Assembly: GCF_988242995.1 (NCBI RefSeq) | Contig: NZ_OZ547043.1 | Reading direction: 5' to 3' (one strand) | DNA length: 64,000 nt | Shown: positions 1 through 64,000 of the stretch, piece after piece | Layout of the letters: each line of letters starts with the position of its first letter | Position numbering within the stretch: position 1 is the stretch's first letter | Position numbers and translations under genes: made by a program | The notes under the pieces: generated by a model | The model's database searches: none | Told to the model about the DNA's origin: nothing | Seen by the model: only the letters and a program-made list of their open reading frames with translations

Positions 1-108
1 GCAGGGCACGATAGTCCTGTTCCGTGTGTCTCTCTTGCATAGTTAAAAGTGAACCTCAAATCAGCTTGCGCGCTATTTTACGCGCCAACGCGCAAGGAAA
101 CTTGATTT

Positions 109-1035
109 TTAACTGCGTGGGTTGCCGAAAATTTCTAAAAATCCGCTGATTTCTGGCCTGCGCTGGGTAAACAAGGTCACAATATCTTCTACCGCTTTGC
201 CGCTGCCAAATTTGCGCCATGCCAGACTCAATGGCGAAGGAGGGCGCATCGTTGGGATTACCCGGCTGACCAGTTGTTGATTATCGATCATTGACTGGCA
301 AAGTGATTTTGGCAAAAAACCAATGCCAACGCCCGCCAGATGGGCGGCGATTTTCGTTTCCATATCGGGAACAATAATCTCTTTTTGCCCCGGCAATCGC
401 CAGGCGACGCGTTTGGTTAGTGTTCGGGCGCTGTCTTCAATATTGACCGCCGGAAAGCGCCGCAACTGTGCTTCTGTTAGCGGCTCTTCAACGTTCGCCA
501 GCGGATGATCCGCCGCCATGACAAAGCGCCATTGCACCGATCCTAAGGGATCAAGACTAAAGGTATTTGCCAGCGCCTCGGTTCCCGTGACGCCGATAGC
601 CAGTGAAAAACCTTCGTACAATAGCGAGTCCCAGACGCCCATATAGATTTGTCGGGAGATGTGAAACTGGGTAAACGGGTAACGTTCATTCAGCCACGCC
701 AGCAGCTGGGCGACGGCCTGGGGGTTGTAGAGCAGGTTGTTGATGACAATATTCACCTGGCGTTCCACGCCATCATTCACCTGTTGCAGCTCGCTGGGCA
801 TACTTTGCAGCCAGCTCAGCCAGTCTCTGGCCTGAGAAAGTAGATGCTCGCCAGCCGCTGTCAACGTCACGCTGCGAGTCGTGCGGAAAAACAGCGCCAC
901 TCCGGTATTCTCTTCCAGAAGTTTAATGCGATAACTGATCGTCGCCGTGGTTTTACACAATCGTTCTGCCGCTTTTGAAAAACTTCCTGTTTCAGCAACC
1001 GCAATGAAAGTCCGCAAGGTTTCTGGATCGAACAT
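109..1035 (-). CDS. allS: LysR-family transcriptional activator of the allantoin regulon
   Basis: 308-aa ORF with N-terminal LysR-type HTH; divergent from allA; matches recalled E. coli AllS. Confidence 0.9.
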
Positions 1036-1264
1036 CTTCAGGTATCCCCTTTTAAATCCGCAAGTTGCGTGATTTTCTTATCCTCTGATTTATCAGTATT
1101 TTTACATGATAACCCTGTTCAATTTGTGGACTAAATCTAGTTTTGGAAAAATATTCCAACTTTTGTGTTGATGTTGTTCTCTTAAGGTTTTAGATTGCCT
1201 GTTATTGAAACCAAGCTGACCGGTCGGCGGTGGTTGAACGGAATTATGTTACAAGGACAAAAAG
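1036..1264. promoter_or_regulatory. allS-allA divergent promoter/operator region
   Basis: 229-bp AT-rich intergenic region between divergently oriented allS and allA; no binding site identified by eye. Confidence 0.35.
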
Positions 1265-1747
1265 ATGAAACTTCAGGTATTACCGTTAAGTCAGGAAGCC
1301 TTTAGTGCTTATGGCGACGTAATCGAAACGCAGCAACGGGATTTTTTCCATATTAACAATGGCCTGGTGGAGCGTTACCACGATTTGGCGCTGGTTGAGA
1401 TTCTTGAGCAAGACCGTACGCTTATCAGCATTAACCGCGCGCAACCGGCGAATCTGCCGCTGACCATTCACGAACTCGAACGTCATCCGCTGGGTACTCA
1501 GGCCTTTATCCCGATGAAAGGTGAAGTGTTTGTGGTGGTCGTGGCGTTAGGTGACGACAAACCAGACCTGTCAACGCTGCGGGCGTTTATCACCAACGGT
1601 GAACAGGGGGTGAATTACCATCGTAACGTCTGGCATCACCCACTTTTCGCCTGGCAGCGCGTCACCGATTTTCTGACCATCGATCGCGGCGGCAGTGACA
1701 ACTGTGATGTTGAAAGTATTCCTGAACAGGAACTCTGTTTTGCGTGA
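1265..1747 (+). CDS. allA: ureidoglycolate lyase
   Basis: 160-aa ORF matching recalled AllA; position in all cluster. Confidence 0.9.
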
Positions 1748-1824
1748 CGCCTGCAACCGACTTGCATAAGATAAACTAATTGTTCATTGTTTATGCTCAC
1801 TTGTAGGTCGGAGTTAACGTAGGT

Positions 1825-2640
1825 ATGACGGAAGTTAGACGGCGCGGCAGGCCAGGACAGGCGGAGCCTGTGGCACAGAAGGGCGCACAGGCGTTAGAGC
1901 GGGGAATTGCGATTCTGCAATATCTGGAAAAAAGTGGGGGAAGTTCATCGGTTAGCGATATTTCTCTCAATCTGGATTTGCCGCTCTCCACGACCTTTCG
2001 CTTGCTGAAGGTTTTACAGGCAGCGGATTTTGTCTATCAGGACAGTCAGTTAGGCTGGTGGCATATAGGATTAGGTGTCTTTAACGTCGGTGCAGCGTAC
2101 ATCCATAACCGCGATGTCCTCTCCGTCGCCGGGCCGTTTATGCGCCGCCTGATGTTACTTTCCGGCGAAACGGTCAATGTCGCGATCCGTAACGGCAATG
2201 AAGCGGTATTAATTGGTCAGTTAGAGTGTAAATCGATGGTCAGGATGTGTGCGCCGCTGGGCAGTCGTCTGCCGCTGCATGCTTCCGGTGCGGGCAAGGC
2301 GCTGCTTTATCCGCTGGCGGAAGAGGAGTTGATGAGCATCATTCTGCAAACCGGTTTGCAGCAGTTTACGCCAACGACGCTTGTGGATATGCCCACCTTG
2401 CTGAAGGATCTGGAACAAGCGCGTGAACTGGGCTATACCGTAGATAAAGAAGAGCATGTTGTCGGCCTGAATTGCATAGCTTCAGCAATTTACGATGATG
2501 TAGGTAGTGTTGTTGCCGCTATCTCCATCTCCGGGCCTTCATCAAGACTGACAGAAGATCGTTTTGTCAGTCAGGGTGAGCTGGTCAGAGACACCGCCCG
2601 CGATATCAGCACGGCGTTGGGACTGAAAGCACATCCATAG
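1825..2640 (+). CDS. allR: IclR-family repressor of allantoin/glyoxylate genes
   Basis: 271-aa ORF with IclR-type HTH and effector domain; matches recalled AllR. Confidence 0.9.
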
Positions 2641-2653
2641 TGTCTGTCGCATC

Positions 2654-2677
2654 CCGCTCTGCGGAGCGGGTTTTTTT
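2654..2677 (+). terminator. rho-independent terminator after allR
   Basis: GC hairpin cccgctc...gagcggg followed by a run of 7 T. Confidence 0.5.
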
Positions 2678-2729
2678 GACAAAATTTGAAAGTTGGAAAA
2701 TTTTTCCAATTAATAGAGGTAGGAATAAA

Positions 2730-4511
2730 ATGGCAAAAATGAGAGCCGTTGACGCGGCAATGTATGTGCTGGAGAAAGAAGGTATCACCACCGCCTTCGG
2801 CGTTCCGGGAGCAGCAATCAATCCGTTCTATTCAGCGATGCGTAAGCACGGCGGTATTCGTCACATTCTGGCGCGTCATGTGGAAGGTGCTTCGCACATG
2901 GCGGAAGGTTATACCCGCGCAACGGCAGGGAATATCGGCGTATGTCTGGGAACCTCGGGACCAGCAGGCACTGACATGATCACCGCGCTCTATTCCGCTT
3001 CTGCTGATTCCATTCCTATTCTGTGTATTACCGGTCAGGCACCGCGCGCCCGTCTGCATAAAGAAGATTTTCAGGCCGTAGATATTGAAGCAATTGCTAA
3101 ACCGGTCAGCAAAATGGCGGTTACAGTTCGTGAAGCGGCGCTGGTGCCTCGTGTGCTGCAACAGGCATTTCACCTGATGCGTTCTGGTCGTCCGGGGCCG
3201 GTACTGGTGGATTTACCGTTTGACGTACAGGTTGCGGAAATCGAGTTTGATCCTGACATGTACGAACCGCTGCCGGTCTACAAACCTGCAGCCAGCCGTA
3301 TGCAGATCGAAAAAGCGGTAGAAATGTTAATTCAGGCCGAACGTCCGGTGATTGTTGCCGGGGGCGGGGTAATCAATGCTGACGCAGCTGCACTGCTACA
3401 ACAGTTTGCTGAACTGACCAGCGTTCCGGTGATCCCAACGCTGATGGGCTGGGGCTGTATCCCGGATGACCACGAACTGATGGCCGGGATGGTGGGTCTG
3501 CAAACCGCGCATCGTTACGGTAACGCAACGCTACTGGCGTCCGACATGGTGTTTGGTATCGGTAACCGTTTTGCTAACCGTCATACCGGTTCGGTAGAGA
3601 AATACACCGAAGGGCGCAAAATCGTTCATATCGATATTGAGCCGACGCAAATTGGCCGCGTGCTGTGTCCGGATCTCGGCATTGTCTCTGATGCTAAAGC
3701 AGCGCTGACGCTGCTGGTTGAAGTGGCGCAGGAGATGCAAAAAGCGGGTCGTCTGCCGTGTCGTAAAGAATGGGTCGCCGACTGCCAGCAGCGCAAACGC
3801 ACTTTGCTGCGCAAAACCCACTTCGACAACGTGCCGGTGAAACCGCAGCGCGTGTATGAAGAGATGAACAAAGCCTTTGGTCGCGATGTTTGTTATGTCA
3901 CCACCATTGGTCTGTCACAAATCGCTGCGGCACAAATGCTGCATGTCTTTAAAGACCGCCACTGGATCAACTGTGGGCAGGCAGGCCCGCTGGGCTGGAC
4001 GATTCCGGCGGCGCTGGGGGTTTGTGTCGCGGATCCAGAGCGCAAAGTGGTGGCGATTTCCGGTGACTTCGACTTCCAGTTCCTGATTGAAGAGTTAGCC
4101 GTTGGCGCACAGTTCAACATTCCGTACATCCATGTACTGGTCAACAACGCTTATCTGGGGCTGATTCGCCAGTCGCAGCGCGCGTTTGATATGGATTACT
4201 GCGTACAGCTCGCGTTCGAAAATATTAACTCCAGCGAAGTGAACGGTTACGGCGTCGACCACGTAAAAGTAGCGGAAGGTTTAGGTTGTAAAGCGATTCG
4301 CGTTTTCAAACCGGAAGATATAGCACCAGCCTTTGAACAGGCGAAAGCCTTAATGGCGCAATATCGGGTACCGGTAGTCGTGGAAGTTATTCTCGAGCGT
4401 GTGACCAATATTTCGATGGGCAGCGAACTGGATAATGTCATGGAATTTGACGATATCGCCGATAACGCAGTGGATGCACCAACTGAAACCTGCTTCATGC
4501 ACTATGAATAA
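2730..4511 (+). CDS. gcl: glyoxylate carboligase (ThDP-dependent)
   Basis: 593 aa from ATG at 2730 preceded by AGAGGTAGG RBS; the track ORF from 2640 is an upstream extension. Confidence 0.9.
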
Positions 4512-4523
4512 GGGAGATAAATA

Positions 4524-5300
4524 ATGTTACGTTTCTCTGCTAATTTATCGATGTTATTTGGTGAATATGATTTTCTCGCCCGTTTTGAGAAAGCTGCGCA
4601 GTGTGGTTTTCGCGGCGTTGAATTTATGTTCCCTTATGACTACGACATTGAAGAATTAAAACAGGTGCTGGCGAGTAATAAACTCGAACATACGCTGCAC
4701 AATTTACCGGCAGGTGACTGGGCGGCGGGCGAGCGGGGTATTGCCTGTATTCCTGGCCGTGAAGAAGAGTTTCGGGATGGCGTAGCAGCAGCGATTCGTT
4801 ATGCCCGTGCGCTGGGTAATAAAAAAATTAACTGTCTGGTCGGTAAAACGCCGGCTGGTTTCAGCAGTGAACAGATTCACGCAACGCTTGTAGAAAACCT
4901 GCGTTATGCCGCGAATATGCTGATGAAAGAAGATATTTTATTACTGATTGAACCTATTAACCATTTTGATATTCCTGGTTTCCATCTCACCGGAACTCGG
5001 CAGGCGCTGAAATTGATTGATGATGTTGGTTGCTGCAATTTGAAAATTCAGTATGACATTTATCACATGCAGCGGATGGAAGGTGAATTAACCAACACTA
5101 TGACGCAATGGGCCGATAAAATTGGTCACCTGCAAATTGCCGATAATCCGCATCGCGGCGAACCGGGGACCGGAGAAATTAATTATGATTATCTCTTTAA
5201 GGTAATCGAAAATTCTGACTACAACGGTTGGGTTGGGTGTGAATATAAACCCCAAACCACCACGGAAGCCGGTTTACGCTGGATGGATCCGTACCGTTAA
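4524..5300 (+). CDS. hyi: hydroxypyruvate isomerase
   Basis: 258-aa ORF, TIM-barrel xylose-isomerase-like; matches recalled Hyi. Confidence 0.9.
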   Translation: MLRFSANLSMLFGEYDFLARFEKAAQCGFRGVEFMFPYDYDIEELKQVLASNKLEHTLHNLPAGDWAAGERGIACIPGREEEFRDGVAAAIRYARALGNKKINCLVGKTPAGFSSEQIHATLVENLRYAANMLMKEDILLLIEPINHFDIPGFHLTGTRQALKLIDDVGCCNLKIQYDIYHMQRMEGELTNTMTQWADKIGHLQIADNPHRGEPGTGEINYDYLFKVIENSDYNGWVGCEYKPQTTTEAGLRWMDPYR

Positions 5301-5399
5301 AACGTAACGCTATTCAGACAATGCTTTTTTAGGCCGCTAAGTTGGCAGGGGATCGTGTTGTCTGAATTCAGGAAAAGCGAAATTTAAAAGAGGTTAATT

Positions 5400-6278
5400 A
5401 TGAAACTGGGATTTATTGGCTTAGGCATTATGGGTACACCGATGGCCATTAATCTGGCGCGAGCCGGTCATCAACTGCATGTCACAACCATTGGTCCGGT
5501 TGCTGATGAATTACTGTCACTGGGTGCCGTCAGTGTTGAAACTGCGCGCCAGGTAACGGAAGCATCGGACATCATTTTTATTATGGTGCCGGATACGCCA
5601 CAGGTTGAAGAAGTTCTGTTTGGTGAAAATGGTTGTACCAAAGCCTCGCTGAAGGGCAAAACCATTGTTGATATGAGCTCCATTTCCCCGATTGAAACTA
5701 AACGTTTCGCTCGTCAGGTGAATGAACTGGGCGGCGATTATCTCGATGCGCCCGTCTCCGGCGGTGAAATCGGCGCGCGTGAAGGGACGTTGTCGATTAT
5801 GGTTGGCGGTGACGAAGCGGTATTTGAACGTGTTAAACCGCTGTTTGAACTGCTCGGTAAAAATATCACCCTCGTGGGCGGTAACGGCGACGGTCAAACC
5901 TGCAAAGTGGCAAATCAGATTATCGTGGCGCTCAATATTGAAGCGGTTTCTGAAGCCCTGCTATTTGCTTCAAAAGCCGGAGCGGATCCGGTACGTGTGC
6001 GCCAGGCGCTGATGGGCGGCTTTGCTTCCTCACGTATTCTGGAAGTTCACGGTGAGCGTATGATTAAACGCACCTTTAATCCAGGTTTCAAAATTGCGCT
6101 GCACCAGAAAGATCTCAACCTGGCACTGCAAAGTGCGAAAGCACTGGCGCTGAACCTGCCAAACACCGCGACCTGCCAGGAATTGTTTAATACCTGTGCG
6201 GCAAACGGTGGCAGCCAGTTGGATCACTCTGCGTTAGTGCAGGCGCTGGAATTAATGGCTAACCATAAACTGGCCTGA
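5400..6278 (+). CDS. glxR: tartronate semialdehyde reductase
   Basis: 292-aa ORF with N-terminal GxGxxG NAD-binding motif (GLGIMG). Confidence 0.9.
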   Translation: MKLGFIGLGIMGTPMAINLARAGHQLHVTTIGPVADELLSLGAVSVETARQVTEASDIIFIMVPDTPQVEEVLFGENGCTKASLKGKTIVDMSSISPIETKRFARQVNELGGDYLDAPVSGGEIGAREGTLSIMVGGDEAVFERVKPLFELLGKNITLVGGNGDGQTCKVANQIIVALNIEAVSEALLFASKAGADPVRVRQALMGGFASSRILEVHGERMIKRTFNPGFKIALHQKDLNLALQSAKALALNLPNTATCQELFNTCAANGGSQLDHSALVQALELMANHKLA

Positions 6279-6447
6279 TACCCGCAATAAAAATGGCCGA
6301 TATCAGAAAATGAATCGGCCAGCAATATTAAAAAAAGAAAGCAGCCAAAGATGTTGCTTCAGTATTAAAAATAATATTTTTATTTTATTTGTTCCTCATA
6401 GCTAGATTAAAAAGACGTTATTCGATACGTGAAATTAAGAGGGATTT

Positions 6448-7902
6448 ATGGAACATCAGAGAAAACTATTCCAGCAACGCGGCTATAGCGAAGATCTATT
6501 GCCGAAAACGCAAAGCCAGCGGACCTGGAAAACATTTAACTATTTTACCTTATGGATGGGTTCGGTTCATAACGTTCCCAATTATGTGATGGTCGGCGGC
6601 TTTTTTATTCTCGGCTTGTCTACCTTTAGTATTATGCTGGCAATTATCCTCAGCGCCTTTTTCATTGCCGCGGTAATGGTATTAAACGGTGCTGCGGGCA
6701 GTAAATACGGTGTGCCTTTTGCCATGATCCTGCGTGCTTCTTACGGCGTACGTGGTGCACTATTTCCCGGATTATTAAGAGGCGGGATTGCTGCCATTAT
6801 GTGGTTTGGCCTGCAATGTTACGCTGGATCGCTGGCCTGCTTGATCCTGATTGGCAAAATCTGGCCGGGATTTTTAACTCTCGGTGGTGATTTTACCCTG
6901 TTAGGGCTTTCTCTACCGGGCTTAATCACTTTCTTACTCTTCTGGCTGGTAAACGTCGGAATCGGTTTCGGTGGTGGCAAAGTTTTAAATAAATTCACCG
7001 CCATTCTTAACCCGTGCATCTATGTTGTCTTCGGCGGTATGGCGATTTGGGCAATTTCACTGGTCGGGATCGGTCCAATCTTTGACTACATTCCGAGCGG
7101 TATTCAGAAAGCAGAAAACGGTGGCTTCCTGTTCCTGGTGGTGATTAACGCGGTAGTTGCGGTCTGGGCGGCACCGGCGGTGAGCGCATCCGACTTTACG
7201 CAAAACGCCCACTCGTTTCGTGAGCAAGCGCTGGGGCAAACGCTGGGGTTAGTTGTGGCCTATATTCTGTTTGCGGTCGCCGGGGTATGTATTATTGCCG
7301 GAGCCAGTATTCACTACGGCGCTGACACCTGGAACGTGCTGGATATTGTTCAGCGTTGGGACAGCCTGTTTGCCTCGTTCTTTGCGGTACTGGTTATTCT
7401 GATGACGACTATCTCCACTAACGCCACTGGTAATATTATTCCGGCTGGTTATCAGATTGCCGCTATTGCACCGACGAAACTGACCTATAAAAACGGCGTA
7501 CTGATTGCCAGTATTATCAGCCTGCTGATCTGCCCGTGGAAATTAATGGAAAATCAGGACAGTATTTATCTGTTCCTCGATATTATTGGCGGAATGCTGG
7601 GTCCGGTAATTGGTGTCATGATGGCGCATTATTTTGTGGTAATGCGCGGACAAATTAATCTTGATGAACTGTATACCGCAGCAGGGGATTTCAAATATTA
7701 CGATAACGGCTTTAACCTTACCGCGTTCTCAGTAACTTTGGTCGCCGTTATTTTATCTCTCGGTGGTAAATTTATTCCGTTCATGGAGCCTTTATCACGC
7801 GTTTCATGGTTTGTCGGCGTTATTGTCGCCTTTGCGGCCTACGCCTTATTAAAGAAACGTACTACAGCAGAAAAAACAGGAGAACAAAAAGTCACAGGTT
7901 AA
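6448..7902 (+). CDS. ybbW: allantoin permease (NCS1 family)
   Basis: 484-aa polytopic membrane protein; position between glxR and allB. Confidence 0.85.
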   Translation: MEHQRKLFQQRGYSEDLLPKTQSQRTWKTFNYFTLWMGSVHNVPNYVMVGGFFILGLSTFSIMLAIILSAFFIAAVMVLNGAAGSKYGVPFAMILRASYGVRGALFPGLLRGGIAAIMWFGLQCYAGSLACLILIGKIWPGFLTLGGDFTLLGLSLPGLITFLLFWLVNVGIGFGGGKVLNKFTAILNPCIYVVFGGMAIWAISLVGIGPIFDYIPSGIQKAENGGFLFLVVINAVVAVWAAPAVSASDFTQNAHSFREQALGQTLGLVVAYILFAVAGVCIIAGASIHYGADTWNVLDIVQRWDSLFASFFAVLVILMTTISTNATGNIIPAGYQIAAIAPTKLTYKNGVLIASIISLLICPWKLMENQDSIYLFLDIIGGMLGPVIGVMMAHYFVVMRGQINLDELYTAAGDFKYYDNGFNLTAFSVTLVAVILSLGGKFIPFMEPLSRVSWFVGVIVAFAAYALLKKRTTAEKTGEQKVTG

Positions 7903-7962
7903 TTAATCCCGATATTGAACATTGAGTTAAAAAACCAATCTGTATTTTACAAGGAGTTTGTT

Positions 7963-9324
7963 ATGTCTTTTGATTTAATCATTAAAAACGGCACCGTTAT
8001 TTTAGAAAACGAAGCTCGCGTTGTAGATATCGCCGTTAAAGGCGGAAAAATTGCTGCTATCGGTCAGGATCTGGGCGATGCAAAAGAAGTTATGGATGCG
8101 TCTGGTCTGGTGGTTTCTCCAGGCATGGTTGATGCGCACACCCATATTTCTGAGCCGGGTCGTAGCCACTGGGAAGGTTATGAAACCGGTACTCGCGCAG
8201 CGGCAAAAGGTGGTATCACCACCATGATCGAAATGCCGCTCAATCAGCTGCCTGCAACGGTTGACCGCGCTTCAATTGAACTGAAGTTCGATGCTGCTAA
8301 AGGCAAGCTGACTATCGATGCGGCGCAACTCGGTGGCCTGGTGTCTTACAACATCGACCGTCTGCATGAGCTGGATGAAGTGGGCGTTGTCGGCTTCAAA
8401 TGCTTCGTTGCGACCTGTGGCGATCGCGGTATCGACAACGACTTCCGTGACGTCAATGACTGGCAGTTCTTCAAAGGTGCGCAGAAGCTGGGCGAACTGG
8501 GGCAGCCGGTGCTGGTGCACTGCGAAAACGCACTGATCTGTGATGCACTGGGCGAAGAAGCGAAAAGTGAAGGTCGCGTAACTGCCCATGACTATGTGGC
8601 TTCGCGTCCGGTATTTACCGAAGTGGAAGCGATTCGCCGCGTACTGTACCTGGCGAAAGTTGCCGGTTGCCGTCTGCACATTTGCCATATCAGCAGCCCG
8701 GAAGGCGTTGAGGAAGTGACTCGTGCACGTCAGGAAGGTCAGGATGTTACCTGTGAATCCTGCCCGCATTACTTTGTACTGGATACCGATCAGTTCGAAG
8801 AAATCGGTACTCTGGCGAAGTGTTCACCGCCGATCCGCGATCTGGAAAACCAGAAAGGCATGTGGGAAAAACTATTTAACGGTGAAATCGACTGCCTGGT
8901 TTCCGACCACTCACCATGCCCTCCGGAAATGAAAGCCGGCAACATCATGGAAGCATGGGGCGGTATTGCCGGTCTGCAAAACTGTATGGACGTGATGTTC
9001 GATGAAGCGGTACAGAAACGCGGAATGTCTCTGCCAATGTTCGGCAAATTAATGGCGACTAACGCAGCAGATATTTTCGGTCTGCAGCAAAAAGGCCGTA
9101 TCGCCCTAGGAAAAGATGCCGACTTCGTCTTCATTCAGCCGAATAGCAGCTATGTTCTTACCAATGACGATCTGGAATATCGCCACAAAGTCAGCCCGTA
9201 TGTTGGCCGTACCATTGGCGCGCGTATCACGAAAACCATCTTACGTGGTGATGTGATTTACGACATTGAACAGGGCTTCCCTGTTGCGCCGAAAGGTCAA
9301 TTTATCCTTAAACATCAGCAGTAA
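7963..9324 (+). CDS. allB: allantoinase
   Basis: 453 aa from ATG at 7963 with AAGGAG RBS; amidohydrolase metal-binding motifs (DAHTH). Confidence 0.9.
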
Positions 9325-9380
9325 TCTGGCCCCTGCAATGCCCGTCCTTGCGGCGGGCATTCTCCGGTTAAGGTGTGTTT

Positions 9381-10682
9381 ATGTTCAATTTTGCAGTCAG
9401 CCGCGAAAGCCTGTTATCAGGATTTCAGTGGTTTTTCTTTATTTTTTGCAACACTGTTGTGGTTCCTCCTACGCTACTTTCTGCTTTTCAGTTGCCGCAA
9501 AGTAGCCTGCTTACGCTCACGCAATATGCTTTTCTTGCTACCGCACTGGCCTGCTTCGCTCAGGCGTTCTGCGGTCATCGTCGCGCTATTATGGAAGGGC
9601 CGGGTGGCCTGTGGTGGGGAACCATCCTTACTATCACCCTTGGCGAAGCATCGCGCGGGACACCGATCAACGATATCGCTACCAGTCTGGCGGTGGGGAT
9701 TGCGCTCTCCGGCGTGCTGACGATGTTGATTGGTTTTAGCGGATTAGGTCATCGTCTGGCGCGGTTATTTACGCCGTCGGTGATGGTCTTGTTTATGTTG
9801 ATGCTGGGCGCGCAGCTGACCACTATCTTTTTCAAAGGTATGCTCGGGCTGCCGTTTGGCATAGCCGACCCGAATTTTAAAATTCAGTTACCGCCGTTCG
9901 CGCTTTCGGTCGCGGTGATGTGCCTGGTACTGGCGATGATTATCTTTCTGCCGCAACGTTTTGCCCGTTATGGCCTGCTGGTCGGTACGATAACCGGCTG
10001 GTTGTTGTGGTACTTTTGCTTTCCTTCTTCGCATTCGCTCTCCGGTGAGTTGCACTGGCAGTGGTTCCCGCTCGGCAGTGGCGGTGCTTTGTCGCCGGGG
10101 ATTATTCTGACGGCGGTGATTACAGGTCTGGTTAATATCAGCAATACCTACGGTGCGATTCGGGGCACGGATGTTTTTTATCCGCAGCAGGGCGCGGGGA
10201 ATACGCGTTATCGTCGTAGCTTTGTGGCGACCGGATTTATGACGCTGATAACCGTACCGCTGGCGGTAATTCCATTTTCACCGTTTGTTTCATCCATTGG
10301 TTTATTAACCCAGACTGGCGATTACACGCGGCGTTCGTTTATTTATGGCAGCGTTATTTGCCTGCTGGTGGCGCTGGTTCCGGCACTCACGCGTCTGTTT
10401 TGCAGTATCCCCTTACCAGTGAGTAGCGCGGTCATGCTGGTTTCTTATCTGCCTTTACTCTTTTCGGCGCTGGTGTTTAGCCAGCAAATAACCTTTACCG
10501 CTCGCAATATTTATCGACTCGCATTGCCGTTATTTGTCGGCATATTTTTAATGGCATTACCGCCTGTGTATCTGCAAGACCTTCCATTAACGCTGCGTCC
10601 TCTGCTCAGTAACGGCTTACTGGTCGGGATTTTACTGGCTGTTCTTATGGATAATCTTATTCCGTGGGAACGCATCGAATAA
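9381..10682 (+). CDS. ybbY: putative purine/uracil-family permease
   Basis: 433-aa polytopic membrane protein; matches recalled YbbY. Confidence 0.8.
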   Translation: MFNFAVSRESLLSGFQWFFFIFCNTVVVPPTLLSAFQLPQSSLLTLTQYAFLATALACFAQAFCGHRRAIMEGPGGLWWGTILTITLGEASRGTPINDIATSLAVGIALSGVLTMLIGFSGLGHRLARLFTPSVMVLFMLMLGAQLTTIFFKGMLGLPFGIADPNFKIQLPPFALSVAVMCLVLAMIIFLPQRFARYGLLVGTITGWLLWYFCFPSSHSLSGELHWQWFPLGSGGALSPGIILTAVITGLVNISNTYGAIRGTDVFYPQQGAGNTRYRRSFVATGFMTLITVPLAVIPFSPFVSSIGLLTQTGDYTRRSFIYGSVICLLVALVPALTRLFCSIPLPVSSAVMLVSYLPLLFSALVFSQQITFTARNIYRLALPLFVGIFLMALPPVYLQDLPLTLRPLLSNGLLVGILLAVLMDNLIPWERIE

Positions 10683-10703
10683 TTTGTTGAAAAAGGATTG
10701 ATA

Positions 10704-11849
10704 ATGAAGATTGTCATTGCGCCAGACTCGTTTAAAGAGAGCTTAAGTGCAGAAAAATGTTGTCAGGCAATTAAAGCCGGGTTTTCGACCCTCTTTCCCG
10801 ATGCGCACTATATCTGTTTGCCGATAGCGGATGGCGGCGAAGGGACGGTGGATGCGATGGTCGCCGCGACGGGCGGCAACATCGTGACGCTTGAAGTCTG
10901 CGGGCCGATGGGCGAAACAGTGAATGCTTTTTATGGCCTTACCGGCGACGGGAAAACGGCGGTGATTGAGATGGCTGCGGCAAGCGGCCTGATGCTGGTC
11001 GCGCCTGAAAAGCGTAATCCGTTGCTGGCCTCCAGTTTTGGTACGGGGGAGTTAATTCGTCATGCGCTGGATAACGGTATTCGCCATATTATTCTCGGCA
11101 TTGGCGGCAGTGCGACGGTCGACGGCGGTATGGGCATGGCGCAGGCGCTTGGTGTGCGTTTCCTTGATGCCGACGGCCAGGTGCTGGCGGCTAACGGCGG
11201 CAATTTAGCGCGCGTGGCAAGCATTGAGATGGAGGAATGCGATCCGCGTCTGGCGAACTGCCATATTGAAGTAGCATGTGACGTTGATAACCCGCTGGTA
11301 GGGGCACGCGGCGCGGCGGCGGTGTTTGGCCCGCAAAAAGGGGCAACACCGGAAATGGTCGAAGAGCTGGAACAGGGGCTGCAAAATTACGCCCGTGTTT
11401 TACAACAGCAAACTGAAATTAATGTCTGCCAGATGGCGGGCGGCGGCGCGGCGGGCGGGATGGGTATTGCGGCGGCGGTATTCCTCAATGCGGATATTAA
11501 ACCGGGTATTGAGATTGTACTGCGGGCGGTCAACCTGGAGCAGGCGGTGCAGGGCGCAGCGCTGGTGATCACCGGTGAAGGGCGCATCGACTCGCAAACG
11601 GCAGGTGGGAAAGCGCCGCTGGGCGTGGCGTCGGTGGCGAAGCAGTTTAATGTCCCGGTGATTGGGATTGCTGGCGTATTGGGTGATGGCGTGGAAGTGG
11701 TGCACCAGTACGGCATTGACGCGGTGTTCAGCATTTTGCCACGTCTGGCACCTTTAGCCGAAGTGCTCGCCAGCGGTGAAACCAATCTCTTCAACAGCGC
11801 ACGAAATATTGCCTGCGCCATTAAAATAGGTCAGGGAATTAAAAACTGA
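10704..11849 (+). CDS. glxK: glycerate kinase II
   Basis: 381-aa ORF starting [14 protein letters not shown], a glycerate kinase signature N-terminus. Confidence 0.9.
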
Positions 11850-11862
11850 CTCTTGCCATTAG

Positions 11863-11894
11863 AGCGGATGCATTTTATCCCGCATCCGTTTTTT
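11863..11894 (+). terminator. rho-independent terminator after glxK
   Basis: hairpin gcggatgc...gcatccg followed by TTTTTT; a second hairpin nearby likely serves allE on the opposite strand. Confidence 0.5.
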
Positions 11895-11978
11895 ACCTGA
11901 ATTTACCGCAAAAAAAGCCACGGTATAAACCGTGGCAAAATCCAACATAGCTAAAAATAATCAGGCGAGTGGTATGAC

Positions 11979-12764
11979 TTAAATCTCTACGTCGCGGTTG
12001 CAATCTTTTGAGTAAATATAACTAAACGCTTCACCACGCCCTACGCCATAACCGGCCTGTAAGGAATAAGCGCCCATAAAGATGTAATCGCCTTTTTTCA
12101 CCGGGATCCAGTTATTGTCGAGGTTATAAACCCCCTGACCGGAAAGAATATAGGCACCGTGTTCCTGGACGTGAGTTTCGATATAACCGTGGCTGGCACC
12201 TGGCGCAAAAGAGAGGATATGCATGTTCATATCAAAACCTAACTCTTTGGGCAGAAAATCCAGCAGAATAACATCGTCCATGCCTTCATAATGAATGCGC
12301 TCGAGTTCGCTGGCATTGCCAGAAACCAGCCACGGCGCATGACCTTCTACCGGAACATAGCGACGCTTATATAAAAAGATTTGGCTGTCTTCGACCTGGG
12401 CGTTAACAAACGTCATTAAGGAGCCTGGCGGGCAATAAAGATAGCCACCTTCGCTTAAGGTAAATGTTTTCCCTTCAGCTTTGGCAGTGATATTTCCAGA
12501 GATCACATACAGGAACGTTTCAATGCCTTCACCACCGAAGCCCTGTTGGTTACCGCCGTTTTGATGCAGTGTGACCAGATAATCAACAAATGAGGCCCCC
12601 AGCTTTGGCGTGGAGAGGATTGTCGCGTCACAATTTTCAAAGCCCGGAATAATATTTTTTACCAGACCGTCCGGGGTTAGCAGCGCGAAATTACCGTGTT
12701 TCACAATCGCACGGTTAGCCAGTAAATCATCGCGGTAACCGGTGACGTTATTTAAATATCCCAT
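11979..12764 (-). CDS. allE: ureidoglycine aminohydrolase (cupin)
   Basis: 261-aa ORF matching recalled YlbA/AllE. Confidence 0.85.
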   Translation of the reverse strand: MGYLNNVTGYRDDLLANRAIVKHGNFALLTPDGLVKNIIPGFENCDATILSTPKLGASFVDYLVTLHQNGGNQQGFGGEGIETFLYVISGNITAKAEGKTFTLSEGGYLYCPPGSLMTFVNAQVEDSQIFLYKRRYVPVEGHAPWLVSGNASELERIHYEGMDDVILLDFLPKELGFDMNMHILSFAPGASHGYIETHVQEHGAYILSGQGVYNLDNNWIPVKKGDYIFMGAYSLQAGYGVGRGEAFSYIYSKDCNRDVEI

Positions 12765-12774
12765 TTATAACTCC

Positions 12775-14010
12775 TTATTTCTGCCAGGCAAGTTGATAAA
12801 GCATGAGTGCCAACGTTTTGACCCCTTCGGCAAGGTCGGTAATATTGGTGCGTTCCGCCGGGTTATGACTGATCCCGTTGATGCTGGGAATGAAAATCAT
12901 GCAGGTTGGTACGCGAGGCGCGAAAATTTGCGCGTCGTGCCCGGCACCACTGTGCATCACCCGGTAATTCAGTTTTTCGCTTTCACACATTTCTGTCAGG
13001 GTGGCGACCAGTTCCTTGTTCATCGGCACGGGTTCTTCGTCCATCCATAAATCGATATCAATACCAATGTCCATTTCATCGCAAATCGCCCGCATGTCGT
13101 TTTCTAACTGTTGGGTGAAATCGCGCAGCACGGCAGCATCGGTATGACGACAATCAATGGTGAACGTGGTTTTACCCGGCACCACATTCACCGTATTCGG
13201 GCGCGGCTCCACCTTGCCAAAGGTCAGCACCAGCGGGTCGCCCATCTTTTTCGCTTTTTCGATCGACTGATGGCAAATGCGACTGAAAGCGTAAACCGTA
13301 TCACGACGATAACCCATCGGCGTGGTGCCTGCATGGTTTGATTCGCCGTTCAGCGTCACCGTATAGCGACGTTGCCCGACAATTGCATTCACCACGCCAA
13401 TTGACTGCCCATTACTTTCCAGCACACAGCCCTGTTCAATATGCAGTTCGACAAAGGCTTTAATATCCTGACGCGGAGTTAGTGGGGCGTTCGGCAGAGT
13501 AAATCCGCAAGCCTTCATCGCATCGACAAAACTATTTCCTTTGGCATCACAGATATTCCGCACGTCGTCAGGATTCGCCAGCCCAAAGATATTTTTACTG
13601 CCCCAGAAGACATACGGGAAGCGACTGCCTTCTTCTTCTGCCATCGCCACCACTTCGACCGTACGTAACGGCGCACCGTATTGCGTTTTCAACCAGTCAA
13701 TTGCCAGCCACGCCGCCAGCGCGCCGAATTGCCCGTCGAGGTTACCGCCGTTAACCACGGTATCGATATGCGAACCGCTCAGAACCACTTCCTGTGGATA
13801 TTCGGTCCCACTCAGGCGACCGTATAAATTGCCCACTTCATCGAAACGTGTTTCCAACCCGCTTGCTGCCATTCTTTTTTTAAATTGCTGCTGGGTTTCC
13901 AGCCATTCCGGCGAATAAAGTAAACGGGTCATACCACCCGTTGGGTCAGCGCCAAAAGAGGAAAGCCAGGGCAGCGTTTCTTCTATGGCTTGACGAAAAT
14001 GTGTAATCAT
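12775..14010 (-). CDS. allC: allantoate amidohydrolase (M20 peptidase family)
   Basis: 411 aa from the internal Met (MITHFRQAIEE...); track ORF extends 6 codons upstream. Confidence 0.85.
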   Translation of the reverse strand: MITHFRQAIEETLPWLSSFGADPTGGMTRLLYSPEWLETQQQFKKRMAASGLETRFDEVGNLYGRLSGTEYPQEVVLSGSHIDTVVNGGNLDGQFGALAAWLAIDWLKTQYGAPLRTVEVVAMAEEEGSRFPYVFWGSKNIFGLANPDDVRNICDAKGNSFVDAMKACGFTLPNAPLTPRQDIKAFVELHIEQGCVLESNGQSIGVVNAIVGQRRYTVTLNGESNHAGTTPMGYRRDTVYAFSRICHQSIEKAKKMGDPLVLTFGKVEPRPNTVNVVPGKTTFTIDCRHTDAAVLRDFTQQLENDMRAICDEMDIGIDIDLWMDEEPVPMNKELVATLTEMCESEKLNYRVMHSGAGHDAQIFAPRVPTCMIFIPSINGISHNPAERTNITDLAEGVKTLALMLYQLAWQK

Positions 14011-14041
14011 AAGAAAGTCCTGTCTCAATAATTATTGCGCA

Positions 14042-15080
14042 AAGGGATTTTTCGTTTCGTATGACGTGTTATAAAGCGCGTCGGAAATTAAATACTGGTA
14101 AATATCATCAACAATTTCGATGCCTTCGACGGCGGCTTTGCGTTGTTTAATATCCTGATCCTGTCCGGGATAATAAACCTGATTAAAACCGGGCGCGGGG
14201 TAATGGCATTTAATTCGCGCATGGTCTGGCTAAGATGTTGACGGAATAATTCGCTGGAGGAGAAAAAGTTCGGATTAATAACGATATGTAATTGCCCCAA
14301 ATTACGCCCGGCGTGTAAATCGTCATACATCGAACTAACCTGTCGCCCGAACGGTAAGCCGAGTAAGACGCCTGAGAGGACGTCAATCATCATCATCAGG
14401 CCATACCCTTTCGGCCCGGCGGCAGGGAGCAGGGCGTTAACTGCAAATGGATCGGTTGTTGGTGCACCGTTTTTATCGACCGCCCAGGTATCCGGGATAG
14501 ACATATTACGCGAGCGGGCGTCGAGCACTTTTCCCCATGCCTGTACGGTAGTCGCCATATCAAAGGTAAGGATCTCGTCGCCTTCTCCCGGCGCGGCAAA
14601 GGCCAGTGGGTTAGTACCGTAGTAAATTTCCGCGCCGCCAAACGGCACCACCATTGGATCGGACTGGCACATCGAAATGCCAATTAATCCGGCGCGGGCT
14701 GCCTGCTGCACAAAATAAGAGATTGCGCCGCTGTGACCCATCCGGCTGATACCGACCACCGCAACGCCATTTTGCTGGGCGGTTTTGATGGCATGTTCCA
14801 TACCCATTTTCGCCGCGACCTGTCCGGCGGCATTGTCGGCATGTAAAATTGCCGAACACGGCCCGGTTTCCTCAAGACGAAACTCCGGTTCGCGGTTGGT
14901 GCCGCCTTTTGAAATGCGTTCTGCGTAGTATTCAACGCGTACCGCGCCATGAGAGTGGATCCCTCTGGCATCGGCATAAACCAATACTTCAGCCACGGTT
15001 GCAGCGTGCTCACGTTTTAACCCAGCCCGGCAAAGTTTATTCTCGATTAGCTGGTGGAGTGTTTCCCGACTGATTTTCAT
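14042..15080 (-). pseudogene. allD: ureidoglycolate dehydrogenase with an apparent 1-bp frameshift near 14196
   Basis: reading frame from 15080 stops at 14088 after a divergent 35-aa tail, while the adjacent frame encodes a clean C-terminus (...GFNQVYYPGQDQDIKQRKAAVEGIEIVDDIYQYLISDALYNTSYETKNPFAQ) ending at 14042. Confidence 0.6.
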
Positions 15081-15396
15081 CTGCTGTCCTTTTTAACGAC
15101 GGTGTGAAGCATGACTGCAATTAACATACAGGGAAAATATCTGGATTATGTGATCCAGACAGGCAAAAAAATATAGTTAGAATTTATTTGATAATCATCC
15201 TGCTTTTAGCCTGATTTTTAAAATAACCGCGCTTATTAAAAAATAACGCGTAATAGTCTGGCGGTTATTTGAATTCTTTTGTTAATAATGTCTGTGTGAT
15301 ATTCATCACCTTATTTGCCCGTTGTCATCGATACCGTAATCGCCACATTAACACTGCTCGTGCAATTGCCATGGGTGCAATTTTTAAGGAGTTGTT

Positions 15397-17064
15397 ATGA
15401 TCCACGCCTTTATTAAAAAAGGGTGTTTTCAGGATTCGGTCAGTTTAATGATTATTTCACGAAAACTAAGCGAATCAGAAAATGTTGATGATGTTTCCGT
15501 AATGATGGGTACGCCCGCCAATAAAGCGTTATTAGATACCACAGGTTTCTGGCATGACGATTTTAATAACGCCACGCCGAACGATATTTGCGTGGCAATT
15601 CGTAGCGAAGCGGCGGATGCGGGGATCGCGCAGGCGATTATGCAACAGCTTGAAGAGGCGCTAAAACAACTGGCGCAGGGTTCAGGCAGCAGCCAGGCGT
15701 TGACGCAGGTGCGTCGCTGGGACAGTGCCTGTCAGAAATTACCCGATGCCAGTCTGGCGCTGATTTCAGTGGCTGGCGAGTATGCGGCGGAGCTGGCTAA
15801 TCAGGCGCTGGATCGCAACCTCAACGTGATGATGTTCTCCGATAACGTCACGCTGGAAGATGAAATCCAACTTAAAACCCGCGCGCGGGAAAAAGGCTTG
15901 CTGGTGATGGGGCCGGACTGCGGTACGTCGATGATTGCCGGCACGCCGCTGGCTTTTGCTAACGTGATGCCGGAAGGCAACATTGGCGTCATTGGCGCTT
16001 CCGGTACCGGGATTCAGGAGCTGTGCTCGCAGATTGCGCTGGCAGGGGAGGGAATTACTCACGCGATTGGCCTTGGCGGCCGCGACCTCAGCCGTGAAGT
16101 GGGCGGCATCAGTGCGCTGACGGCGCTGGAAATGCTCAGTGCAGACGAGAAAAGCGAAGTGCTGGCATTTGTTTCAAAACCACCTGCCGAAGCGGTGCGT
16201 CTGAAAATTGTTAATGCCATGAAAGCAACCGGCAAACCGACGGTGGCGCTGTTTTTAGGTTATACCCCGGCGGTGGCCCGCGACGAGAATGTCTGGTTTG
16301 CCTCCTCGCTGGATGAGGCCGCACGCCTGGCTTGCCTGCTTTCACGCGTTACGGCGCGACGTAACGCGATAACGCCTGCCAGCAGCGGATTTATTTGCGG
16401 TTTGTATACCGGCGGTACGCTGGCTGCCGAAGCGGCGGGATTACTTGCCGGACACCTTGGCGTGGAAGCCGATGATGCCCATCATCACGGCATGATGCTC
16501 GACGCCGACGGACATCAGATCCTCGACCTGGGCGATGATTTCTACACCGTCGGGCGTCCCCATCCGATGATCGACCCAACCTTACGCAACCAGTTAATTG
16601 CCGATCTCGGCGCTAAACCGTCAGTGCGCGTATTGCTACTTGATGTCGTGATTGGCTTCGGCGCGACCGCCGATCCTGCCGCCTCGCTGGTGAGCGCCTG
16701 GCAAAAAGCCTGTGCCGCGCGTTCAGACAGCCAACCGCTGTACGCCATTGCCACGGTGACAGGTACCGAACGTGACCCGCAATGCCGCTCGCAGCAAATC
16801 GCCACGCTGGAAGATGCGGGGATTGCGGTCGTGAGTTCGCTACCGGAAGCCACCTTGCTGGCGGCAGCGTTAATTCATCCGCTCTCGCCTGCCACACAGC
16901 AACACACACCGTCATTACTGGAAAACGTCGCCGTGATTAACATCGGATTACGCAACTTTGCGCTGGAGCTACAAAGCGCCAGCAAACCGGTTGTGCATTA
17001 CCAATGGTCGCCAGTCGCCGGCGGCAATAAAAAACTGGCTCGTTTATTAGAACGTTTGCAATAA
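15397..17064 (+). CDS. fdrA: FdrA (CoA-binding, succinyl-CoA synthetase-like) protein
   Basis: 555-aa ORF matching recalled FdrA. Confidence 0.85.
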   Translation: MIHAFIKKGCFQDSVSLMIISRKLSESENVDDVSVMMGTPANKALLDTTGFWHDDFNNATPNDICVAIRSEAADAGIAQAIMQQLEEALKQLAQGSGSSQALTQVRRWDSACQKLPDASLALISVAGEYAAELANQALDRNLNVMMFSDNVTLEDEIQLKTRAREKGLLVMGPDCGTSMIAGTPLAFANVMPEGNIGVIGASGTGIQELCSQIALAGEGITHAIGLGGRDLSREVGGISALTALEMLSADEKSEVLAFVSKPPAEAVRLKIVNAMKATGKPTVALFLGYTPAVARDENVWFASSLDEAARLACLLSRVTARRNAITPASSGFICGLYTGGTLAAEAAGLLAGHLGVEADDAHHHGMMLDADGHQILDLGDDFYTVGRPHPMIDPTLRNQLIADLGAKPSVRVLLLDVVIGFGATADPAASLVSAWQKACAARSDSQPLYAIATVTGTERDPQCRSQQIATLEDAGIAVVSSLPEATLLAAALIHPLSPATQQHTPSLLENVAVINIGLRNFALELQSASKPVVHYQWSPVAGGNKKLARLLERLQ

Positions 17065-17073
17065 GGGGTTCCC

Positions 17074-18333
17074 ATGTTTACATCAATGGCGCAAGCCAAT
17101 GCTGCGGTTATCGAACAAATTCGTCGTGCTCGTCCACACTGGCTGGATGTGCAACCGGCTTCTTCACTTATCAGCGAACTAAACGAGGGCAAAACACTGC
17201 TTCACGCCGGGCCGCCAATGCGCTGGCAGGAGATGACCGGACCCATGAAAGGGGCATGTGTGGGCGCATGTCTGTTTGAAGGCTGGGCGAAAGATGAAGC
17301 GCAGGCGCTGGCAATGCTGGAGCAGGGGGAAGTGAACTTCATTCCTTGTCACCATGTGAATGCTGTCGGGCCAATGGGTGGCATTACTTCTGCCAGTATG
17401 CCGATGCTGGTGGTCGAGAACGTGATCGACGGCAACCGGGCGTACTGCAACCTCAACGAAGGTATCGGCAAAGTGATGCGTTTTGGCGCTTACGGCGAAG
17501 ATGTCCTGACTCGCCATCGCTGGATGCGCGATGTGTTAATGCCGGTATTAAGCGCGGCGCTGGGGCGCATGGAGCGCGGTATCGATCTCACCGCGATGAT
17601 GGCGCAGGGCATTACGATGGGCGATGAGTTCCATCAGCGCAATATTGCTTCCTCAGCACTGTTAATGCGTGCGCTGGCCCCACAAATTGCTCGCCTCGAT
17701 CATGATAAACAACACATCGCGGAAGTGATGGATTTCCTCAGCGTGACCGATCAGTTCTTCCTCAACCTCGCGATGGCTTACTGCAAGGCGGCGATGGATG
17801 CTGCTGCGATGATCCGCGCAGGCAGCATCGTCACGGCTATGACCCGCAACGGCAATATGTTCGGGATTCGGGTCAGCGGGCTGGGCGAACGCTGGTTTAC
17901 TGCGCCTGTAAACACTCCCCAAGGTCTGTTTTTCACCGGCTTCTCGCAGGAGCAGGCGAACCCGGATATGGGCGATAGCGCAATTACCGAAACCTTTGGT
18001 ATTGGCGGAGCCGCAATGATCGCAGCGCCTGGCGTAACGCGCTTTGTCGGTGCGGGTGGCATGGAAGCGGCCAGAACCGTTTCTGAAGAGATGGCGGAAA
18101 TTTACCTTGAGCGCAATATGCAGTTGCAGATCCCAAGCTGGGATTTTCAGGGCGCGTGCCTGGGGCTGGATATTCGTCGCGTGGTAGAAACCGGCATTAC
18201 GCCACTCATCAATACCGGTATCGCCCATAAAGAGGCGGGGATCGGGCAGATTGGCGCAGGCACTGTGCGGGCACCGCTGGCGTGCTTTGAACAGGCGCTG
18301 GAAGCACTGGCTGAAAGCATGGGGATTGGTTGA
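17074..18333 (+). CDS. ylbE: DUF1116 family protein
   Basis: 419-aa ORF immediately downstream of fdrA; appears intact here. Confidence 0.8.
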
Positions 18334-18343
18334 GGAACGCACA

Positions 18344-19159
18344 ATGACGATCATCCATCCTCTGCTTGCCAGCCGTAGTGCACCGAATTATCGCCAGTCC
18401 TGGCGGTTAGCGGGCGTGTGGCGGCGGGCGATTAACCTGATGACGGAAAGCGGTGAATTGTTAACACTGCATCGTCAGGGTAGTGGTTTCGGCCCCGGAG
18501 GATGGGTGCTTCGCCGCGCGCAATTCGATGCGTTATGCGGTGGATTATGCGGCAATGAACGACCACAGGTTGTGGCTCAAGGGATTCGCCTCGGGCGTTT
18601 CACGGTTAAACAGCCACAGCGTTATTGTTTGCTGCGTATTACGCCGCCTGCGCATCCTCAACCGCTTGCAGCGGCATGGATGCAACGCGCGGAGGAAACC
18701 GGGCTTTTCGGGCCACTGGCGTTGGCGGCAGGCGATCCGCTTCCTGCTGAGTTACGCCAGTTTCGCCACTGTTTTCAGGCCGCGCTCAATGGCGTGAAGA
18801 CCGACTGGCGGCACTGGCTGGGCAAAGGTCCGGGATTAACGCCGAGTCATGATGACACGCTGAGCGGAATGCTGCTGGCGGCCTGGTATTATGGCGCTTT
18901 AGATGCGCGCTCCGGTCGCCCATTTTTTGCCTGTTCCGACAATCTTCAACTCGTTACCACAGCGGTGAGCGTCAGTTATTTACGTTATGCCGCGCAAGGA
19001 TATTTCGCCTCGCCACTCCTGCACTTTGTCCATGCTCTGAGTTGCCCGAAACGTACCGCTGTTGCAATTGATTCGCTGCTGGCGCTGGGGCATACGTCAG
19101 GGGCAGATACGCTGCTGGGGTTCTGGCTTGGTCAACAATTATTACAAGGAAAACCATGA
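18344..19159 (+). CDS. ylbF: DUF2877 family protein
   Basis: 271 aa from Met [10 protein letters not shown]...; track ORF from 18251 overlaps ylbE. Confidence 0.8.
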
Positions 19160-20049
19160 AAACACTGGTTGTAGCTCTTGGGGGCAACGCCTTACTCCAG
19201 CGCGGTGAGGCGCTGACGGCAGAAAATCAATATCGCAATATTGCCAGTGCTGTACCCGCGCTGGCGCGCCTGGCCCGTTCTTATCGGCTGGCGATTGTTC
19301 ACGGCAACGGGCCGCAGGTGGGGCTGCTGGCGTTACAGAATCTGGCGTGGAAAGAGGTAGAACCGTATCCGCTGGATGTGCTGGTGGCGGAAAGTCAGGG
19401 GATGATTGGCTATATGCTGGCGCAGAGTTTGAGCGCGCAGCCGCAGATGCCGCCGGTGACGACGGTGCTGACGCGCATTGAGGTTTCGCCTGATGATCCG
19501 GCGTTTTTGCAGCCAGAAAAATTTATTGGTCCGGTTTATCAGCCAGAAGAACAAAAGGCACTGGAAGCGGCTTACGGCTGGCAGATGAAACGTGATGGTA
19601 AATATTTGCGCCGGGTGGTGGCGTCTCCGCAACCGCGTAAAATTCTCGACAGCGAAGCCATCGAGTTGTTGCTCAAAGAGGGGCATGTGGTGATTTGCAG
19701 TGGCGGCGGCGGTGTGCCTGTGACGAAAGACGGGGCAGGGAGTGAAGCAGTGATTGATAAAGATCTCGCCGCTGCGTTGCTCGCTGAGCAGATTAACGCC
19801 GATGGGCTGGTGATCCTCACCGATGCTGACGCGGTTTATGAAAACTGGGGAACGCCGCAGCAACGCGCCATTCGCCGTGCCACACCGGATGAGTTAGCGC
19901 CATTTGCCAAAGCCGATGGTTCGATGGGGCCGAAGGTAACGGCGGTGAGTGGCTATGTCAGAAGCCGTGGCAAACCTGCGTGGATTGGGGCGTTATCGCG
20001 GATTGAAGAGACGCTGGCGGGCGAAGCGGGGACCTGTATTTCGCTGTAG
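19156..20049 (+). CDS. ybcF: carbamate kinase-like protein
   Basis: 297-aa ORF of the amino-acid kinase family (ArcC-like). Confidence 0.85.
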
Positions 20050-20087
20050 TCGTAGGCATTAGACATTTGTGCCTGATGCGACGCTTG

Positions 20088-20947
<860 letters not shown>

Positions 20948-20972
<25 letters not shown>

Positions 20973-21478
20973 TTCTCCAGCTCCTGGCGCTTTTTTTCCA
21001 GGAGATGCTCCTGCATGGCTTTCAGATATGCATTTTCTGCGCGAAGATAACGCAGCTCATTCTTCATCTCTTCCGGCGTCATGTTTGCCTCGTTTTCATG
21101 GGTATCATCAGAACGGGTCATGCTTTTCTCCTTCCTGCGCCTGATAAAGGCCTCATTACCAGATTTGCGGTAGCCTTTTATCCAGTTTTTAACCGTGTTG
21201 TGGCTGGGAATGTTAAACCGGGCAGCTACCCGGGGTAGAGACTCAGAATGCCCGAGAGCATAAAGAACCACGCAAAGTTTATCTTCAGGAGAATAGCTAC
21301 GCTTGTGTCTGCAATCCAGTGCCCGAGGACCGTGAAGAAGAAAAAGATTAATCCAGTGTGAGAGGCTGGTGTGAGAAAGTTGAAAGAGTTTTGCCGTAGA
21401 AATGATGCCTGCATGACCAGCCAGGTAATGATTTACAGCGGCAAGTTTTACTTCAAATGAATGTTTCATAAACTGCAC
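20948..21478 (-). CDS. insJ: IS150 transposase OrfA (HTH)
   Basis: 176-aa ORF matching recalled IS150 InsJ. Confidence 0.8.
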
Positions 21479-21610
21479 CTTCAGATGTCAGATTATGTCC
21501 AACATTTGGGGTGCAGTTCATGACGCGTCTTATCAGGCCTACAATGGGTACCGGAGCGTTAAGCCGGATAAGGCGTTCACGCCGAATCCGGTAAGAATAT
21601 GAGCACCAGG

Positions 21611-22678
21611 TTAACTGAACTTACTCTGCGCCCACATCACGCCGCTGGCATACTCCGGCGGCAGCAGCGGGATTAAGGCTTCCAGCGTCGCGGTCAGACG
21701 CGATGTGTCGCTGTCGGTTAAATTCAGATGCCCCACTTTACGCCCCGGACGGACTTCTTTGTCGTACCAGTGCAGATGCACCAGCGGCAATTTCAGCCAG
21801 TCATAATTCACATCGCTACCAATCAGGTTGATCATCACCGACGGACTATTCACTACCGGTTGCGGTAACGGCAGATCGGTAATCGCCCGCAGATGCAGCT
21901 CAAACTGGCTGATGCTGGCACCGTTTTGCGTCCAGTGACCACTGTTATGCACACGCGGAGCCAGTTCGTTGATCAGCAGACCTTGCGGGGTGACAAAACA
22001 CTCCATCGCCATCACGCCCACATAGCCCAGCTCCTGCATAATCGCCGACAGCATCTCTTCGGCCTGCGCCTGCTGCTGCGCGTTGGCCTGCGGGAAAGCG
22101 ACGCTGGTGCGCAAAATACCGTCCTGATGCAGGTTATGCGTCAGCGGATAAAACACGGTGCTACCATCAAAGCCGCGCGCGCCAACCAGCGACACTTCGC
22201 CAGAGAAGTTTATGCCCTGCTCGACAATACATTCGCCGTAGCATTCAGCCGGTAACTGTTCGGTTTCATCGGCGCGTAAACGCCATTGACCGCGTCCGTC
22301 ATAGCCACCAGTGCGACGCTTAACAATCGCCAGCTCACCTAAACGATCAAACACCGCAGGCCACTCGCTGCGATCGGCAAGTAACTGCCACGGTGCGGTC
22401 GGTAGGTGAAGCTTGTCGAAAAGCTGCTTCTGAGTCAGACGGTCAGCAATAATCGGGAATACATCGCGGTTCACAAAGGCCGGATGGCGCGCCAGCTCGC
22501 GGGTTAATGCGGTTTCCGGCCAGCGTTCGATCTCAGCGGTAATCACACTTTGTTGAAAAGGCACCGCCGCCGGTTCAGCGTCCAGCCCGACTGGCCAGAC
22601 AGCAATGCCTAACGGTTCGCCTGCCTGACGCAGCATACGGCCTAACTGCCCGTTACCGAGGACGCAAACCTGTTTCAT
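21611..22678 (-). CDS. purK: N5-carboxyaminoimidazole ribonucleotide synthase
   Basis: 355-aa ATP-grasp ORF matching recalled PurK. Confidence 0.9.
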
Positions 22679-23184
22679 GCCGCACCTCGCGGGTCCGGGT
22701 TTTCCAGCACTTCGTCAGTCTGGGCTTTGCGCCAGTCATTCAGACGCTGGTGCAGTTCTTTATCATGAGTCGCAAGAATTTGTGCTGCCAGTAACGCCGC
22801 GTTTGCCGCGCCAGCTTTACCAATCGCCAGCGTACCCACCGGAATGCCGCGCGGCATTTGTACGATGGAGTAGAGGCTATCGACACCGCTCAGTGCGGCG
22901 CTCTGTACTGGCACGCCCAGTACTGGCACTAACGTTTTGGCGGCAATCATGCCCGGCAGGTGCGCTGCGCCGCCTGCGCCCGCAATAATCACCTGATAAC
23001 CGTTCTCTTCGGCACTTTCGGCGAAGCTGAACAGTTTATCGGGGGTGCGGTGAGCAGAAACCACTTCAACGTGGTGCGGGACATTCAGGATTTCGAAGAT
23101 TTCGGCGGCGAACTGCATGGTAGCCCAGTCGCTTTTGGACCCCATCACGATGGCGACACGCGCCGGATTATTGCGGGAAGACAT
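22675..23184 (-). CDS. purE: N5-CAIR mutase
   Basis: 169 aa from Met [19 protein letters not shown]...; overlaps purK stop. Confidence 0.9.
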
Positions 23185-23301
23185 GCGTCTTAAAACTCCT
23201 GTGGTGCACAACTCTCGGCTTTAGAGGGCACAGAGAATAGCACGGAAAGAGAGCAAGGAAAACGGTTGCGTGGCTGTGAAATCAGCAAAGTTGCGGGTTT
23301 T

Positions 23302-24024
23302 TTAAAACGGAAAATGAATCAGCTCAACGTCATCCGCCGTGACTTTCACCATCGAACCTTCCGTATGCCAGGCACCCAGCACGACGCGGAAAGCAGGTTG
23401 CTGATTGGCGATAAGTTCATGTACTGCCGGGCGATGGGTATGCCCGTGAATCAGCCATTGCACCTGATGTTTTTCCATCGCACTGACTACCGCGTTTTGG
23501 TTAACGTCCATGATCGCCAGCGATTTACTGCTGTTGGCTTCTTTGCTGTTCGCGCGCATTCGCGCGGCAATGCGTTTGCGCACAAACAACGGCAGGGCGA
23601 GGAATAGCGTTTGCAGCCAGGGTTTGTGGACTTTGGCGCGAAAAGCCTGATAACCGGCGTCATCGGTGCACAGCGTGTCGCCATGCATAATCAATACCCG
23701 GCGACCATACAGTTCGAGCACCTTTTCTTCCGGCAATAACGTCATGCCGCTTTCACGGGCAAAGCGTTTGCCGAGCAGAAAATCACGGTTGCCATGAATG
23801 AAATAACAGGGAACGCCGGAATCGGACACCGCTTTGATCGCTGCCGCCATCTGGCGATGGAGTGGGTTGGGATCGTCGTCGCCAATCCACGCTTCAAACA
23901 GATCGCCAAGAATATACAGCGCGTCGGCCTTGCGGGCTTCCCCCGCTAAAAAACGCAGAAAACCGGCGGTGATCGCCGGTTCTTCCGCGCAGAGATGAAG
24001 ATCTGCAATAAAGAGTGTCGCCAC
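23302..24024 (-). CDS. lpxH: UDP-2,3-diacylglucosamine hydrolase
   Basis: 240-aa calcineurin-like phosphoesterase ORF matching recalled LpxH. Confidence 0.9.
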
Positions 24025-24026
24025 GA

Positions 24027-24521
24027 TTACTCGCTAACGGTCACGCTTTCAATGATAACGTCTTCTTTTGGCACGTCCTGGTGCATACCGCTACGACCGG
24101 TTGCAACACCTTTGATTTTGTCTACCACGTCCATGCCTTCAACCACTTCAGCAAACACGCAGTAACCCCAACCTTGCAGGCTTTCGCCGGAGAAGTTCAG
24201 GAAGTCGTTATCAACCACGTTGATGAAGAACTGTGCAGTTGCAGAGTGCGGAGCCTGAGTACGGGCCATTGCCAGCGTACCACGGGTATTTTTCAGACCG
24301 TTGTTGGCTTCGTTTTTGATCGGTTCTTTGGTGGCTTTTTGCTTCATGCCCGGTTCAAAACCGCCGCCCTGAATCATAAAGCCGTTGATAACACGGTGGA
24401 AAATGGTGTTGTTGTAAAAACCTTCGCGGCAGTAGTCCAGGAAGTTTTTAACTGTTTCAGGTGCTTTATCGTCAAAAGTTTTGATGACAATATCGCCGTG
24501 ATTGGTGTGGAAAGTAACCAT
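24027..24521 (-). CDS. ppiB: peptidyl-prolyl cis-trans isomerase B
   Basis: 164-aa cyclophilin ORF. Confidence 0.9.
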
Positions 24522-24694
24522 TTTTGCATCCTGTTCCGTTTGATTGGTGCTTCAACCCGGTTCGGGTCATATATAGGGTGGTGTTATAGCATAACCGCAC
24601 GATCGGATCATCACGCAATGTATGCTGATTCGCGCGGGAAATATGGGTATTATACGCAACTCAATTACCCACACATGTCTAAACGGAATCTTCG

Positions 24695-26080
24695 ATGCTA
24701 AAAATCTTCAATACTCTGACACGCCAAAAAGAGGAATTTAAGCCTATTCACGCCGGGGAAGTCGGCATGTACGTGTGTGGAATCACCGTTTACGATCTCT
24801 GTCATATCGGTCACGGGCGTACCTTTGTTGCCTTTGACGTGGTTGCGCGCTATCTGCGTTTCCTCGGCTATAAGCTGAAGTATGTGCGCAACATTACTGA
24901 TATCGACGACAAAATCATCAAACGCGCCAATGAAAATGGCGAAAGCTTTGTGGCGCTGGTGGATCGCATGATCGCCGAAATGCACAAAGATTTTGATGCT
25001 TTGAACATTCTGCGCCCGGATATGGAGCCGCGCGCGACGCACCATATCGCAGAAATTATTGAACTCACTGAACAACTGATCGCCAAAGGTCACGCTTATG
25101 TGGCGGACAACGGCGACGTGATGTTTGACGTACCGACCGATCCGACATATGGCGTGCTGTCGCGTCAGGATCTCGACCAGCTGCAGGCAGGCGCGCGCGT
25201 TGACGTGGTCGACGACAAACGCAACCCGATGGACTTCGTTCTGTGGAAGATGTCGAAAGAGGGCGAACCGAGCTGGCCGTCTCCGTGGGGCGCGGGCCGT
25301 CCAGGCTGGCACATTGAATGTTCGGCAATGAACTGCAAGCAGCTGGGTAACCACTTTGATATCCACGGCGGCGGTTCAGACCTGATGTTCCCGCACCACG
25401 AGAACGAAATCGCTCAGTCCACCTGTGCGCATGATGGTCAGTATGTGAACTACTGGATGCACTCCGGGATGGTAATGGTTGACCGCGAGAAGATGTCGAA
25501 ATCGCTGGGTAACTTCTTTACCGTGCGCGATGTGCTGAAATACTACGATGCTGAAACCGTGCGTTACTTCCTGATGTCAGGCCACTATCGCAGCCAGCTG
25601 AACTACAGCGAAGAGAACCTGAAGCAGGCGCGTGCGGCGCTGGAGCGTCTCTACACTGCGCTGCGCGGCACCGATAAAACCGTTGCGCCTGCCGGTGGCG
25701 AAGCGTTTGAAGCGCGCTTTATTGAAGCGATGGACGACGATTTCAACACCCCGGAAGCCTATTCCGTACTGTTTGATATGGCGCGTGAAGTAAACCGTCT
25801 GAAAGCAGAAGATATGGCAGCGGCGAACGCGATGGCGTCTCATCTGCGTAAACTTTCCGCCGTATTGGGCCTGCTGGAGCAAGAACCGGAAGCGTTCCTG
25901 CAAAGCGGCGCGCAGGCAGACGACAGCGAAGTGGCTGAGATTGAAGCGTTAATTCAACAGCGTCTGGATGCCCGTAAAGCGAAAGACTGGGCGGCGGCAG
26001 ATGCGGCGCGTGACCGTCTTAACGAGATGGGGATCGTGCTGGAAGATGGCCCGCAAGGGACCACCTGGCGTCGTAAGTAA
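24695..26080 (+). CDS. cysS: cysteine--tRNA ligase
   Basis: 461-aa class I aaRS with HIGH (HIGHGRT) and KMSKS motifs. Confidence 0.9.
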
Positions 26081-26091
26081 TTGCGCTATTG

Positions 26092-26115
26092 CCGGATGCG
26101 AGTTTTCGCATCCGG
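26092..26115. terminator. palindromic hairpin between convergent cysS and ybcI
   Basis: perfect inverted repeat ccggatgcga / tcgcatccgg around a TTTT loop. Confidence 0.5.
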
Positions 26116-26637
26116 TTATCGTCTGCGCCACCACAACATTCCTATCAGTAGCATCCCCGGCAACCATACCCACATCAATTCAGAAATAATCACCTGATGT
26201 CCGTACGGCGTGGTGTAACGAGACAATGCAAACGGCGCGACTTTAATCACCTGCCAGGGAGCGAAAAAGCGTTCATCTGACCACGGCCACAGCCAGCCAA
26301 CGCCCTTACCGCCAGTGGTTACCGAATCCAGCAAGCTGTGCGATAACAACGAGACGGTTAAAAACAGCCAGCAGCGAATCAGCCCAGCCCTGAACCATCG
26401 ACGTCCAATCAGCACACATAACAGCGGGACAACAAACGCAAACACCAGCGAATGGGTAAACCCGCGATGACCAAAAACATTGCCGTAAGCAACGCCAAAT
26501 TTAAACGACAAGACGTCGGCATCAGGCAGCATCGCCAGGACGATTCCGGCAAATAAAAGACGCGGAGGGATGACTTTCGAACCCAACCCTAAACCAATGC
26601 AAAGGGGAACGGCGGCGTGCGTAATAACGGTTGGCAT
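26116..26637 (-). CDS. ybcI: inner membrane protein (DUF457)
   Basis: 173-aa hydrophobic ORF matching recalled YbcI. Confidence 0.8.
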   Translation of the reverse strand: MPTVITHAAVPLCIGLGLGSKVIPPRLLFAGIVLAMLPDADVLSFKFGVAYGNVFGHRGFTHSLVFAFVVPLLCVLIGRRWFRAGLIRCWLFLTVSLLSHSLLDSVTTGGKGVGWLWPWSDERFFAPWQVIKVAPFALSRYTTPYGHQVIISELMWVWLPGMLLIGMLWWRRR

Positions 26638-26744
26638 GATGATCGCTTCGGCAAAATGTCGATGCTATCAGCATGGATGAATGGGGCGTAGAGGGCAAAA
26701 GTCTGAAAAGAGAACCGGCCTGTTGTTACAGGCCGGGAAAGGGA

Positions 26745-26957
26745 TCAGGCAACAACCTGTACGCTGTGACCGGCAAAACTCACTGTCTGCCCGGCGACGA
26801 TTTTGCAGCGTTTGCGCGTTTCAACCGCACCGTCGACTTTCACCTGGCCTTCGGCAATCGCGATTTTCGCCTGCGCGCCGCTTTCGCTCCAGCCTTCCAG
26901 TTTCAGCAAGTCGCACAGCTCAACGTGCGGATGTTTACCTAAAGAAAATGTCGCCAT
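26745..26957 (-). CDS. ybcJ: S4-like RNA-binding protein
   Basis: 70 aa from Met MATFSLGKHPH...; the track extension overlaps folD. Confidence 0.8.
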   Translation of the reverse strand: MATFSLGKHPHVELCDLLKLEGWSESGAQAKIAIAEGQVKVDGAVETRKRCKIVAGQTVSFAGHSVQVVA

Positions 26958-26958
26958 G

Positions 26959-27825
26959 TTACTCACCCTGTGGATCATGATATTCAACGCACGCCTGTAG
27001 CGTGTTTTCAATCAGCGTGGCAACCGTCATCGGGCCAACGCCGCCGGGAACAGGCGTAATGTATGAGGCGCGTTTAGCCGCGTCTTCAAACACGACGTCG
27101 CCCACAACTTTGCCATTTTCCAGACGGTTGATGCCGACATCAATCACAATTGCGCCTTCTTTGATCCAGTCACCGGGAATAAAGCCTGGCTTACCGACGG
27201 CAACGATCAATAGATCGGCATTTTCTACGTGGTGACGCAGATTTTTAGTGAAACGGTGAGTCACGGTGGTGGTGCAACCTGCCAGTAGCAGTTCCATGCT
27301 CATCGGGCGGCCAACGATATTCGATGCGCCAATCACCACGGCGTTGAGGCCGAAGGTATCAATGTTGTAACGCTCAAGCAGCGTGACAATACCGCGCGGG
27401 GTGCAGGGACGCAGACGCGGCGCGCGCTGGCACAGGCGACCGACGTTATAAGGATGGAAACCGTCTACGTCTTTGTCCGGGTGTATACGTTCCAGCACTT
27501 TGACGTTATCAATACCCGCCGGTAACGGCAGTTGAACCAGAATGCCATCGATGGTGTTGTCGGCATTCAGCGTATCGATAAGCTCCAGCAGCTCCGCTTC
27601 GCTGGTGGTTTCCGGGAGGTCGTAAGAGCGGGAGACGAACCCGACTTCTTCACAAGCCTTGCGTTTGCTTGCGACATAAATTTGCGATGCAGGGTTACTA
27701 CCCACCAGCACAACGGCCAGTCCTGGTGCCCGCAGTCCGGCTGCAATACGCGCCTGAACTTTTTGAGCAACTTCAGAGCGCACCTGCTGCGCAATCGTTT
27801 TACCGTCAATAATCTTTGCTGCCAT
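26959..27825 (-). CDS. folD: bifunctional methylene-THF dehydrogenase / methenyl-THF cyclohydrolase
   Basis: 288-aa ORF matching recalled FolD. Confidence 0.9.
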
Positions 27826-28295
27826 CAGAGAGAGGATTCCATCTGTTACGTAGGTCGAAGGGGATGCGCCTATTTTGTCAGAAGCGGGGCGCGCTGTCAG
27901 GTTTCGTTTCAGATTTATCGCGTGAAGCGACCTCGTGCGAAGGTGAGGCGTACTGTCGCTGAGATTGAAAGCTTCATTTTTCGTCCATGATGGCGTTGTA
28001 AATCTGGAACTGACTTATTTCCTTGTCAAAGGATTAAGATGATTTAAGAAATACCTGACAATATAAAAAGAATTTTCAGCCTGGTAATTTACCGCTTCAG
28101 GTCTATATTTGTGTTGAATATATTTTGCGCGGAAGTATTCATCTAACGGGGCTCTCTATTTTTTAGAATAGAGTGCATATTTTCAATTAAGACATTCTTA
28201 GAGGATAAAAAGGAATTTACTACTATCAGTGTCTTAAATAAAGTAATCGGTTATATACGGATGTGGAGTCGATAAATGAGATTGAAGGAATATAT

Positions 28296-28838
28296 ATGAA
28301 ATTAAGATTTATTTCGTCTGCGCTGGCCGCCGCACTATTCGCCGCTACGGGTAGTTATGCTGCCGTTGTAGATGGCGGTACAATTCACTTTGAGGGCGAA
28401 CTGGTGAATGCTGCCTGTTCAGTGAATACTGACTCGGCAGACCAGGTTGTCACACTCGGTCAATATCGTACCGATATTTTCAATGCTGTTGGTAATACCT
28501 CTGCATTAATTCCATTCACTATACAGTTGAACGACTGCGATCCTGTCGTTGCCGCTAATGCTGCCGTTGCATTTTCTGGTCAGGCGGATGCAATCAATGA
28601 TAATTTATTGGCCATTGCATCCAGTACTAATACAACAACAGCAACGGGTGTCGGTATTGAAATACTTGATAATACATCCGCAATTCTCAAACCTGATGGG
28701 AATAGCTTCTCAACCAACCAGAACTTGATCCCCGGGACCAACGTTCTTCATTTTTCTGCACGTTATAAAGGCACCGGTACAAGTGCATCAGCAGGGCAAG
28801 CAAATGCTGACGCGACTTTTATTATGAGATACGAATAA
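28296..28838 (+). CDS. sfmA: type 1-like fimbrial major subunit
   Basis: 180 aa from ATG 28296 with signal peptide; fimbrial subunit C-terminus. Confidence 0.85.
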
Positions 28839-29057
28839 TCAAAACCACGTTGTTTTGAATTATATATCACGTCTTATAACAAAGTAATGTACCGGTTGTC
28901 AGAAGCGGTATGGTGGCAATGTAAATCGAAATCATGTTCACTTTGTATCATGCCGCTTTATTAAATGAAAAGGGAATGATGTGTTGTAAGAAACCAAAGC
29001 AATCATTTCTTTATAATTCTTATTTTTGCCGTCAGGAATACACAAGGCGTATTAACT

Positions 29058-29750
29058 ATGATGACTAAAATAAAGTTATTGATGCTCATTATATTTTATT
29101 TAATCATTTCGGCCAGCGCCCATGCTGCCGGAGGGATCGCATTAGGTGCCACGCGTATTATTTATCCCGCTGATGCTAAACAGACTGCAGTATGGATTAG
29201 AAATAGCCATACCAATGAGCGCTTTCTGGTCAATTCGTGGATTGAAAACAGCAGCGGTGTAAAAGAAAAGTCATTCATCATTACACCGCCACTGTTTGTT
29301 AGTGAACCCAAAAGCGAAAATACTTTGCGTATTATTTACACCGGTCCACCGCTGGCGGCAGATCGTGAGTCTCTGTTCTGGATGAATGTTAAGACGATCC
29401 CTTCGGTAGATAAAAATGCATTGAACGGCAGGAATGTTTTGCAACTGGCGATTTTATCGCGCATGAAGTTATTTCTCCGTCCAATTCAATTACAAGAATT
29501 ACCCGCAGAAGCGCCGGACACACTCAAGTTTTCGCGATCCGGTAACTATATCAATGTTCATAATCCATCACCTTTTTATGTCACCCTGGTTAACTTACAA
29601 GTGGGCAGCCAAAAGTTGGGGAATGCTATGGCTGCACCCAGAGTTAATTCACAAATTCCCTTACCCTCAGGAGTGCAGGGAAAGCTGAAATTTCAGACCG
29701 TTAATGATTATGGTTCAGTAACCCCGGTCAGAGAAGTGAACTTAAACTAA
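29058..29750 (+). CDS. sfmC: periplasmic fimbrial chaperone
   Basis: 230-aa PapD-like chaperone ORF with signal peptide. Confidence 0.85.
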
Positions 29751-29780
29751 CCGAATCATCTGACAATATCAGAGCTAATT

Positions 29781-32390
29781 ATGAAAATACCCACTACTAC
29801 GGATATTCCGCAGAGGTATACCTGGTGTCTGGCCGGAATTTGTTATTCATCTCTTGCCATTTTACCCTCCTTTTTAAGCTATGCGGAAAGTTATTTCAAC
29901 CCGGCATTTTTATTAGAGAATGGCACATCCGTTGCTGATTTATCGCGCTTTGAGAGAGGTAATCATCAACCTGCGGGTGTGTATCGGGTGGATCTCTGGC
30001 GTAATGATGAGTTCATTGGTTCACAGGATATCGTATTTGAATCGACGACAGTAAATACAGGTGATAAATCAGGTGGGTTAATGCCTTGTTTTAATCAGGC
30101 ACTCCTTGAACGAATTGGCCTTAATAGCAGTGCATTCCCCGAGTTAGCCCAGCAGCAAAATAATAAATGCATCGATTTACTGAAAGCTGTACCTGATGCC
30201 ACAATTAACTTTGATTTTGCAGCGATGCGCCTGAACATCACTATTCCTCAGATAGCGTTGTTGAGTAGCGCTCACGGTTACATTCCGCCTGAAGAGTGGG
30301 ATGAAGGTATTCCTGCTTTACTCCTGAATTATAATTTCACCGGTAACAGAGGTAATGGTAACGATAGCTATTTTTTTAGTGAACTCAGCGGGATTAATAT
30401 TGGCCCGTGGCGTTTACGCAACAATGGTTCCTGGAACTATTTTCGCGGAAATGGATATCATTCAGAACAGTGGAATAATATTGGCACCTGGGTACAGCGC
30501 GCCATTATTCCGCTGAAAAGTGAACTGGTAATGGGAGACGGTAATACAGGGAGTGATATTTTCGATGGCGTCGGATTTCGAGGTGTACGGCTTTATTCTT
30601 CCGATAATATGTATCCTGATAGCCAGCAAGGGTTTGCCCCAACGGTACGTGGGATTGCCCGTACGGCGGCCCAGCTAACGATTCGGCAAAATGGTTTTAT
30701 TATCTATCAAAGCTATGTTTCCCCCGGCGCTTTTGAAATTACAGATTTACACCCGACATCTTCAAATGGCGATCTGGACGTCACCATCGACGAGCGCGAT
30801 GGTAATCAGCAGAATTACACTATTCCGTATTCGACAGTGCCAATTTTACAACGCGAAGGGCGTTTCAAATTTGACCTGACGGCGGGTGATTTTCGTAGCG
30901 GTAATAGTCAGCAATCGTCGCCTTTCTTTTTTCAGGGCACGGCACTCGGCGGCTTACCACAGGAATTTACTGCCTACGGCGGGACGCAATTATCTGCCAA
31001 TTACACCGCCTTTTTATTAGGGCTGGGGCGCAATCTCGGAAACTGGGGGGCGGTATCTCTGGATGTGACCCATGCGCGCAGTCAGTTAGCCGACGATAGT
31101 CGTCATGAGGGGGATTCCATTCGCTTCCTCTATGCGAAATCAATGAACACTTTCGGCACCAATTTTCAGTTAATGGGTTACCGCTATTCGACACAAGGTT
31201 TTTATACCCTTGATGATGTTGCGTATCGTCGAATGGAGGGGTACGAGTATGATTACGATTACGACGGTGAGCATCGCGATGAACCGATAATCGTGAATTA
31301 CCACAATTTACGCTTTAGCCGTAAAGACCGTTTGCAGTTAAATATTTCACAATCACTTAATGACTTTGGCTCGCTTTATATCTCTGGTACCCATCAAAAA
31401 TACTGGAATACTTCGGATTCAGATACGTGGTATCAGGTGGGGTATACCAGCAGCTGGGTTGGCATCAGTTATTCGCTCTCATTTTCGTGGAATGAATCTG
31501 TAGGGATCCCCGATAACGAACGTATTGTCGGACTTAATGTTTCAGTGCCTTTCAATGTTTTGACCAAACGTCGCTATACCCGGGAAAATGCGCTCGACCG
31601 CGCTTATGCCTCCTTTAACGCCAACCGTAACAGCAACGGGCAAAATAGCTGGCTGGCAGGTGTAGGTGGGACCTTACTGGAAGGCCACAACCTGAGTTAT
31701 CACGTAAGCCAGGGCGATACCTCGAATAATGGGTATACGGGCAGCGCTACGGCAAACTGGCAGGCCGCTTACGGTACGCTGGGGGTCGGGTATAACTACG
31801 ACCGCGATCAACATGACGTTAACTGGCAGCTGTCTGGCGGTGTGGTCGGACATGAAAATGGCATAACGCTGAGCCAGCCTTTAGGGGATACCAATGTTTT
31901 GATTAAAGCGCCTGGCGCAGGCGGTGTACGCATTGAAAATCAAACTGGCATTTTAACCGACTGGCGCGGCTATGCGGTGATGCCGTATGCCACGGTTTAT
32001 CGGTATAACCGTATCGCGCTTGATACCAATACGATGGGGAATTCCATCGATGTTGAAAAAAATATTAGCAGTGTTGTGCCGACGCAAGGCGCGTTGGTTC
32101 GTGCCAATTTTGATACCCGCATAGGCGTGCGGGCGCTCATTACCGTTACCCAGGGCGGAAAACCGGTGCCGTTTGGATCACTGGTACGGGAAAACAGTAC
32201 CGGAATAACCAGTATGGTGGGTGATGACGGGCAAGTTTATTTAAGCGGTGCGCCATTGTCTGGTGAATTACTGGTTCAGTGGGGAGACGGTGCAAACTCA
32301 CGCTGCATTGCGCACTATGTATTGCCGAAGCAAAGCTTACAGCAAGCCGTCACTGTTATTTCGGCAGTTTGCACACATCCTGGCTCATAA
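29781..32390 (+). CDS. sfmD: fimbrial outer-membrane usher
   Basis: 869-aa usher-family ORF. Confidence 0.85.
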
Positions 32391-32402
32391 AGGAAATTAT
32401 CA

Positions 32403-33410
32403 ATGAAGATAATCTGCAGATTATTATTGGCAATGGCATGTTTGTGTCTGGCAAACATATCCTGGGCTACTGTTTGTGCAAATAGTACTGGCGTAGCAGA
32501 AGATGAACACTATGATCTCTCAAATGTCTTTAATAGCACCAATAACCAGCCAGGCCAGATTGTTGTTTTACCGGAAAAATCCGGCTGGGTAGGTGTGTCA
32601 GCAATTTGTCCACCCGGCACGCTGGTGAATTATACATACCGTAGTTATGTCACTAACTTTATTGTTCAGGAAACTATCGATAATTATAAATATATGCAAT
32701 TAAATGATTATCTATTAGGTGCGATGAGTCTGGTTGATAGCGTGATGGATATTCAATTCCCTCCGCAAAATTATATTCGTATGGGAACAGATCCTAACGT
32801 TTCGCAAAACCTTCCGTTCGGGGTGATGGATTCTCGTTTGATATTTCGTTTAAAGGTTATTCGTCCCTTTATTAACATGGTGGAGATCCCCAGACAGGTG
32901 ATGTTTACCGTGTATGTGACATCAACGCCTAACGATCCGTTGGTTACACCTGTTTATACCATTAGTTTTGGTGGCCGGGTTGAAGTACCGCAAAACTGCG
33001 AATTAAATGCCGGGCAAATTGTTGAATTTGATTTTGGTGATATCGGCGCATCGTTATTTAGTGCGGCAGGGCCGGGGAATCGACCAGCTGGTGTCATGCC
33101 GCAAACCAAGAGCATTGCGATCAAATGTACGAATGTTGCTGCGCAGGCTTATTTAACAATGCGTCTGGAAGCCAGTGCCGTTTCTGGTCAGGCGATGGTG
33201 TCGGACAATCAGGATTTAGGTTTTATTGTGGCCGATCAGAACGATACGCCGATCACGCCTAACGATCTCAATAGCGTTATTCCTTTCCGTCTGGATGCAG
33301 CTGCGGCAGCCAATGTCACACTTCGCGCCTGGCCTATCAGTATTACCGGTCAAAAACCGACCGAAGGGCCGTTTAGCGCGCTGGGGTATTTACGCGTCGA
33401 TTATCAATGA
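32403..33410 (+). CDS. sfmH: fimbrial adhesin-like protein
   Basis: 335-aa ORF with signal peptide, FimH-like position in operon. Confidence 0.8.
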   Translation: MKIICRLLLAMACLCLANISWATVCANSTGVAEDEHYDLSNVFNSTNNQPGQIVVLPEKSGWVGVSAICPPGTLVNYTYRSYVTNFIVQETIDNYKYMQLNDYLLGAMSLVDSVMDIQFPPQNYIRMGTDPNVSQNLPFGVMDSRLIFRLKVIRPFINMVEIPRQVMFTVYVTSTPNDPLVTPVYTISFGGRVEVPQNCELNAGQIVEFDFGDIGASLFSAAGPGNRPAGVMPQTKSIAIKCTNVAAQAYLTMRLEASAVSGQAMVSDNQDLGFIVADQNDTPITPNDLNSVIPFRLDAAAAANVTLRAWPISITGQKPTEGPFSALGYLRVDYQ

Positions 33411-33420
33411 GGTACGGAGA

Positions 33421-33936
33421 ATGAGAAGAGTACTCTTTAGCTGTTTCTGCGGGCTACTGTGGAGTTCCAGTGGATGGGCAGTTGACCCTTTAGGAACGAT
33501 TAATATCAATTTGCACGGTAACGTTGTTGATTTCTCCTGTACCGTAAACACAGCGGATAAGGATAAGACGGTAGATTTAGGCAGATGGCCTACGACACAA
33601 TTACTGAGCGCTGGCGATACCACGGCACTCGTCCCTTTTAGCCTGCGGCTGGAGGGATGTCCTCCGGGTTCAGTTGCGATTTTATTTACGGGAACGCCGG
33701 CATCTGATGCCAACCTGCTGGCTCTGGATGATCCCGCAATGGCACAAACCGTCGCCATCGAATTACGTAATAGCGATCGCTCCCGGCTCGCACTGGGGGA
33801 GGCGAGCCCGACTGAGGAAGTAGATGCAAATGGCAATGTCACACTAAACTTTTTTGCCAATTATCGAGCGTTAGCCAGCGGTGTTCAGCCAGGTGTGGCG
33901 AAAGCGGATGCGATATTTATGATCAATTATAATTAA
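33421..33936 (+). CDS. sfmF: fimbrial minor subunit
   Basis: 171 aa from ATG 33421; track ORF from 33226 overlaps sfmH. Confidence 0.8.
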   Translation: MRRVLFSCFCGLLWSSSGWAVDPLGTININLHGNVVDFSCTVNTADKDKTVDLGRWPTTQLLSAGDTTALVPFSLRLEGCPPGSVAILFTGTPASDANLLALDDPAMAQTVAIELRNSDRSRLALGEASPTEEVDANGNVTLNFFANYRALASGVQPGVAKADAIFMINYN

Positions 33937-33938
33937 TA

Positions 33939-34571
33939 TTATATTAATTCATATAATTTGGCGTAGTCGATAAGCTCTACAATTGAATGCAAACCTAGCT
34001 TCCCATAAATATTAGATTTATGCGCACTAACTGTTTTATTGCTAAGTAATAACTTATCGGCAATTTCTTTATTGGATAATCCGCTAACCAGATAACGTAA
34101 TATGGTCACTTCACGATTAGATAGCACCGTGACCGTTGAACTATTCGTACTGCATTTATTGCTTTTTATATAGTTGAGCGTTTCGCTGGGGAAAAAAGTG
34201 TATCCGGAGAGGATCATCTGAACGGCGTGAAAAATATCATTCTGATCATTGCATTTACTGACAAAACCGTTAGCACCAGCTTGTATCGCTCTGCCAGCAT
34301 AAAAGCATTCTGATTTCGATGATAAAAATAATACTTTCACTGTGCTCTGGATTTGTTTGATCCTTTTCAGGAAGGTAAAACCGTCTGTTCCGGGCAAGTC
34401 TATATCCATAATAATTAAATCAACAGGACGGGTTCGGAGATAATCGATGGTTATGCGATAATCATCCGTTTTCAGGACAATTTGCAATTCATTGTTTTTT
34501 TGCAACAGAACTTCAATAGACATTCTGATGATAGGATGAGTATCCATAATGATCACCGACGTTGGTTTCAT
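33939..34571 (-). CDS. fimZ: LuxR/NarL-family response regulator of fimbrial expression
   Basis: 210 aa from Met MKPTSVIIMDTHP...; receiver domain plus C-terminal LuxR HTH. Confidence 0.85.
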   Translation of the reverse strand: MKPTSVIIMDTHPIIRMSIEVLLQKNNELQIVLKTDDYRITIDYLRTRPVDLIIMDIDLPGTDGFTFLKRIKQIQSTVKVLFLSSKSECFYAGRAIQAGANGFVSKCNDQNDIFHAVQMILSGYTFFPSETLNYIKSNKCSTNSSTVTVLSNREVTILRYLVSGLSNKEIADKLLLSNKTVSAHKSNIYGKLGLHSIVELIDYAKLYELI

Positions 34572-34754
34572 AGTTACCAGTCTCATAGGATCGGACAATT
34601 TTCCGTTAGGGCGGGAAATTGTACTTTGATACATGAAAATACGGGTTTTCTTGATTCAGACGCGCAGCGGTGTACGTTTGTTTGCCGCTATAGCGAAATA
34701 AATCAGAAAATCAGACGCGGTCGTTCACTTGTTCAGCAACCAGATCAAAAGCCA

Positions 34755-34782
34755 TTGACTCAGCAAGGGTTGACCGTATAAT
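34755..34782 (+). promoter_or_regulatory. putative sigma-70 promoter of argU
   Basis: TTGACT (34755-34760), 16-bp spacer, TATAAT (34777-34782), about 30 bp upstream of the tRNA. Confidence 0.45.
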
Positions 34783-34813
34783 TCACGCGATTACACCGCA
34801 TTGCGGTATCAAC

Positions 34814-34890
34814 GCGCCCTTAGCTCAGTTGGATAGAGCAACGACCTTCTAAGTCGTGGGCCGCAGGTTCGAATCCTGCAGGGCGCGCCA
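34814..34890 (+). tRNA. argU: tRNA-Arg (UCU anticodon)
   Basis: 77-nt sequence with acceptor stem GCGCCCU/AGGGCGC, anticodon loop cuUCUaa, T-loop GGTTCGAATCC, 3' CCA; integrase gene immediately downstream. Confidence 0.9.
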
Positions 34891-34905
34891 TTACAATTCA
34901 ATCAG

Positions 34906-36069
34906 TTACGCCTTCTTTATATCCTCCATAATTCCAGAGTGGGACATATTTGGGACATTATCACCAAAAATGTCGTCTATTTTCCTCGCATGCTCTGTCA
35001 AATGATTAGGCGCAAGGTGAGCATACCTACGAACCATTTCTATGGACTCCCATCCGCCCATTTCCTGAAGCACTGATAATGGGACGCCTGACTGAATCAG
35101 CCAGCTTGCCCAGGTGTGTCTGAGGTCATGGAAACGGAAATCTTCAATTCCTGCACGACGACAAGCTGATAGCCATGATGTCTTGCTGTCGATGCGCATC
35201 TTCCTGACCGCAGGCGTTGATGTTCCATCTGCTCGCTTAGCCGCCTTGGTATGTACAAACACCCATTTGTGATGCTTGCCTATTTGATCACGCAACACTT
35301 TACAGGCGGTATCGTTCAGCGCCACACCAATGGCGCGGTTTGATTTGCTCTCTTCTGGATTCACCCAGGCAACTCGTCGCTGCATGTCGATTTGTTGCCA
35401 TTCCAGATTTATGATGTTCGACTTTCTCAGACCAGTTGCCAGCGCAAACTTGACGACAGATTTCAGTGGTTCGGGGCACTCATCAATAAGGCGTTTTGCT
35501 TCCTCCTTTTCCAGCCATCTGACTCGCTTGTTTCTGACCGCTGGTATCTTGATGACAGGCGCTTTTTCCAGCCACTTCCAGTCGCGTTCTGCAGCACGGA
35601 GAATGGCCTTTATCATGGCAAGATGCTTTGCCTTTGTCTGAGTTGATACTGGCTTTGGTTCATAAACAGGCAGTTCTTTACCTTTCCTGATGGCGGCCTG
35701 AACTTTCTGTTTCCATATTTCTTTCGTCTTTCTGTTATGCATTCTGCTTACAGCAGAGTAAATCTTTGCCTCCGAGATATCTTTAAGCCTTATACCCTCA
35801 AAATGTTCAAGCCAGAACTCAATCCGGCTTTTATCTGAATCGAGAGATTTTTTATCAGCTTTTTCCTCAAGCCATCTTAGGCAGGCCTCTTCAAAAGTGA
35901 CATCAGGTAAATCCCCTAGCTTTTCTACTCGCCAGAGTTCTGCTTTTCGCTTGTCGTGCAACTCCTGAGCTTGCCGCTTGTCCTTTGTGCCAAGAGATTC
36001 CTTAATTCGTTTCCCGCCCGGGAGCGAATACGAGGCGTACCATATTTCATTTCTGCGGAAGAGTGACAT
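34906..36069 (-). CDS. intD: tyrosine recombinase, DLP12-type prophage integrase
   Basis: 387-aa ORF with C-terminal R...HxxR...Y catalytic region (HDLRHTWAS...RYAHL); adjacent to argU. Confidence 0.85.
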
Positions 36070-36296
36070 TTTCTTTCCTCTGTTATGCCATCACCCGCGC
36101 TCACTTGGACAGTATGCAGCGGAGACTGAAGCGCCGCAATGCAGGCTTGCCGTGTTGTGAGGTAAGGAGATTTTGGCTTGGTTGGATCTTTACGTGTTGC
36201 CTGTAGGCGGCCTGTTCGTATCCAGTTGGTGGCGGTTGGTCTGGATATCTTAAGAAACTGACAGGCCTCATCGAGTGTGAGGCTGTATGATTCCAT
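35925..36296 (-). CDS. xisD: putative excisionase
   Basis: ORF overlapping the 5' end of int, with an HTH-like segment ([26 protein letters not shown]); exact ends uncertain. Confidence 0.45.
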
Positions 36297-36546
36297 GGTT
36301 ACCTCTGCTTTTTGAACGCATGTCACGTAACTTCTTAATGTGTTCTGCCGTTTCGATCTCTTCTGCTATCCGATCTGCATCAGCTTTATTCACAGGTTCA
36401 AAGTCATGATTAAAGCGGAACATGCTGGCGATACATGTTCTGCCTTTTCGGATGTAGTGAACTTTGTTGTGGGTAGAACGCAGGATTTTGCAGGGAGTGC
36501 CGTGGTGGTCGACGTACCAGGTGTTAGGAAAAATGATTCTGAACAT
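36268..36546 (-). CDS. hypothetical phage protein
   Basis: 92-aa ORF co-oriented with early-left genes; no recognised motif. Confidence 0.4.
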   Translation of the reverse strand: MFRIIFPNTWYVDHHGTPCKILRSTHNKVHYIRKGRTCIASMFRFNHDFEPVNKADADRIAEEIETAEHIKKLRDMRSKSRGNHGIIQPHTR

Positions 36547-36593
36547 TTTTACACCTCAGTTGGACGATGTTGAAATTTGCTGCTTTGAGGCCA

Positions 36594-36812
36594 TCACAGT
36601 CCCCATTGTTTGTTCTTAAGTTCGATCTCCTCCTGGCAACTTGCACAAGTCCGACAACCCTGAACAGCCAGGCGTCTTCGCTCATCTATCGGATCGCCAC
36701 ACTCACAACAATGAGTTGCGGATACAGTCTGGTAGTTCAGACGACGCATTTTTATTGCTGTATTGCGCTGTAATTCTTCGATTTCTGATGCTGAATCAAT
36801 GATGTCTGCCAT
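36594..36812 (-). CDS. TraR/DksA-family C4 zinc-finger protein
   Basis: 72-aa ORF with CxxC...CxxC pattern (CCECGDPID...CRTCASC) typical of phage TraR-like proteins. Confidence 0.6.
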   Translation of the reverse strand: MADIIDSASEIEELQRNTAIKMRRLNYQTVSATHCCECGDPIDERRRLAVQGCRTCASCQEEIELKNKQWGL

Positions 36813-36861
36813 CTTTCATTAATCCCTGAATTGTTGGTTAATACGCTTGAGGGTAAATGCG

Positions 36862-36889
36862 AATAATAAAAAAGGAGCCTGTAGCTCCC
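36862..36889 (-). terminator. rho-independent terminator on the minus strand
   Basis: hairpin ggagcctgtagctcc preceded on the plus strand by an A-run (a T-run on the transcribed strand). Confidence 0.4.
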
Positions 36890-36910
36890 TGATGATTTTG
36901 CTTTTCATGT

Positions 36911-37192
36911 TCACCGTTCCTTAAAGACGCCGTTCAACATGCCGATCGCCAGGCTTAAATGAGTCGGTGTGAATCCCATCAGCGTTACCGTTTCGCGGTG
37001 CTTCTTTAGTACGCTACGGCAAATGTCATCGACGTTTTTATCCGGAAAATGCTGTCTGGCTTTTTTGATTTCAGAATTAGCCAGACGGGCAATGCTGCGA
37101 AGGGCGTTTTCTTGCTGAGGTGTCATTGAACAAGCCCCATGTCGGCAAGCATAAGCACACAGAATATGAAGCCCGCTGCCAGAAAAATGCAT
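36911..37192 (-). CDS. hypothetical phage protein
   Basis: 93-aa ORF in the early-left operon; start uncertain. Confidence 0.4.
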   Translation of the reverse strand: MHFSGSGLHILCAYACRHGACSMTPQQENALRSIARLANSEIKKARQHFPDKNVDDICRSVLKKHRETVTLMGFTPTHLSLAIGMLNGVFKER

Positions 37193-37202
37193 TCAGTGGT
37201 TG

Positions 37203-37394
37203 TCATACCTGGTCTCTCTCATCTGCTTCTGCTTTCGCCACCATCATTTCCAGCTTTTGTGAAAGGGATGTGGCTAACGTATGAAATTCTTCGTCTGTTT
37301 CTACTGGTATTGGCACAAACCTGACTCCAATTTGAGCAAGGCTATGTGCCATCTCAATACTCGTTCTTAACTCAACAGGAGATGCTTTGTGCAT
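37203..37394 (-). CDS. hypothetical small phage protein
   Basis: 63-aa acidic ORF, co-oriented with and just upstream of exo. Confidence 0.35.
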   Translation of the reverse strand: MHKASPVELRTSIEMAHSLAQIGVRFVPIPVETDEEFHTLATSLSQKLEMMVAKAEADERDQV

Positions 37395-37545
37395 ACCGCC
37401 TCCCGTTTATTATTTATCTTCTCAGCCAGCCGCTGTGCTTTCAGTGGATTTCTGATAACAGAAAGGCCGGGAAATACCCAGCCTCGCTTTGTAACGGAGT
37501 AGACGAAAGTGATCGCGCCTACCCGGATATTATCGTGAGGATGCG

Positions 37546-38226
37546 TCATCGCCATTGCTCCCCAAATACAAAACCAATTTCAGCCAGTGCCTCGTCCATT
37601 TTTTCGATGAACTCCGGCACCATCTCGTCAAAACTCGCCATGTACTTTTCATTCCGCTCAATCACGACATAATGCAGGCCTTCACGCTTCATGCGCGGGT
37701 CATAGTTGGCAAAGTACCAGGCATCTTTTCGCGTCACCCACATGCTGTACTGCACCTGGGCCATGTAAGCCGATTTTATTGCCTCGAAACCACCGAGCCG
37801 GAATTTCATGAAATCCCGGGAGGTAAACGGGCATTTCAGTTCAAGGCCGTTGCCGTCACTGCATAAACCATCGGGAGAGCAGGCGGTGCGCATACTTTCG
37901 TCGCGATAGATGATCGGGGATTCAGTAATATTCACGCCGGAAGTGAATTCAAACAGGGTTCTGGCGTCGTTCTCGTACTGTTTTCCCCAGGCCAGCGCCT
38001 TAGCATTAACTTCCGGAGCCACACCGGTGCAAACCTCAGCCAGCAGGGTGTGGAAGTAGGACATTTTCATGTCAGGCCACTTCTTTCCTGAGCGGGGCTT
38101 TGCTATCACGTTGTGAACTTCTGAAGCGGTGATGACGCCGAGCCGTAATTTGTGCCATGCATCATCCCCCTGTTCGACAGCTCTCACGTCGATCCCGGTA
38201 CGCTGCAGGATAATGTCCGGTATCAT
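37546..38226 (-). CDS. exo: lambda exonuclease (Red-alpha)
   Basis: 226-aa ORF near-identical to recalled lambda Exo ([30 protein letters not shown]...). Confidence 0.9.
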
Positions 38227-39008
38227 GCTGCCACCTTCTGCTCAGTGGCTTTCTGTTTCAGGAATCCAAGAGCTTTCACTGCTTCGGCCTGTGTCAGTTC
38301 TGACGATGCGCGAATGTCGCGGCGAAATATCTGGGAACAGAGCGGCAATAAGTCGTCATCCCATGTTTTATCCAGGGCGATCAGCAGAGTGTTAATCTCC
38401 TGCATGGTTTCATCGTTAACCGGAGTGATGTCGCGTTCTGGCTGACGTTCTGCAGTGTATGCAGTATTTTCGACAATGCGCTCGGCTTCATCCTTGTCAT
38501 AGATACCAGCAAATCCGAAGGCCAGACGGGCACACTGAATCATGGCTTTATGCCGTAACATCCGTTTGGGATGCGACTGCCACGGCCCCGTGATTTCTCT
38601 GCCTTCGCGGGTTTTGAATGGTTCGCGGCGGCATTCATCCATCCATTCGGTAACGCAGATCGGATGATTACGGTCCTTGCGGTAAATCCGGCATGTACAG
38701 GATTCATTGTCCTGCTCAAAGTCCATGCCATCAAACTGCTGGTTTTCATTGATGATGCGGGACCAGCCATCAACGCCCACCACCGGAACAATGCCGTTCT
38801 GCTTATCAGGGAAGGCGTAAATTTCTTTCGTCCACGGATTAAGGCCGTACTGGTTGGCGACGATCAGCAATGCGATGAACTGCGCATCGCTGGCATCACC
38901 TTTAAATGCCGTCTGGCGAAGAGTGGTGATCAGTTCCTGTGGGTCGACAGAATCCATGCCGACACGTTCAGCCAGCTTCCCTGCCAGCGTTGCGAGTGCT
39001 GTACTCAT
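38223..39008 (-). CDS. bet: recombination protein Bet (Red-beta)
   Basis: 261-aa ORF near-identical to recalled lambda Bet. Confidence 0.9.
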
Positions 39009-39013
39009 CCGTT

Positions 39014-39310
39014 TTATACCTCTGAATCAATATCAACCTGGTGGTGAGCAATGGTTTCAACCATGTACCGGATGTGTTCTGCCATGCGCTCCTGAAACTC
39101 AACATCGTCATCAAACGCACGGGTAATGGCTTTTTTGCTGGCCCCGTGGCGTTGCAAATGATCGATGCATAGCGATTCAAACAGGTGCTGGGGCAGGCCT
39201 TTTTCCATGTCGTCTGCCAGTTCTGCCTCTTTCTCTTCACGGGCGATCTGCTGGTAGTAACGCGCCCAGCTCTGAGCCTCAAGACGATCCTGAATGTAAT
39301 AAGCGTTCAT
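39014..39310 (-). CDS. gam: host RecBCD inhibitor Gam
   Basis: 98-aa ORF matching recalled lambda Gam short form ([17 protein letters not shown]...). Confidence 0.85.
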
Positions 39311-39385
39311 GGCTGAACTCCTGAAAATGGCTGTGAAAATATCGCCCGCGAAATGCCAGGCTGATTAGGAAAACAGGAAAGGGGA

Positions 39386-39796
39386 TTAGCGATTCAGGCC
39401 GTTAGCGCGTCCGTCGAGAAAAACTTCCACGAGCAAATCACGGGTATAAGTGCGCTCGATGCCGCGATGCAGATAAAGCCGTCCGCGTAAATTACCTGAT
39501 GCAGTCCAGGTACCATCTTTGTGTTTGACCAGCATTCCTGGCATGATCGCACCTCGATTAACGGTCTGCGTTCCGTAATGTTGATGAACCATAAAAACTC
39601 CTGCCCGTAAGCTGGGCTGCTGAACATATAGAGACTTCTGCGCGTATTCAGGCGGTGGATGGCCGCCGGTTGTCATAACTAAGTCGCCTCGTTGAAGCGA
39701 CTGAGGTATGAAGTGTTGAGTTGATTTCAGCTGGTCACACCGACGTTCACGCGTCCGTTTCACCCCTCGCACTCCCCGAAGCCTGCTGAAATTCAA
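39386..39796 (-). CDS. hypothetical early-left protein with Arg-rich N-terminus, function unknown
   Basis: 136-aa ORF between gam and the putative pL/oL region, where lambda carries kil-cIII-ral-sieB-N; no match to recalled lambda N, Kil or CIII. Confidence 0.4.
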
Positions 39797-39849
39797 ACTG
39801 CGGATCTAAGCGGTCATCGCAACGGTGAATCAGGTAGTTGCCGTATCGT

Positions 39850-39946
39850 TGTGTTGTTGCGATGAACTTATTTAAAACTATAGTTGTTTTATCGTCAACA
39901 ACAAAAGTTGTTTTATTGGTTGTTTTAGATATAACTGGTTGTATTT
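39850..39946. promoter_or_regulatory. putative left operator/promoter (oL/pL) region
   Basis: several GTTGTT/AACAAC motifs including the palindrome AACAACaaaaGTTGTT (39897-39912), the same half-site seen between cI and cro. Confidence 0.35.
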
Positions 39947-40019
39947 AGGATGGATTTATTTTGTGACTTGAATCGCATAGCGATAACTGAAGCGAGGTTA
40001 TGGTGGTTTTTTTAACGGT

Positions 40020-40048
40020 GTGTGTGATGAGGGGAGGGCAAAAGAAAA
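40020..40048 (-). terminator. rho-independent terminator downstream of cI
   Basis: hairpin cccggcacggtgaccggg; on the minus strand it is followed by TTTTCTTTT. Confidence 0.45.
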
Positions 40049-40187
40049 CCCGGCACGGTGACCGGGATTCTTACGCCGTTAGGTAAAGATATTATTGCGG
40101 TGGCTTAATATTACTACCTAGAGCAAAGATAGGAATTAGTTCTTTACTGAATGAGCACAATGCCCAGTTGATAATTTTTAATTGGTA

Positions 40188-40877
40188 CTACCCATGCTTC
40201 CTATATGTCTGCGGCATGCTCCCAATAACCTTACCGAAGATGAACACCCGGTTCATCTCGTCTTTCTCGATCGGGTCCCACGGTGAGTAGCTTTTGTTAT
40301 CAGAGATGACCAGCAGCTTATCCTTCATCATTTGCAGGCGCTTTACATGGGCTGTGTCGTCGTACAGAAACGCATAGATACCATCACCGTCGAAAGATTT
40401 AACTGTGATATCAACGAACAGCAGATCACCTGGTTCGATCGTTCCTGACATGCTGTCACCACGCACGTTAATGATGCGGATATTTTCCGCCTTCCTACCA
40501 TCGAACATGTGACGAGCATCGTCAAACGAGTACTCAACCGAGCGTAGAACTTCTACAAACTCACGGTTGATGACTCCCGGCCCAGCACTGACTTCTATAT
40601 CAAGAACGTCAATCTTGAAGTATTTGGAATGGCTGACAGTTGATTGTATTGGTTGCACTGTACTGTCTGACATATTTCCAACGCCAGAAGATAACCATTC
40701 TGCGCGCACACCCAAAGCGTTCGCGATCTCCACGATTTTAGTTGTTTGATTAGCTTTCCCTGTTTCGATTTTCTGAATAGCAGCCTGGCTAACCCCGACC
40801 AAATCCCCAAGCGCCTTTTGTGTAAGGCCTCGCGCTAATCTGGCTTCTTTAAGTCTTTCTGAGAGTGTTGTTTTCAT
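40188..40877 (-). CDS. cI: prophage repressor (CI-like): N-terminal HTH, C-terminal LexA-type S24 peptidase domain
   Basis: 229 aa from Met MKTTLSERLKEARLARGLTQKALG...; self-cleavage-type GDSM motif; divergent from cro. Confidence 0.8.
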   Translation of the reverse strand: MKTTLSERLKEARLARGLTQKALGDLVGVSQAAIQKIETGKANQTTKIVEIANALGVRAEWLSSGVGNMSDSTVQPIQSTVSHSKYFKIDVLDIEVSAGPGVINREFVEVLRSVEYSFDDARHMFDGRKAENIRIINVRGDSMSGTIEPGDLLFVDITVKSFDGDGIYAFLYDDTAHVKRLQMMKDKLLVISDNKSYSPWDPIEKDEMNRVFIFGKVIGSMPQTYRKHG

Positions 40878-40885
40878 AGTCCAAA

Positions 40886-40943
40886 TGTACAACCAAGGTT
40901 TTATTCCATCAAACGAAAATGGTTGTTGACTAAAAACAACCAT
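40886..40943. promoter_or_regulatory. putative right operator (oR) / pRM-pR region
   Basis: palindromes AACCAAGGTT (40891-40900) and ATGGTTGTT-N7-AACAACCAT (40919-40943) in the 104-bp cI-cro divergent intergenic. Confidence 0.5.
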
Positions 40944-40981
40944 AGTTTTAATCTTGATTCAAATTAACCACGGAGGTTGTT

Positions 40982-41212
40982 ATGAACCCAGCTATCAAAA
41001 CAGCGATCAATATCGTTGGTTCACAAAAGAAACTGGGCGCTGCTTGCGAAGTTTCACAGCAGGCCGTCTATAAGTGGCTTCACAACAAAGCAAAGGTATC
41101 CCCTGAACATGTCGGCAGCATTGTTACGGCTACTGGTGGAGTAGTGAAGGCATACCAGATTCGCCCGGATCTTCCGAAGTTGTTTCCACACACCGAAAAG
41201 AACGCAGCTTAA
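40982..41212 (+). CDS. cro: Cro-like HTH regulator
   Basis: 76-aa ORF with HTH (KKLGAACEVSQQAVYKWL), divergent from cI. Confidence 0.7.
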   Translation: MNPAIKTAINIVGSQKKLGAACEVSQQAVYKWLHNKAKVSPEHVGSIVTATGGVVKAYQIRPDLPKLFPHTEKNAA

Positions 41213-41281
41213 ATTTCCATTTCACGCTCTTTAACAATAAGCAATCAACTTAACAGTCAATTCAAACTAAAGGAGTCAATT

Positions 41282-41821
41282 ATGCAACCACTTACATACC
41301 AACAGACTAGCGGATTTAGCCCGACTGCGGTGATAAATCGTTCTCAAACAAAACAGGTGCCAGGCCACGAAAAAATCCGTGATGCCGTCCGCGCCTGGTC
41401 GGCTGTAGATAATCAGGATGTCGTTGCCACACTCATTGTGAATGAGTATCGGGAGCAGGGCGGCGGCACCATCGATTTCCCTGATGATGTCAGCCGTGCA
41501 CGCCAGAAGCTGTTCCGCTTCCTCGATAACAAATTCGATTCTGAAAAATACCGAAATAACGTGCGTGAACTGACCCCGGCAATTCTGGCGGTACTACCGC
41601 TGGAATATCGCGGTTACCTGGTTGAGCAGGATAGCTTCATGGCTAGGTTGGCTGAAATGGAAAAGGAACTCAGTGAGGCAAAACAGGCTGTCATTCTCAA
41701 CGCACCACGCCACCAGAAACTGAAGGAAATTAGTGAAGGTATTGTGTCGATGTTTCGTGTGGACCCAGATCTGGCTGGTCCATTGATGGCGATGGTTACT
41801 ACCATGCTGGGGGCGATATGA
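41282..41821 (+). CDS. CII-like regulatory protein (family assignment tentative)
   Basis: 179-aa ORF between cro and O, the position of cII; resembles recalled phage CP76-type proteins. Confidence 0.45.
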   Translation: MQPLTYQQTSGFSPTAVINRSQTKQVPGHEKIRDAVRAWSAVDNQDVVATLIVNEYREQGGGTIDFPDDVSRARQKLFRFLDNKFDSEKYRNNVRELTPAILAVLPLEYRGYLVEQDSFMARLAEMEKELSEAKQAVILNAPRHQKLKEISEGIVSMFRVDPDLAGPLMAMVTTMLGAI

Positions 41822-41907
41822 CAGGTTCAGAAATGGCGAAAGCCGGTCTGCTGGAACAGAACCGACTTTCAGGTGCAAATCGTAACACACTCATTGCGGG
41901 AGGAATT

Positions 41908-42837
41908 ATGGCAAACACTGCTGAGATATTCAATTTTCCAGTGCCGGATGCGGCACAAAAGGAGCCGCGCGTGGCAGATCTCGATGATGGTTATACGCGC
42001 ATTGCAAATGAGTTGCTGGAAGCTGTGATGCTGGCCGGATTAACACAGCACCAGCTTCTGGTCTTTCTGGCTGTCATGCGCAAAACATATGGCTTTAATA
42101 AAAAACTGGATTGGGTTAGCAACGAGCAACTTTCCGAATTAACCGGGATATTGCCGCACAAGTGTTCTGCTGCAAAAAGTGTTCTGGTAAAGCGTGGGAT
42201 TTTTATTCAGAGCGGGCGGAATACCGGCATTAATAATGTGGTCAGTGAATGGTCAACATTACCCGAATCAGGTAAGAGAAATAAAGTTTACCTGAAAGAG
42301 GTAAATTTACCTGAATCAGGTAAAAAAAGTTTACCCAAATCAGGTAAAGGCGTTTACCCGAATCAGGTAAACACAAAAGACAAACTAACAAAAGACAATA
42401 TAAAACCTTTTTCGTCCGAGAATTCTGGCGAATCCTCTGACCAACCAGAAAACGATCTTCCTGTGGTGAAACCGGATGCTGCAATTCAGAGCGGCAGCAA
42501 GTGGGGGACAGCAGAAGACCTGACCGCCGCAGAGTGGATGTTTGACATGGTGAAGACCATCGCGCCATCAGCCAGAAAACCGAATTTTGCAGGGTGGGCT
42601 AACGATATCCGCCTGATGCGTGAACGTGACGGACGTAACCACCGCGACATGTGCGTGCTGTTCCGCTGGGCATGCCAGGACAACTTCTGGTCCGGTAACG
42701 TGCTAAGTCCGGCCAAACTCCGCGACAAGTGGACCCAGCTCGAAATCAACCGAAACAAGCAACAGGCTGGCGTGACAGCCGGCAAACCAAAACTCGACCT
42801 GACGAACACTGACTGGATTTACGGGGTGGAGCTATGA
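41908..42837 (+). CDS. O: replication initiator O
   Basis: lambda O-like N-terminus (..NFPVP..VADLDDGY..) from ATG 41908 with GGGAGG RBS; contains ori iterons; track start 41818 also possible. Confidence 0.8.
   Translation: MANTAEIFNFPVPDAAQKEPRVADLDDGYTRIANELLEAVMLAGLTQHQLLVFLAVMRKTYGFNKKLDWVSNEQLSELTGILPHKCSAAKSVLVKRGIFIQSGRNTGINNVVSEWSTLPESGKRNKVYLKEVNLPESGKKSLPKSGKGVYPNQVNTKDKLTKDNIKPFSSENSGESSDQPENDLPVVKPDAAIQSGSKWGTAEDLTAAEWMFDMVKTIAPSARKPNFAGWANDIRLMRERDGRNHRDMCVLFRWACQDNFWSGNVLSPAKLRDKWTQLEINRNKQQAGVTAGKPKLDLTNTDWIYGVEL
42259..42371. repeat. replication origin iterons inside O
   Basis: five direct repeats of about 19 bp, TTTACC(C/T)GAAtCAGGTAAA, each internally palindromic. Confidence 0.6.
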
Positions 42838-43535
42838 AAAACATCGCCGCACAGATGGTTAACTTTGACTGTGAGCAGATGCGCCGGATCGCCAACAACA
42901 TGCCGGAACAGTACGACGAAAAGCCACAGGTACAGCAGGTAGCGCAGATCATCAACGGTGTGTTCAGCCAGTTACTGGCAACTTTCCCGGCGAGCCTGGC
43001 TAACCGTGACCAGAATGAACTGAACGAAATCCGCCGCCAGTGGGTTCTGGCTTTCCGGGAAAACGGGATCACCACAATGGAACAGGTTAACGCTGGAATG
43101 CGCGTAGCCCGTCGGCAGAATCGACCATTCCTGCCATCACCCGGGCAGTTTGTCGCCTGGTGCCGGGAAGAAGCATCTGTTAACGCCGGGCTGCCAAACG
43201 TCAGCGAGCTGGTTGATATGGTTTACGAGTATTGCCGGAAGCGTGGCCTGTATCCGGATGCAGAGTCTTATCCGTGGAAATCGAACGCGCATTACTGGTT
43301 GGTTACCAACTTGTACCAGAACATGCGGGCCAATGCGCTGACTGACGCGGAATTACGGCGCAAGGCTGCCGATGAACTGACCTGTATGACAGCGCGAATT
43401 AACCGTGGTGAGACGATACCTGAACCAGTAAAACAACTTCCTGTTATGGGCGGTAGACCTCTAAATCGTGCACAGGCTCTGGCGAAGATCGCAGAAATTA
43501 AAGCTAAGTTTGGACTGAAAGGATCGATGAAATAG
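42834..43535 (+). CDS. P: replication protein P (DnaB helicase loader)
   Basis: 233-aa ORF near-identical to recalled lambda P. Confidence 0.9.
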   Translation: MKNIAAQMVNFDCEQMRRIANNMPEQYDEKPQVQQVAQIINGVFSQLLATFPASLANRDQNELNEIRRQWVLAFRENGITTMEQVNAGMRVARRQNRPFLPSPGQFVAWCREEASVNAGLPNVSELVDMVYEYCRKRGLYPDAESYPWKSNAHYWLVTNLYQNMRANALTDAELRRKAADELTCMTARINRGETIPEPVKQLPVMGGRPLNRAQALAKIAEIKAKFGLKGSMK

Positions 43536-43774
43536 AGCTAAAATATTAGCTTTAAAATAAAGTATATCTAGCGAATATAATCCAGGACTGGTTGTAATGC
43601 CCGCAATAATTGATTGCGTGAGTAATAAAATTTTTCTTCCATTGTAATCATTTAACCATAAAGTTTATGAGGATATTTTATTTGTGTGTTGATTTTTTTG
43701 TAACGTTCTGTATATTTCGCACCTCTTGTCATACCAGTTATTTTTTTCATTATATTCATAACGTTGATTGAACT

Positions 43775-46700
43775 ATGACCACTGTGAATAAAAAGTTAAA
43801 AAAAACTGCATCTGGCGCGATTACATGGTCAGTAATTGTTACCCAGATATTATCTCCAGTTTCTCTTTCTTTGATTCCGGCAAACAGTTTTGCATCGTCT
43901 GATAATAAAGATGTTACGCAAATTTATGCTAGCGATGAGCGTGCAAATAAAGTGGCCTCATTTGCAGTAAGTGCAGGTCAGAGTCTGGCGAATAATAATG
44001 CAAGTAGTTTTGCTGTAAATACTTTATCAACTCAGGCGACAAAAGAGGTCGTCGATTGGTTGCAACAATATGGCAATGCGCGCATCAAGCTTAATGTCGA
44101 TGATTCTTTTTCCTTGAAGGATTCATCATTCGACTTTTTATATCCATGGCTGGATACTCAGGATTATGTGCTATTCAGTCAGACATCACTACATCGTACT
44201 GATGACCGTAATCAGACCAATATTGGTTTGGGGATTCGTCATTTCACTCCTGATAATGCAATGTTGGGTGCGAATGTTTTCTACGATTATGATTTAAGTC
44301 GCAGCCACTCTCGCGCAGGTTTTGGGGTTGAGTACTGGAGAGATTATTTCAGGTTTGGTGTAAATACCTATTTTGGTTTATCTGACTGGAAGGACAGTCG
44401 GGATATTGATGATTATCTGGAAAGACCCGCAAATGGCTGGGATTTTTCTGCTGAAGGATGGCTACCTGCTTATCCGCAATTAGGGGCATCTATTCAGTTT
44501 GAAAAATATTATGGTAAAAATGTCGGATTATTTGGAAGCGATAATCTGCAGGAAAACCCTTACGCAGTTACTGGGGGAATTTCTTATACACCAGTTCCTC
44601 TGATTAAGTTTTCTGCACAGCATAAGCAAGGACAGAGCAACGTTCACGATACAACCTTTGGTGTTGAGTTTAATTACCGCCCAGGCGTTTCCCTTGCTGA
44701 ACAGCTTAGCAGTGACAATGTTGCAGTTATGCGAGAAGTCCAGAACCGGCGTTATGATTTTGTTGAACGAAATAACAACATTGTTCTGGAGTACAAGAAG
44801 AAGCATGCACTGAAAATCAGCTTACCAGAGTCTGTTCAGGGGGATGGCGAATCAATCATCCCTGTAACACTGACAATCAACAATGCCAGTGGTGGTATCA
44901 AGTCTGTACAGTGGAATGATAGTGTATTCACTGCGGCTGGCGGTAAGATCAGTGGAAATGGCACATCATGGCAGGTCACTTTACCGGCTTATAAAAGCGA
45001 AGGTGTAAATTCGTGGAATGTTGGAGCCACGGTCCAGGATAATAGAGGCAACGTTTCCAACTATGCGGTGATGAATATTAGCGTTATTAATAGTGGTGTC
45101 TCGACAGCGGATTCTTCTTTTATGTTGGATGGAGATTCATCTCCGACGATCTCTGCTGATGGTCAATCCACTCATCCAATAGTATTAAGCCTGAAAGACA
45201 GTAACGGTAAGGCATTAACCGGACTGGCTGATGACATTGAAATGTCAGTGGAATTTACTGCGGATAGCAATAGTGCTCGACAGCGTGAAACGGTAACTGC
45301 CCCGTCATTAGGCGCGGTAGAGGAAATCTCTGCTGGTGTATATCGCTCTGTTCTGACTGCTGGTTCGCAGGCTGGCACAGTACGTGTAACAGCAAAAGTT
45401 CAGGGAAAAACCTTTACTTTGAATATTAAGCAGGCAGCCGTTATTGATAGTGATGTCTCGACAGCGGATTCTTCTTTTACGTTGGATGGTGATTCGTCTC
45501 CGACGATCTCTGCTGATGGTCAATCCACTCATCCAATAGTATTAAGCCTGAAAGACAGTAACGGTAAGGCATTAACCGGACTGGCTGATGACATTGAAAT
45601 GTCAGTGGAATTTACTGCGGATAGCAATAATGCTCGACAGCGTGAAACGGTAACTGCCCCGTCATTAGGCGCGGTAGAGGAAATCTCTGCTGGTGTATAT
45701 CGCTCTGTTCTGACTGCTGGTTCGCAGGCTGGTACGGTACGTGTAACTGCAAAAGTAATGGATAAAACATTTACTCTCAGTATTAAGCAAACAGCAGCAA
45801 CAGAACCTGATTCTGAGGTCAGTGCTGTTTTAACCGCTGCACCAGCAGAACAGGTAGTTGGTTACAATATCAATCTACAACTGGCAGTGAAGGATTCACA
45901 AGGAAATGCAATCACTGGTGATAACACTCTGAGCTTTTATGCTCTTAACCAGGCAGAAGGAGTCGAGTTTGGGGCAGTAACGGAAAAAGACGGTGTCTAT
46001 AGCGCGACAGTAACTTCAAAACGAGCTGGTAAGATTCGGATCGGTGTTAAATCGGGTAGTCACAATTTCTCAGGTATTGAGAAAGAAATCTCCTTTATTG
46101 AAGATCGAACACAGTTCGCATTCTCTCGTATTGAAGCCAGTAAAAATAATGCATTGGCTGACGGCAAACAAAAGAATACGGTGACTGTAAGCCTTGCAGA
46201 TCGTTTCGGCAATGTTGTGCCCGGTTATGCTGTTACGCTGTCCTTACCTGCGGGGGTAACTCAAGTTGGTGGTGAACATGCTGTGTCAACTGACGAAAAC
46301 GGTAATGCTGTTTTTGCGTTAATAAGCTCCACTCCGGGTTCTTACGTGATTAAAGCTCATGCTGGTTCTCAGATGTCTACTGAGTTAACAGTAACCTTTG
46401 CATCAAATATGATCGGAGCTTCACTGTCACTGACGCCTGGAAACAGTAGCTTAATTTCCAATATTCCTGCTAATGGTAAGGATGCTGCGGTATTGAATGT
46501 GCAACTGACAAATACGAATGCGTCGGTCAATGGACAGAAGATTCAGCTCATCACCTCATCTGAAGGATTGTCTGTACCGACAAATATCGTGACTGATTCA
46601 ACAGGGCATGTTTCCGTACCACTTACAACGGTGAGAGCTGGTGAGTATACGGTGGCTGCACGAGTGACTGACGGTTCCCATAGTGTGGAGTCTGGCAGCG

Positions 46701-59363: not shown

Positions 59364-60663
59364 TCTCCCGCATATTTCCAGCATGGCCTTTAATGAGCCG
59401 CTGATGCTTGAACCCGCCTATGCGCGGGTTTTCTTTTGTGCGCTTGCAGGCCAGCTTGGGATCAGCCGCCTGACGGATGCGGTGTCCGGCGACAGCCTGA
59501 CTGCCCAGGAGGCACCCGCGACGCTGGCATTATCCGGTGATGATGACGGACCACGACAGGCCCGCAGTTATCAGGTCATGAACGGCATCGCCGTGCTGCC
59601 GGTGTCCGGCACGCTGGTCAGCCGGACGCGGGCGCTGCAGCCGTACTCGGGGATGACCGGTTACAACGGCATTATCGCCCGTCTGCAACAGGCTGCCAGC
59701 GACCCGATGGTGGACGGCATTCTGCTCGATATGGACACGCCAGGCGGAATGGTGGCGGGGGCATTTGACTGCGCTGACATCATCGCCCGTGTGCGTGACA
59801 TAAAACCGGTATGGGCGCTGGCCAACGACATGAACTGCAGTGCAGGTCAGCTGCTTGCCAGTGCCGCCTCCCGGCGTCTGGTCACGCAGACCGCCCGGAC
59901 AGGCTCCATCGGCGTCATGATGGCTCACAGTAATTACGGTGCTGCCCTGGAGAAACAGGGCGTGGAAATCACGCTGATTTACAGCGGCAGCCATAAGGTG
60001 GATGGCAATCCTTACAGCCATCTTCCGGATGACGTCCGGGAGACACTGCAGTCCCGGATGGACGCAACCCGCCGGATGTTTGCGCAGAAGGTGTCGGCAT
60101 ATACCGGCCTGTCTGTGCAGGCTGTGCTGGATACCGAGGCTGCAGTGTACAGCGGTCAGGAGGCCATTGATGCCGGACTGGCTGATGAACTTGTTAACAG
60201 CACCGATGCGATCACCGTCATGCGTGATGCACTGGATGCACATAAATCCCGTCTCTCAGGAGGGCGAATGACCAAAGAGACTCAATCAACAACTGTTTCA
60301 GCCACCGCTTCGCAGGCTGACGTTACTGAGGTGGTGCCAGCGACGGAGGGCGAAAACGCCAGCGCGGCGCAGCCGGACGTGAACGCGCAGATCACCGCAG
60401 CGGTTGCGGCAGAAAACAGCCGCATTATGGGGATCCTCAACTGTGAGGAGGCTCACGGACGCGAAGAACAGGCGCGCGTTCTGGCAGAAACCCCCGGTAT
60501 GACCGTGGAAACGGCCCGCCGCATTCTGGCCGCAGCACCACAGAGTGCACAGGCGCGCAGTGACACTGCGCTGGATCGTCTGATGCAGGGGGCACCGGCA
60601 CCGCTGGCTGCAGGTAACCCGGCATCTGATGCCGTTAACGATTTGCTGAACACACCAGTGTAA
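59344..60663 (+). CDS. C: head maturation protease C, with in-frame nested scaffold Nu3
   Basis: 439 aa from GTG 59344 (VTAELRNLPHISSMAFNEPLML...); the track ORF from 59230 is an in-frame upstream extension overlapping B. Confidence 0.85.
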
Positions 60664-60672
60664 GGGATGTTT

Positions 60673-61005
60673 ATGACGAGCAAAGAAACCTTTACCCATT
60701 ACCAGCCGCTGGGCAACAGTGACCCGGCTCATACCGCAACCGCGCCCGGCGGATTGAGTGCGAAAGCGCCTGCAATGACCCCGCTGATGCTGGACACCTC
60801 CACCCGTAAGCTGGTTGCGTGGGATGGCACCACCGACGGTGCTGCCGTTGGCATTCTGGCGGTTGCTGCTGACCAGACCAGCACCACGCTGACGTTCTAC
60901 AAGTCCGGCACGTTCCGTTATGAGGATGTGCTCTGGCCGGAGGCTGCCAGCGACGAGACGAAAAAACGGACCGCGTTTGCCGGAACGGCAATCAGCATCG
61001 TTTAA
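60673..61005 (+). CDS. D: head decoration protein D
   Basis: 110 aa from Met [17 protein letters not shown]...; matches recalled lambda gpD. Confidence 0.85.
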
Positions 61006-61060
61006 CCTTACCCTTCATCACTAAAGGCCGCCTGTGCGGCTTTTTTTACGGGATTTTTTT

Positions 61061-61315
61061 ATGTCGATGTACACAACCGCCCAGCTGCTGGCGGCAAATG
61101 AGCAGAAATTTAAGTTTGATCCGCTGTTTCTGCGTCTCTTTTTCCGTGAGAGCTATCCCTTCACCACGGAGAAAGTCTATCTCTCACAAATTCCGGGGCT
61201 GGTAAACATGGCGCTGTACGTTTCGCCGATTGTTTCCGGTGAGGTTATCCGCTCCCGTGGCGGCTCCACCTCTGAATTTACGCCGGGATATGTCAAGCCG
61301 AAGCACTTAGCATGA
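61061..61315 (+). pseudogene. E: major capsid protein E, 5' fragment only
   Basis: 84 codons matching the recalled lambda gpE N-terminus (MSMYTTAQLLAANEQKFKFD...GYVKPKH), then an immediate stop; lambda gpE is about 341 aa. Confidence 0.8.
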
Positions 61316-61468
61316 CTTTCTGAGGCTTTCGTGTAGTTGCTGGTTTTTACACTTAATCTTTTGATAATAAAGAATAAGTTTATCTGGTGCTTTCACTGAA
61401 TTTTCCTCGTTATCTGTGTGTTGCAATCATCTCTGTATTGCAGCTTGTATTGCTTTTTGGGGCTAAAA

Positions 61469-62704
61469 ATGGCTGGCGAGAACAAACTGAGCGACAAAGC
61501 GCTTAAAGGATATCTGGGGAAACCCAGAGAAAAGCAGATCACCATTGCTGATGGAAAGGGGCTTTCTATTCGTGTGAGTACTAAAGGGGCTGTGAGCTTT
61601 GTTTTCTTCTACAGGTTAGCAGGTGGCCGGGCTGCTCCGGTCTGGCTAACGTTGGGTAAATATCCTGATATGTCACTCAAACAGGCAAGGGAAAAGCGCG
61701 ACGAGTGCCGTGGTTGGTTGGCTGACAAACGTGATCCGCGTATCCAGATTAAGATTCAGGCTGAAGAACGCTTAAAGCCGGTTACAGTGGAGGATGCACT
61801 AAATTACTGGTATGAAAATTACTGTAAGGTGCGTCGTAAAACTCATGCTGTAACGCTTGGCAGATTTCGAAAGCATATCTTTCCCTATATCGGTCATTTG
61901 CCCGTAAATGACACTCACCTATATGAATGGCTGGACTGTTTTGACCGAATTAAACGTAATGCACCAGTTATGGCGGCGTATGTTTTTTCTGACACTAAAT
62001 TAGCTCTTCGTTTTTGTCGGGTACGCCAGTACGCGACGTGTGATGCTTTAAAGGATTTGCGCATGAGTGATGTGGGGCAGATTGCAGGTAAGCGGGATCG
62101 GGTTCTGGATGAAGCCGAACTCGGCCAGCTCTGGAAGGCAATTTTTGTCGAGCCTGATTTAAAACTAATGTCTGAATACACGCGAAAAATGTTTGTGCTT
62201 TGTACAGTATTTGGATGTCGAATGAGTGAAGCCCGATTATCAGAATGGAGCGAATGGGATCTCGAAAGTTGGGTTTGGACTGTACCAAAAGATCACTCAA
62301 AAACTGGTGTTGAAATCGTCAGACCAGTACCTGAAATTCTACGACAGTGGGTAACGGATGTTCACGAAGAGACAAAACATACTGGTTATGTGCTGGGAAG
62401 TCTGCGAATTAGAGAAAGCGTAAGCAAGATTGGGGGGAAAATCGGTAAACGTTTGGGCCATGAAAAACAATGGTCACTACACGACCTTAGAAGAACGCTA
62501 TCTACTCATCTAAGTGATCTCGGTGTTGAATTTTATGTAGTAGAACAACTGTTAGGCCATGCGCTACCTGGCGTGGCAGGTGTTTACAACCGGAGTAAGT
62601 TTATGGCTAAAAAACTGGATGCTCTGGAACTCTGGACTACATATCTCAATAGCATCGCAGCTGCTGATTCAAAAGTGACAATCCTCAAACAAAAGGTTGG
62701 TTAA
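61469..62704 (+). CDS. P4-family tyrosine integrase
   Basis: 411 aa from ATG 61469; N-terminal integrase arm-binding-like region and C-terminal catalytic motifs (HDLRRT...GH...Y). Confidence 0.8.
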   Translation: MAGENKLSDKALKGYLGKPREKQITIADGKGLSIRVSTKGAVSFVFFYRLAGGRAAPVWLTLGKYPDMSLKQAREKRDECRGWLADKRDPRIQIKIQAEERLKPVTVEDALNYWYENYCKVRRKTHAVTLGRFRKHIFPYIGHLPVNDTHLYEWLDCFDRIKRNAPVMAAYVFSDTKLALRFCRVRQYATCDALKDLRMSDVGQIAGKRDRVLDEAELGQLWKAIFVEPDLKLMSEYTRKMFVLCTVFGCRMSEARLSEWSEWDLESWVWTVPKDHSKTGVEIVRPVPEILRQWVTDVHEETKHTGYVLGSLRIRESVSKIGGKIGKRLGHEKQWSLHDLRRTLSTHLSDLGVEFYVVEQLLGHALPGVAGVYNRSKFMAKKLDALELWTTYLNSIAAADSKVTILKQKVG

Positions 62705-62705
62705 C

Positions 62706-62933
62706 ATGAAAAAAATGGCAATTGTTGATAAAAAGGGTCTGGAGTACATTCCTAACATTGACCGAATGATCCGTGAGAAAGAATGTCGGGAGCTAACCAC
62801 TCTTGCGAACAGCACACGCTGGAAGCTGGAGAAGGAAGGAAAATTTCCTAAGCGGATCAAGATTGGTTCCACTGCTGTTGCATATCGTCTTTCAGAAGTG
62901 CAGGCATGGATTCGAGGTGAGTGGGTAGTTTAA
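62706..62933 (+). CDS. AlpA-family phage transcriptional regulator / excisionase-like protein
   Basis: 75-aa ORF with HTH (LANSTRWKLEKEGKFPKRIKIG...AYRLSEVQAWI) directly after int. Confidence 0.65.
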   Translation: MKKMAIVDKKGLEYIPNIDRMIREKECRELTTLANSTRWKLEKEGKFPKRIKIGSTAVAYRLSEVQAWIRGEWVV

Positions 62934-62960
62934 ATTATCTCAGAATAAAATATTATGAAT

Positions 62961-62992
62961 TACTGATTTGAGAATTTGTACTCAAATCAGTA
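62961..62992. terminator. bidirectional hairpin between the alpA-like gene and the convergent membrane-protein gene
   Basis: perfect 12-bp inverted repeat tactgatttgag / ctcaaatcagta around an 8-nt loop. Confidence 0.5.
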
Positions 62993-63002
62993 ATAACATT
63001 CT

Positions 63003-63539
63003 TTATAAGAGATTAAATCCAAATAAAGAGTAATCATATACCGGGGTGCATTGCATCCCACTGAATATGCTGATGTTTTTTTCTGTTTCTATCCTTTTTT
63101 CAATAAGTTGTTGTATATTTTTACAGTACAATTTGTGTGTGATGTTATTATCGTAAGCCTGATATAGCAACGTCAATGTTGATGCTATGAAACATGCAGA
63201 AAGAAAATGAACTAGTACATGTGAGCGTTTTTTGGTTGTCCATGATGCATTCGCTTGTGAAATATAAATCATTCTGAGAATGATAATGATGATAGACAGT
63301 AACAGACCACTCAATAAAATAAGTATTGGGTTTGCGTATTTAATTAATGGTTGAGAGCAAAAAACTATTATAGCTCCTGTGACTGCGTATGAGAAAAAGG
63401 AGTAATTAAACTTCTTACTCCTTCTCTCAAGTATTTTAATTTCATCTTGTGTGGGGGTTTTAGATGCCTCTAATATAAGTTTATTAAATGTTTCTGTTAT
63501 CTTGTTTTTTGTGTTTGTGGCTATTTTTTTTAGATTCAT
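63003..63539 (-). CDS. hypothetical AT-rich membrane protein with two predicted transmembrane helices
   Basis: 178-aa ORF with GGGAG RBS 6 nt upstream of the ATG; hydrophobic stretches AVTGAIIVFCSQPLI and ILILLSGLLLSIIIIILRMIYI; no recognised family. Confidence 0.5.
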   Translation of the reverse strand: MNLKKIATNTKNKITETFNKLILEASKTPTQDEIKILERRSKKFNYSFFSYAVTGAIIVFCSQPLIKYANPILILLSGLLLSIIIIILRMIYISQANASWTTKKRSHVLVHFLSACFIASTLTLLYQAYDNNITHKLYCKNIQQLIEKRIETEKNISIFSGMQCTPVYDYSLFGFNLL

Positions 63540-63889
63540 AGCATTCTAACTCCCTTAACTTATTTATTACTTTCTCTTTATGATAAGAGAGGGGAATGAC
63601 TTGGTAAAGTGATTTGTCATTAATAATGATAATCCTTGCGATAAATATTTCTGCAAGTTATTTACCTGTTTGTTGCTATCTTGTTAAGCGTTGGGTGTGG
63701 TTTATGTTTGGAGCGACTTTATTTAATCGTGATTTTATGGATTTATATTTATATCCTGTAAGATAAGCGCATGTTAGTTCAGGAGTAGTGTCAGATAAAA
63801 TTATTCGGAGTAGAACTACCTTTTCTGTTTATTGCCAGTATTTACATAGCAATGCGCCGTAGTTACTCACATCACGGCGCTGATACTAA

Positions 63890-64000
63890 TTATTCAGATT
63901 CTTTGGCTTTACGCCGCTGGAGTTCTTCACGAGCGACGGCTACGAGTTGCCCGATTTCCTCCGCTGCCTTGATACCGATTTGTTCGACCTTAGCTAAGGC
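63890..64000 (-). CDS. 3' end of an unidentified gene running off the window
   Basis: minus-strand frame encodes ...ALAKVEQIGIKAAEEIGQLVAVAREELQRRKAKESE then a stop at 63890-63892; higher GC than the surrounding AT-rich DNA. Confidence 0.3.
   Translation of the reverse strand, partial: ALAKVEQIGIKAAEEIGQLVAVAREELQRRKAKESE

Follow-up and report, generated by a model that had tools for sequence, protein, structure and literature searches.

The 64,000-nucleotide stretch of DNA analysed here (the window) carries, within a prophage, an ortholog of the gene for bacteriophage lambda Orf73 (also called Orf2310), a small zinc-finger protein of the TraR family. The present analysis established the open reading frame, its motifs, its family membership, its fold and its operon position. 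The best explanation for the role of the 72-residue product, at a probability of roughly 0.9, is that it would act by the same mechanism as lambda Orf73, to which it is closely analogous. RNA polymerase binding, effects on promoters and an effect on burst size would all be expected from its 87% identity to the lambda protein, and by analogy with both TraR and Orf73 its action is probably independent of ppGpp. The finding amounts to the correct recognition of a gene that was already characterised, annotated and known to be very widespread; indeed, PGAP names the protein “TraR/DksA family transcriptional regulator” (WP_000763385.1). The original prediction, made from the DNA letters, had read the product as TraR-type and was correct as to family, but the already named and characterised orf73 went unrecognised.

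The 72-codon frame that had been proposed was found at exactly the coordinates given for it, on the minus strand, and its translation is MADIIDSASEIEELQRNTAIKMRRLNYQTVSATHCCECGDPIDERRRLAVQGCRTCASCQEEIELKNKQWGL. The gene and the codons of its principal motifs are as follows.

36594..36812, minus strand: coding sequence of the orf73 ortholog including the stop codon (72 residues, ATG start, TGA stop)
36789..36806, minus strand: DxxDxA motif (DIIDSA, codons 3-8) at the tip of the N-terminal helix
36636..36710, minus strand: zinc-binding region, C35xxC38-17-C56xxC59 together with the extra C36 and C53 (codons 35-59)
36705..36707, minus strand: codon for C36
36672..36677, minus strand: R46 and R47 (codons 46-47), equivalent to TraR R48/R49 in the alignment with TraR
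36654..36656, minus strand: codon for C53

The product had been described as bearing a four-cysteine signature, and the CxxC-17-CxxC arrangement is certainly present, well outside what chance would produce, but the cysteines total six rather than four (positions 35, 36, 38, 53, 56 and 59). Two plus-strand open reading frames, at 36567..36773 and 36641..36802, were taken as spurious, being antisense to a well-supported gene.

Profile searches place the protein in the TraR family. The Pfam zf-dskA_traR profile (PF01258), which had been put forward as the check to make, matched residues 33-64 at 37.3 bits, above the gathering cut-off of 24.9 (E=2.8e-9), and phrog_54, a “DksA-like zinc-finger protein” family, covered the whole protein (E=3.6e-26). 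The NCBIfam model TIGR02419 (C4_traR_proteo) was aligned over its full profile (1-64; E=2e-14) with a score of 53.9 bits, below its cut-off of 59.7; this narrow miss concerns a single curated model and is compatible with the Pfam and PHROG assignments. Scores fell far short of the cut-offs of two equivalog models, those for F-plasmid TraR (NF010268; 25.8 bits versus a cut-off of 108) and for YbiI (NF008243, NCBIfam; 42.8 bits versus 96), so the protein lies within the TraR family yet is neither F TraR nor YbiI. Specifically, it belongs to the phage paralog group and is not the TraR of conjugative plasmids.

The residues that define the family are kept both in an alignment of 20 sequences (A1) and in 120 TraR-size representatives, the latter drawn from the 613 proteins found at E<=0.001 when 1.84 billion cluster representatives were searched. 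In the 20-sequence alignment, D6 and A8 of the DxxDxA motif are invariant and D3 is conserved in at least 90%; among the 120 representatives, the corresponding figures are 83% for D3, 93% for D6 and 92% for A8. C35, C38, C56 and C59 align with TraR C37, C40, C58 and C61, and all four of these zinc-site cysteines are retained in 105 of the 120 representatives. The motif E44xxR47L48 (E44-R-R46-R47-L48) is likewise present, and its R46 and R47, which are arginine in 95% and 92% of the representatives, respectively, align with TraR R48/R49, the pair that contacts the rim helices and β′ Si3 (PMC9239242). E64 in the C-terminal helix is invariant in the smaller alignment and is either E or D in 104 of the 120 representatives. 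All of these hallmark positions are either invariant or conserved to at least 90% in the smaller alignment. Across the 120 representatives, conservation of the hallmarks ranges from 83 to 98%, and every one of the key TraR and lambda Orf73 features listed by PMC9239242 and PMC8614690 was found in the 72-residue protein.

An alignment-based AlphaFold model (mean pLDDT 77.7, rising to approximately 90 over residues 31-70) consists of a helix at residues 8-28, two zinc knuckles, a short helix at 44-49 and a final helix at 57-70. In this model, a single N-terminal helix precedes the zinc knuckles, and the two-helix coiled coil of DksA is absent. When the model was compared to the PDB with Foldseek, the best matches were YbiI (2kgo) and TraR in RNA polymerase (6n57_M), followed by DksA and DksA2. 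The match to 6n57_M extends over 71 columns (TM 0.54, probability 1.00, E=2.2e-3) and is only moderate because the helix angles in the model are those of the free protein; DksA chains were matched over their C-terminal part only, in 81 columns of 140-145 residues. A sequence search of the PDB gave F TraR in its RNA polymerase complexes (5w1s, 6n57) and YbiI, and thus the same three families as Foldseek.

The closest known entity is lambda Orf73, with F TraR, YbiI and DksA being progressively more distant. F-plasmid TraR (PDB 5W1S, 6N57) is of the same length class and has the DxxDxA helix, a C4 site with 17-residue spacing, the RR pair and the C-terminal helix in common with the 72-residue protein, but the two are only ~30-32% identical, the gene for F TraR lies on a conjugative plasmid and not in a phage genome, and the phage protein has two additional cysteines. 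A functional difference is also on record, since lambda Orf73, unlike TraR, showed weak activation, if any, at the promoters tested (PMC9239242). E. coli YbiI (PDB 2KGO) was the top PDB sequence match (E=1.2e-5), and its fold matches over the zinc finger and C-terminal helix; however, the sequence alignment covers only query residues 31-67, and the solved YbiI chain is longer (108 residues according to the PDB sequence table and 88 according to the Foldseek library). Finally, DksA (PDB 1TJL, 5VSW, 7KHI) has a PF01258 domain in common with the phage protein, uses the same RNA polymerase site and possesses an analogous acidic tip motif, but it is a 151-residue protein with a two-helix coiled coil and a need for ppGpp, and the 72-residue protein corresponds to its C-terminal half only. 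DksA proper was therefore rejected as an identity, given 72 residues and one N-terminal helix versus some 150 residues and a coiled coil.

A tblastn search against phage genomes matched 514 records, with identities of 100% for Shigella phage SfI, 93% for several Shiga-toxin phages and 87% for phage lambda. The lambda match is an unannotated 73-codon open reading frame between ea22 and orf61 (positions 2993..3214 of the lambda segment L002), and this frame is the gene known as orf73. The protein identity of 87%, the same position after orf61 and the hairpin t2, and the collinearity of the surrounding DNA together make the 72-residue protein an ortholog of lambda Orf73. Collinearity begins at the end of exo and takes in orf60a, orf63, orf61, the hairpin and the first ~61 codons of orf73, at a DNA identity of 97-99% as estimated from the alignment, and the homology to lambda then ends abruptly.

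36594..36630, minus strand: mosaic junction with lambda, in the last ~11 codons of orf73

Over codons 1-61, the differences from lambda comprise seven synonymous codons and four conservative, non-synonymous ones; in the last 11 codons, six of the eight differing codons alter the amino acid, and the C-terminal 11 residues read EEIELKNKQWGL here versus EDLELISKQRGSK in lambda. In the 20-sequence alignment, the EEIELKNKQWGL terminus is nearer to the family consensus than that of lambda. Among 79 related IMG/VR loci, the EEIELKNKQWGL version occurs with a downstream DUF4222 gene and the EDLELISKQRGSK version with an ea22-like gene; because the C-terminal versions track the downstream gene, a junction of mosaic recombination is placed within the 3′ end of orf73. 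The two proteins thus have the same start, the six cysteines, DxxDxA and ExxRL in common, and differ in length (73 residues in lambda, 72 here) and in the last 11 residues. Beyond the gene itself, ea22 lies downstream of orf73 in lambda whereas a DUF4222 gene does so here, the immunity region is different, the N gene is absent, and lambda ea22, ea8.5 and orf55 are all missing from this prophage. A shorter variant was also seen: the copy in Escherichia phage PhiR34_1 (1715..1924 in segments L004/L006) has a stop at codon 70 (…KNKQ*), with loss of the last three residues, and a truncation of this type at codon 70 occurs in one IMG/VR locus as well.

The gene is part of a lambdoid prophage that begins at a tRNA gene and whose left arm (34889..43523) is 99.2% identical to that of PhiR34_1, the GenBank record of which describes a complete 44.6-kb genome and names E. 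coli K-12 MG1655 as the host. The features that define the setting of orf73 are the following.

34814..34890, plus strand: tRNA-Arg(TCT), which serves as the attachment site; the left end of the prophage lies at ~34889, where the PhiR34_1 match begins
36268..36546, minus strand: DUF4222 gene (Pfam E=1.9e-19; phrog_285), in place of lambda ea22, 47 nt past the orf73 stop
36911..37192, minus strand: orf61-like gene in a long, 93-residue form (phrog_303 end to end), directly upstream of orf73
37203..37394, minus strand: orf63 homolog (DUF1382; Pfam E=7.7e-31)
37367..37555, minus strand: orf60a homolog (DUF1317; Pfam E=2.5e-38)
39872..39916, minus strand: operator repeats of the pL/oL region, with pairs I1, I2 and I9 common to 40908..40951

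On the minus strand, the order is int, an HTH_17 excisionase-like open reading frame, DUF4222, orf73, orf61, orf63, orf60a, exo, bet, gam and a Kil-family gene. The orf73 gene falls in the exo-xis block, and its placement in the early-left operon, as originally proposed, was borne out: everything from int to kil is on the minus strand, downstream of an operator-bearing region at ~39.9 kb, and the assignment is correct because the inverted-repeat pairs I1, I2 and I9 are common to 39872..39916 and the cI-cro intergenic region (40908..40951).

A gene for the N antiterminator was sought in the ~390-nt gap between kil and cI, where no minus-strand open reading frame of more than 36 residues exists (39600..40187). 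The open reading frame at 39386..39796 was considered as N and rejected, as it matches only Kil (phrog_294), over residues 60-135. Likewise, comparison of the left-operon region with the pL region of HK022 gave no significant match that would indicate an HK022-type put RNA, and a search of 34.5-42 kb against Rfam returned tRNA only and no other known structured RNA. A single exact boxA, CGCTCTTTAACAA, is located at 41225..41237 in the right operon, between cro and a cII-like gene; it has no obvious boxB hairpin beside it and no boxA counterpart in the left operon.

Several observations on neighbouring genes were made along the way. PGAP annotates a 71-residue version of the 93-residue orf61 frame, and in lambda (L002 3313..3625) one extra A within an A-run splits the frame into the annotated 61-residue orf61 and an unannotated 60-residue open reading frame in another frame. 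Since phrog_303 matches the 93-residue form end to end, the lambda reference appears to be frameshifted, and it has already been noted that lambda Orf61 looks truncated (PMC8614690). The HTH_17 (excisionase-type) frame has 133 codons (35925..36326, minus strand) and overlaps the integrase gene by ~145 nt; for its counterpart in strain H10, PGAP gives only a 66-nt pseudogene fragment. A close relative of this prophage occupies the same tRNA-Arg site of E. coli H10, and there a 533-residue SIR2-family gene (L003 5444..7045), likely a defence gene in a rexAB-like position, lies between the repressor gene and kil. The prophage studied here differs from that of H10 in having no SIR2-family gene and a different repressor.

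Two hairpins with the appearance of terminators are found in the left operon upstream of orf73.

36860..36890 (36890..36872 in the scan), minus strand: terminator-like hairpin AGGGAGCUACAGGCUCCU followed by U6, between the orf61-like gene and orf73, equivalent to the predicted lambda t2
37463..37485, minus strand: second terminator-like hairpin, inside orf60a, equivalent to the predicted lambda t1 (-17.6 kcal/mol, z=-3.7)

The classical lambda terminator tL3 lies just beyond exo, which would make t1 a candidate for it, although neither hairpin was given that name. The sequence of the hairpin within orf60a is the same as that of t1 in PMC4195576. The t2 hairpin consists of a GC-rich stem of 8 bp followed by U6, positioned 22 nt after the orf61-like stop, with ~60 nt remaining to the start codon of orf73; its folding energy is -10.2 kcal/mol (z=-4.1), a value that none of 200 shuffles equalled. 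It is identical to that of lambda base for base, and it occurs in 79 of 79 related IMG/VR loci, 68 of them exactly. On the other side of the gene, a scan of the 47-nt gap 3′ of the orf73 stop found no terminator, the fold of the gap is no better than that of shuffles (z=+0.4), and the gap leads straight into a GAGG ribosome-binding site and the ATG of the DUF4222 gene. The position of orf73 had been described as terminator-bounded; the upstream hairpin with its U-tract bears out one side of that description, and with no terminator-like site downstream, “bounded” on both sides was rejected. Separately, a 31-codon open reading frame, MKSKIIRELQAPFLLFAFTLKRINQQFRD (36819..36914, minus strand), runs across the t2 hairpin and stops shortly ahead of the orf73 start codon, itself starting at GTG or, at 29 codons, at ATG. 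This 29/31-residue frame has no PHROG match and shows about three synonymous and three non-synonymous changes among the 79 loci; by its matching length, it may be the counterpart of lambda orf2313, a 31-residue product reported from ribosome profiling and mentioned in PMC8614690.

Partly separate regulation of orf73 is a plausible idea that has already been published: Bloch et al. (2014) predicted the terminator t2 and an overlapping promoter, p1 (PMC4195576). Taken further, orf73 would be a separately regulated unit in which the hairpin halts most leftward transcription while the overlapping promoter drives orf73 and the downstream genes, possibly in response to oxidative stress. The strength of t2 relative to shuffles and its retention in all 79 related loci speak for such a unit, as does a similar hairpin, AAGGAGCUUCAGCUCCUUUUUU, that precedes the 69%-identical homolog of Shigella phage 75/02 Stx despite a different upstream gene, ant (antirepressor). 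Moreover, this prophage has no N gene with which to override terminators, and published transcript levels are suggestive, with orf73/ea22/ea8.5 mRNA lower than that of the upstream genes in lambda and orf73/ea22 mRNA high in phage 24B, especially after H2O2 (PMC4195576). However, the t2/p1 sequences of lambda and 24B are identical while expression is opposite, so the sequence itself does not set the outcome; p1 is a BPROM prediction only (PMC4195576), and a consensus scan over the t2 hairpin detected no minus-strand promoter. Further arguments against a separate unit are that lambda orf73 is expressed from pL according to both ribosome profiling and PMC9239242, that no terminator follows the gene, and that in Salmonella S9-5 and Klebsiella Kp4856-1 the more distant homologs have no hairpin and directly adjoin or overlap the gene before them. 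On balance, a separately regulated unit is rather unlikely. A more elaborate suggestion draws on the additional cysteines, C36 and C53, which, as has been noted for lambda Orf73, are equivalent to positions 38 and 55 of TraR. C53 converts the second zinc knuckle into CxxCxxC and is not peculiar to lambda, being the majority state among the 120 representatives (Cys in 63, Val in 34); at position 36 Cys is rare (9 of 120), and H34 is frequent (53 of 120). The weak activation by lambda Orf73 was tentatively linked by its authors to the two extra cysteines (PMC9239242). It might be imagined that C53 is an oxidation- or metal-sensitive switch at the zinc site which, with the hairpin and a possible promoter in a prophage that has no N, would form a stress-responsive unit coupling RNA polymerase reprogramming to oxidative stress, but this is highly speculative and improbable.

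The action of the protein on RNA polymerase can be considered in the light of published work on the lambda ortholog by Gopalkrishnan et al. (2022). Purified lambda Orf73 is a competitor of DksA for E. coli RNA polymerase; without ppGpp, it inhibits rrnB P1, with an IC50 of ~50 nM, as well as rpsT P2; this inhibition is greatly weakened by D3N or D6N (PMC9239242). Secondary-channel binding and ppGpp-free inhibition of rRNA promoters were reported for lambda Orf73, TraR and four other homologs, and a dksA-null strain was complemented by lambda Orf73 (PMC9239242). The protein is expressed from pL at 5-20 min post induction, host growth is slowed, and phage yield is 3-4 fold higher with Orf73 (PMC9239242). 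The original suggestion that phage versions of TraR modulate host transcription has therefore been shown to hold for a protein 87% identical to the one studied here.

By analogy, inactivation of the repressor would allow the leftward early promoter to transcribe kil, gam, bet, exo and orf60a/63/61, and transcription would then enter orf73 to the extent that the two hairpin terminators are passed. The N-terminal helix of the 72-residue product would enter the secondary channel of RNA polymerase with its DxxDxA tip near the active site, the zinc-bound globular part would rest through R46/R47 on the rim helices and β′ Si3, and the C-terminal helix would touch the β Si1 insertion. The helix that differs from lambda in the last 11 residues is the part said to make this β Si1 contact. 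As a result, open complexes at rRNA and ribosomal-protein promoters would be destabilised with no need for ppGpp, host growth would slow, and the resources turned to the phage would increase the burst several-fold.

The physiological outcome of orf73 action is disputed. Another group assigned orf73 a pro-lysogenic role, with a lower phage yield (as cited in PMC9239242 and PMC8614690), and its main role might accordingly lie in the lysis-lysogeny decision or in a block to host replication (“bin”) rather than in lytic yield, whether indirectly through RNA polymerase or directly on another target. As summarised in PMC8614690, deletion of orf73 cut host survival and lysogenisation, which was read as pro-lysogenic, and earlier work cited in PMC9239242 implicates orf73, ea22, ea8.5 and orf55 in blocking the initiation of host replication. 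Nevertheless, lambda Orf73 had little or no effect on dnaA mRNA, and the differing phage yields have been ascribed to polar mutations or to the difference between infection and induction (PMC9239242). In addition, this prophage lacks ea22, ea8.5 and orf55, the sequence of the 72-residue protein bears no sign of a second target, and a role in lysogeny or replication is a matter of downstream physiology and not of molecular mechanism; a main role of this kind is a possibility, albeit a doubtful one. That this copy no longer has a function and survives only as a silent remnant of a decaying prophage is very improbable. Prophages at the tRNA-Arg(TCT) site do include known cryptic ones, and the window ends before the end of the prophage, with PhiR34_1 matched only in blocks beyond 43.5 kb. 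Even so, the open reading frame is intact and 100% identical to the phage SfI copy, the left arm is as close to PhiR34_1 as described above, most of the substitutions that separate it from lambda are synonymous or conservative, and the gene is kept in most complete E. coli genomes. Inhibition of host ribosomal promoters in the manner of lambda Orf73 thus stands as the preferred reading, and the left operon lacking N, the conserved hairpin and the common fifth cysteine would matter to it only if they alter how or when the protein acts.

For annotation, what is gained is the designation of orf73, a TraR-family RNA polymerase-binding regulator, in place of a generic zinc-finger protein. At a nucleotide identity of at least 90%, the gene was present in 61% of complete E. 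coli genomes (3311 of 5426), in up to six copies per genome, which places orf73 among the most widespread of all E. coli prophage genes. Because it is so widespread, the induction of such prophages, including Shiga-toxin phages, would be expected to shut down host ribosome synthesis without the stringent response.

Follow-up and report, generated by a model that had tools for sequence, protein, structure and literature searches.

The repressor of phage 434 contacts bases through three residues of its recognition helix, Gln28, Gln29 and Gln33. In CP-933P of E. coli O157:H7, whose control genes encode PaaR2, YdaS and YdaT, lambda-like PR, PRM and PL promoters and a leaderless repressor mRNA have been described (PMC8630535, PMC9986795), and YdaT-family proteins have been assigned a role as CII equivalents (PMC9986795, PMC8630535). 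A sister phage with the same CI C-terminal domain as the repressor studied here is induced by DNA-damaging bacteriocins (bioRxiv 10.64898/2026.05.26.727859). Searching the literature with exact operator strings and phage names, we found no description of the operators of the immunity type analyzed below.

We analyzed a 64,000-nucleotide stretch of DNA from contig NZ_OZ547043.1 (the window). The locus of interest is a lambdoid prophage immunity module with cI (encoding helix-turn-helix (HTH) and S24 peptidase domains), a YdaS-type cro and a YdaT-type cII, and represents an ordinary control region for lysis and lysogeny in a lambda-like E. coli phage. In its flanks, identity to lambda is 97% for exo/bet/gam and 94% for the lambda-like portion of O and P. 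BLAST homology to lambda ends at 39392 and restarts at 42371, with zero similarity to lambda detected across 39393-42370. An earlier note on this DNA had described a non-lambda immunity module between lambda-like flanks, which agrees with this break in homology, and the modular mosaicism that it read from the arrangement was borne out as real. PhiR34_1 is 99.6% identical to the region, and the immunity type also occurs in several phages isolated recently. The specificity patch described below is present in 1523 of 5426 complete E. coli genomes (28%), O157:H7 included. The genes of the module and the cI terminator are:

39386..39676, minus strand: kil-family gene, 96 aa, first gene of the leftward (pL) operon (phrog_294 Kil, E 1.9e-35; annotated Kil in IdasGreatGrand; ATG and TAA checked)
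40049..40066, minus strand: intrinsic terminator after cI, a 6-pair stem (5 G-C) followed by TTTTCTTTTG
40188..40877, minus strand: cI repressor, 229 aa (Pfam HTH_3, 5.4e-13; Peptidase_S24, 1.2e-18)
40982..41212, plus strand: cro, YdaS family, 76 aa (Pfam YdaS_toxin, 4.1e-17; weak P22_Cro match; phrog_35)
41282..41821, plus strand: cII-equivalent, YdaT family (Pfam YdaT_toxin, 8.5e-30)

The repressor had been called a LexA-like CI, and both its Pfam domains and its catalytic residues fit that description: Ala-Gly at 98-99, Ser in GDSM (142) and Lys in VKRL (179) align with lambda CI A111-G112, S149 and K192. The HTH recognition helix, SQAAIQKIETG, begins at residue 30. The CI N-terminal domain and the 434 repressor share 39% identity in an ungapped alignment of 62 residues (E 3e-15), and the PDB matches of CI, 1per and 1r69 (E 4.5e-9), make the 434 repressor the nearest solved structure for this domain. 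An alternative 251-aa cI ORF from 40943 has an unlikely start and would span the operators. The cII-equivalent lies outside the immunity-specific patch and is 96.7% identical to that of a heteroimmune sister. As for the YdaT site TTGATT-N6-AATCAA, we found only a partial look-alike, TTGATTCAAATTAACCAC, at about 40955-40972.

The N gene is absent after kil. An HK022-like put RNA in the pL leader, considered as a way to account for this absence, is unsupported; the HK022 immunity region is similar only in the cI C-terminal part. An Rfam search of 38900-41900 at E <= 1 returned zero matches, and the fold of the pL leader is ordinary (z = -1.0).

The divergent cI (minus strand) and cro (plus strand) genes are separated by 104 bp, which hold three 14-mers overlapped by candidate pR and pRM promoters. 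Most likely, the repressor binds five or six 14-bp sites of the phage 434 type, with the form ACAAC-N4-GTTGT, that flank its gene on both sides. The sites, given without a strand, are:

39874..39887: OL1 (predicted), AAAACTATAGTTGT; 19.8 bits, the window's best match to a matrix made from relatives' oR sites only
39898..39911: OL2 (predicted), ACAACAAAAGTTGT; 16.9 bits, the window's only perfect ACAA-N6-TTGT site (8/8)
39929..39942: candidate OL3, ATATAACTGGTTGT; half GGTTGT good, the other half degenerate; tentative, below the matrix threshold
40889..40902: OR3 (predicted), ACAACCAAGGTTTT; 17.4 bits, in the pRM spacer
40913..40926: OR2 (predicted), ACGAAAATGGTTGT; 14.4 bits, fifth-best match in the window and the weakest site
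40936..40949: OR1 (predicted), ACAACCATAGTTTT; 19.6 bits, in the pR spacer
40967..40980: possible fourth weak site, ACCACGGAGGTTGT, over the cro ribosome-binding site; 9/10 half-site positions match

OL1, OR1, OR2 and OR3 each match the outer bases (ACAA, positions 1-4; TTGT, positions 11-14) at 7/8, and all but one of the five strong sites have a degenerate half. The half-sites ACAAC/GTTGT recur in oR and oL, consistent with the earlier proposal that operator sets built on a common half-site flank cI on both sides. The motifs named in that proposal are also present. AACAAC-AAAA-GTTGTT, at 39897-39912, corresponds to the predicted OL2 and was centered correctly, as was AACCAAGGTT, which occurs once in the window (40891-40900) and forms the core of the predicted OR3. 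Additional GTTGTT copies were found at 39853, 39883, 39907, 39919 and 40976. OR1 is an 18-nt direct copy of OR3. The degenerate half of OR2, ACGAA, is identical in 4/4 phages, an observation that the 14-mer model leaves unexplained.

OL3 is probably a weak third oL site; its TGGTTGT half is kept in the Klebsiella and Providencia relatives, and it lies inside the immunity-specific oL patch. The possible site at 40967-40980 is likewise kept in relatives, where conservation is confounded by the GGAGG Shine-Dalgarno sequence and by common descent. Other candidates were rejected. A 14-mer within cI (40732-40745, 12.3 bits) is absent from the cI genes of relatives and was treated as chance. GGTTGT at 39918, considered as a half-site, lacks conservation in the Klebsiella and Providencia phages, and IdasGreatGrand carries a mutation in it. 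GTTGTGTTGTT (39848-39858) falls within the transcribed leader of pL and is kept in a heteroimmune phage with different operators.

The scoring matrix was built from nine oR sites of Klebsiella ST101-KPC2phi6.1, Providencia PSTCR7lys and Erwinia phiEt88 only, phages in which the recognition helix is identical or nearly so and three oR 14-mers stand in matching register. With this foreign-oR matrix, the top five matches in 64 kb are OL1, OR1, OR3, OL2 and OR2. It also found oL site pairs 24 bp apart in 3/3 relatives, none of them used in training. Start-to-start distances in the four phages are 24, 24, 24 and 24 for OR3-OR2, 23, 23, 23 and 24 for OR2-OR1, and 24, 24, 24 and 24 for OL1-OL2, and the N4 spacing within every 14-mer is invariant. 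The consensus is symmetric because the degenerate halves differ from phage to phage. At the OR3 position, the Providencia phage has the perfect palindrome ACAACTTCAGTTGT. A third variant of the helix, in a Stx1-phage relative, is accompanied by 14-mers of the form ATAAC-N4-GTTAT, arranged in the same way. Among E. coli variants, which have diverged by ~6% in the oL intergenic region, the half-sites of OL1, OL2 and OR1-3 show 0 substitutions where ~1.7 are expected, a depletion that is not significant alone. OL1 is invariant among these variants, and the sole variant seen in OR1 is at a central position.

Clustering of this kind might be a functionless by-product of AT-rich, low-complexity intergenic DNA, and window-wide, sites with at most two mismatches from ACAACNNNNGTTGT are no commoner than in shuffles (29 vs 30.5). 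The local counts, however, are almost never reached in dinucleotide-preserving shuffles: the 94-bp oL patch has five copies of GTTGT against a mean of 0.52, with 0 of 2000 shuffles reaching five, and the 104-bp oR has four against a mean of 0.68, with 3 of 2000 reaching four. Among 160 AT-rich 100-bp windows of the 64 kb, the four richest in GTTGT all lie within the oL/oR regions. The two intergenic regions, 495 bp in all (0.8% of the window), hold five of the window's eight sites with at most one mismatch from ACAACNNNNGTTGT (binomial P = 1.5e-9). The motifs are thus well above chance with the local AT-rich composition considered, which answers the earlier note's concern that they might be no more frequent than in random AT-rich DNA. 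In addition, site register is conserved across four genera, and the sites are replaced jointly with the HTH in a heteroimmune sister. The by-product reading is already refuted, and its probability is close to nil.

We assigned pR, pRM and pL from comparative evidence only, namely positions that are conserved in relatives; a consensus promoter scan reported none of these promoters, and pR and pL are weak consensus matches. The predicted elements are:

40926..40931, plus strand: predicted pR -35, TTGACT (TTGACT, TTGATT or TTGAGT in relatives)
40949..40954, plus strand: predicted pR -10, TAATCT, after a 17-bp spacer (TATTCT, TATTAT or TATAAT at the equivalent place in relatives); weaker than the consensus scan detects
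40907..40912, minus strand: predicted pRM -35, TTGATG, abutting OR2 (TTG kept in four phages; spacer 17 bp)
40884..40889, minus strand: predicted pRM -10, TACATT (TAnnTT 6-7 nt 5' of the ATG in 4/4 phages)
39893..39898, minus strand: predicted pL -35, TTGACG, read from the sequence (TTGACT or TTGACA in relatives)
39869..39875, minus strand: predicted pL -10, either TTAAAT (39870-39875, 17-bp spacer) or TAAATA (39869-39874, 18-bp spacer); position kept in three relatives

Over 19 nt, the pL block repeats the pR/OR1 block in inverted orientation, with 95% complementarity. Because the predicted pRM -10 ends 7 nt before the cI ATG, cI mRNA from pRM would be leaderless.

Together, these features make it very probable that the locus is a lambda-style bistable switch with operators of the phage 434 style. 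CI, with its 434-like N-terminal HTH and C-terminal S24 self-cleaving domain, would bind as a dimer to the ACAAC-N4-GTTGT 14-mers. OR1, within the pR spacer, and OR2, immediately 5' of the pR -35, would jointly shut off pR and with it cro, cII, O and P. CI bound at OR2, which abuts the pRM -35, could stimulate its own gene through the leaderless mRNA, and OR3 in the pRM spacer would provide negative autoregulation. OL1 and OL2, probably with a weak OL3, would cover pL and turn off kil-gam-bet-exo. The YdaS-family Cro is expected to use the same sites with the opposite order of preference, and RecA-stimulated cleavage at Ala98-Gly99 would inactivate CI and lead to prophage induction. We infer binding, cooperativity, pRM activation, the Cro preference order and CI cleavage from the sequence and its relatives.

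The earlier note had centered its oR operator elsewhere, on a 25-bp palindrome that spans the gap between two of these sites:

40919..40943, no strand: ATGGTTGTT-N7-AACAACCAT, made up of one half each of OR2 (right) and OR1 (left), straddling the pR -35; no separate unit

The sequence is present as described, its arms, 9 nt each and 7 nt apart, showing 100% complementarity, and taken as one operator it would place a single CI dimer across the pR -35, leaving the other GTTGTT/AACAAC copies as extra half-sites. Arms that are perfect over 9 nt and coverage of the pR -35 speak for this assignment, as does the fact that the strong halves of neighboring sites face each other, as a conserved pair, in oR of 4/4 phages and in oL. 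Each arm belongs to a different operator, one to OR2 and the other to its neighbor OR1, and is the promoter-proximal half of that site. The distance between the arms is not conserved: phiEt88 oR and each of the four oL regions have one extra base in the spacer (start-to-start 24 vs 23), whereas the N4 spacing within the 14-mers does not vary. As an operator unit, the palindrome is not supported. Its outer arm bases, those beyond GTTGT/ACAAC, are not kept in the Klebsiella relative and are non-complementary there. A single operator across the -35 also leaves unexplained OR3, the perfect 14-bp symmetry of OL2 and the conserved outer halves AAAAC and ACGAA, as well as the perfect 14-bp palindromes that the Providencia phage and two heteroimmune sister types have at the same positions. 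Finally, it would reverse the half-site orientation relative to the homologous 434 repressor. We consider it very improbable, and retain the 14-bp sites as the predicted operators. A terminator scan flagged the palindrome on both strands; conservation in relatives extends to only 5 bp of the stem, transcription from either promoter would start downstream of the palindrome, and we rejected it as a hairpin or terminator.

A heteroimmune sister, Lambda_4C10, delimits the immunity-specific parts of the module. Its identity to this phage is 96-97% for the flanks and 95.6% for the C-terminal core of cI, and falls to chance level in exactly two patches, 39862-39955 and about 40630 to 41281. The first is the sole stretch left of cI that is unrelated between the two phages:

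39862..39955, no strand: immunity-specific oL patch, 41.5% identical to Lambda_4C10 (96.9% to its left, 90.6% to its right)

Lambda_4C10 has a different HTH and ATAC-N6-GTAT 14-mers as operators at equivalent positions, and its cro is swapped along with the cI HTH and the operator patches. Because CI and Cro are swapped together, co-variation alone cannot tell which protein reads the sites. This leaves room for an assignment in which the YdaS-type Cro, or Cro with another factor, is their main reader and CI recognizes something else in the same patches. The CI DNA-binding domain, however, is homologous to that of the 434 repressor, whose sites share the length and the ACAA outer bases of those found here. 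In every lambdoid switch studied, as in the CP-933P YdaS/PaaR2 system, the footprints of repressor and Cro overlap (PMC8630535), and we found no second repeated motif common to the oL and oR patches. Recognition mainly by Cro is very improbable in our view, and CI remains the predicted reader of the 14-mers.

By extent, the first patch is 94 bp at oL, and the second, about 650 bp, takes in cro, oR and, from cI, the linker and HTH helices. The region between them, 91-96% identical, holds the cI terminator and the C-terminal domain that the repressors share. Immunity specificity in this phage group may be exchanged as two short, separate patches, and mixed dimers or higher oligomers could form between the repressors of co-resident prophages, because heteroimmune prophages encode the same dimerization and cleavage domain. 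This proposal is speculative, and we think it rather unlikely. If true, two-patch exchange would be a natural counterpart to the classic helix-swap experiment, and mixed oligomers would couple the stability or induction of two co-resident prophages.

The operator map leaves the understanding of how such switches work unchanged. If correct, it would help to predict homoimmune prophages and to design induction assays and reporter fusions for a gut prophage that is prevalent. Set beside the related immunity types, the half-sites also offer a natural series for how a 434-type helix reads DNA: ACAAC, ATAAC, ATACG and the ACAAG/ACAAT of 434.

Among the described systems, CP-933P shares with this locus YdaS-family Cro and YdaT-family CII equivalents beside a divergent repressor gene. 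It differs in its repressor, PaaR2 with a downstream toxin-antitoxin pair in place of an S24 CI, and in its reported 18-bp palindromic repeats, whose half-site GTTTAGTAA is unrelated to ACAAC. The Bievrevirus Lambda_4C10/4A7 immunity type shares the genome backbone, cII, O, P, the pL leader, kil, the operator layout and the cI C-terminal domain (95.6% DNA identity), and differs in the HTH (AQPTIWRLTSG), Cro, the ATAC-N6-GTAT operators and two additional genes between cI and oL.

With lambda, the locus shares the overall switch logic, OR1 in the pR spacer overlapping the -10, OR2 at the pR -35, start-to-start spacings of 23 and 24 bp, a predicted leaderless cI mRNA from pRM, and the Ala-Gly, Ser and Lys residues of CI. 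In contrast, CI is only 23% and Cro 25% identical to the lambda proteins, which places the locus outside imm lambda. The operators are 14 bp rather than 17 bp and unrelated in sequence, and the first pL gene is kil, not N.

Phage 434 has a homologous repressor DNA-binding domain and 14-bp operators with ACAA...TTGT outer bases (annotated record OL657226). Three oR and three oL sites (the third oL site here being tentative), OR2 abutting the pRM -35, OR3 in the pRM spacer beside the -10, and an oL2-oL3 spacing of 31 bp (here OL2 to candidate OL3) are also common to the two. The differences begin with the protein: only Q28 of the three contact glutamines is kept, Q29 being replaced by A and Q33 by K, and with two of the three replaced, the contacts cannot simply be copied from 434. 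Site spacing is 24/23 here vs 23/22 in 434, one base longer, and OR1 lies in the pR spacer here, whereas in 434 OR2 occupies the spacer and OR1 follows the -10. This locus also has a YdaS-family Cro and a YdaT-family cII, and no N, rex or hex gene. Half-site position 5 is C here and never C in the 12 half-sites of 434; because of this difference and the different recognition helix, homoimmunity with 434 is unlikely.

The sequence around the motifs forms the early control region of a lambdoid prophage; it is an immunity region of an ordinary and very common lambdoid type. BLAST against lambda gave 97% identity over 36617-39392 (orf61 through exo, bet and gam) and 94% over 42371-43523 (the end of O, plus P). 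Across 39393-42370 there was no similarity, in agreement with the earlier note's claim of a non-lambda immunity module. This segment contains no N gene, leaving the prophage without N.

Genes and non-coding features of the region
39386-39676, minus strand: kil-family gene (phrog_294)
510 bp: non-coding stretch between kil and the repressor gene
40049-40066: terminator after cI
40188-40877, minus strand: repressor gene cI (Pfam HTH_3 and Peptidase_S24)
104 bp: cI-cro intergenic region
40982-41212: cro, YdaS family
41282-41821: cII equivalent, YdaT family
within the non-lambda segment (39393-42370): start of the O-type replication gene

The repressor had been called a LexA-like CI, and its domains bear this out: in an alignment with lambda CI, its Ala-Gly, GDSM serine and VKRL lysine match A111-G112, S149 and K192. 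Over 39380-41830, identity is 99.6% with Escherichia phage PhiR34_1 and 97% with IdasGreatGrand and others. Of 5426 complete E. coli genomes, 1523 carry the specificity-determining part (40745-41280), O157:H7 among them.

The earlier note had described operators built on AACAAC/GTTGTT half-sites; the palindrome that it listed first spans 25 bp at 40919-40943. All of its quoted motifs lie where it had placed them, and they cluster beyond AT-richness: dinucleotide-preserving shuffles of both intergenic regions essentially never match the observed GTTGT counts, the top four AT-rich 100-bp windows for GTTGT across the 64 kb all fall within these regions, and 5 of the 8 sites within one mismatch of ACAACNNNNGTTGT lie within 495 bp (P = 1.5e-9). 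The nearest solved structure to the repressor N-terminal domain is the phage 434 repressor (39% identity over 62 residues, gapless), and the annotated genome of phage 434 (OL657226) carries six operators, each 14 bp, of the form ACAA-N6-TTGT. Read in this form, the sequence gives predicted operators on both sides of cI, which upholds the proposed common half-site: OR1-OR3 in the cI-cro intergenic region (oR), and OL1 and OL2 on the far side of cI (oL).

Predicted 14-bp operators, with matrix scores
40889-40902: OR3, ACAACCAAGGTTTT, 17.4 bits
40913-40926: OR2, ACGAAAATGGTTGT, 14.4 bits
40936-40949: OR1, ACAACCATAGTTTT, 19.6 bits
39874-39887: OL1, AAAACTATAGTTGT, 19.8 bits
39898-39911: OL2, ACAACAAAAGTTGT, 16.9 bits
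39929-39942: candidate OL3, ATATAACTGGTTGT, one good half, kept in two relatives

OL2 is the sole perfect ACAA-N6-TTGT site within 64 kb and corresponds to the quoted AACAAC-AAAA-GTTGTT; the quoted AACCAAGGTT is the OR3 core. The 25-bp palindrome, by the same reading, joins the right half of OR2 to the left half of OR1 across the pR -35 hexamer. The original interpretation is thus right in substance and wrong in its parse of the main palindrome. Candidate OL3 lies inside an immunity-specific patch, 31 bp from OL2, equal to the 434 oL2-oL3 spacing. OR2 is the weakest of the five sites by matrix score and its degenerate half, ACGAA, is identical in four genera, which would fit filling by cooperativity.

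The two parses, 14-mers or 25-bp palindrome, can be compared in three phages from other genera obtained by tblastn with the repressor N-terminal domain. Klebsiella ST101-KPC2phi6.1 and Providencia PSTCR7lys have the same recognition helix, GVSQAAIQKIETG, and Erwinia phiEt88 has a near-identical one, GVSQANIQKLENG. The cI-cro region of all three carries three 14-mers in the same register as the window. The degenerate half differs between phages, OR3 of the Providencia phage being a perfect ACAACTTCAGTTGT, and the consensus is therefore the symmetric ACAAC-N4-GTTGT. We scanned non-circularly, with a symmetrised matrix from the nine foreign oR sites only. The five best sites in the whole window were OL1, OR1, OR3, OL2 and OR2, the next (13.9 bits) lying elsewhere, and in each relative the matrix picked out an oL pair exactly 24 bp apart, with no oL site in training. 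The N4 core is constant throughout these sites. Measured start to start, the distances in the window and its three relatives (phiEt88 last) are 24/24/24/24 for OR3-OR2, 23/23/23/24 for OR2-OR1 and 24/24/24/24 for OL1-OL2; thus the arms of the 25-bp palindrome are separated by one extra base in the oR of phiEt88 and in each oL, a variation that one rigid dimer is not expected to accommodate. The same arrangement recurs, as ATAACATGAGTTAT, ATAACAATTGTTGT and ATAACCGTGGTTAT, in a Stx1-phage relative whose helix is a third variant. E. coli variants ~6% diverged in the oL-side intergenic DNA have 0 substitutions in the half-sites of the five sites, and their single within-site change affects a central base, one that is variable between genera as well; on its own, this absence of half-site substitutions is weak support for the 14-mers.

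A natural swap is provided by Lambda_4C10 (genus Bievrevirus), a heteroimmune sister with the same backbone. It is 96.9% identical to the window up to 39861, 90.6% over 39956-40146, 95.6% at the DNA level over the C-terminal core of cI and 96.7% from cII on. Only two patches drop to chance-level identity (41-50%): 39862-39955, a separate 94-bp patch at oL, and ~40630 to 41281. Both the HTH of its CI and its Cro are different; ATACGCTTGCGTAT stands at the OR3 position and ATACGCATTGCTAT at the OR1 position, with like sites in the oL patch. These alternative predicted operators are likewise 14-bp palindromes. Given the two divergent patches and the HTH change, the predicted operators lie exactly within the DNA that changes with the recognition helix. 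Within cI (window 40188-40877 vs Lambda_4C10 3686-4378), the C-terminal core of ~140 aa is 100% identical at the protein level, and the linker and helices 1-3 of the HTH show no relationship; the repressor gene is thus a mosaic in its own right. The modular mosaicism proposed earlier is upheld. The sharp two-patch mosaic around a common repressor C-terminal domain is the most interesting by-product. Heteroimmune prophages in one host would produce repressors that have their dimerisation domain in common.

Other observations concern cI and its surroundings. An operator-like 14-mer, ACGATTTTAGTTGT (40732-40745, 12.3 bits), lies within cI exactly where homology to the sister breaks, and has no counterpart in the cI genes of the three relatives. 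At 40967-40980, ACCACGGAGGTTGT matches the operator half-sites at 9/10 positions; it lies over the cro Shine-Dalgarno, 31 bp from OR1, and is kept in relatives, inseparably from ribosome-binding-site conservation. The slot from the cI stop to the cI terminator and oL (40143-40187) holds no cargo in the window; what close relatives carry there differs: an ASCH-domain gene together with a 353-aa gene (4C10, IdasGreatGrand and the O157:H7 strain), a pair of Ser/Thr kinase and PP2C phosphatase genes (strain 82.0312), or rexAB (the Klebsiella phage).

Predicted promoters
pR: -35 TTGACT 40926-40931, -10 TAATCT 40949-40954, spacer 17 bp
pRM, minus strand: -35 TTGATG 40907-40912, -10 TACATT 40884-40889, spacer 17 bp
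pL, minus strand: -35 TTGACG 39893-39898, -10 TTAAAT 39870-39875 or TAAATA 39869-39874, spacer 17 or 18 bp

These assignments are predicted from position and conservation; a consensus promoter scan did not report pR, pRM or pL. In the relatives the pR -10 position reads TATTCT, TATTAT and TATAAT. OR1 occupies the predicted pR spacer, reaching the -10, and OR2 meets the pR -35 on its upstream side. OR2 also adjoins the predicted pRM -35, the position from which the lambda and 434 repressors activate pRM, and OR3 occupies the pRM spacer. The pR/OR1 block recurs in inverted form at pL/OL1 (19 nt, 95% complementary). The predicted pRM -10 ends 7 nt from the cI ATG, and TAnnTT stands 6-7 nt before the ATG in 4/4 phages, so that the cI mRNA is predicted to lack a leader, like that of lambda. 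In the deposited PhiR34_1 annotation (PV340559), cI begins at an upstream ATG (251 aa), and its coding region would span OR3 and OR2 (window 40878-40943); a putative MKTTL start at 40877, giving 229 aa, agrees with the homologues and with the leaderless pRM transcript predicted here.

The switch most likely follows the lambda paradigm, using 434-type sites. Dimers of CI would repress pR from OR1 and OR2, and pL from OL1 and OL2; CI at OR2 would stimulate pRM, CI synthesis would be limited through OR3, and Cro would act at the same sites. Prophage induction would proceed via RecA-stimulated self-cleavage of CI at Ala98-Gly99, a step with indirect support: the 4C10 prophage, which shares this C-terminal domain of CI, is induced by DNA-damaging bacteriocins (bioRxiv 10.64898/2026.05.26.727859).

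Just past cro lies a perfect rrn-type boxA, CGCTCTTTAACAA (41225-41237; 12/12 to GCTCTTTAACAA, the sole exact match in the window), with no convincing boxB hairpin after it. This boxA is missing from the heteroimmune sister; the Providencia and Stx1 relatives have a boxA plus a boxB-like hairpin at the equivalent place. In phiEt88 the stretch after cro (~5875-5945) is almost identical to the post-cro stretch of HK022 (~9445-9520), which is without annotation in the HK022 record and which we take to be the putR antiterminator RNA; if so, early antitermination would rely on different devices among relatives that share this operator type. The pL leader before kil (39677-39862, minus strand, 186 nt) is 97% conserved between heteroimmune phages and begins with a perfect 10-bp stem (39814-39823 pairing 39856-39865). 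Its overall fold is not unusual (z = -1.0), and it has neither an Rfam match nor similarity to HK022 put. Around the start of kil, a 60-nt segment (39651-39712) also occurs in HK225, phi80 and Enterobacter/Klebsiella phages.

Downstream of P (~43500-46000), PhiR34_1 and O157:H7 annotations place ren, emrE, ybcK, ybcL, ybcM, ybcN, ninE, ybcO, rusA, ylcG and Q. The defective K-12 prophage DLP12 has the same ren-to-Q gene order, and the window therefore looks like an intact DLP12 relative; the immunity region that DLP12 lost may have been of this type.

We found no description of these operators in the open-access literature, which does not prove that none exists. The region resembles 434 in repressor fold and operator geometry, and lambda in promoter-operator register (OR1 within the pR spacer, spacings of 23-24 bp). 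It is not imm434: the repressor keeps one of the three base-contacting glutamines of 434, half-site position 5 is C, which it never is in 434, and pR in the 434 annotation differs by a one-operator shift. Nor is it imm lambda. The CP-933P switch has YdaS and YdaT in common with the window but differs in its repressor and repeats (PMC8630535, PMC9986795).

Follow-up and report, generated by a model that had tools for sequence, protein, structure and literature searches.

The gene for the replication initiator O in a lambdoid prophage contains a cluster of short palindromes in its middle, and the question raised by this locus is whether they constitute a replication origin of the lambda type and, if so, which initiator specificity that origin has. 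The DNA analysed is a stretch of 64,000 bp (hereafter the window) from contig NZ_OZ547043.1 of RefSeq assembly GCF_988242995.1; the features of the origin region are listed in Table 1.

Iterons, AT-rich element and the O gene

Repeat finding at 42.2-42.4 kb revealed five dyad-symmetric 19-bp repeats with the consensus TTTACCYGAATCAGGTAAA, occupying window positions 42258-42371 and all located within the O ORF. The five palindromic iterons that an earlier note had described in the O gene were thus recovered: each copy is an internal palindrome in which 7 to 9 of the 9 arm positions pair. When up to three mismatches were allowed, the consensus matched these five iterons only, at this one place in the whole 64-kb window; no match was obtained in 100 dinucleotide-preserving shuffles, and the chance expectation was 0. 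The start-to-start spacing is 29, 19, 24 and 23 bp, so that the spacing of about 23 bp given earlier holds as an average but is not uniform. Iterons 1 and 2, with imperfect ends or a variant centre, may be weakly bound by O. The array also folds strongly as single-stranded DNA (z=-6.1); a cruciform mechanism was discounted on this point, because five copies of one palindrome give such stability trivially.

Table 1. Features of the origin region in the window. Iteron centres are counted from the ACAAAAGAC anchor of the AT-rich element.
Feature	Position	Strand	Sequence	Remarks
Hairpin, possible terminator	41837-41871	-		RNA fold z=-2.85; downstream of the pO-like promoter; weak U-tract
pO-like promoter site	41905-41933	-	TTGAAT, 17 bp, TG-CATAAT	Overlaps O start codon; position of lambda pO (oop promoter)
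O gene, replication initiator, 309 aa	41908-42837	+		Probable true extent; Pfam Phage_rep_O E=1e-33
O N-terminal DNA-binding domain coding region	41968-42255	+		Predicted winged helix, specificity part; Pfam, AlphaFold
Iteron 1	42258-42276		ATTACCCGAATCAGGTAAG	Distal extra copy; centred -106
Iteron 2	42287-42305		TTTACCTGAAAGAGGTAAA	Variant centre; centred -77 (lambda iteron 1: -78)
Iteron 3	42306-42324		TTTACCTGAATCAGGTAAA	Perfect palindrome; centred -58, as lambda iteron 2
Iteron 4	42330-42348		TTTACCCAAATCAGGTAAA	Centred -34, as lambda iteron 3
Iteron 5	42353-42371		TTTACCCGAATCAGGTAAA	Centred -11, as lambda iteron 4
AT-rich A-skewed element, presumed DNA-unwinding region	42372-42412	+		41 bp, 24% GC
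Imperfect inverted repeat	42414-42441		GTCCGAG...CTCTGAC	Right origin edge; nearly identical to lambda's
O C-terminal coding region	42500-42834	+		98% identical to lambda O
P gene, helicase loader	42834-43535	+		Pfam Phage_lambda_P E=8e-62; 97% identical to lambda P (BLASTP)

The adjacent AT-rich element that the earlier note had proposed to look for was found directly to the right of iteron 5. Its top strand is A-rich, with an AT skew of up to 0.71, and it opens with the tandem motif ACAAAAGAC(A); the motif is common to lambda, 933W, P22, HK97, SEN34, PhiR12_2 and GZ7, and the anchor is present in 9 O genes. The element is homologous to that of lambda, aligning with lambda positions 39121-39160 (CACAAAAGACAAACTAACAAAAGACAATATAAAACC in the window versus CACAAAAGACACTATTACAAAAGAAAAAAGAAAAGA in lambda), and is followed by the segment GAGAATTCTGGCGAATCCTCTGACC in the window as in lambda. 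Nucleotide homology to lambda/933W and to SfI sets in with the final base of iteron 5, at 42371 (query position 554). To the left of this point it is the phasing of the iterons that agrees with lambda; P22 and the final four iterons of 933W share the 20/24/23 phasing, and SEN34 shows 24/23. The lambda-type arrangement claimed previously was supported in each of its parts, with an O homologue followed by a P homologue, and with iterons that lie within O and show lambda phasing and dyad symmetry.

In relatives, O is usually annotated as a 339-aa protein starting at 41818, so that it overlaps the ydaT-like stop, and both lengths, 309 aa and 339 aa, are contained in public databases. A strong Shine-Dalgarno sequence (GGGAGG) and the ATG at 41908 align with the starts of lambda O and of phi80 gene 15. 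The start at 41818 is probably an over-extension, and the true start is probably at 41908. The Pfam Phage_rep_O match covers residues 51-145 of the 339-aa ORF; in the numbering of the 309-aa protein its last residue is 115. AlphaFold predicted an N-terminal domain of four helices followed by two strands at residues about 30-118 (pLDDT 70-87), disorder at residues 119-198 (pLDDT <50) and helices in the C-terminal part at residues 202-286, in a model built on a shallow alignment of 9 sequences with a mean pLDDT of 57. The iterons, which encode residues 117-155, therefore fall within a Phage_rep_O-family gene after the part for the DNA-binding domain and before that for the C-terminal domain; an origin would be tolerated there because the protein segment concerned is a predicted unstructured linker joining the two O domains. 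Comparison of the O model with the PDB by Foldseek gave non-significant matches alone (E>=0.04), mostly winged-helix regulators and no more than weakly consistent with such a fold, and a search of solved structures with the O sequence gave no match at E<=1. A minus-strand ORF at 42242-42568 (108 aa) was set aside as a mechanical ORF without supporting evidence.

A scan for promoters and terminators returned sites no more numerous than in shuffles, and the pO-like site alone was retained from it, on the strength of a position shared with lambda and phi80 in the alignment. In phi80 an oop homologue (M3 RNA) is annotated in the same gap. Together with the hairpin, the pO-like site tentatively points to an antisense RNA of the oop kind within the 87 bp that separate O from the cII analogue; this candidate had no Rfam match.

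Prophage context and distribution

The element that carries the origin is a lambdoid prophage located by tRNA-Arg (34814-34887) and intD, at the DLP12 attachment site of E. coli. At gathering thresholds, Rfam gave no match in the O region, and in the rest of the window only the tRNA-Arg and the STnc480 sRNA at 11906-11972 (11.9 kb). STnc480 and the sfm/fimZ fimbrial genes, further upstream of tRNA-Arg/intD, represent chromosomal context. Recombination, lysis and terminase genes are also present in the prophage, and we take its late genes to be DLP12/82-like.

Upstream of O are genes for an S24/HTH CI-type repressor, a YdaS-type Cro analogue and a YdaT-type protein. The YdaS- and YdaT-type proteins at the Cro and CII positions (40982-41212 and 41282-41821) carry the Pfam label 'toxins'. 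YdaS and YdaT have been argued to be Cro and CII analogues (PMC8630535), and the YdaT-type protein of the window is 66% identical to phi80 CII, a likeness that fits Cro and CII analogues rather than a toxin-antitoxin pair. A 25-bp inverted repeat with a perfect stem, ATGGTTGTTGACTAAAAACAACCAT, with TTGACT, was found at 40919-40943; its sequence is unrelated to the iterons. It overlaps the far 5′ end of the listed 251-aa repressor ORF (40188-40943), and with a more internal repressor start, as in the shorter CDS (690 nt) of a RefSeq relative, it would instead fall between cI and cro. This repeat is probably an operator with a pR element. Just downstream of P, at 43775-47683, is a 3.9-kb gene for a 1302-aa inverse autotransporter (intimin/invasin-like, with repeated Ig-like domains). 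Since related phages have ren, an SMR transporter gene and ybcK at this position, the inverse autotransporter gene is considered a large cargo gene of the nin region.

The 211-bp origin segment, at least 80% covered, was found in 2403 of 5426 complete E. coli genomes (about 44%), and single genomes carry it at as many as five places. Fifteen sequenced Escherichia phages contain an O gene match of 97-99% identity (PhiR34_1, 4A7, Lambda_4C10, Perceval, Turner and others), several of them recorded with a laboratory E. coli strain as host, and the origin type therefore occurs in sequenced phages. The O protein cluster has 7825 members, named just "replication protein". In E. coli MSB2_1A (NZ_LR890410.1; 897-1784 of the locus) one 23-bp iteron unit is lost and four remain, O is frameshifted, and the locus adjoins IS elements; it looks like an iteron-to-iteron deletion in a decaying prophage. 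The record of Escherichia phage D2 (OM475427.1; 301-1322 of the locus) has an O N-domain of the window type for the first ~320 nt and is then 100% lambda, lambda iterons included, and O is divided between two CDS. The record is chimeric, and reflects either faulty assembly or a recombination event that left the initiator broken and mismatched.

Origin, peptide repeat or operator

Read from 41908, iterons 1, 3 and 4 encode LPESGK, LPESGK and LPKSGK, and iterons 2 and 5, which are in another reading frame, encode VYLKEV and VYPNQV. The repeated LPESGK peptide previously attributed to the repeats is hence a property of copies 1, 3 and 4 but not of copies 2 and 5, and this use of two frames marks the repeat as a signal at the DNA level rather than a repeated peptide. 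Conservation was determined in 80 IMG/VR relatives with N-domains 83-100% identical, of which the 60 distinct sequences were aligned with MAFFT; columns were counted in this alignment, as an ungapped column comparison of the loci is distorted by 3-bp indels. All 80 relatives have five iterons at identical positions, with the spacing conserved. One of them, UViG_2910596823_000013, carries in addition a sixth copy, TTACCTGAAAGAGGTAA, whose centre is at -125, 19 bp to the left of iteron 1, and iteron number therefore varies within the origin type. Among the 60 distinct relatives, 4 of 50 columns (8%) are variable in the TTACC/GGTAA arms, compared with 47%, 39% and 90% at N-domain codon positions 1, 2 and 3 (Fisher p versus arms 4e-7, 3e-5 and 6e-25) and 68% in the inter-iteron spacers (p 3e-7). 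Compared with Klebsiella phage GZ7, the window has an N-domain DNA identity of 77%, and of only 54% at third codon positions; the arms are identical at 49/50 positions, including 14/14 third-codon positions. Thus the arms are the most constrained nucleotides of the segment, although they code for a predicted unstructured linker, and they are under purifying selection at the DNA level.

These data bear directly on the possibility that the repeats are merely a low-complexity or tandem LPESGK peptide in the O linker, selected as protein or drifting, with no role as DNA. Such a peptide would agree with the LP(E/K)SGK encoded by three copies and with the predicted disorder of the linker, but it leaves two of the five copies in the wrong frame, and does not account for third-codon positions kept in full between E. 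coli and Klebsiella phages, nor for arms more conserved than codon positions 1 and 2 of the folded domain; neither the dyad symmetry nor the lambda-identical phasing can be explained at the protein level. We regard this alternative, which is extremely improbable, as effectively refuted. The same two frames, arm conservation and spacing kept in 80/80 relatives exclude the case that the earlier note itself had named as fatal to its claim, namely low-complexity coding sequence lacking conserved spacing or dyad symmetry. Alternatively, the palindromes could be operators of a transcription regulator, either a CI/Cro-type repressor or O in a purely autoregulatory role, and not iterons. Dyad-symmetric sites of 19 bp are operator-like, and a CI-like repressor and the Cro-like YdaS are encoded ~1.3 kb upstream. 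However, the motif is absent from the cI-cro intergenic region as well as from the rest of the 64 kb, and the sites track the type of O N-domain and not the immunity region: GZ7 has the same iterons with its immunity annotated differently (a 66-aa CII versus a 179-aa YdaT-like protein). Their position and phasing are moreover those of the experimentally defined O-binding iterons of lambda, and we consider an operator function very improbable.

A further alternative accepts the array as a genuine origin by descent, which would be inactive in this chromosome since the prophage is defective. The prophage occupies the DLP12 site, which in K-12 holds a relative that is defective, it has the inverse-autotransporter gene of 3.9 kb at the ren position, and the relative in MSB2_1A lacks one iteron and has a frameshifted O. 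Against this, O, P, the five iterons and the AT-rich element are all intact and 99% identical to those of phage PhiR34_1, and genes for recombination, lysis and packaging by terminase have been retained. Inactivity for this reason seems to us unlikely.

We therefore favour, with a probability of about 90%, the reading that the array is the origin of a lambdoid prophage, built like ori-lambda with a different initiator and iteron specificity, in which O binding and firing are putative. O binding, unwinding, helicase loading and origin firing we infer from lambda. O dimers would bind the five 19-bp iterons via their N-terminal winged-helix domains, each TTACC/GGTAA arm being contacted by one O monomer, and the four AT-proximal, lambda-phased iterons would assemble a bent nucleoprotein complex (the O-some). 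This complex would destabilise the adjacent A-rich element; the lambda-like C-terminal part of O would recruit P-DnaB, as the corresponding part of lambda O does, and host chaperones would then release DnaB, whereupon bidirectional replication would start.

Specificity type and comparison with known systems

Comparison of ten O genes gave seven palindromic iteron types at the same positions, each paired with its own type of N-domain. The iteron is ATCCCTCAAAACGAGGGA in lambda and 933W, TGTCACCAAAACGGTGACA in PhiR12_2, TTAGC-N7-GCTAA in HK97 and SEN34, TTTACC-N5-GGTAAA in P22, TTCCCGAAAACGGGAA in phi80, and TTACC-N7-GGTAA in the window and GZ7. The earlier note had taken a difference from the lambda iteron to imply a distinct specificity, and had proposed comparison with lambda and phi80; the window type differs from the iterons of both. 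The locus is a lambda-type origin with a predicted initiator/iteron specificity of its own, since its iterons are unrelated to those of lambda and its N-domain is 49% identical, while the C-terminal part (98%) and P (97%) hardly differ from lambda's. Membership of the rep-lambda specificity group (lambda, 434, 933W, DE3) was ruled out by the dissimilar iterons and an N-domain identity of 48-49%; of the P22 gene-18 group by a 7-bp and not 5-bp spacer between the same hexamers and an N-domain identity of 60%; and of the phi80 gene-15 group, with 21-bp spacing, by sequence and spacing and an N-domain identity of 42%. Of the 80 IMG/VR loci, 60 combine the window-type N-domain and iterons with a lambda-type right side, and the other 20 with a different C-terminal domain. 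This conforms to the classical view of an N-domain and its iterons as one specificity module, which appears to recombine at the AT-rich element.

For phage 82, no origin record was present among the phage matches, and the searchable literature on ori82 yielded nothing usable. Moore et al. reportedly published the ori82 iteron sequence in 1981 (Gene 14:91), and ori82 is said to have five repeats; if it is identical, the origin type of the window was already described in that year.

P22 and the window have the same arms and the same centres, with 5 versus 7 bp between the arms, and on this ground a change in half-site spacing, rather than new base contacts, may partly account for shifts of origin specificity within this O subfamily. 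Non-cross-activating replicons could in that case arise after very few mutations. The distal iteron 1, 29 bp from iteron 2 and at a non-lambda position, may be regulatory or stabilising like iterons 1' and 1'' of the Stx phages, and not part of the core. With the origin type in about 44% of complete E. coli genomes, inducing one prophage might fire co-resident origins of the same type. The combination of these three proposals is speculative, and we think it rather doubtful that it holds as a whole.

The array marks the origin, and the likely true initiator start, of one of the commonest prophage replication modules of E. coli, and supplies a defined 19-bp putative recognition sequence for the O protein. 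Iterons were not annotated in the relatives' records examined, and the searchable literature gave no instance of the iteron sequence. It may be of use in prophage annotation, in predicting cross-activation or interference of co-resident prophages, and for non-cross-reacting replicons of the lambda-dv type. It adds one more specificity type to a textbook origin architecture, is abundant and unsurprising, and leaves the understanding of lambdoid replication unchanged.

The closest model is ori-lambda, in which four O-binding iterons at 39034-39118 have been experimentally defined. Like the origin of the window, it is located inside O between the N- and C-terminal domains and has dyad iterons of 18-19 bp; the AT-rich element and the right-hand palindrome are homologous, and the centres of the four proximal iterons match. 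The two differ in iteron sequence (ATCCCTCAAAACGAGGGA versus the unrelated TTTACCYGAATCAGGTAAA), in iteron number (four versus five) and in the O N-domain (only 49% identical), and an A-tract is found at the iteron junctions in the window but in the iteron centre in lambda.

The Stx phages 933W and P27 have six lambda-type iterons, and the extra iterons of P27 bind O weakly yet are required for replication (PMC7466680). As in the window, these origins extend beyond the four lambda-equivalent iterons with additional copies on the left. They have the lambda iteron sequence, with the extra copies centred -97 and -117, whereas the window has a single extra copy of another type at -106; by analogy, iteron 1 of the window may have a similar auxiliary role.

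By its N-domain, the closest classical phage is P22 (gene 18, 60% identity), whose origin is also inside the initiator gene. The P22 iterons (1481-1567 of the locus) and window positions 42306-42371 have the same arms, TTTACC/GGTAAA, the same centres (-58, -34 and -11) and the same anchor. P22 differs in having 5 and not 7 bp between the arms, four copies, and a different C-terminal domain, and its partner is a DnaB-type helicase (gene 12), in contrast to P in the window. Five iterons with the window spacing of 29/19/24/23 are found in the Klebsiella phages GZ7 and KO-TP1 and in 15 Escherichia phages, with N-domains 83-100% identical to that of the window; GZ7, at 83%, has iteron 1 at the same position. 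In the GZ7-type phages, however, the module is followed by another kind of O C-terminal domain and by a loader of the DnaC/DnaI type.

More distantly, the iteron origins of plasmids (F RepE, pSC101 RepA, R6K pi) likewise combine a winged-helix initiator, repeated sites and an adjacent AT-rich element. Plasmid iterons are direct repeats, bound by monomers and located outside the rep gene together with DnaA boxes, whereas those of the window are palindromes, putatively bound by dimers, inside the initiator gene itself.

Follow-up and report, generated by a model that had tools for sequence, protein, structure and literature searches.

A helper-embedded PICI within the capsid gene E of an argU lambdoid prophage: a further copy of a published satellite

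The founding helper-embedded PICI (HE-PICI) is Eco567.11capE of E. coli NRG857c (Tommasini, Mageeney & Williams, NAR Genom Bioinform 2023, PMC10111431). That work set out this configuration along with the kinetics of its induction, and recorded 201 instances at the E:Phage_cap_E:80 site; its supplement gives the core 'agccgaagca' for E_Phage_cap_E_80 elements together with tRNA-Arg helpers, e.g. Eco112.58.R. The clade of 11capE-type integrases was published as targeting prophage late genes, and a doubled motif, tgTGTATTGCantgTGTATTGCa, was found twice in the same orientation, once at 81+/-2 bp upstream and once at 132+/-2 bp downstream of the attP centre (PMC10111431). The order of excision, composite then satellite, was measured by qPCR and deep sequencing in the NRG857c copy only, and neither virions nor plaques were obtained from Eco567.11capE (PMC10111431).

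EcCICFT073 and the other Gram-negative PICIs are elements of ~11 kb in which int-alpA is followed by primase/replication genes and then by a late zone; they have neither tail nor lysis genes, and lambdoid helpers package them by way of cos (Fillol-Salom et al. 2018; 2019, PMC6739421). EcCICFT073 is integrated in the chromosome beside phoQ, apart from its helper, so that the two interact in trans only; without a phage cosB, it needs Rpp for redirecting TerS (the structure of RppC is described in PMC6739421). In the part of the published description considered here, the capsid-forming PICIs (cf-PICIs) encode all of the proteins for their own capsids and for DNA packaging. In 'regulated gene integrity' or active-lysogeny elements, such as B. 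subtilis skin in sigK and Listeria phi10403S in comK, a timed and precise excision restores a split gene. Satellite phage P4 has a tRNA-Leu gene as its integration site and P2 as the phage on which it depends; among its products are Sid, Psu, and Delta.

Here we describe a locus in which the window (the whole stretch of 64,000 nucleotides that was analysed) very probably ends 2.7 kb into a PICI-type satellite of ~11 kb, site-specifically integrated in codons 79-82 of gene E of a lambdoid prophage at argU. The feature is an HE-PICI of the site group E:Phage_cap_E:80, and is already known rather than new.

The prophage arm and the visible satellite genes

The helper and its interrupted capsid gene comprise the following features:

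34814..34890, + strand: tRNA-Arg(UCU) gene (argU), found by ARAGORN; the chromosomal attachment site of the helper prophage (DLP12 site)
34906..61305, no strand assigned: left arm of the lambdoid helper prophage, from mapping onto the annotated AST215 locus L005 and the ORF list
54897..55154, + strand: helper cos region, with cosN GGGCGGCGACCT at 54928-54939, from blastn and alignment
61061..61315, + strand: 5' fragment of E, the major capsid gene; by translation, 82 native codons and then Leu-Ala-stop from satellite DNA

The window and the AST215 locus are 99.86% identical across 21.9 kb, and in strain AST215 intD directly adjoins the sequence that matches argU. The arm carries intD, exo/bet/gam, a cI-like S24 repressor gene, a cro-like gene, O/P, morons, Q, S/R/Rz, bor/iss, cos, Nu1-A-W-B-C-D, and the 5' part of E; the GC content of the head genes is 56.8%. 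Gene E starts with the ATG at 61061 (61034 is an upstream GTG of the mechanical ORF), its native part ends in ...GYVKPKH, and the TGA at 61313-61315 closes a frame of 84 codons plus stop. RefSeq labels the corresponding fragment in three relatives with the same junction (L001, L002, and L004) as 'major capsid protein, missing C-terminus'; an intact E aligns to Pfam Phage_cap_E over residues 5-339 (model positions 1-328).

The satellite portion within the window is the left 2.7 kb only (2695 bp):

61296..61305, + strand: attL core AGCCGAAGCA, a 10-bp identity block common by alignment to attL, attR, and the empty attB
61434..61453, + strand: doubled motif TGTATTGC-n4-TGTATTGC, a putative arm-type site, from the sequence (direct-repeat family D4)
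61469..62704, + strand: satellite tyrosine integrase, 411 aa (Pfam; phrog_1), co-oriented with the helper late operon
62706..62933, + strand: AlpA-family excisionase/regulator, 75 aa (phrog_2790; PDB 8C3T, 'AlpA family phage regulatory protein')
62959..62994, no strand assigned: perfect hairpin with a 14-bp stem (terminator-like scan; inverted repeat I19)
63003..63539, - strand: ORF178, a 178-aa predicted membrane protein with three hydrophobic segments, in the AT-rich 'dynamic zone'
63890..64000, - strand: 3' part of a YlcI/YnfO-family gene (101 aa), cut by the window end; its translation is that of the C-terminus of the L001 protein

The integrase ATG lies 153 bp past the E stop, and the protein has the P4-type architecture, its Pfam domains being Arm-DNA-bind_3, Phage_int_SAM_3/Phage_int_M, and Phage_integrase. 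Beyond alpA the DNA is AT-rich (31.7% GC over window 62934-63886). The original prediction had read this junction from the window in much the same way: translation agrees with an E cut to 84 codons, and Pfam, phrog_2790/8C3T, and the GC content bear out its P4-family integrase about 150 bp past the stop, its AlpA-like gene, and its AT-rich DNA. It also saw no tRNA at the junction, and argU is the one tRNA that ARAGORN finds in the window. It called the lack of a tRNA target unusual for a P4-type integrase; this was fair, and is explained by the late-gene-targeting clade (PMC10111431).

The hairpin stands between the convergent alpA and ORF178, and is, as judged from its sequence, a candidate bidirectional terminator. 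ORF178 is an orphan accessory gene. It has no PHROG, PADLOC, NCBIfam, or significant Pfam match (the best Pfam match is a marginal one to DUF443, E = 0.0011), and a search among 5.8 billion proteins returned E. coli copies as its only homologues. The full-length L001 copy of the YlcI/YnfO-family gene matches NCBIfam NF041551 and phrog_6522.

Attachment sites and related genomes

In each of the three inspected genomes that have this junction, an element of ~11 kb bounded by the 10-bp repeat is followed directly by the remainder of E, still in frame, and behind that FI through J are intact, save for an annotated J frameshift in L002. Joining window 61061-61305 to the sequence that follows attR in L001 yields an open E of 341 aa, which is the same as the intact E of L003 at 337 of the 342 aligned symbols, stop included (5 positions differ). 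L003 contains the same prophage with an intact E, i.e. the empty site. In strain MLI106K3 the same argU prophage is 99.4% identical up to window 61305, and has an uninterrupted 341-aa E and no int/alpA. Alignments to sister prophages end exactly at 61305, the last base of the core, which is what site-specific insertion predicts. The junction between the E fragment and int is present in 172 of 5426 complete E. coli genomes, and thus is not a sequencing artefact; satellite int itself is present in 174-178 of the 5426, a carriage of ~3%.

The core, which lies within E codons 79-82, has been seen at attL in the window, L001, and L002, at attR in L001 and L002, and in the intact E of L003. The attL of the window reads ..TATGTCA AGCCGAAGCA CTTAGC.., the attR of L001 and L002 reads ..CTCATGT AGCCGAAGCA TGAGGTG.., and the attB of L003 reads ..TATGTCA AGCCGAAGCA TGAGGTG... 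The att cores are perfect at both ends in all relatives inspected, and the exact core occurs only twice in L001. The original prediction had found no obvious attachment repeat at the junction; on this point it needs correcting, as the core is present at the left end, but its partner copy is ~11 kb rightward, beyond the window end, and so was out of the prediction's sight. As in other HE-PICIs, there is a shared identity block, and attP brings no replacement for the 3' end of E. The attR of the window's own genome is outside the window, and is predicted from the sequences of the relatives to have the form ..TTGACTCATGT AGCCGAAGCA TGAGGTGAATCC.. to the right, in the same contig; it probably lies beyond 64000 together with the remaining part of E and the tail genes. 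These expectations for the unseen part come from genomes whose identity over the visible 2.7 kb is 97.8-99.9%. (Integration of the satellite into its own capsid gene was considered and set aside: the equivalent site, AGCCGAAAAG, matches AGCCGAAGCA in only the first 7 of the 10 core bases.)

The doubled motif provides a further point of agreement with the published elements. Direct-repeat family D4 pairs the motif at 61434-61453 with a copy near attR; measured from the core centre, the left-end motif begins 131 bp to the right and the right-end motif (L001 31612-31635) ends 81 bp to the left, in agreement with the published HE-PICI spacing. The satellite Int and AlpA are identical to those of NRG857c 11capE at 408/411 and 75/75 aa, respectively, and the int plus alpA DNA is 99.3% identical, so by sequence identity the integrase belongs to the 11capE clade. 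The split of E at codons 79-82, with int, alpA, and the head operon all on the + strand, is that of an HE-PICI. The window copy and its relatives share with Eco567.11capE the lambda-type E target codons, the 10-bp identity block, the gene order, the doubled TGTATTGC at equal spacing, the element's own capsid gene, and a 258-bp cos mimic ~90% identical to the helper. They differ in that the helper here is at argU (tRNA-Arg) whereas the helper of Eco567.11capE is at icd, in that the core here is AGCCGAAGCA rather than AACCCAAGCA, and in that ORF178 is only 88% identical (157/178) to the NRG857c copy.

Over the visible 2695 bp the satellite is 99.9% identical to the element of L001, its closest relative, and 98.0% identical to that of NRG857c. 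The L001 and NRG857c elements differ in the middle (the icd-like gene, neighbouring small genes, and the primase), whereas the left 2.9 kb and the right 5 kb are conserved. The variants that separate the window copy and L001 from Eco567.11capE are all in the supplement of PMC10111431 already. No genome in the collection perfectly matches both the prophage arm and the satellite; the arm is matched best by AST215 and the satellite by FDAARGOS_1268, and consequently the distal cargo of the window's copy is uncertain.

Gene content, cos sites, and other satellites

The elements of L001, L002, and L004 contain int, alpA, an icd-like gene, a primase, an SSB, a second AlpA-family gene, and a cos mimic. 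Two head proteins are encoded by the elements themselves: a major capsid protein with 42% identity to helper E, and a decoration protein with 38% identity to helper D. Tail and lysis genes are absent from all three. The int, alpA, replication, E-like, and D-like genes are all oriented with the helper late operon. The three elements follow the four-zone organisation of PICIs (Integration plus AlpA; dynamic/Bro; Replication with primase/SSB; Late captured genes), of which the window reaches only through the integration zone into the beginning of the dynamic zone; in the three copies the dynamic zone yielded no Bro-N protein. The cargo varies, and in the closest relatives it includes a DUF262+HEPN pair resembling anti-phage systems. 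The only Rfam matches in the whole element were sub-threshold ones to MicX, the best scoring 31 bits where the gathering score is 75; they were treated as chance.

In related genomes the satellite carries a 258-bp copy of the helper cos region at 89.9% identity, which reproduces the 258 bp and 90% also given in PMC10111431. All three satellite copies inspected share the cohesive-end sequence GGGCGTCAGGCG, and this cosN persists although the remaining cos region of one copy has strongly diverged. The copied segment (~90% identical) spans cosN to the first codons of Nu1, the interval that in lambda contains cosB. The satellite 12-mer differs from the resident helper cosN (GGGCGGCGACCT) at 5 of 12 positions, and so packaging by this particular prophage is not assured. 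The 12-mer is present in only 76 E. coli genomes, and in those checked among the matches listed the satellite integrase is a few kb away. The cosN of phage PhiR46_1 (GGGCGGAAGGCG) resembles it more closely; the idea that the satellite cosN is a unique oddity is weakened, as this cultured lambdoid phage has yet another cosN variant. The second AlpA-family gene sits directly upstream of the satellite cos.

The element resembles EcCICFT073 and the Gram-negative PICIs in size, gene order, proposed cos packaging by lambdoid helpers, and lack of tail or lysis genes. However, it is embedded in a prophage rather than beside phoQ, and it copies the cosN-to-Nu1 segment. The Rpp-dependent packaging type was rejected: in a PDB sequence search at E<=0.01, the only match of the 127-aa wHTH protein adjoining cos is AlpA (8C3T), and the cos copy extends from cosN to the start of Nu1. 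With P4 the element has in common the integrase architecture (arm-binding, SAM-like, and catalytic domains), AlpA-family and icd-like genes, and a primase. Unlike P4, it has no sid, psu, or delta among its annotated genes, and an Rfam scan of the entire L001 element at E<=1 returned neither the C4 nor the isrK immunity RNA. It was therefore not placed in the P4-like class, its structural genes being lambda E-like and D-like and its cos lambda-type. Like the cf-PICIs, the satellite encodes its own major capsid protein; unlike them, as far as the portion of their description considered here extends, it has an E-like and a D-like gene only and relies on the helper cos machinery. As only the major capsid and decoration proteins of a capsid-assembly and packaging module are annotated or detected in L001, L002, and L004, it was not assigned to that class. 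Finally, it is like skin and phi10403S in the timed restoration of a split gene, but here the interrupted gene is that of the helper phage and the timing serves the satellite, not the cell.

Mechanism, alternatives, and meaning

The following process would account for the arrangement. The satellite integrase would recombine the 10-bp core AGCCGAAGCA common to attP and gene E, with the doubled TGTATTGC motifs flanking attP at fixed distances as its putative arm sites. Insertion splits E, and as the satellite brings no replacement for the displaced 3' part, the prophage is unable to make capsid protein until precise excision of the satellite restores E. As proposed by the 2023 authors, the composite would leave the chromosome after induction and replicate as one unit; Q-antiterminated late transcription through Nu1-A-W-B-C-D and the 5' part of E into int-alpA would then bring about a late excision of the satellite, and the helper terminase would package the satellite via its helper-like cos into particles with helper tails. 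By analogy with its relatives, the window's copy may be mobile.

Three other explanations have been weighed. The original prediction left open a deletion or recombination junction that had removed the tail genes. In the form weighed here, the distal part of E would have been lost as well, by deletion or illegitimate recombination, and int/alpA would belong to an unrelated neighbouring island; the window alone shows neither a second copy of the repeat nor the 3' part of E. This is highly improbable, given that in 3/3 inspected genomes the frame of E is taken up again ~11 kb further on, the core is repeated, and the tail operon is there (FI through J being kept in L001, L002, and L004, with the J frameshift in L002), and that sister-prophage alignments stop exactly at 61305. 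The prediction's other reading, an integrative element or satellite inserted in the prophage, is the one upheld by the resumption of E, the intact tail genes, and the empty attB of the sister prophage; E intact in another frame through a sequencing error, which it named as a way to be wrong, falls away because E continues in no other frame. It is barely credible that int/alpA are the prophage's native integration module or right arm, or else an accidental P4-family (P2-dependent) satellite, as the P4-type domain architecture and adjacent AlpA gene might suggest. The prophage has its own integrase, intD, beside argU; the argU prophage of MLI106K3 has an intact E and no int/alpA, which also answers the second way in which the original prediction said it could be wrong; the cos is lambda-type and accompanied by E-like and D-like genes, with no sid/psu/delta annotated and no C4/isrK by Rfam; and a junction that recurs in 172 genomes is not accidental.

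A decayed HE-PICI or helper, in which the split E would be the scar of a dead prophage and nothing would be regulated, is quite unlikely, although several observations are in line with such a fixed and immobile remnant. Many HE-PICI helpers look truncated, and even the type element gave no virions (PMC10111431); tail gene J is frameshifted in AST215, the closest genome to the prophage arm; and the satellite cosN differs from that of the helper. On the other hand, the window has full-length int and alpA that differ little from the NRG857c copies, for which excision was shown; every relative inspected has perfect att cores at the two ends; and in the window the helper left arm is complete, running from int by way of repressor, replication, Q, and lysis to the head genes. 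Moreover, the element is found in prophages at varied chromosomal sites (the icd, tRNA-Arg, proP, thrS, and ybhC neighbourhoods), which implies recent mobility.

Within the preferred reading, that of an inserted HE-PICI, the satellite may be tuned to the packaging machinery of some phage other than the prophage in which it resides, though we consider this unlikely. The common divergent cosN, the element's own E/D pair, and the second AlpA-family gene upstream of cos could mean one of two things in that case. The satellite may build its own capsid lattice and use private sticky ends, or the embedding prophage may serve mainly as a landing pad and timing device, with a different lambdoid phage packaging the satellite best.

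The configuration, the site, the core sequence, and the tRNA-Arg helper type have all been catalogued, and the value of the present analysis lies in a correct call, not in a discovery. Recognising HE-PICIs avoids mis-annotating such prophages as "defective, capsid gene truncated", and draws attention to an element of ~11 kb that carries variable cargo, candidate anti-phage systems included, among E. coli lambdoid prophages. A satellite inside its helper's capsid gene is a striking case of cis regulation between mobile elements: the helper's heads would be blocked until the parasite exits, and the parasite would be replicated and transcribed as a passenger.

Insertion of a satellite into helper gene E

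In the lambdoid prophage at argU (the helper), the head genes end in an interrupted E, past which other genes begin:

34814-34890, tRNA argU, the sole tRNA in the window
54928-54939, cosN, followed by Nu1, A, W, B, C and D in order
61061 (ATG) to 61313-61315 (TGA), 5' fragment (E') of the lambda-type major capsid gene E
61469-62704, tyrosine recombinase (integrase), 411 aa, starting 153 bp past the E' stop
62706-62933, AlpA-family protein, 75 aa
62959-62994, hairpin with a perfect 14-bp stem, between convergent alpA and ORF178
63003-63539, minus strand, ORF178, a predicted 178-aa membrane protein
running past the window end, minus strand, 3' end of a YlcI/YnfO-family gene

Translation of E' gives 82 native codons, the last reading ...GYVKPKH, and then Leu-Ala-stop, in agreement with the original prediction that E is cut after ~84 codons; the predicted start at 61034 is an upstream GTG of the mechanical ORF, not the start of E. 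The P4-type integrase (Pfam architecture Arm-DNA-bind_3/Phage_int_SAM_3/Phage_int_M/Phage_integrase), the AlpA-like gene and the AT-rich DNA (31.7% GC right of the alpA hairpin) expected past E are all present. (Q-modified late transcription would need to pass through this hairpin, a candidate bidirectional terminator.)

This arrangement had been attributed either to a second integrative element or to a deletion/recombination event that removed the tail genes. When 60900-64000 was used as a megablast query against 5426 complete E. coli genomes, 66 covered all 3.1 kb at 99.5-99.9% identity. In the best match, FDAARGOS_1268, RefSeq labels the E fragment "missing C-terminus" and a second fragment, ~11.3 kb on, "missing N-terminus"; past the latter lie FI, FII, Z, U, V, G, T, H, M, L, K, I and J. 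AST215, which matches the window's prophage arm at 99.5% over 22 kb, has the same layout, but its gene J is annotated as frameshifted. E is also split in NRG857c, where the stretch covered shows the downstream genes into G. Because the 3' part of E and the tail genes resume past an ~11 kb insert in these relatives, a deletion junction is ruled out. Both satellite junctions have in common a 10-bp direct repeat, found by searching the junction (window copy 61296-61305); the absence of a tRNA there was correctly predicted, the absence of an attachment repeat was not. The sites read:

attL, ..GGGATATGTCA AGCCGAAGCA CTTAGCATG..
attR, from relatives and beyond the window, ..TTGACTCATGT AGCCGAAGCA TGAGGTGAATCC..
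attB, uninterrupted E of MLI106K3, ..GGGATATGTCA AGCCGAAGCA TGAGGTGAATCC..

Joining the window's E' to the sequence past attR yields an open E of 341 aa; a frameshift is likewise ruled out. Nor are int and alpA the native right arm of the prophage: in MLI106K3, the same argU prophage aligns to the window up to 61305, the last core base, and has an uninterrupted E and neither gene. Taken together, the split-E layout, the shared repeat, the restored E and the empty attB indicate that the satellite inserted site-specifically within E, at codons 79-82, with the right junction taken from relatives; of the two explanations offered, the first, a second integrative element, is the correct one.

Synonymous changes in E make the att core vary from genome to genome: it is AGCCGAAGCA in the window and AACCCAAGCA in NRG857c (locus positions 12827-12836 and 23904-23913). 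Within each genome attL and attR share one variant, so the satellite attP core matches the allele of its current helper. The two att sites are the only exact copies of the core in the FDAARGOS_1268 locus; in the capsid gene that the satellite itself carries there, the equivalent site reads AGCCGAAAAG and is no exact match. With a junction query of 61150-61520 and coverage of at least 80%, the E'-int junction recurs in 172 of the 5426 genomes (~3.2%). The int-alpA segment is found in 174-178, and therefore nearly every copy of the integrase sits in an E gene.

Identity to a published helper-embedded island

The founding helper-embedded phage-inducible chromosomal island (HE-PICI), Eco567.11capE, is an 11-kb island of NRG857c that splits a lambda-E-type capsid gene at a 10-bp identity block and has its own capsid gene aboard (PMC10111431). 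Its site, E:Phage_cap_E:80, has 201 instances in that work, and an attP-specific doubled motif, tgTGTATTGCantgTGTATTGCa, flanks the attP centre at 81+/-2 bp on the upstream and 132+/-2 bp on the downstream side (PMC10111431). Similarly, the window has the doubled motif at 61434-61453, starting 131 bp right of the core centre, and its partner in FDAARGOS_1268 ends 81 bp left of the right-hand core. The window integrase and AlpA are identical to those of NRG857c at 408/411 and 75/75 residues, and the cos similarity between Eco567.11capE and its helper (258 bp/90%; PMC10111431) is reproduced with the window's helper. The supplement lists both cores, agccgaagca (as in the window) and aacccaagca (as in NRG857c), cases with a short 'aagca' identity block only, and HE-PICIs at this site whose helper is in tRNA-Arg, e.g. 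Eco112.11 in Eco112.58.R (PMC10111431); thus the window configuration is already catalogued. By these sequence comparisons, the feature is an already known HE-PICI of the E:Phage_cap_E:80 group. A literature search found no later paper adding experimental work on HE-PICIs.

Gene content of satellite and helper

In FDAARGOS_1268, AST215 and NRG857c the insert is ~11 kb and contains, in order:

1, int and alpA
2, the orphan membrane ORF and the YlcI/YnfO-family gene, both minus strand
3, icd-like gene, small ORFs and a DUF4222 gene
4, primase (phrog_864) and SSB
5, major capsid protein, lambda-E family, sharing 42% identity with helper E
6, decoration protein, sharing 38% identity with helper D
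7, second AlpA-family protein, 127 aa (28953-29336 of the FDAARGOS_1268 locus, whose numbering is also used below)
8, copy of the helper cos region, 258 bp, 89.9% identity (window 54897-55154 versus FDAARGOS_1268 29362-29619)
9, variable cargo at the right end

Tail and lysis genes are absent from these three copies, and the main genes run in the direction of the helper late operon. Size and organisation identify the satellite as a Gram-negative phage-inducible chromosomal island. The second AlpA-family gene, a full-length match to phrog_2790, is placed in the late zone, where the capsid and decoration genes directly precede it and cos comes just after it; in a PDB sequence search its winged-helix (wHTH) product matched no solved structure besides AlpA (8C3T). 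Its role could be that of an excisionase expressed late or of a factor binding cos.

The 2695 bp of satellite in the window are closest to FDAARGOS_1268 (99.93%). ORF178, the only accessory gene of this part, has three hydrophobic segments, no family match in PHROGs, PADLOC or NCBIfam and only a marginal one in Pfam; a search of 5.8 billion proteins returned E. coli copies only. The protein is confined to this satellite lineage of E. coli. Between satellite copies with 99% identical integrases it shows 88% identity, through either fast divergence or exchange by recombination. At the right end, FDAARGOS_1268 and NRG857c encode a DUF262 protein (PADLOC NsnA 2e-59, PD-T4-2_A 7e-39) and a HEPN protein with a weak PADLOC PD-T4-2_B match (FDAARGOS_1268 29840-31556), plausibly an anti-phage pair. 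In AST215 the cargo differs, with genes for a small 'tail assembly protein' and a hypothetical protein of 228 aa as well as a DUF3892 gene (locus positions 11761-13265). Between the cos region and the HEPN gene, FDAARGOS_1268 29766-29859 gives a weak Rfam MicX sRNA match (31 bits, E = 8.5e-4; gathering score 75), which is probably due to chance or to a hairpin resembling a terminator.

Between replication gene P and ybcN the helper has a 3.9-kb gene for an intimin/invasin-like inverse autotransporter (43775-47683, mapped from the AST215 annotation); within it, two repeats of ~352 bp lie next to each other (45082-45432 and 45439-45789). Three non-phage-like genes occupy 50005-52764, between antiterminator Q and the lysis cassette, and a fourth row gives a lipoprotein gene:

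within 50005-52764, minus strand, lipocalin gene
within 50005-52764, YbgA-family gene
52033-52764, AraC-type HTH regulator
~54155-54450, minus strand, bor/iss lipoprotein gene

Excision and packaging

The integration core is 10 bp, flanked by arm motifs. Because attP brings no replacement 3' end, there is no functional E while the gene is split. In NRG857c, mitomycin C induces the composite to excise and replicate; the satellite comes out later, at ~2 h; excision is precise in both cases (PMC10111431). In the authors' model, adopted here, Q-dependent late transcription would run on from the head genes, across E' and into int-alpA. Such read-through would couple satellite excision and expression to the helper late phase, holding back helper capsid production until the satellite excises, and the helper terminase would package the satellite through the cos mimic (PMC10111431).

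Packaging of EcCICFT073 uses Rpp (PMC6739421). In contrast, the satellite has no Rpp homologue detectable by sequence (in the PDB, the 127-aa protein matches only AlpA), and its cos copy takes in everything from cosN through the first Nu1 codons, the interval in which lambda has its cosB. Its packaging would probably not need an Rpp of the EcCICFT073 kind. The 12-nt cohesive end is GGGCGTCAGGCG in the satellite (FDAARGOS_1268 29393-29404) versus GGGCGGCGACCT in the resident helper (54928-54939), differing at 5/12 positions; yet another variant, GGGCGGAAGGCG, is that of phage PhiR46_1. The satellite 12-mer, found in only 76 E. coli genomes, is identical in all three satellite copies, including AST215, where the rest of the cos region is strongly diverged. 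The embedding prophage may therefore not be the optimal packaging helper.
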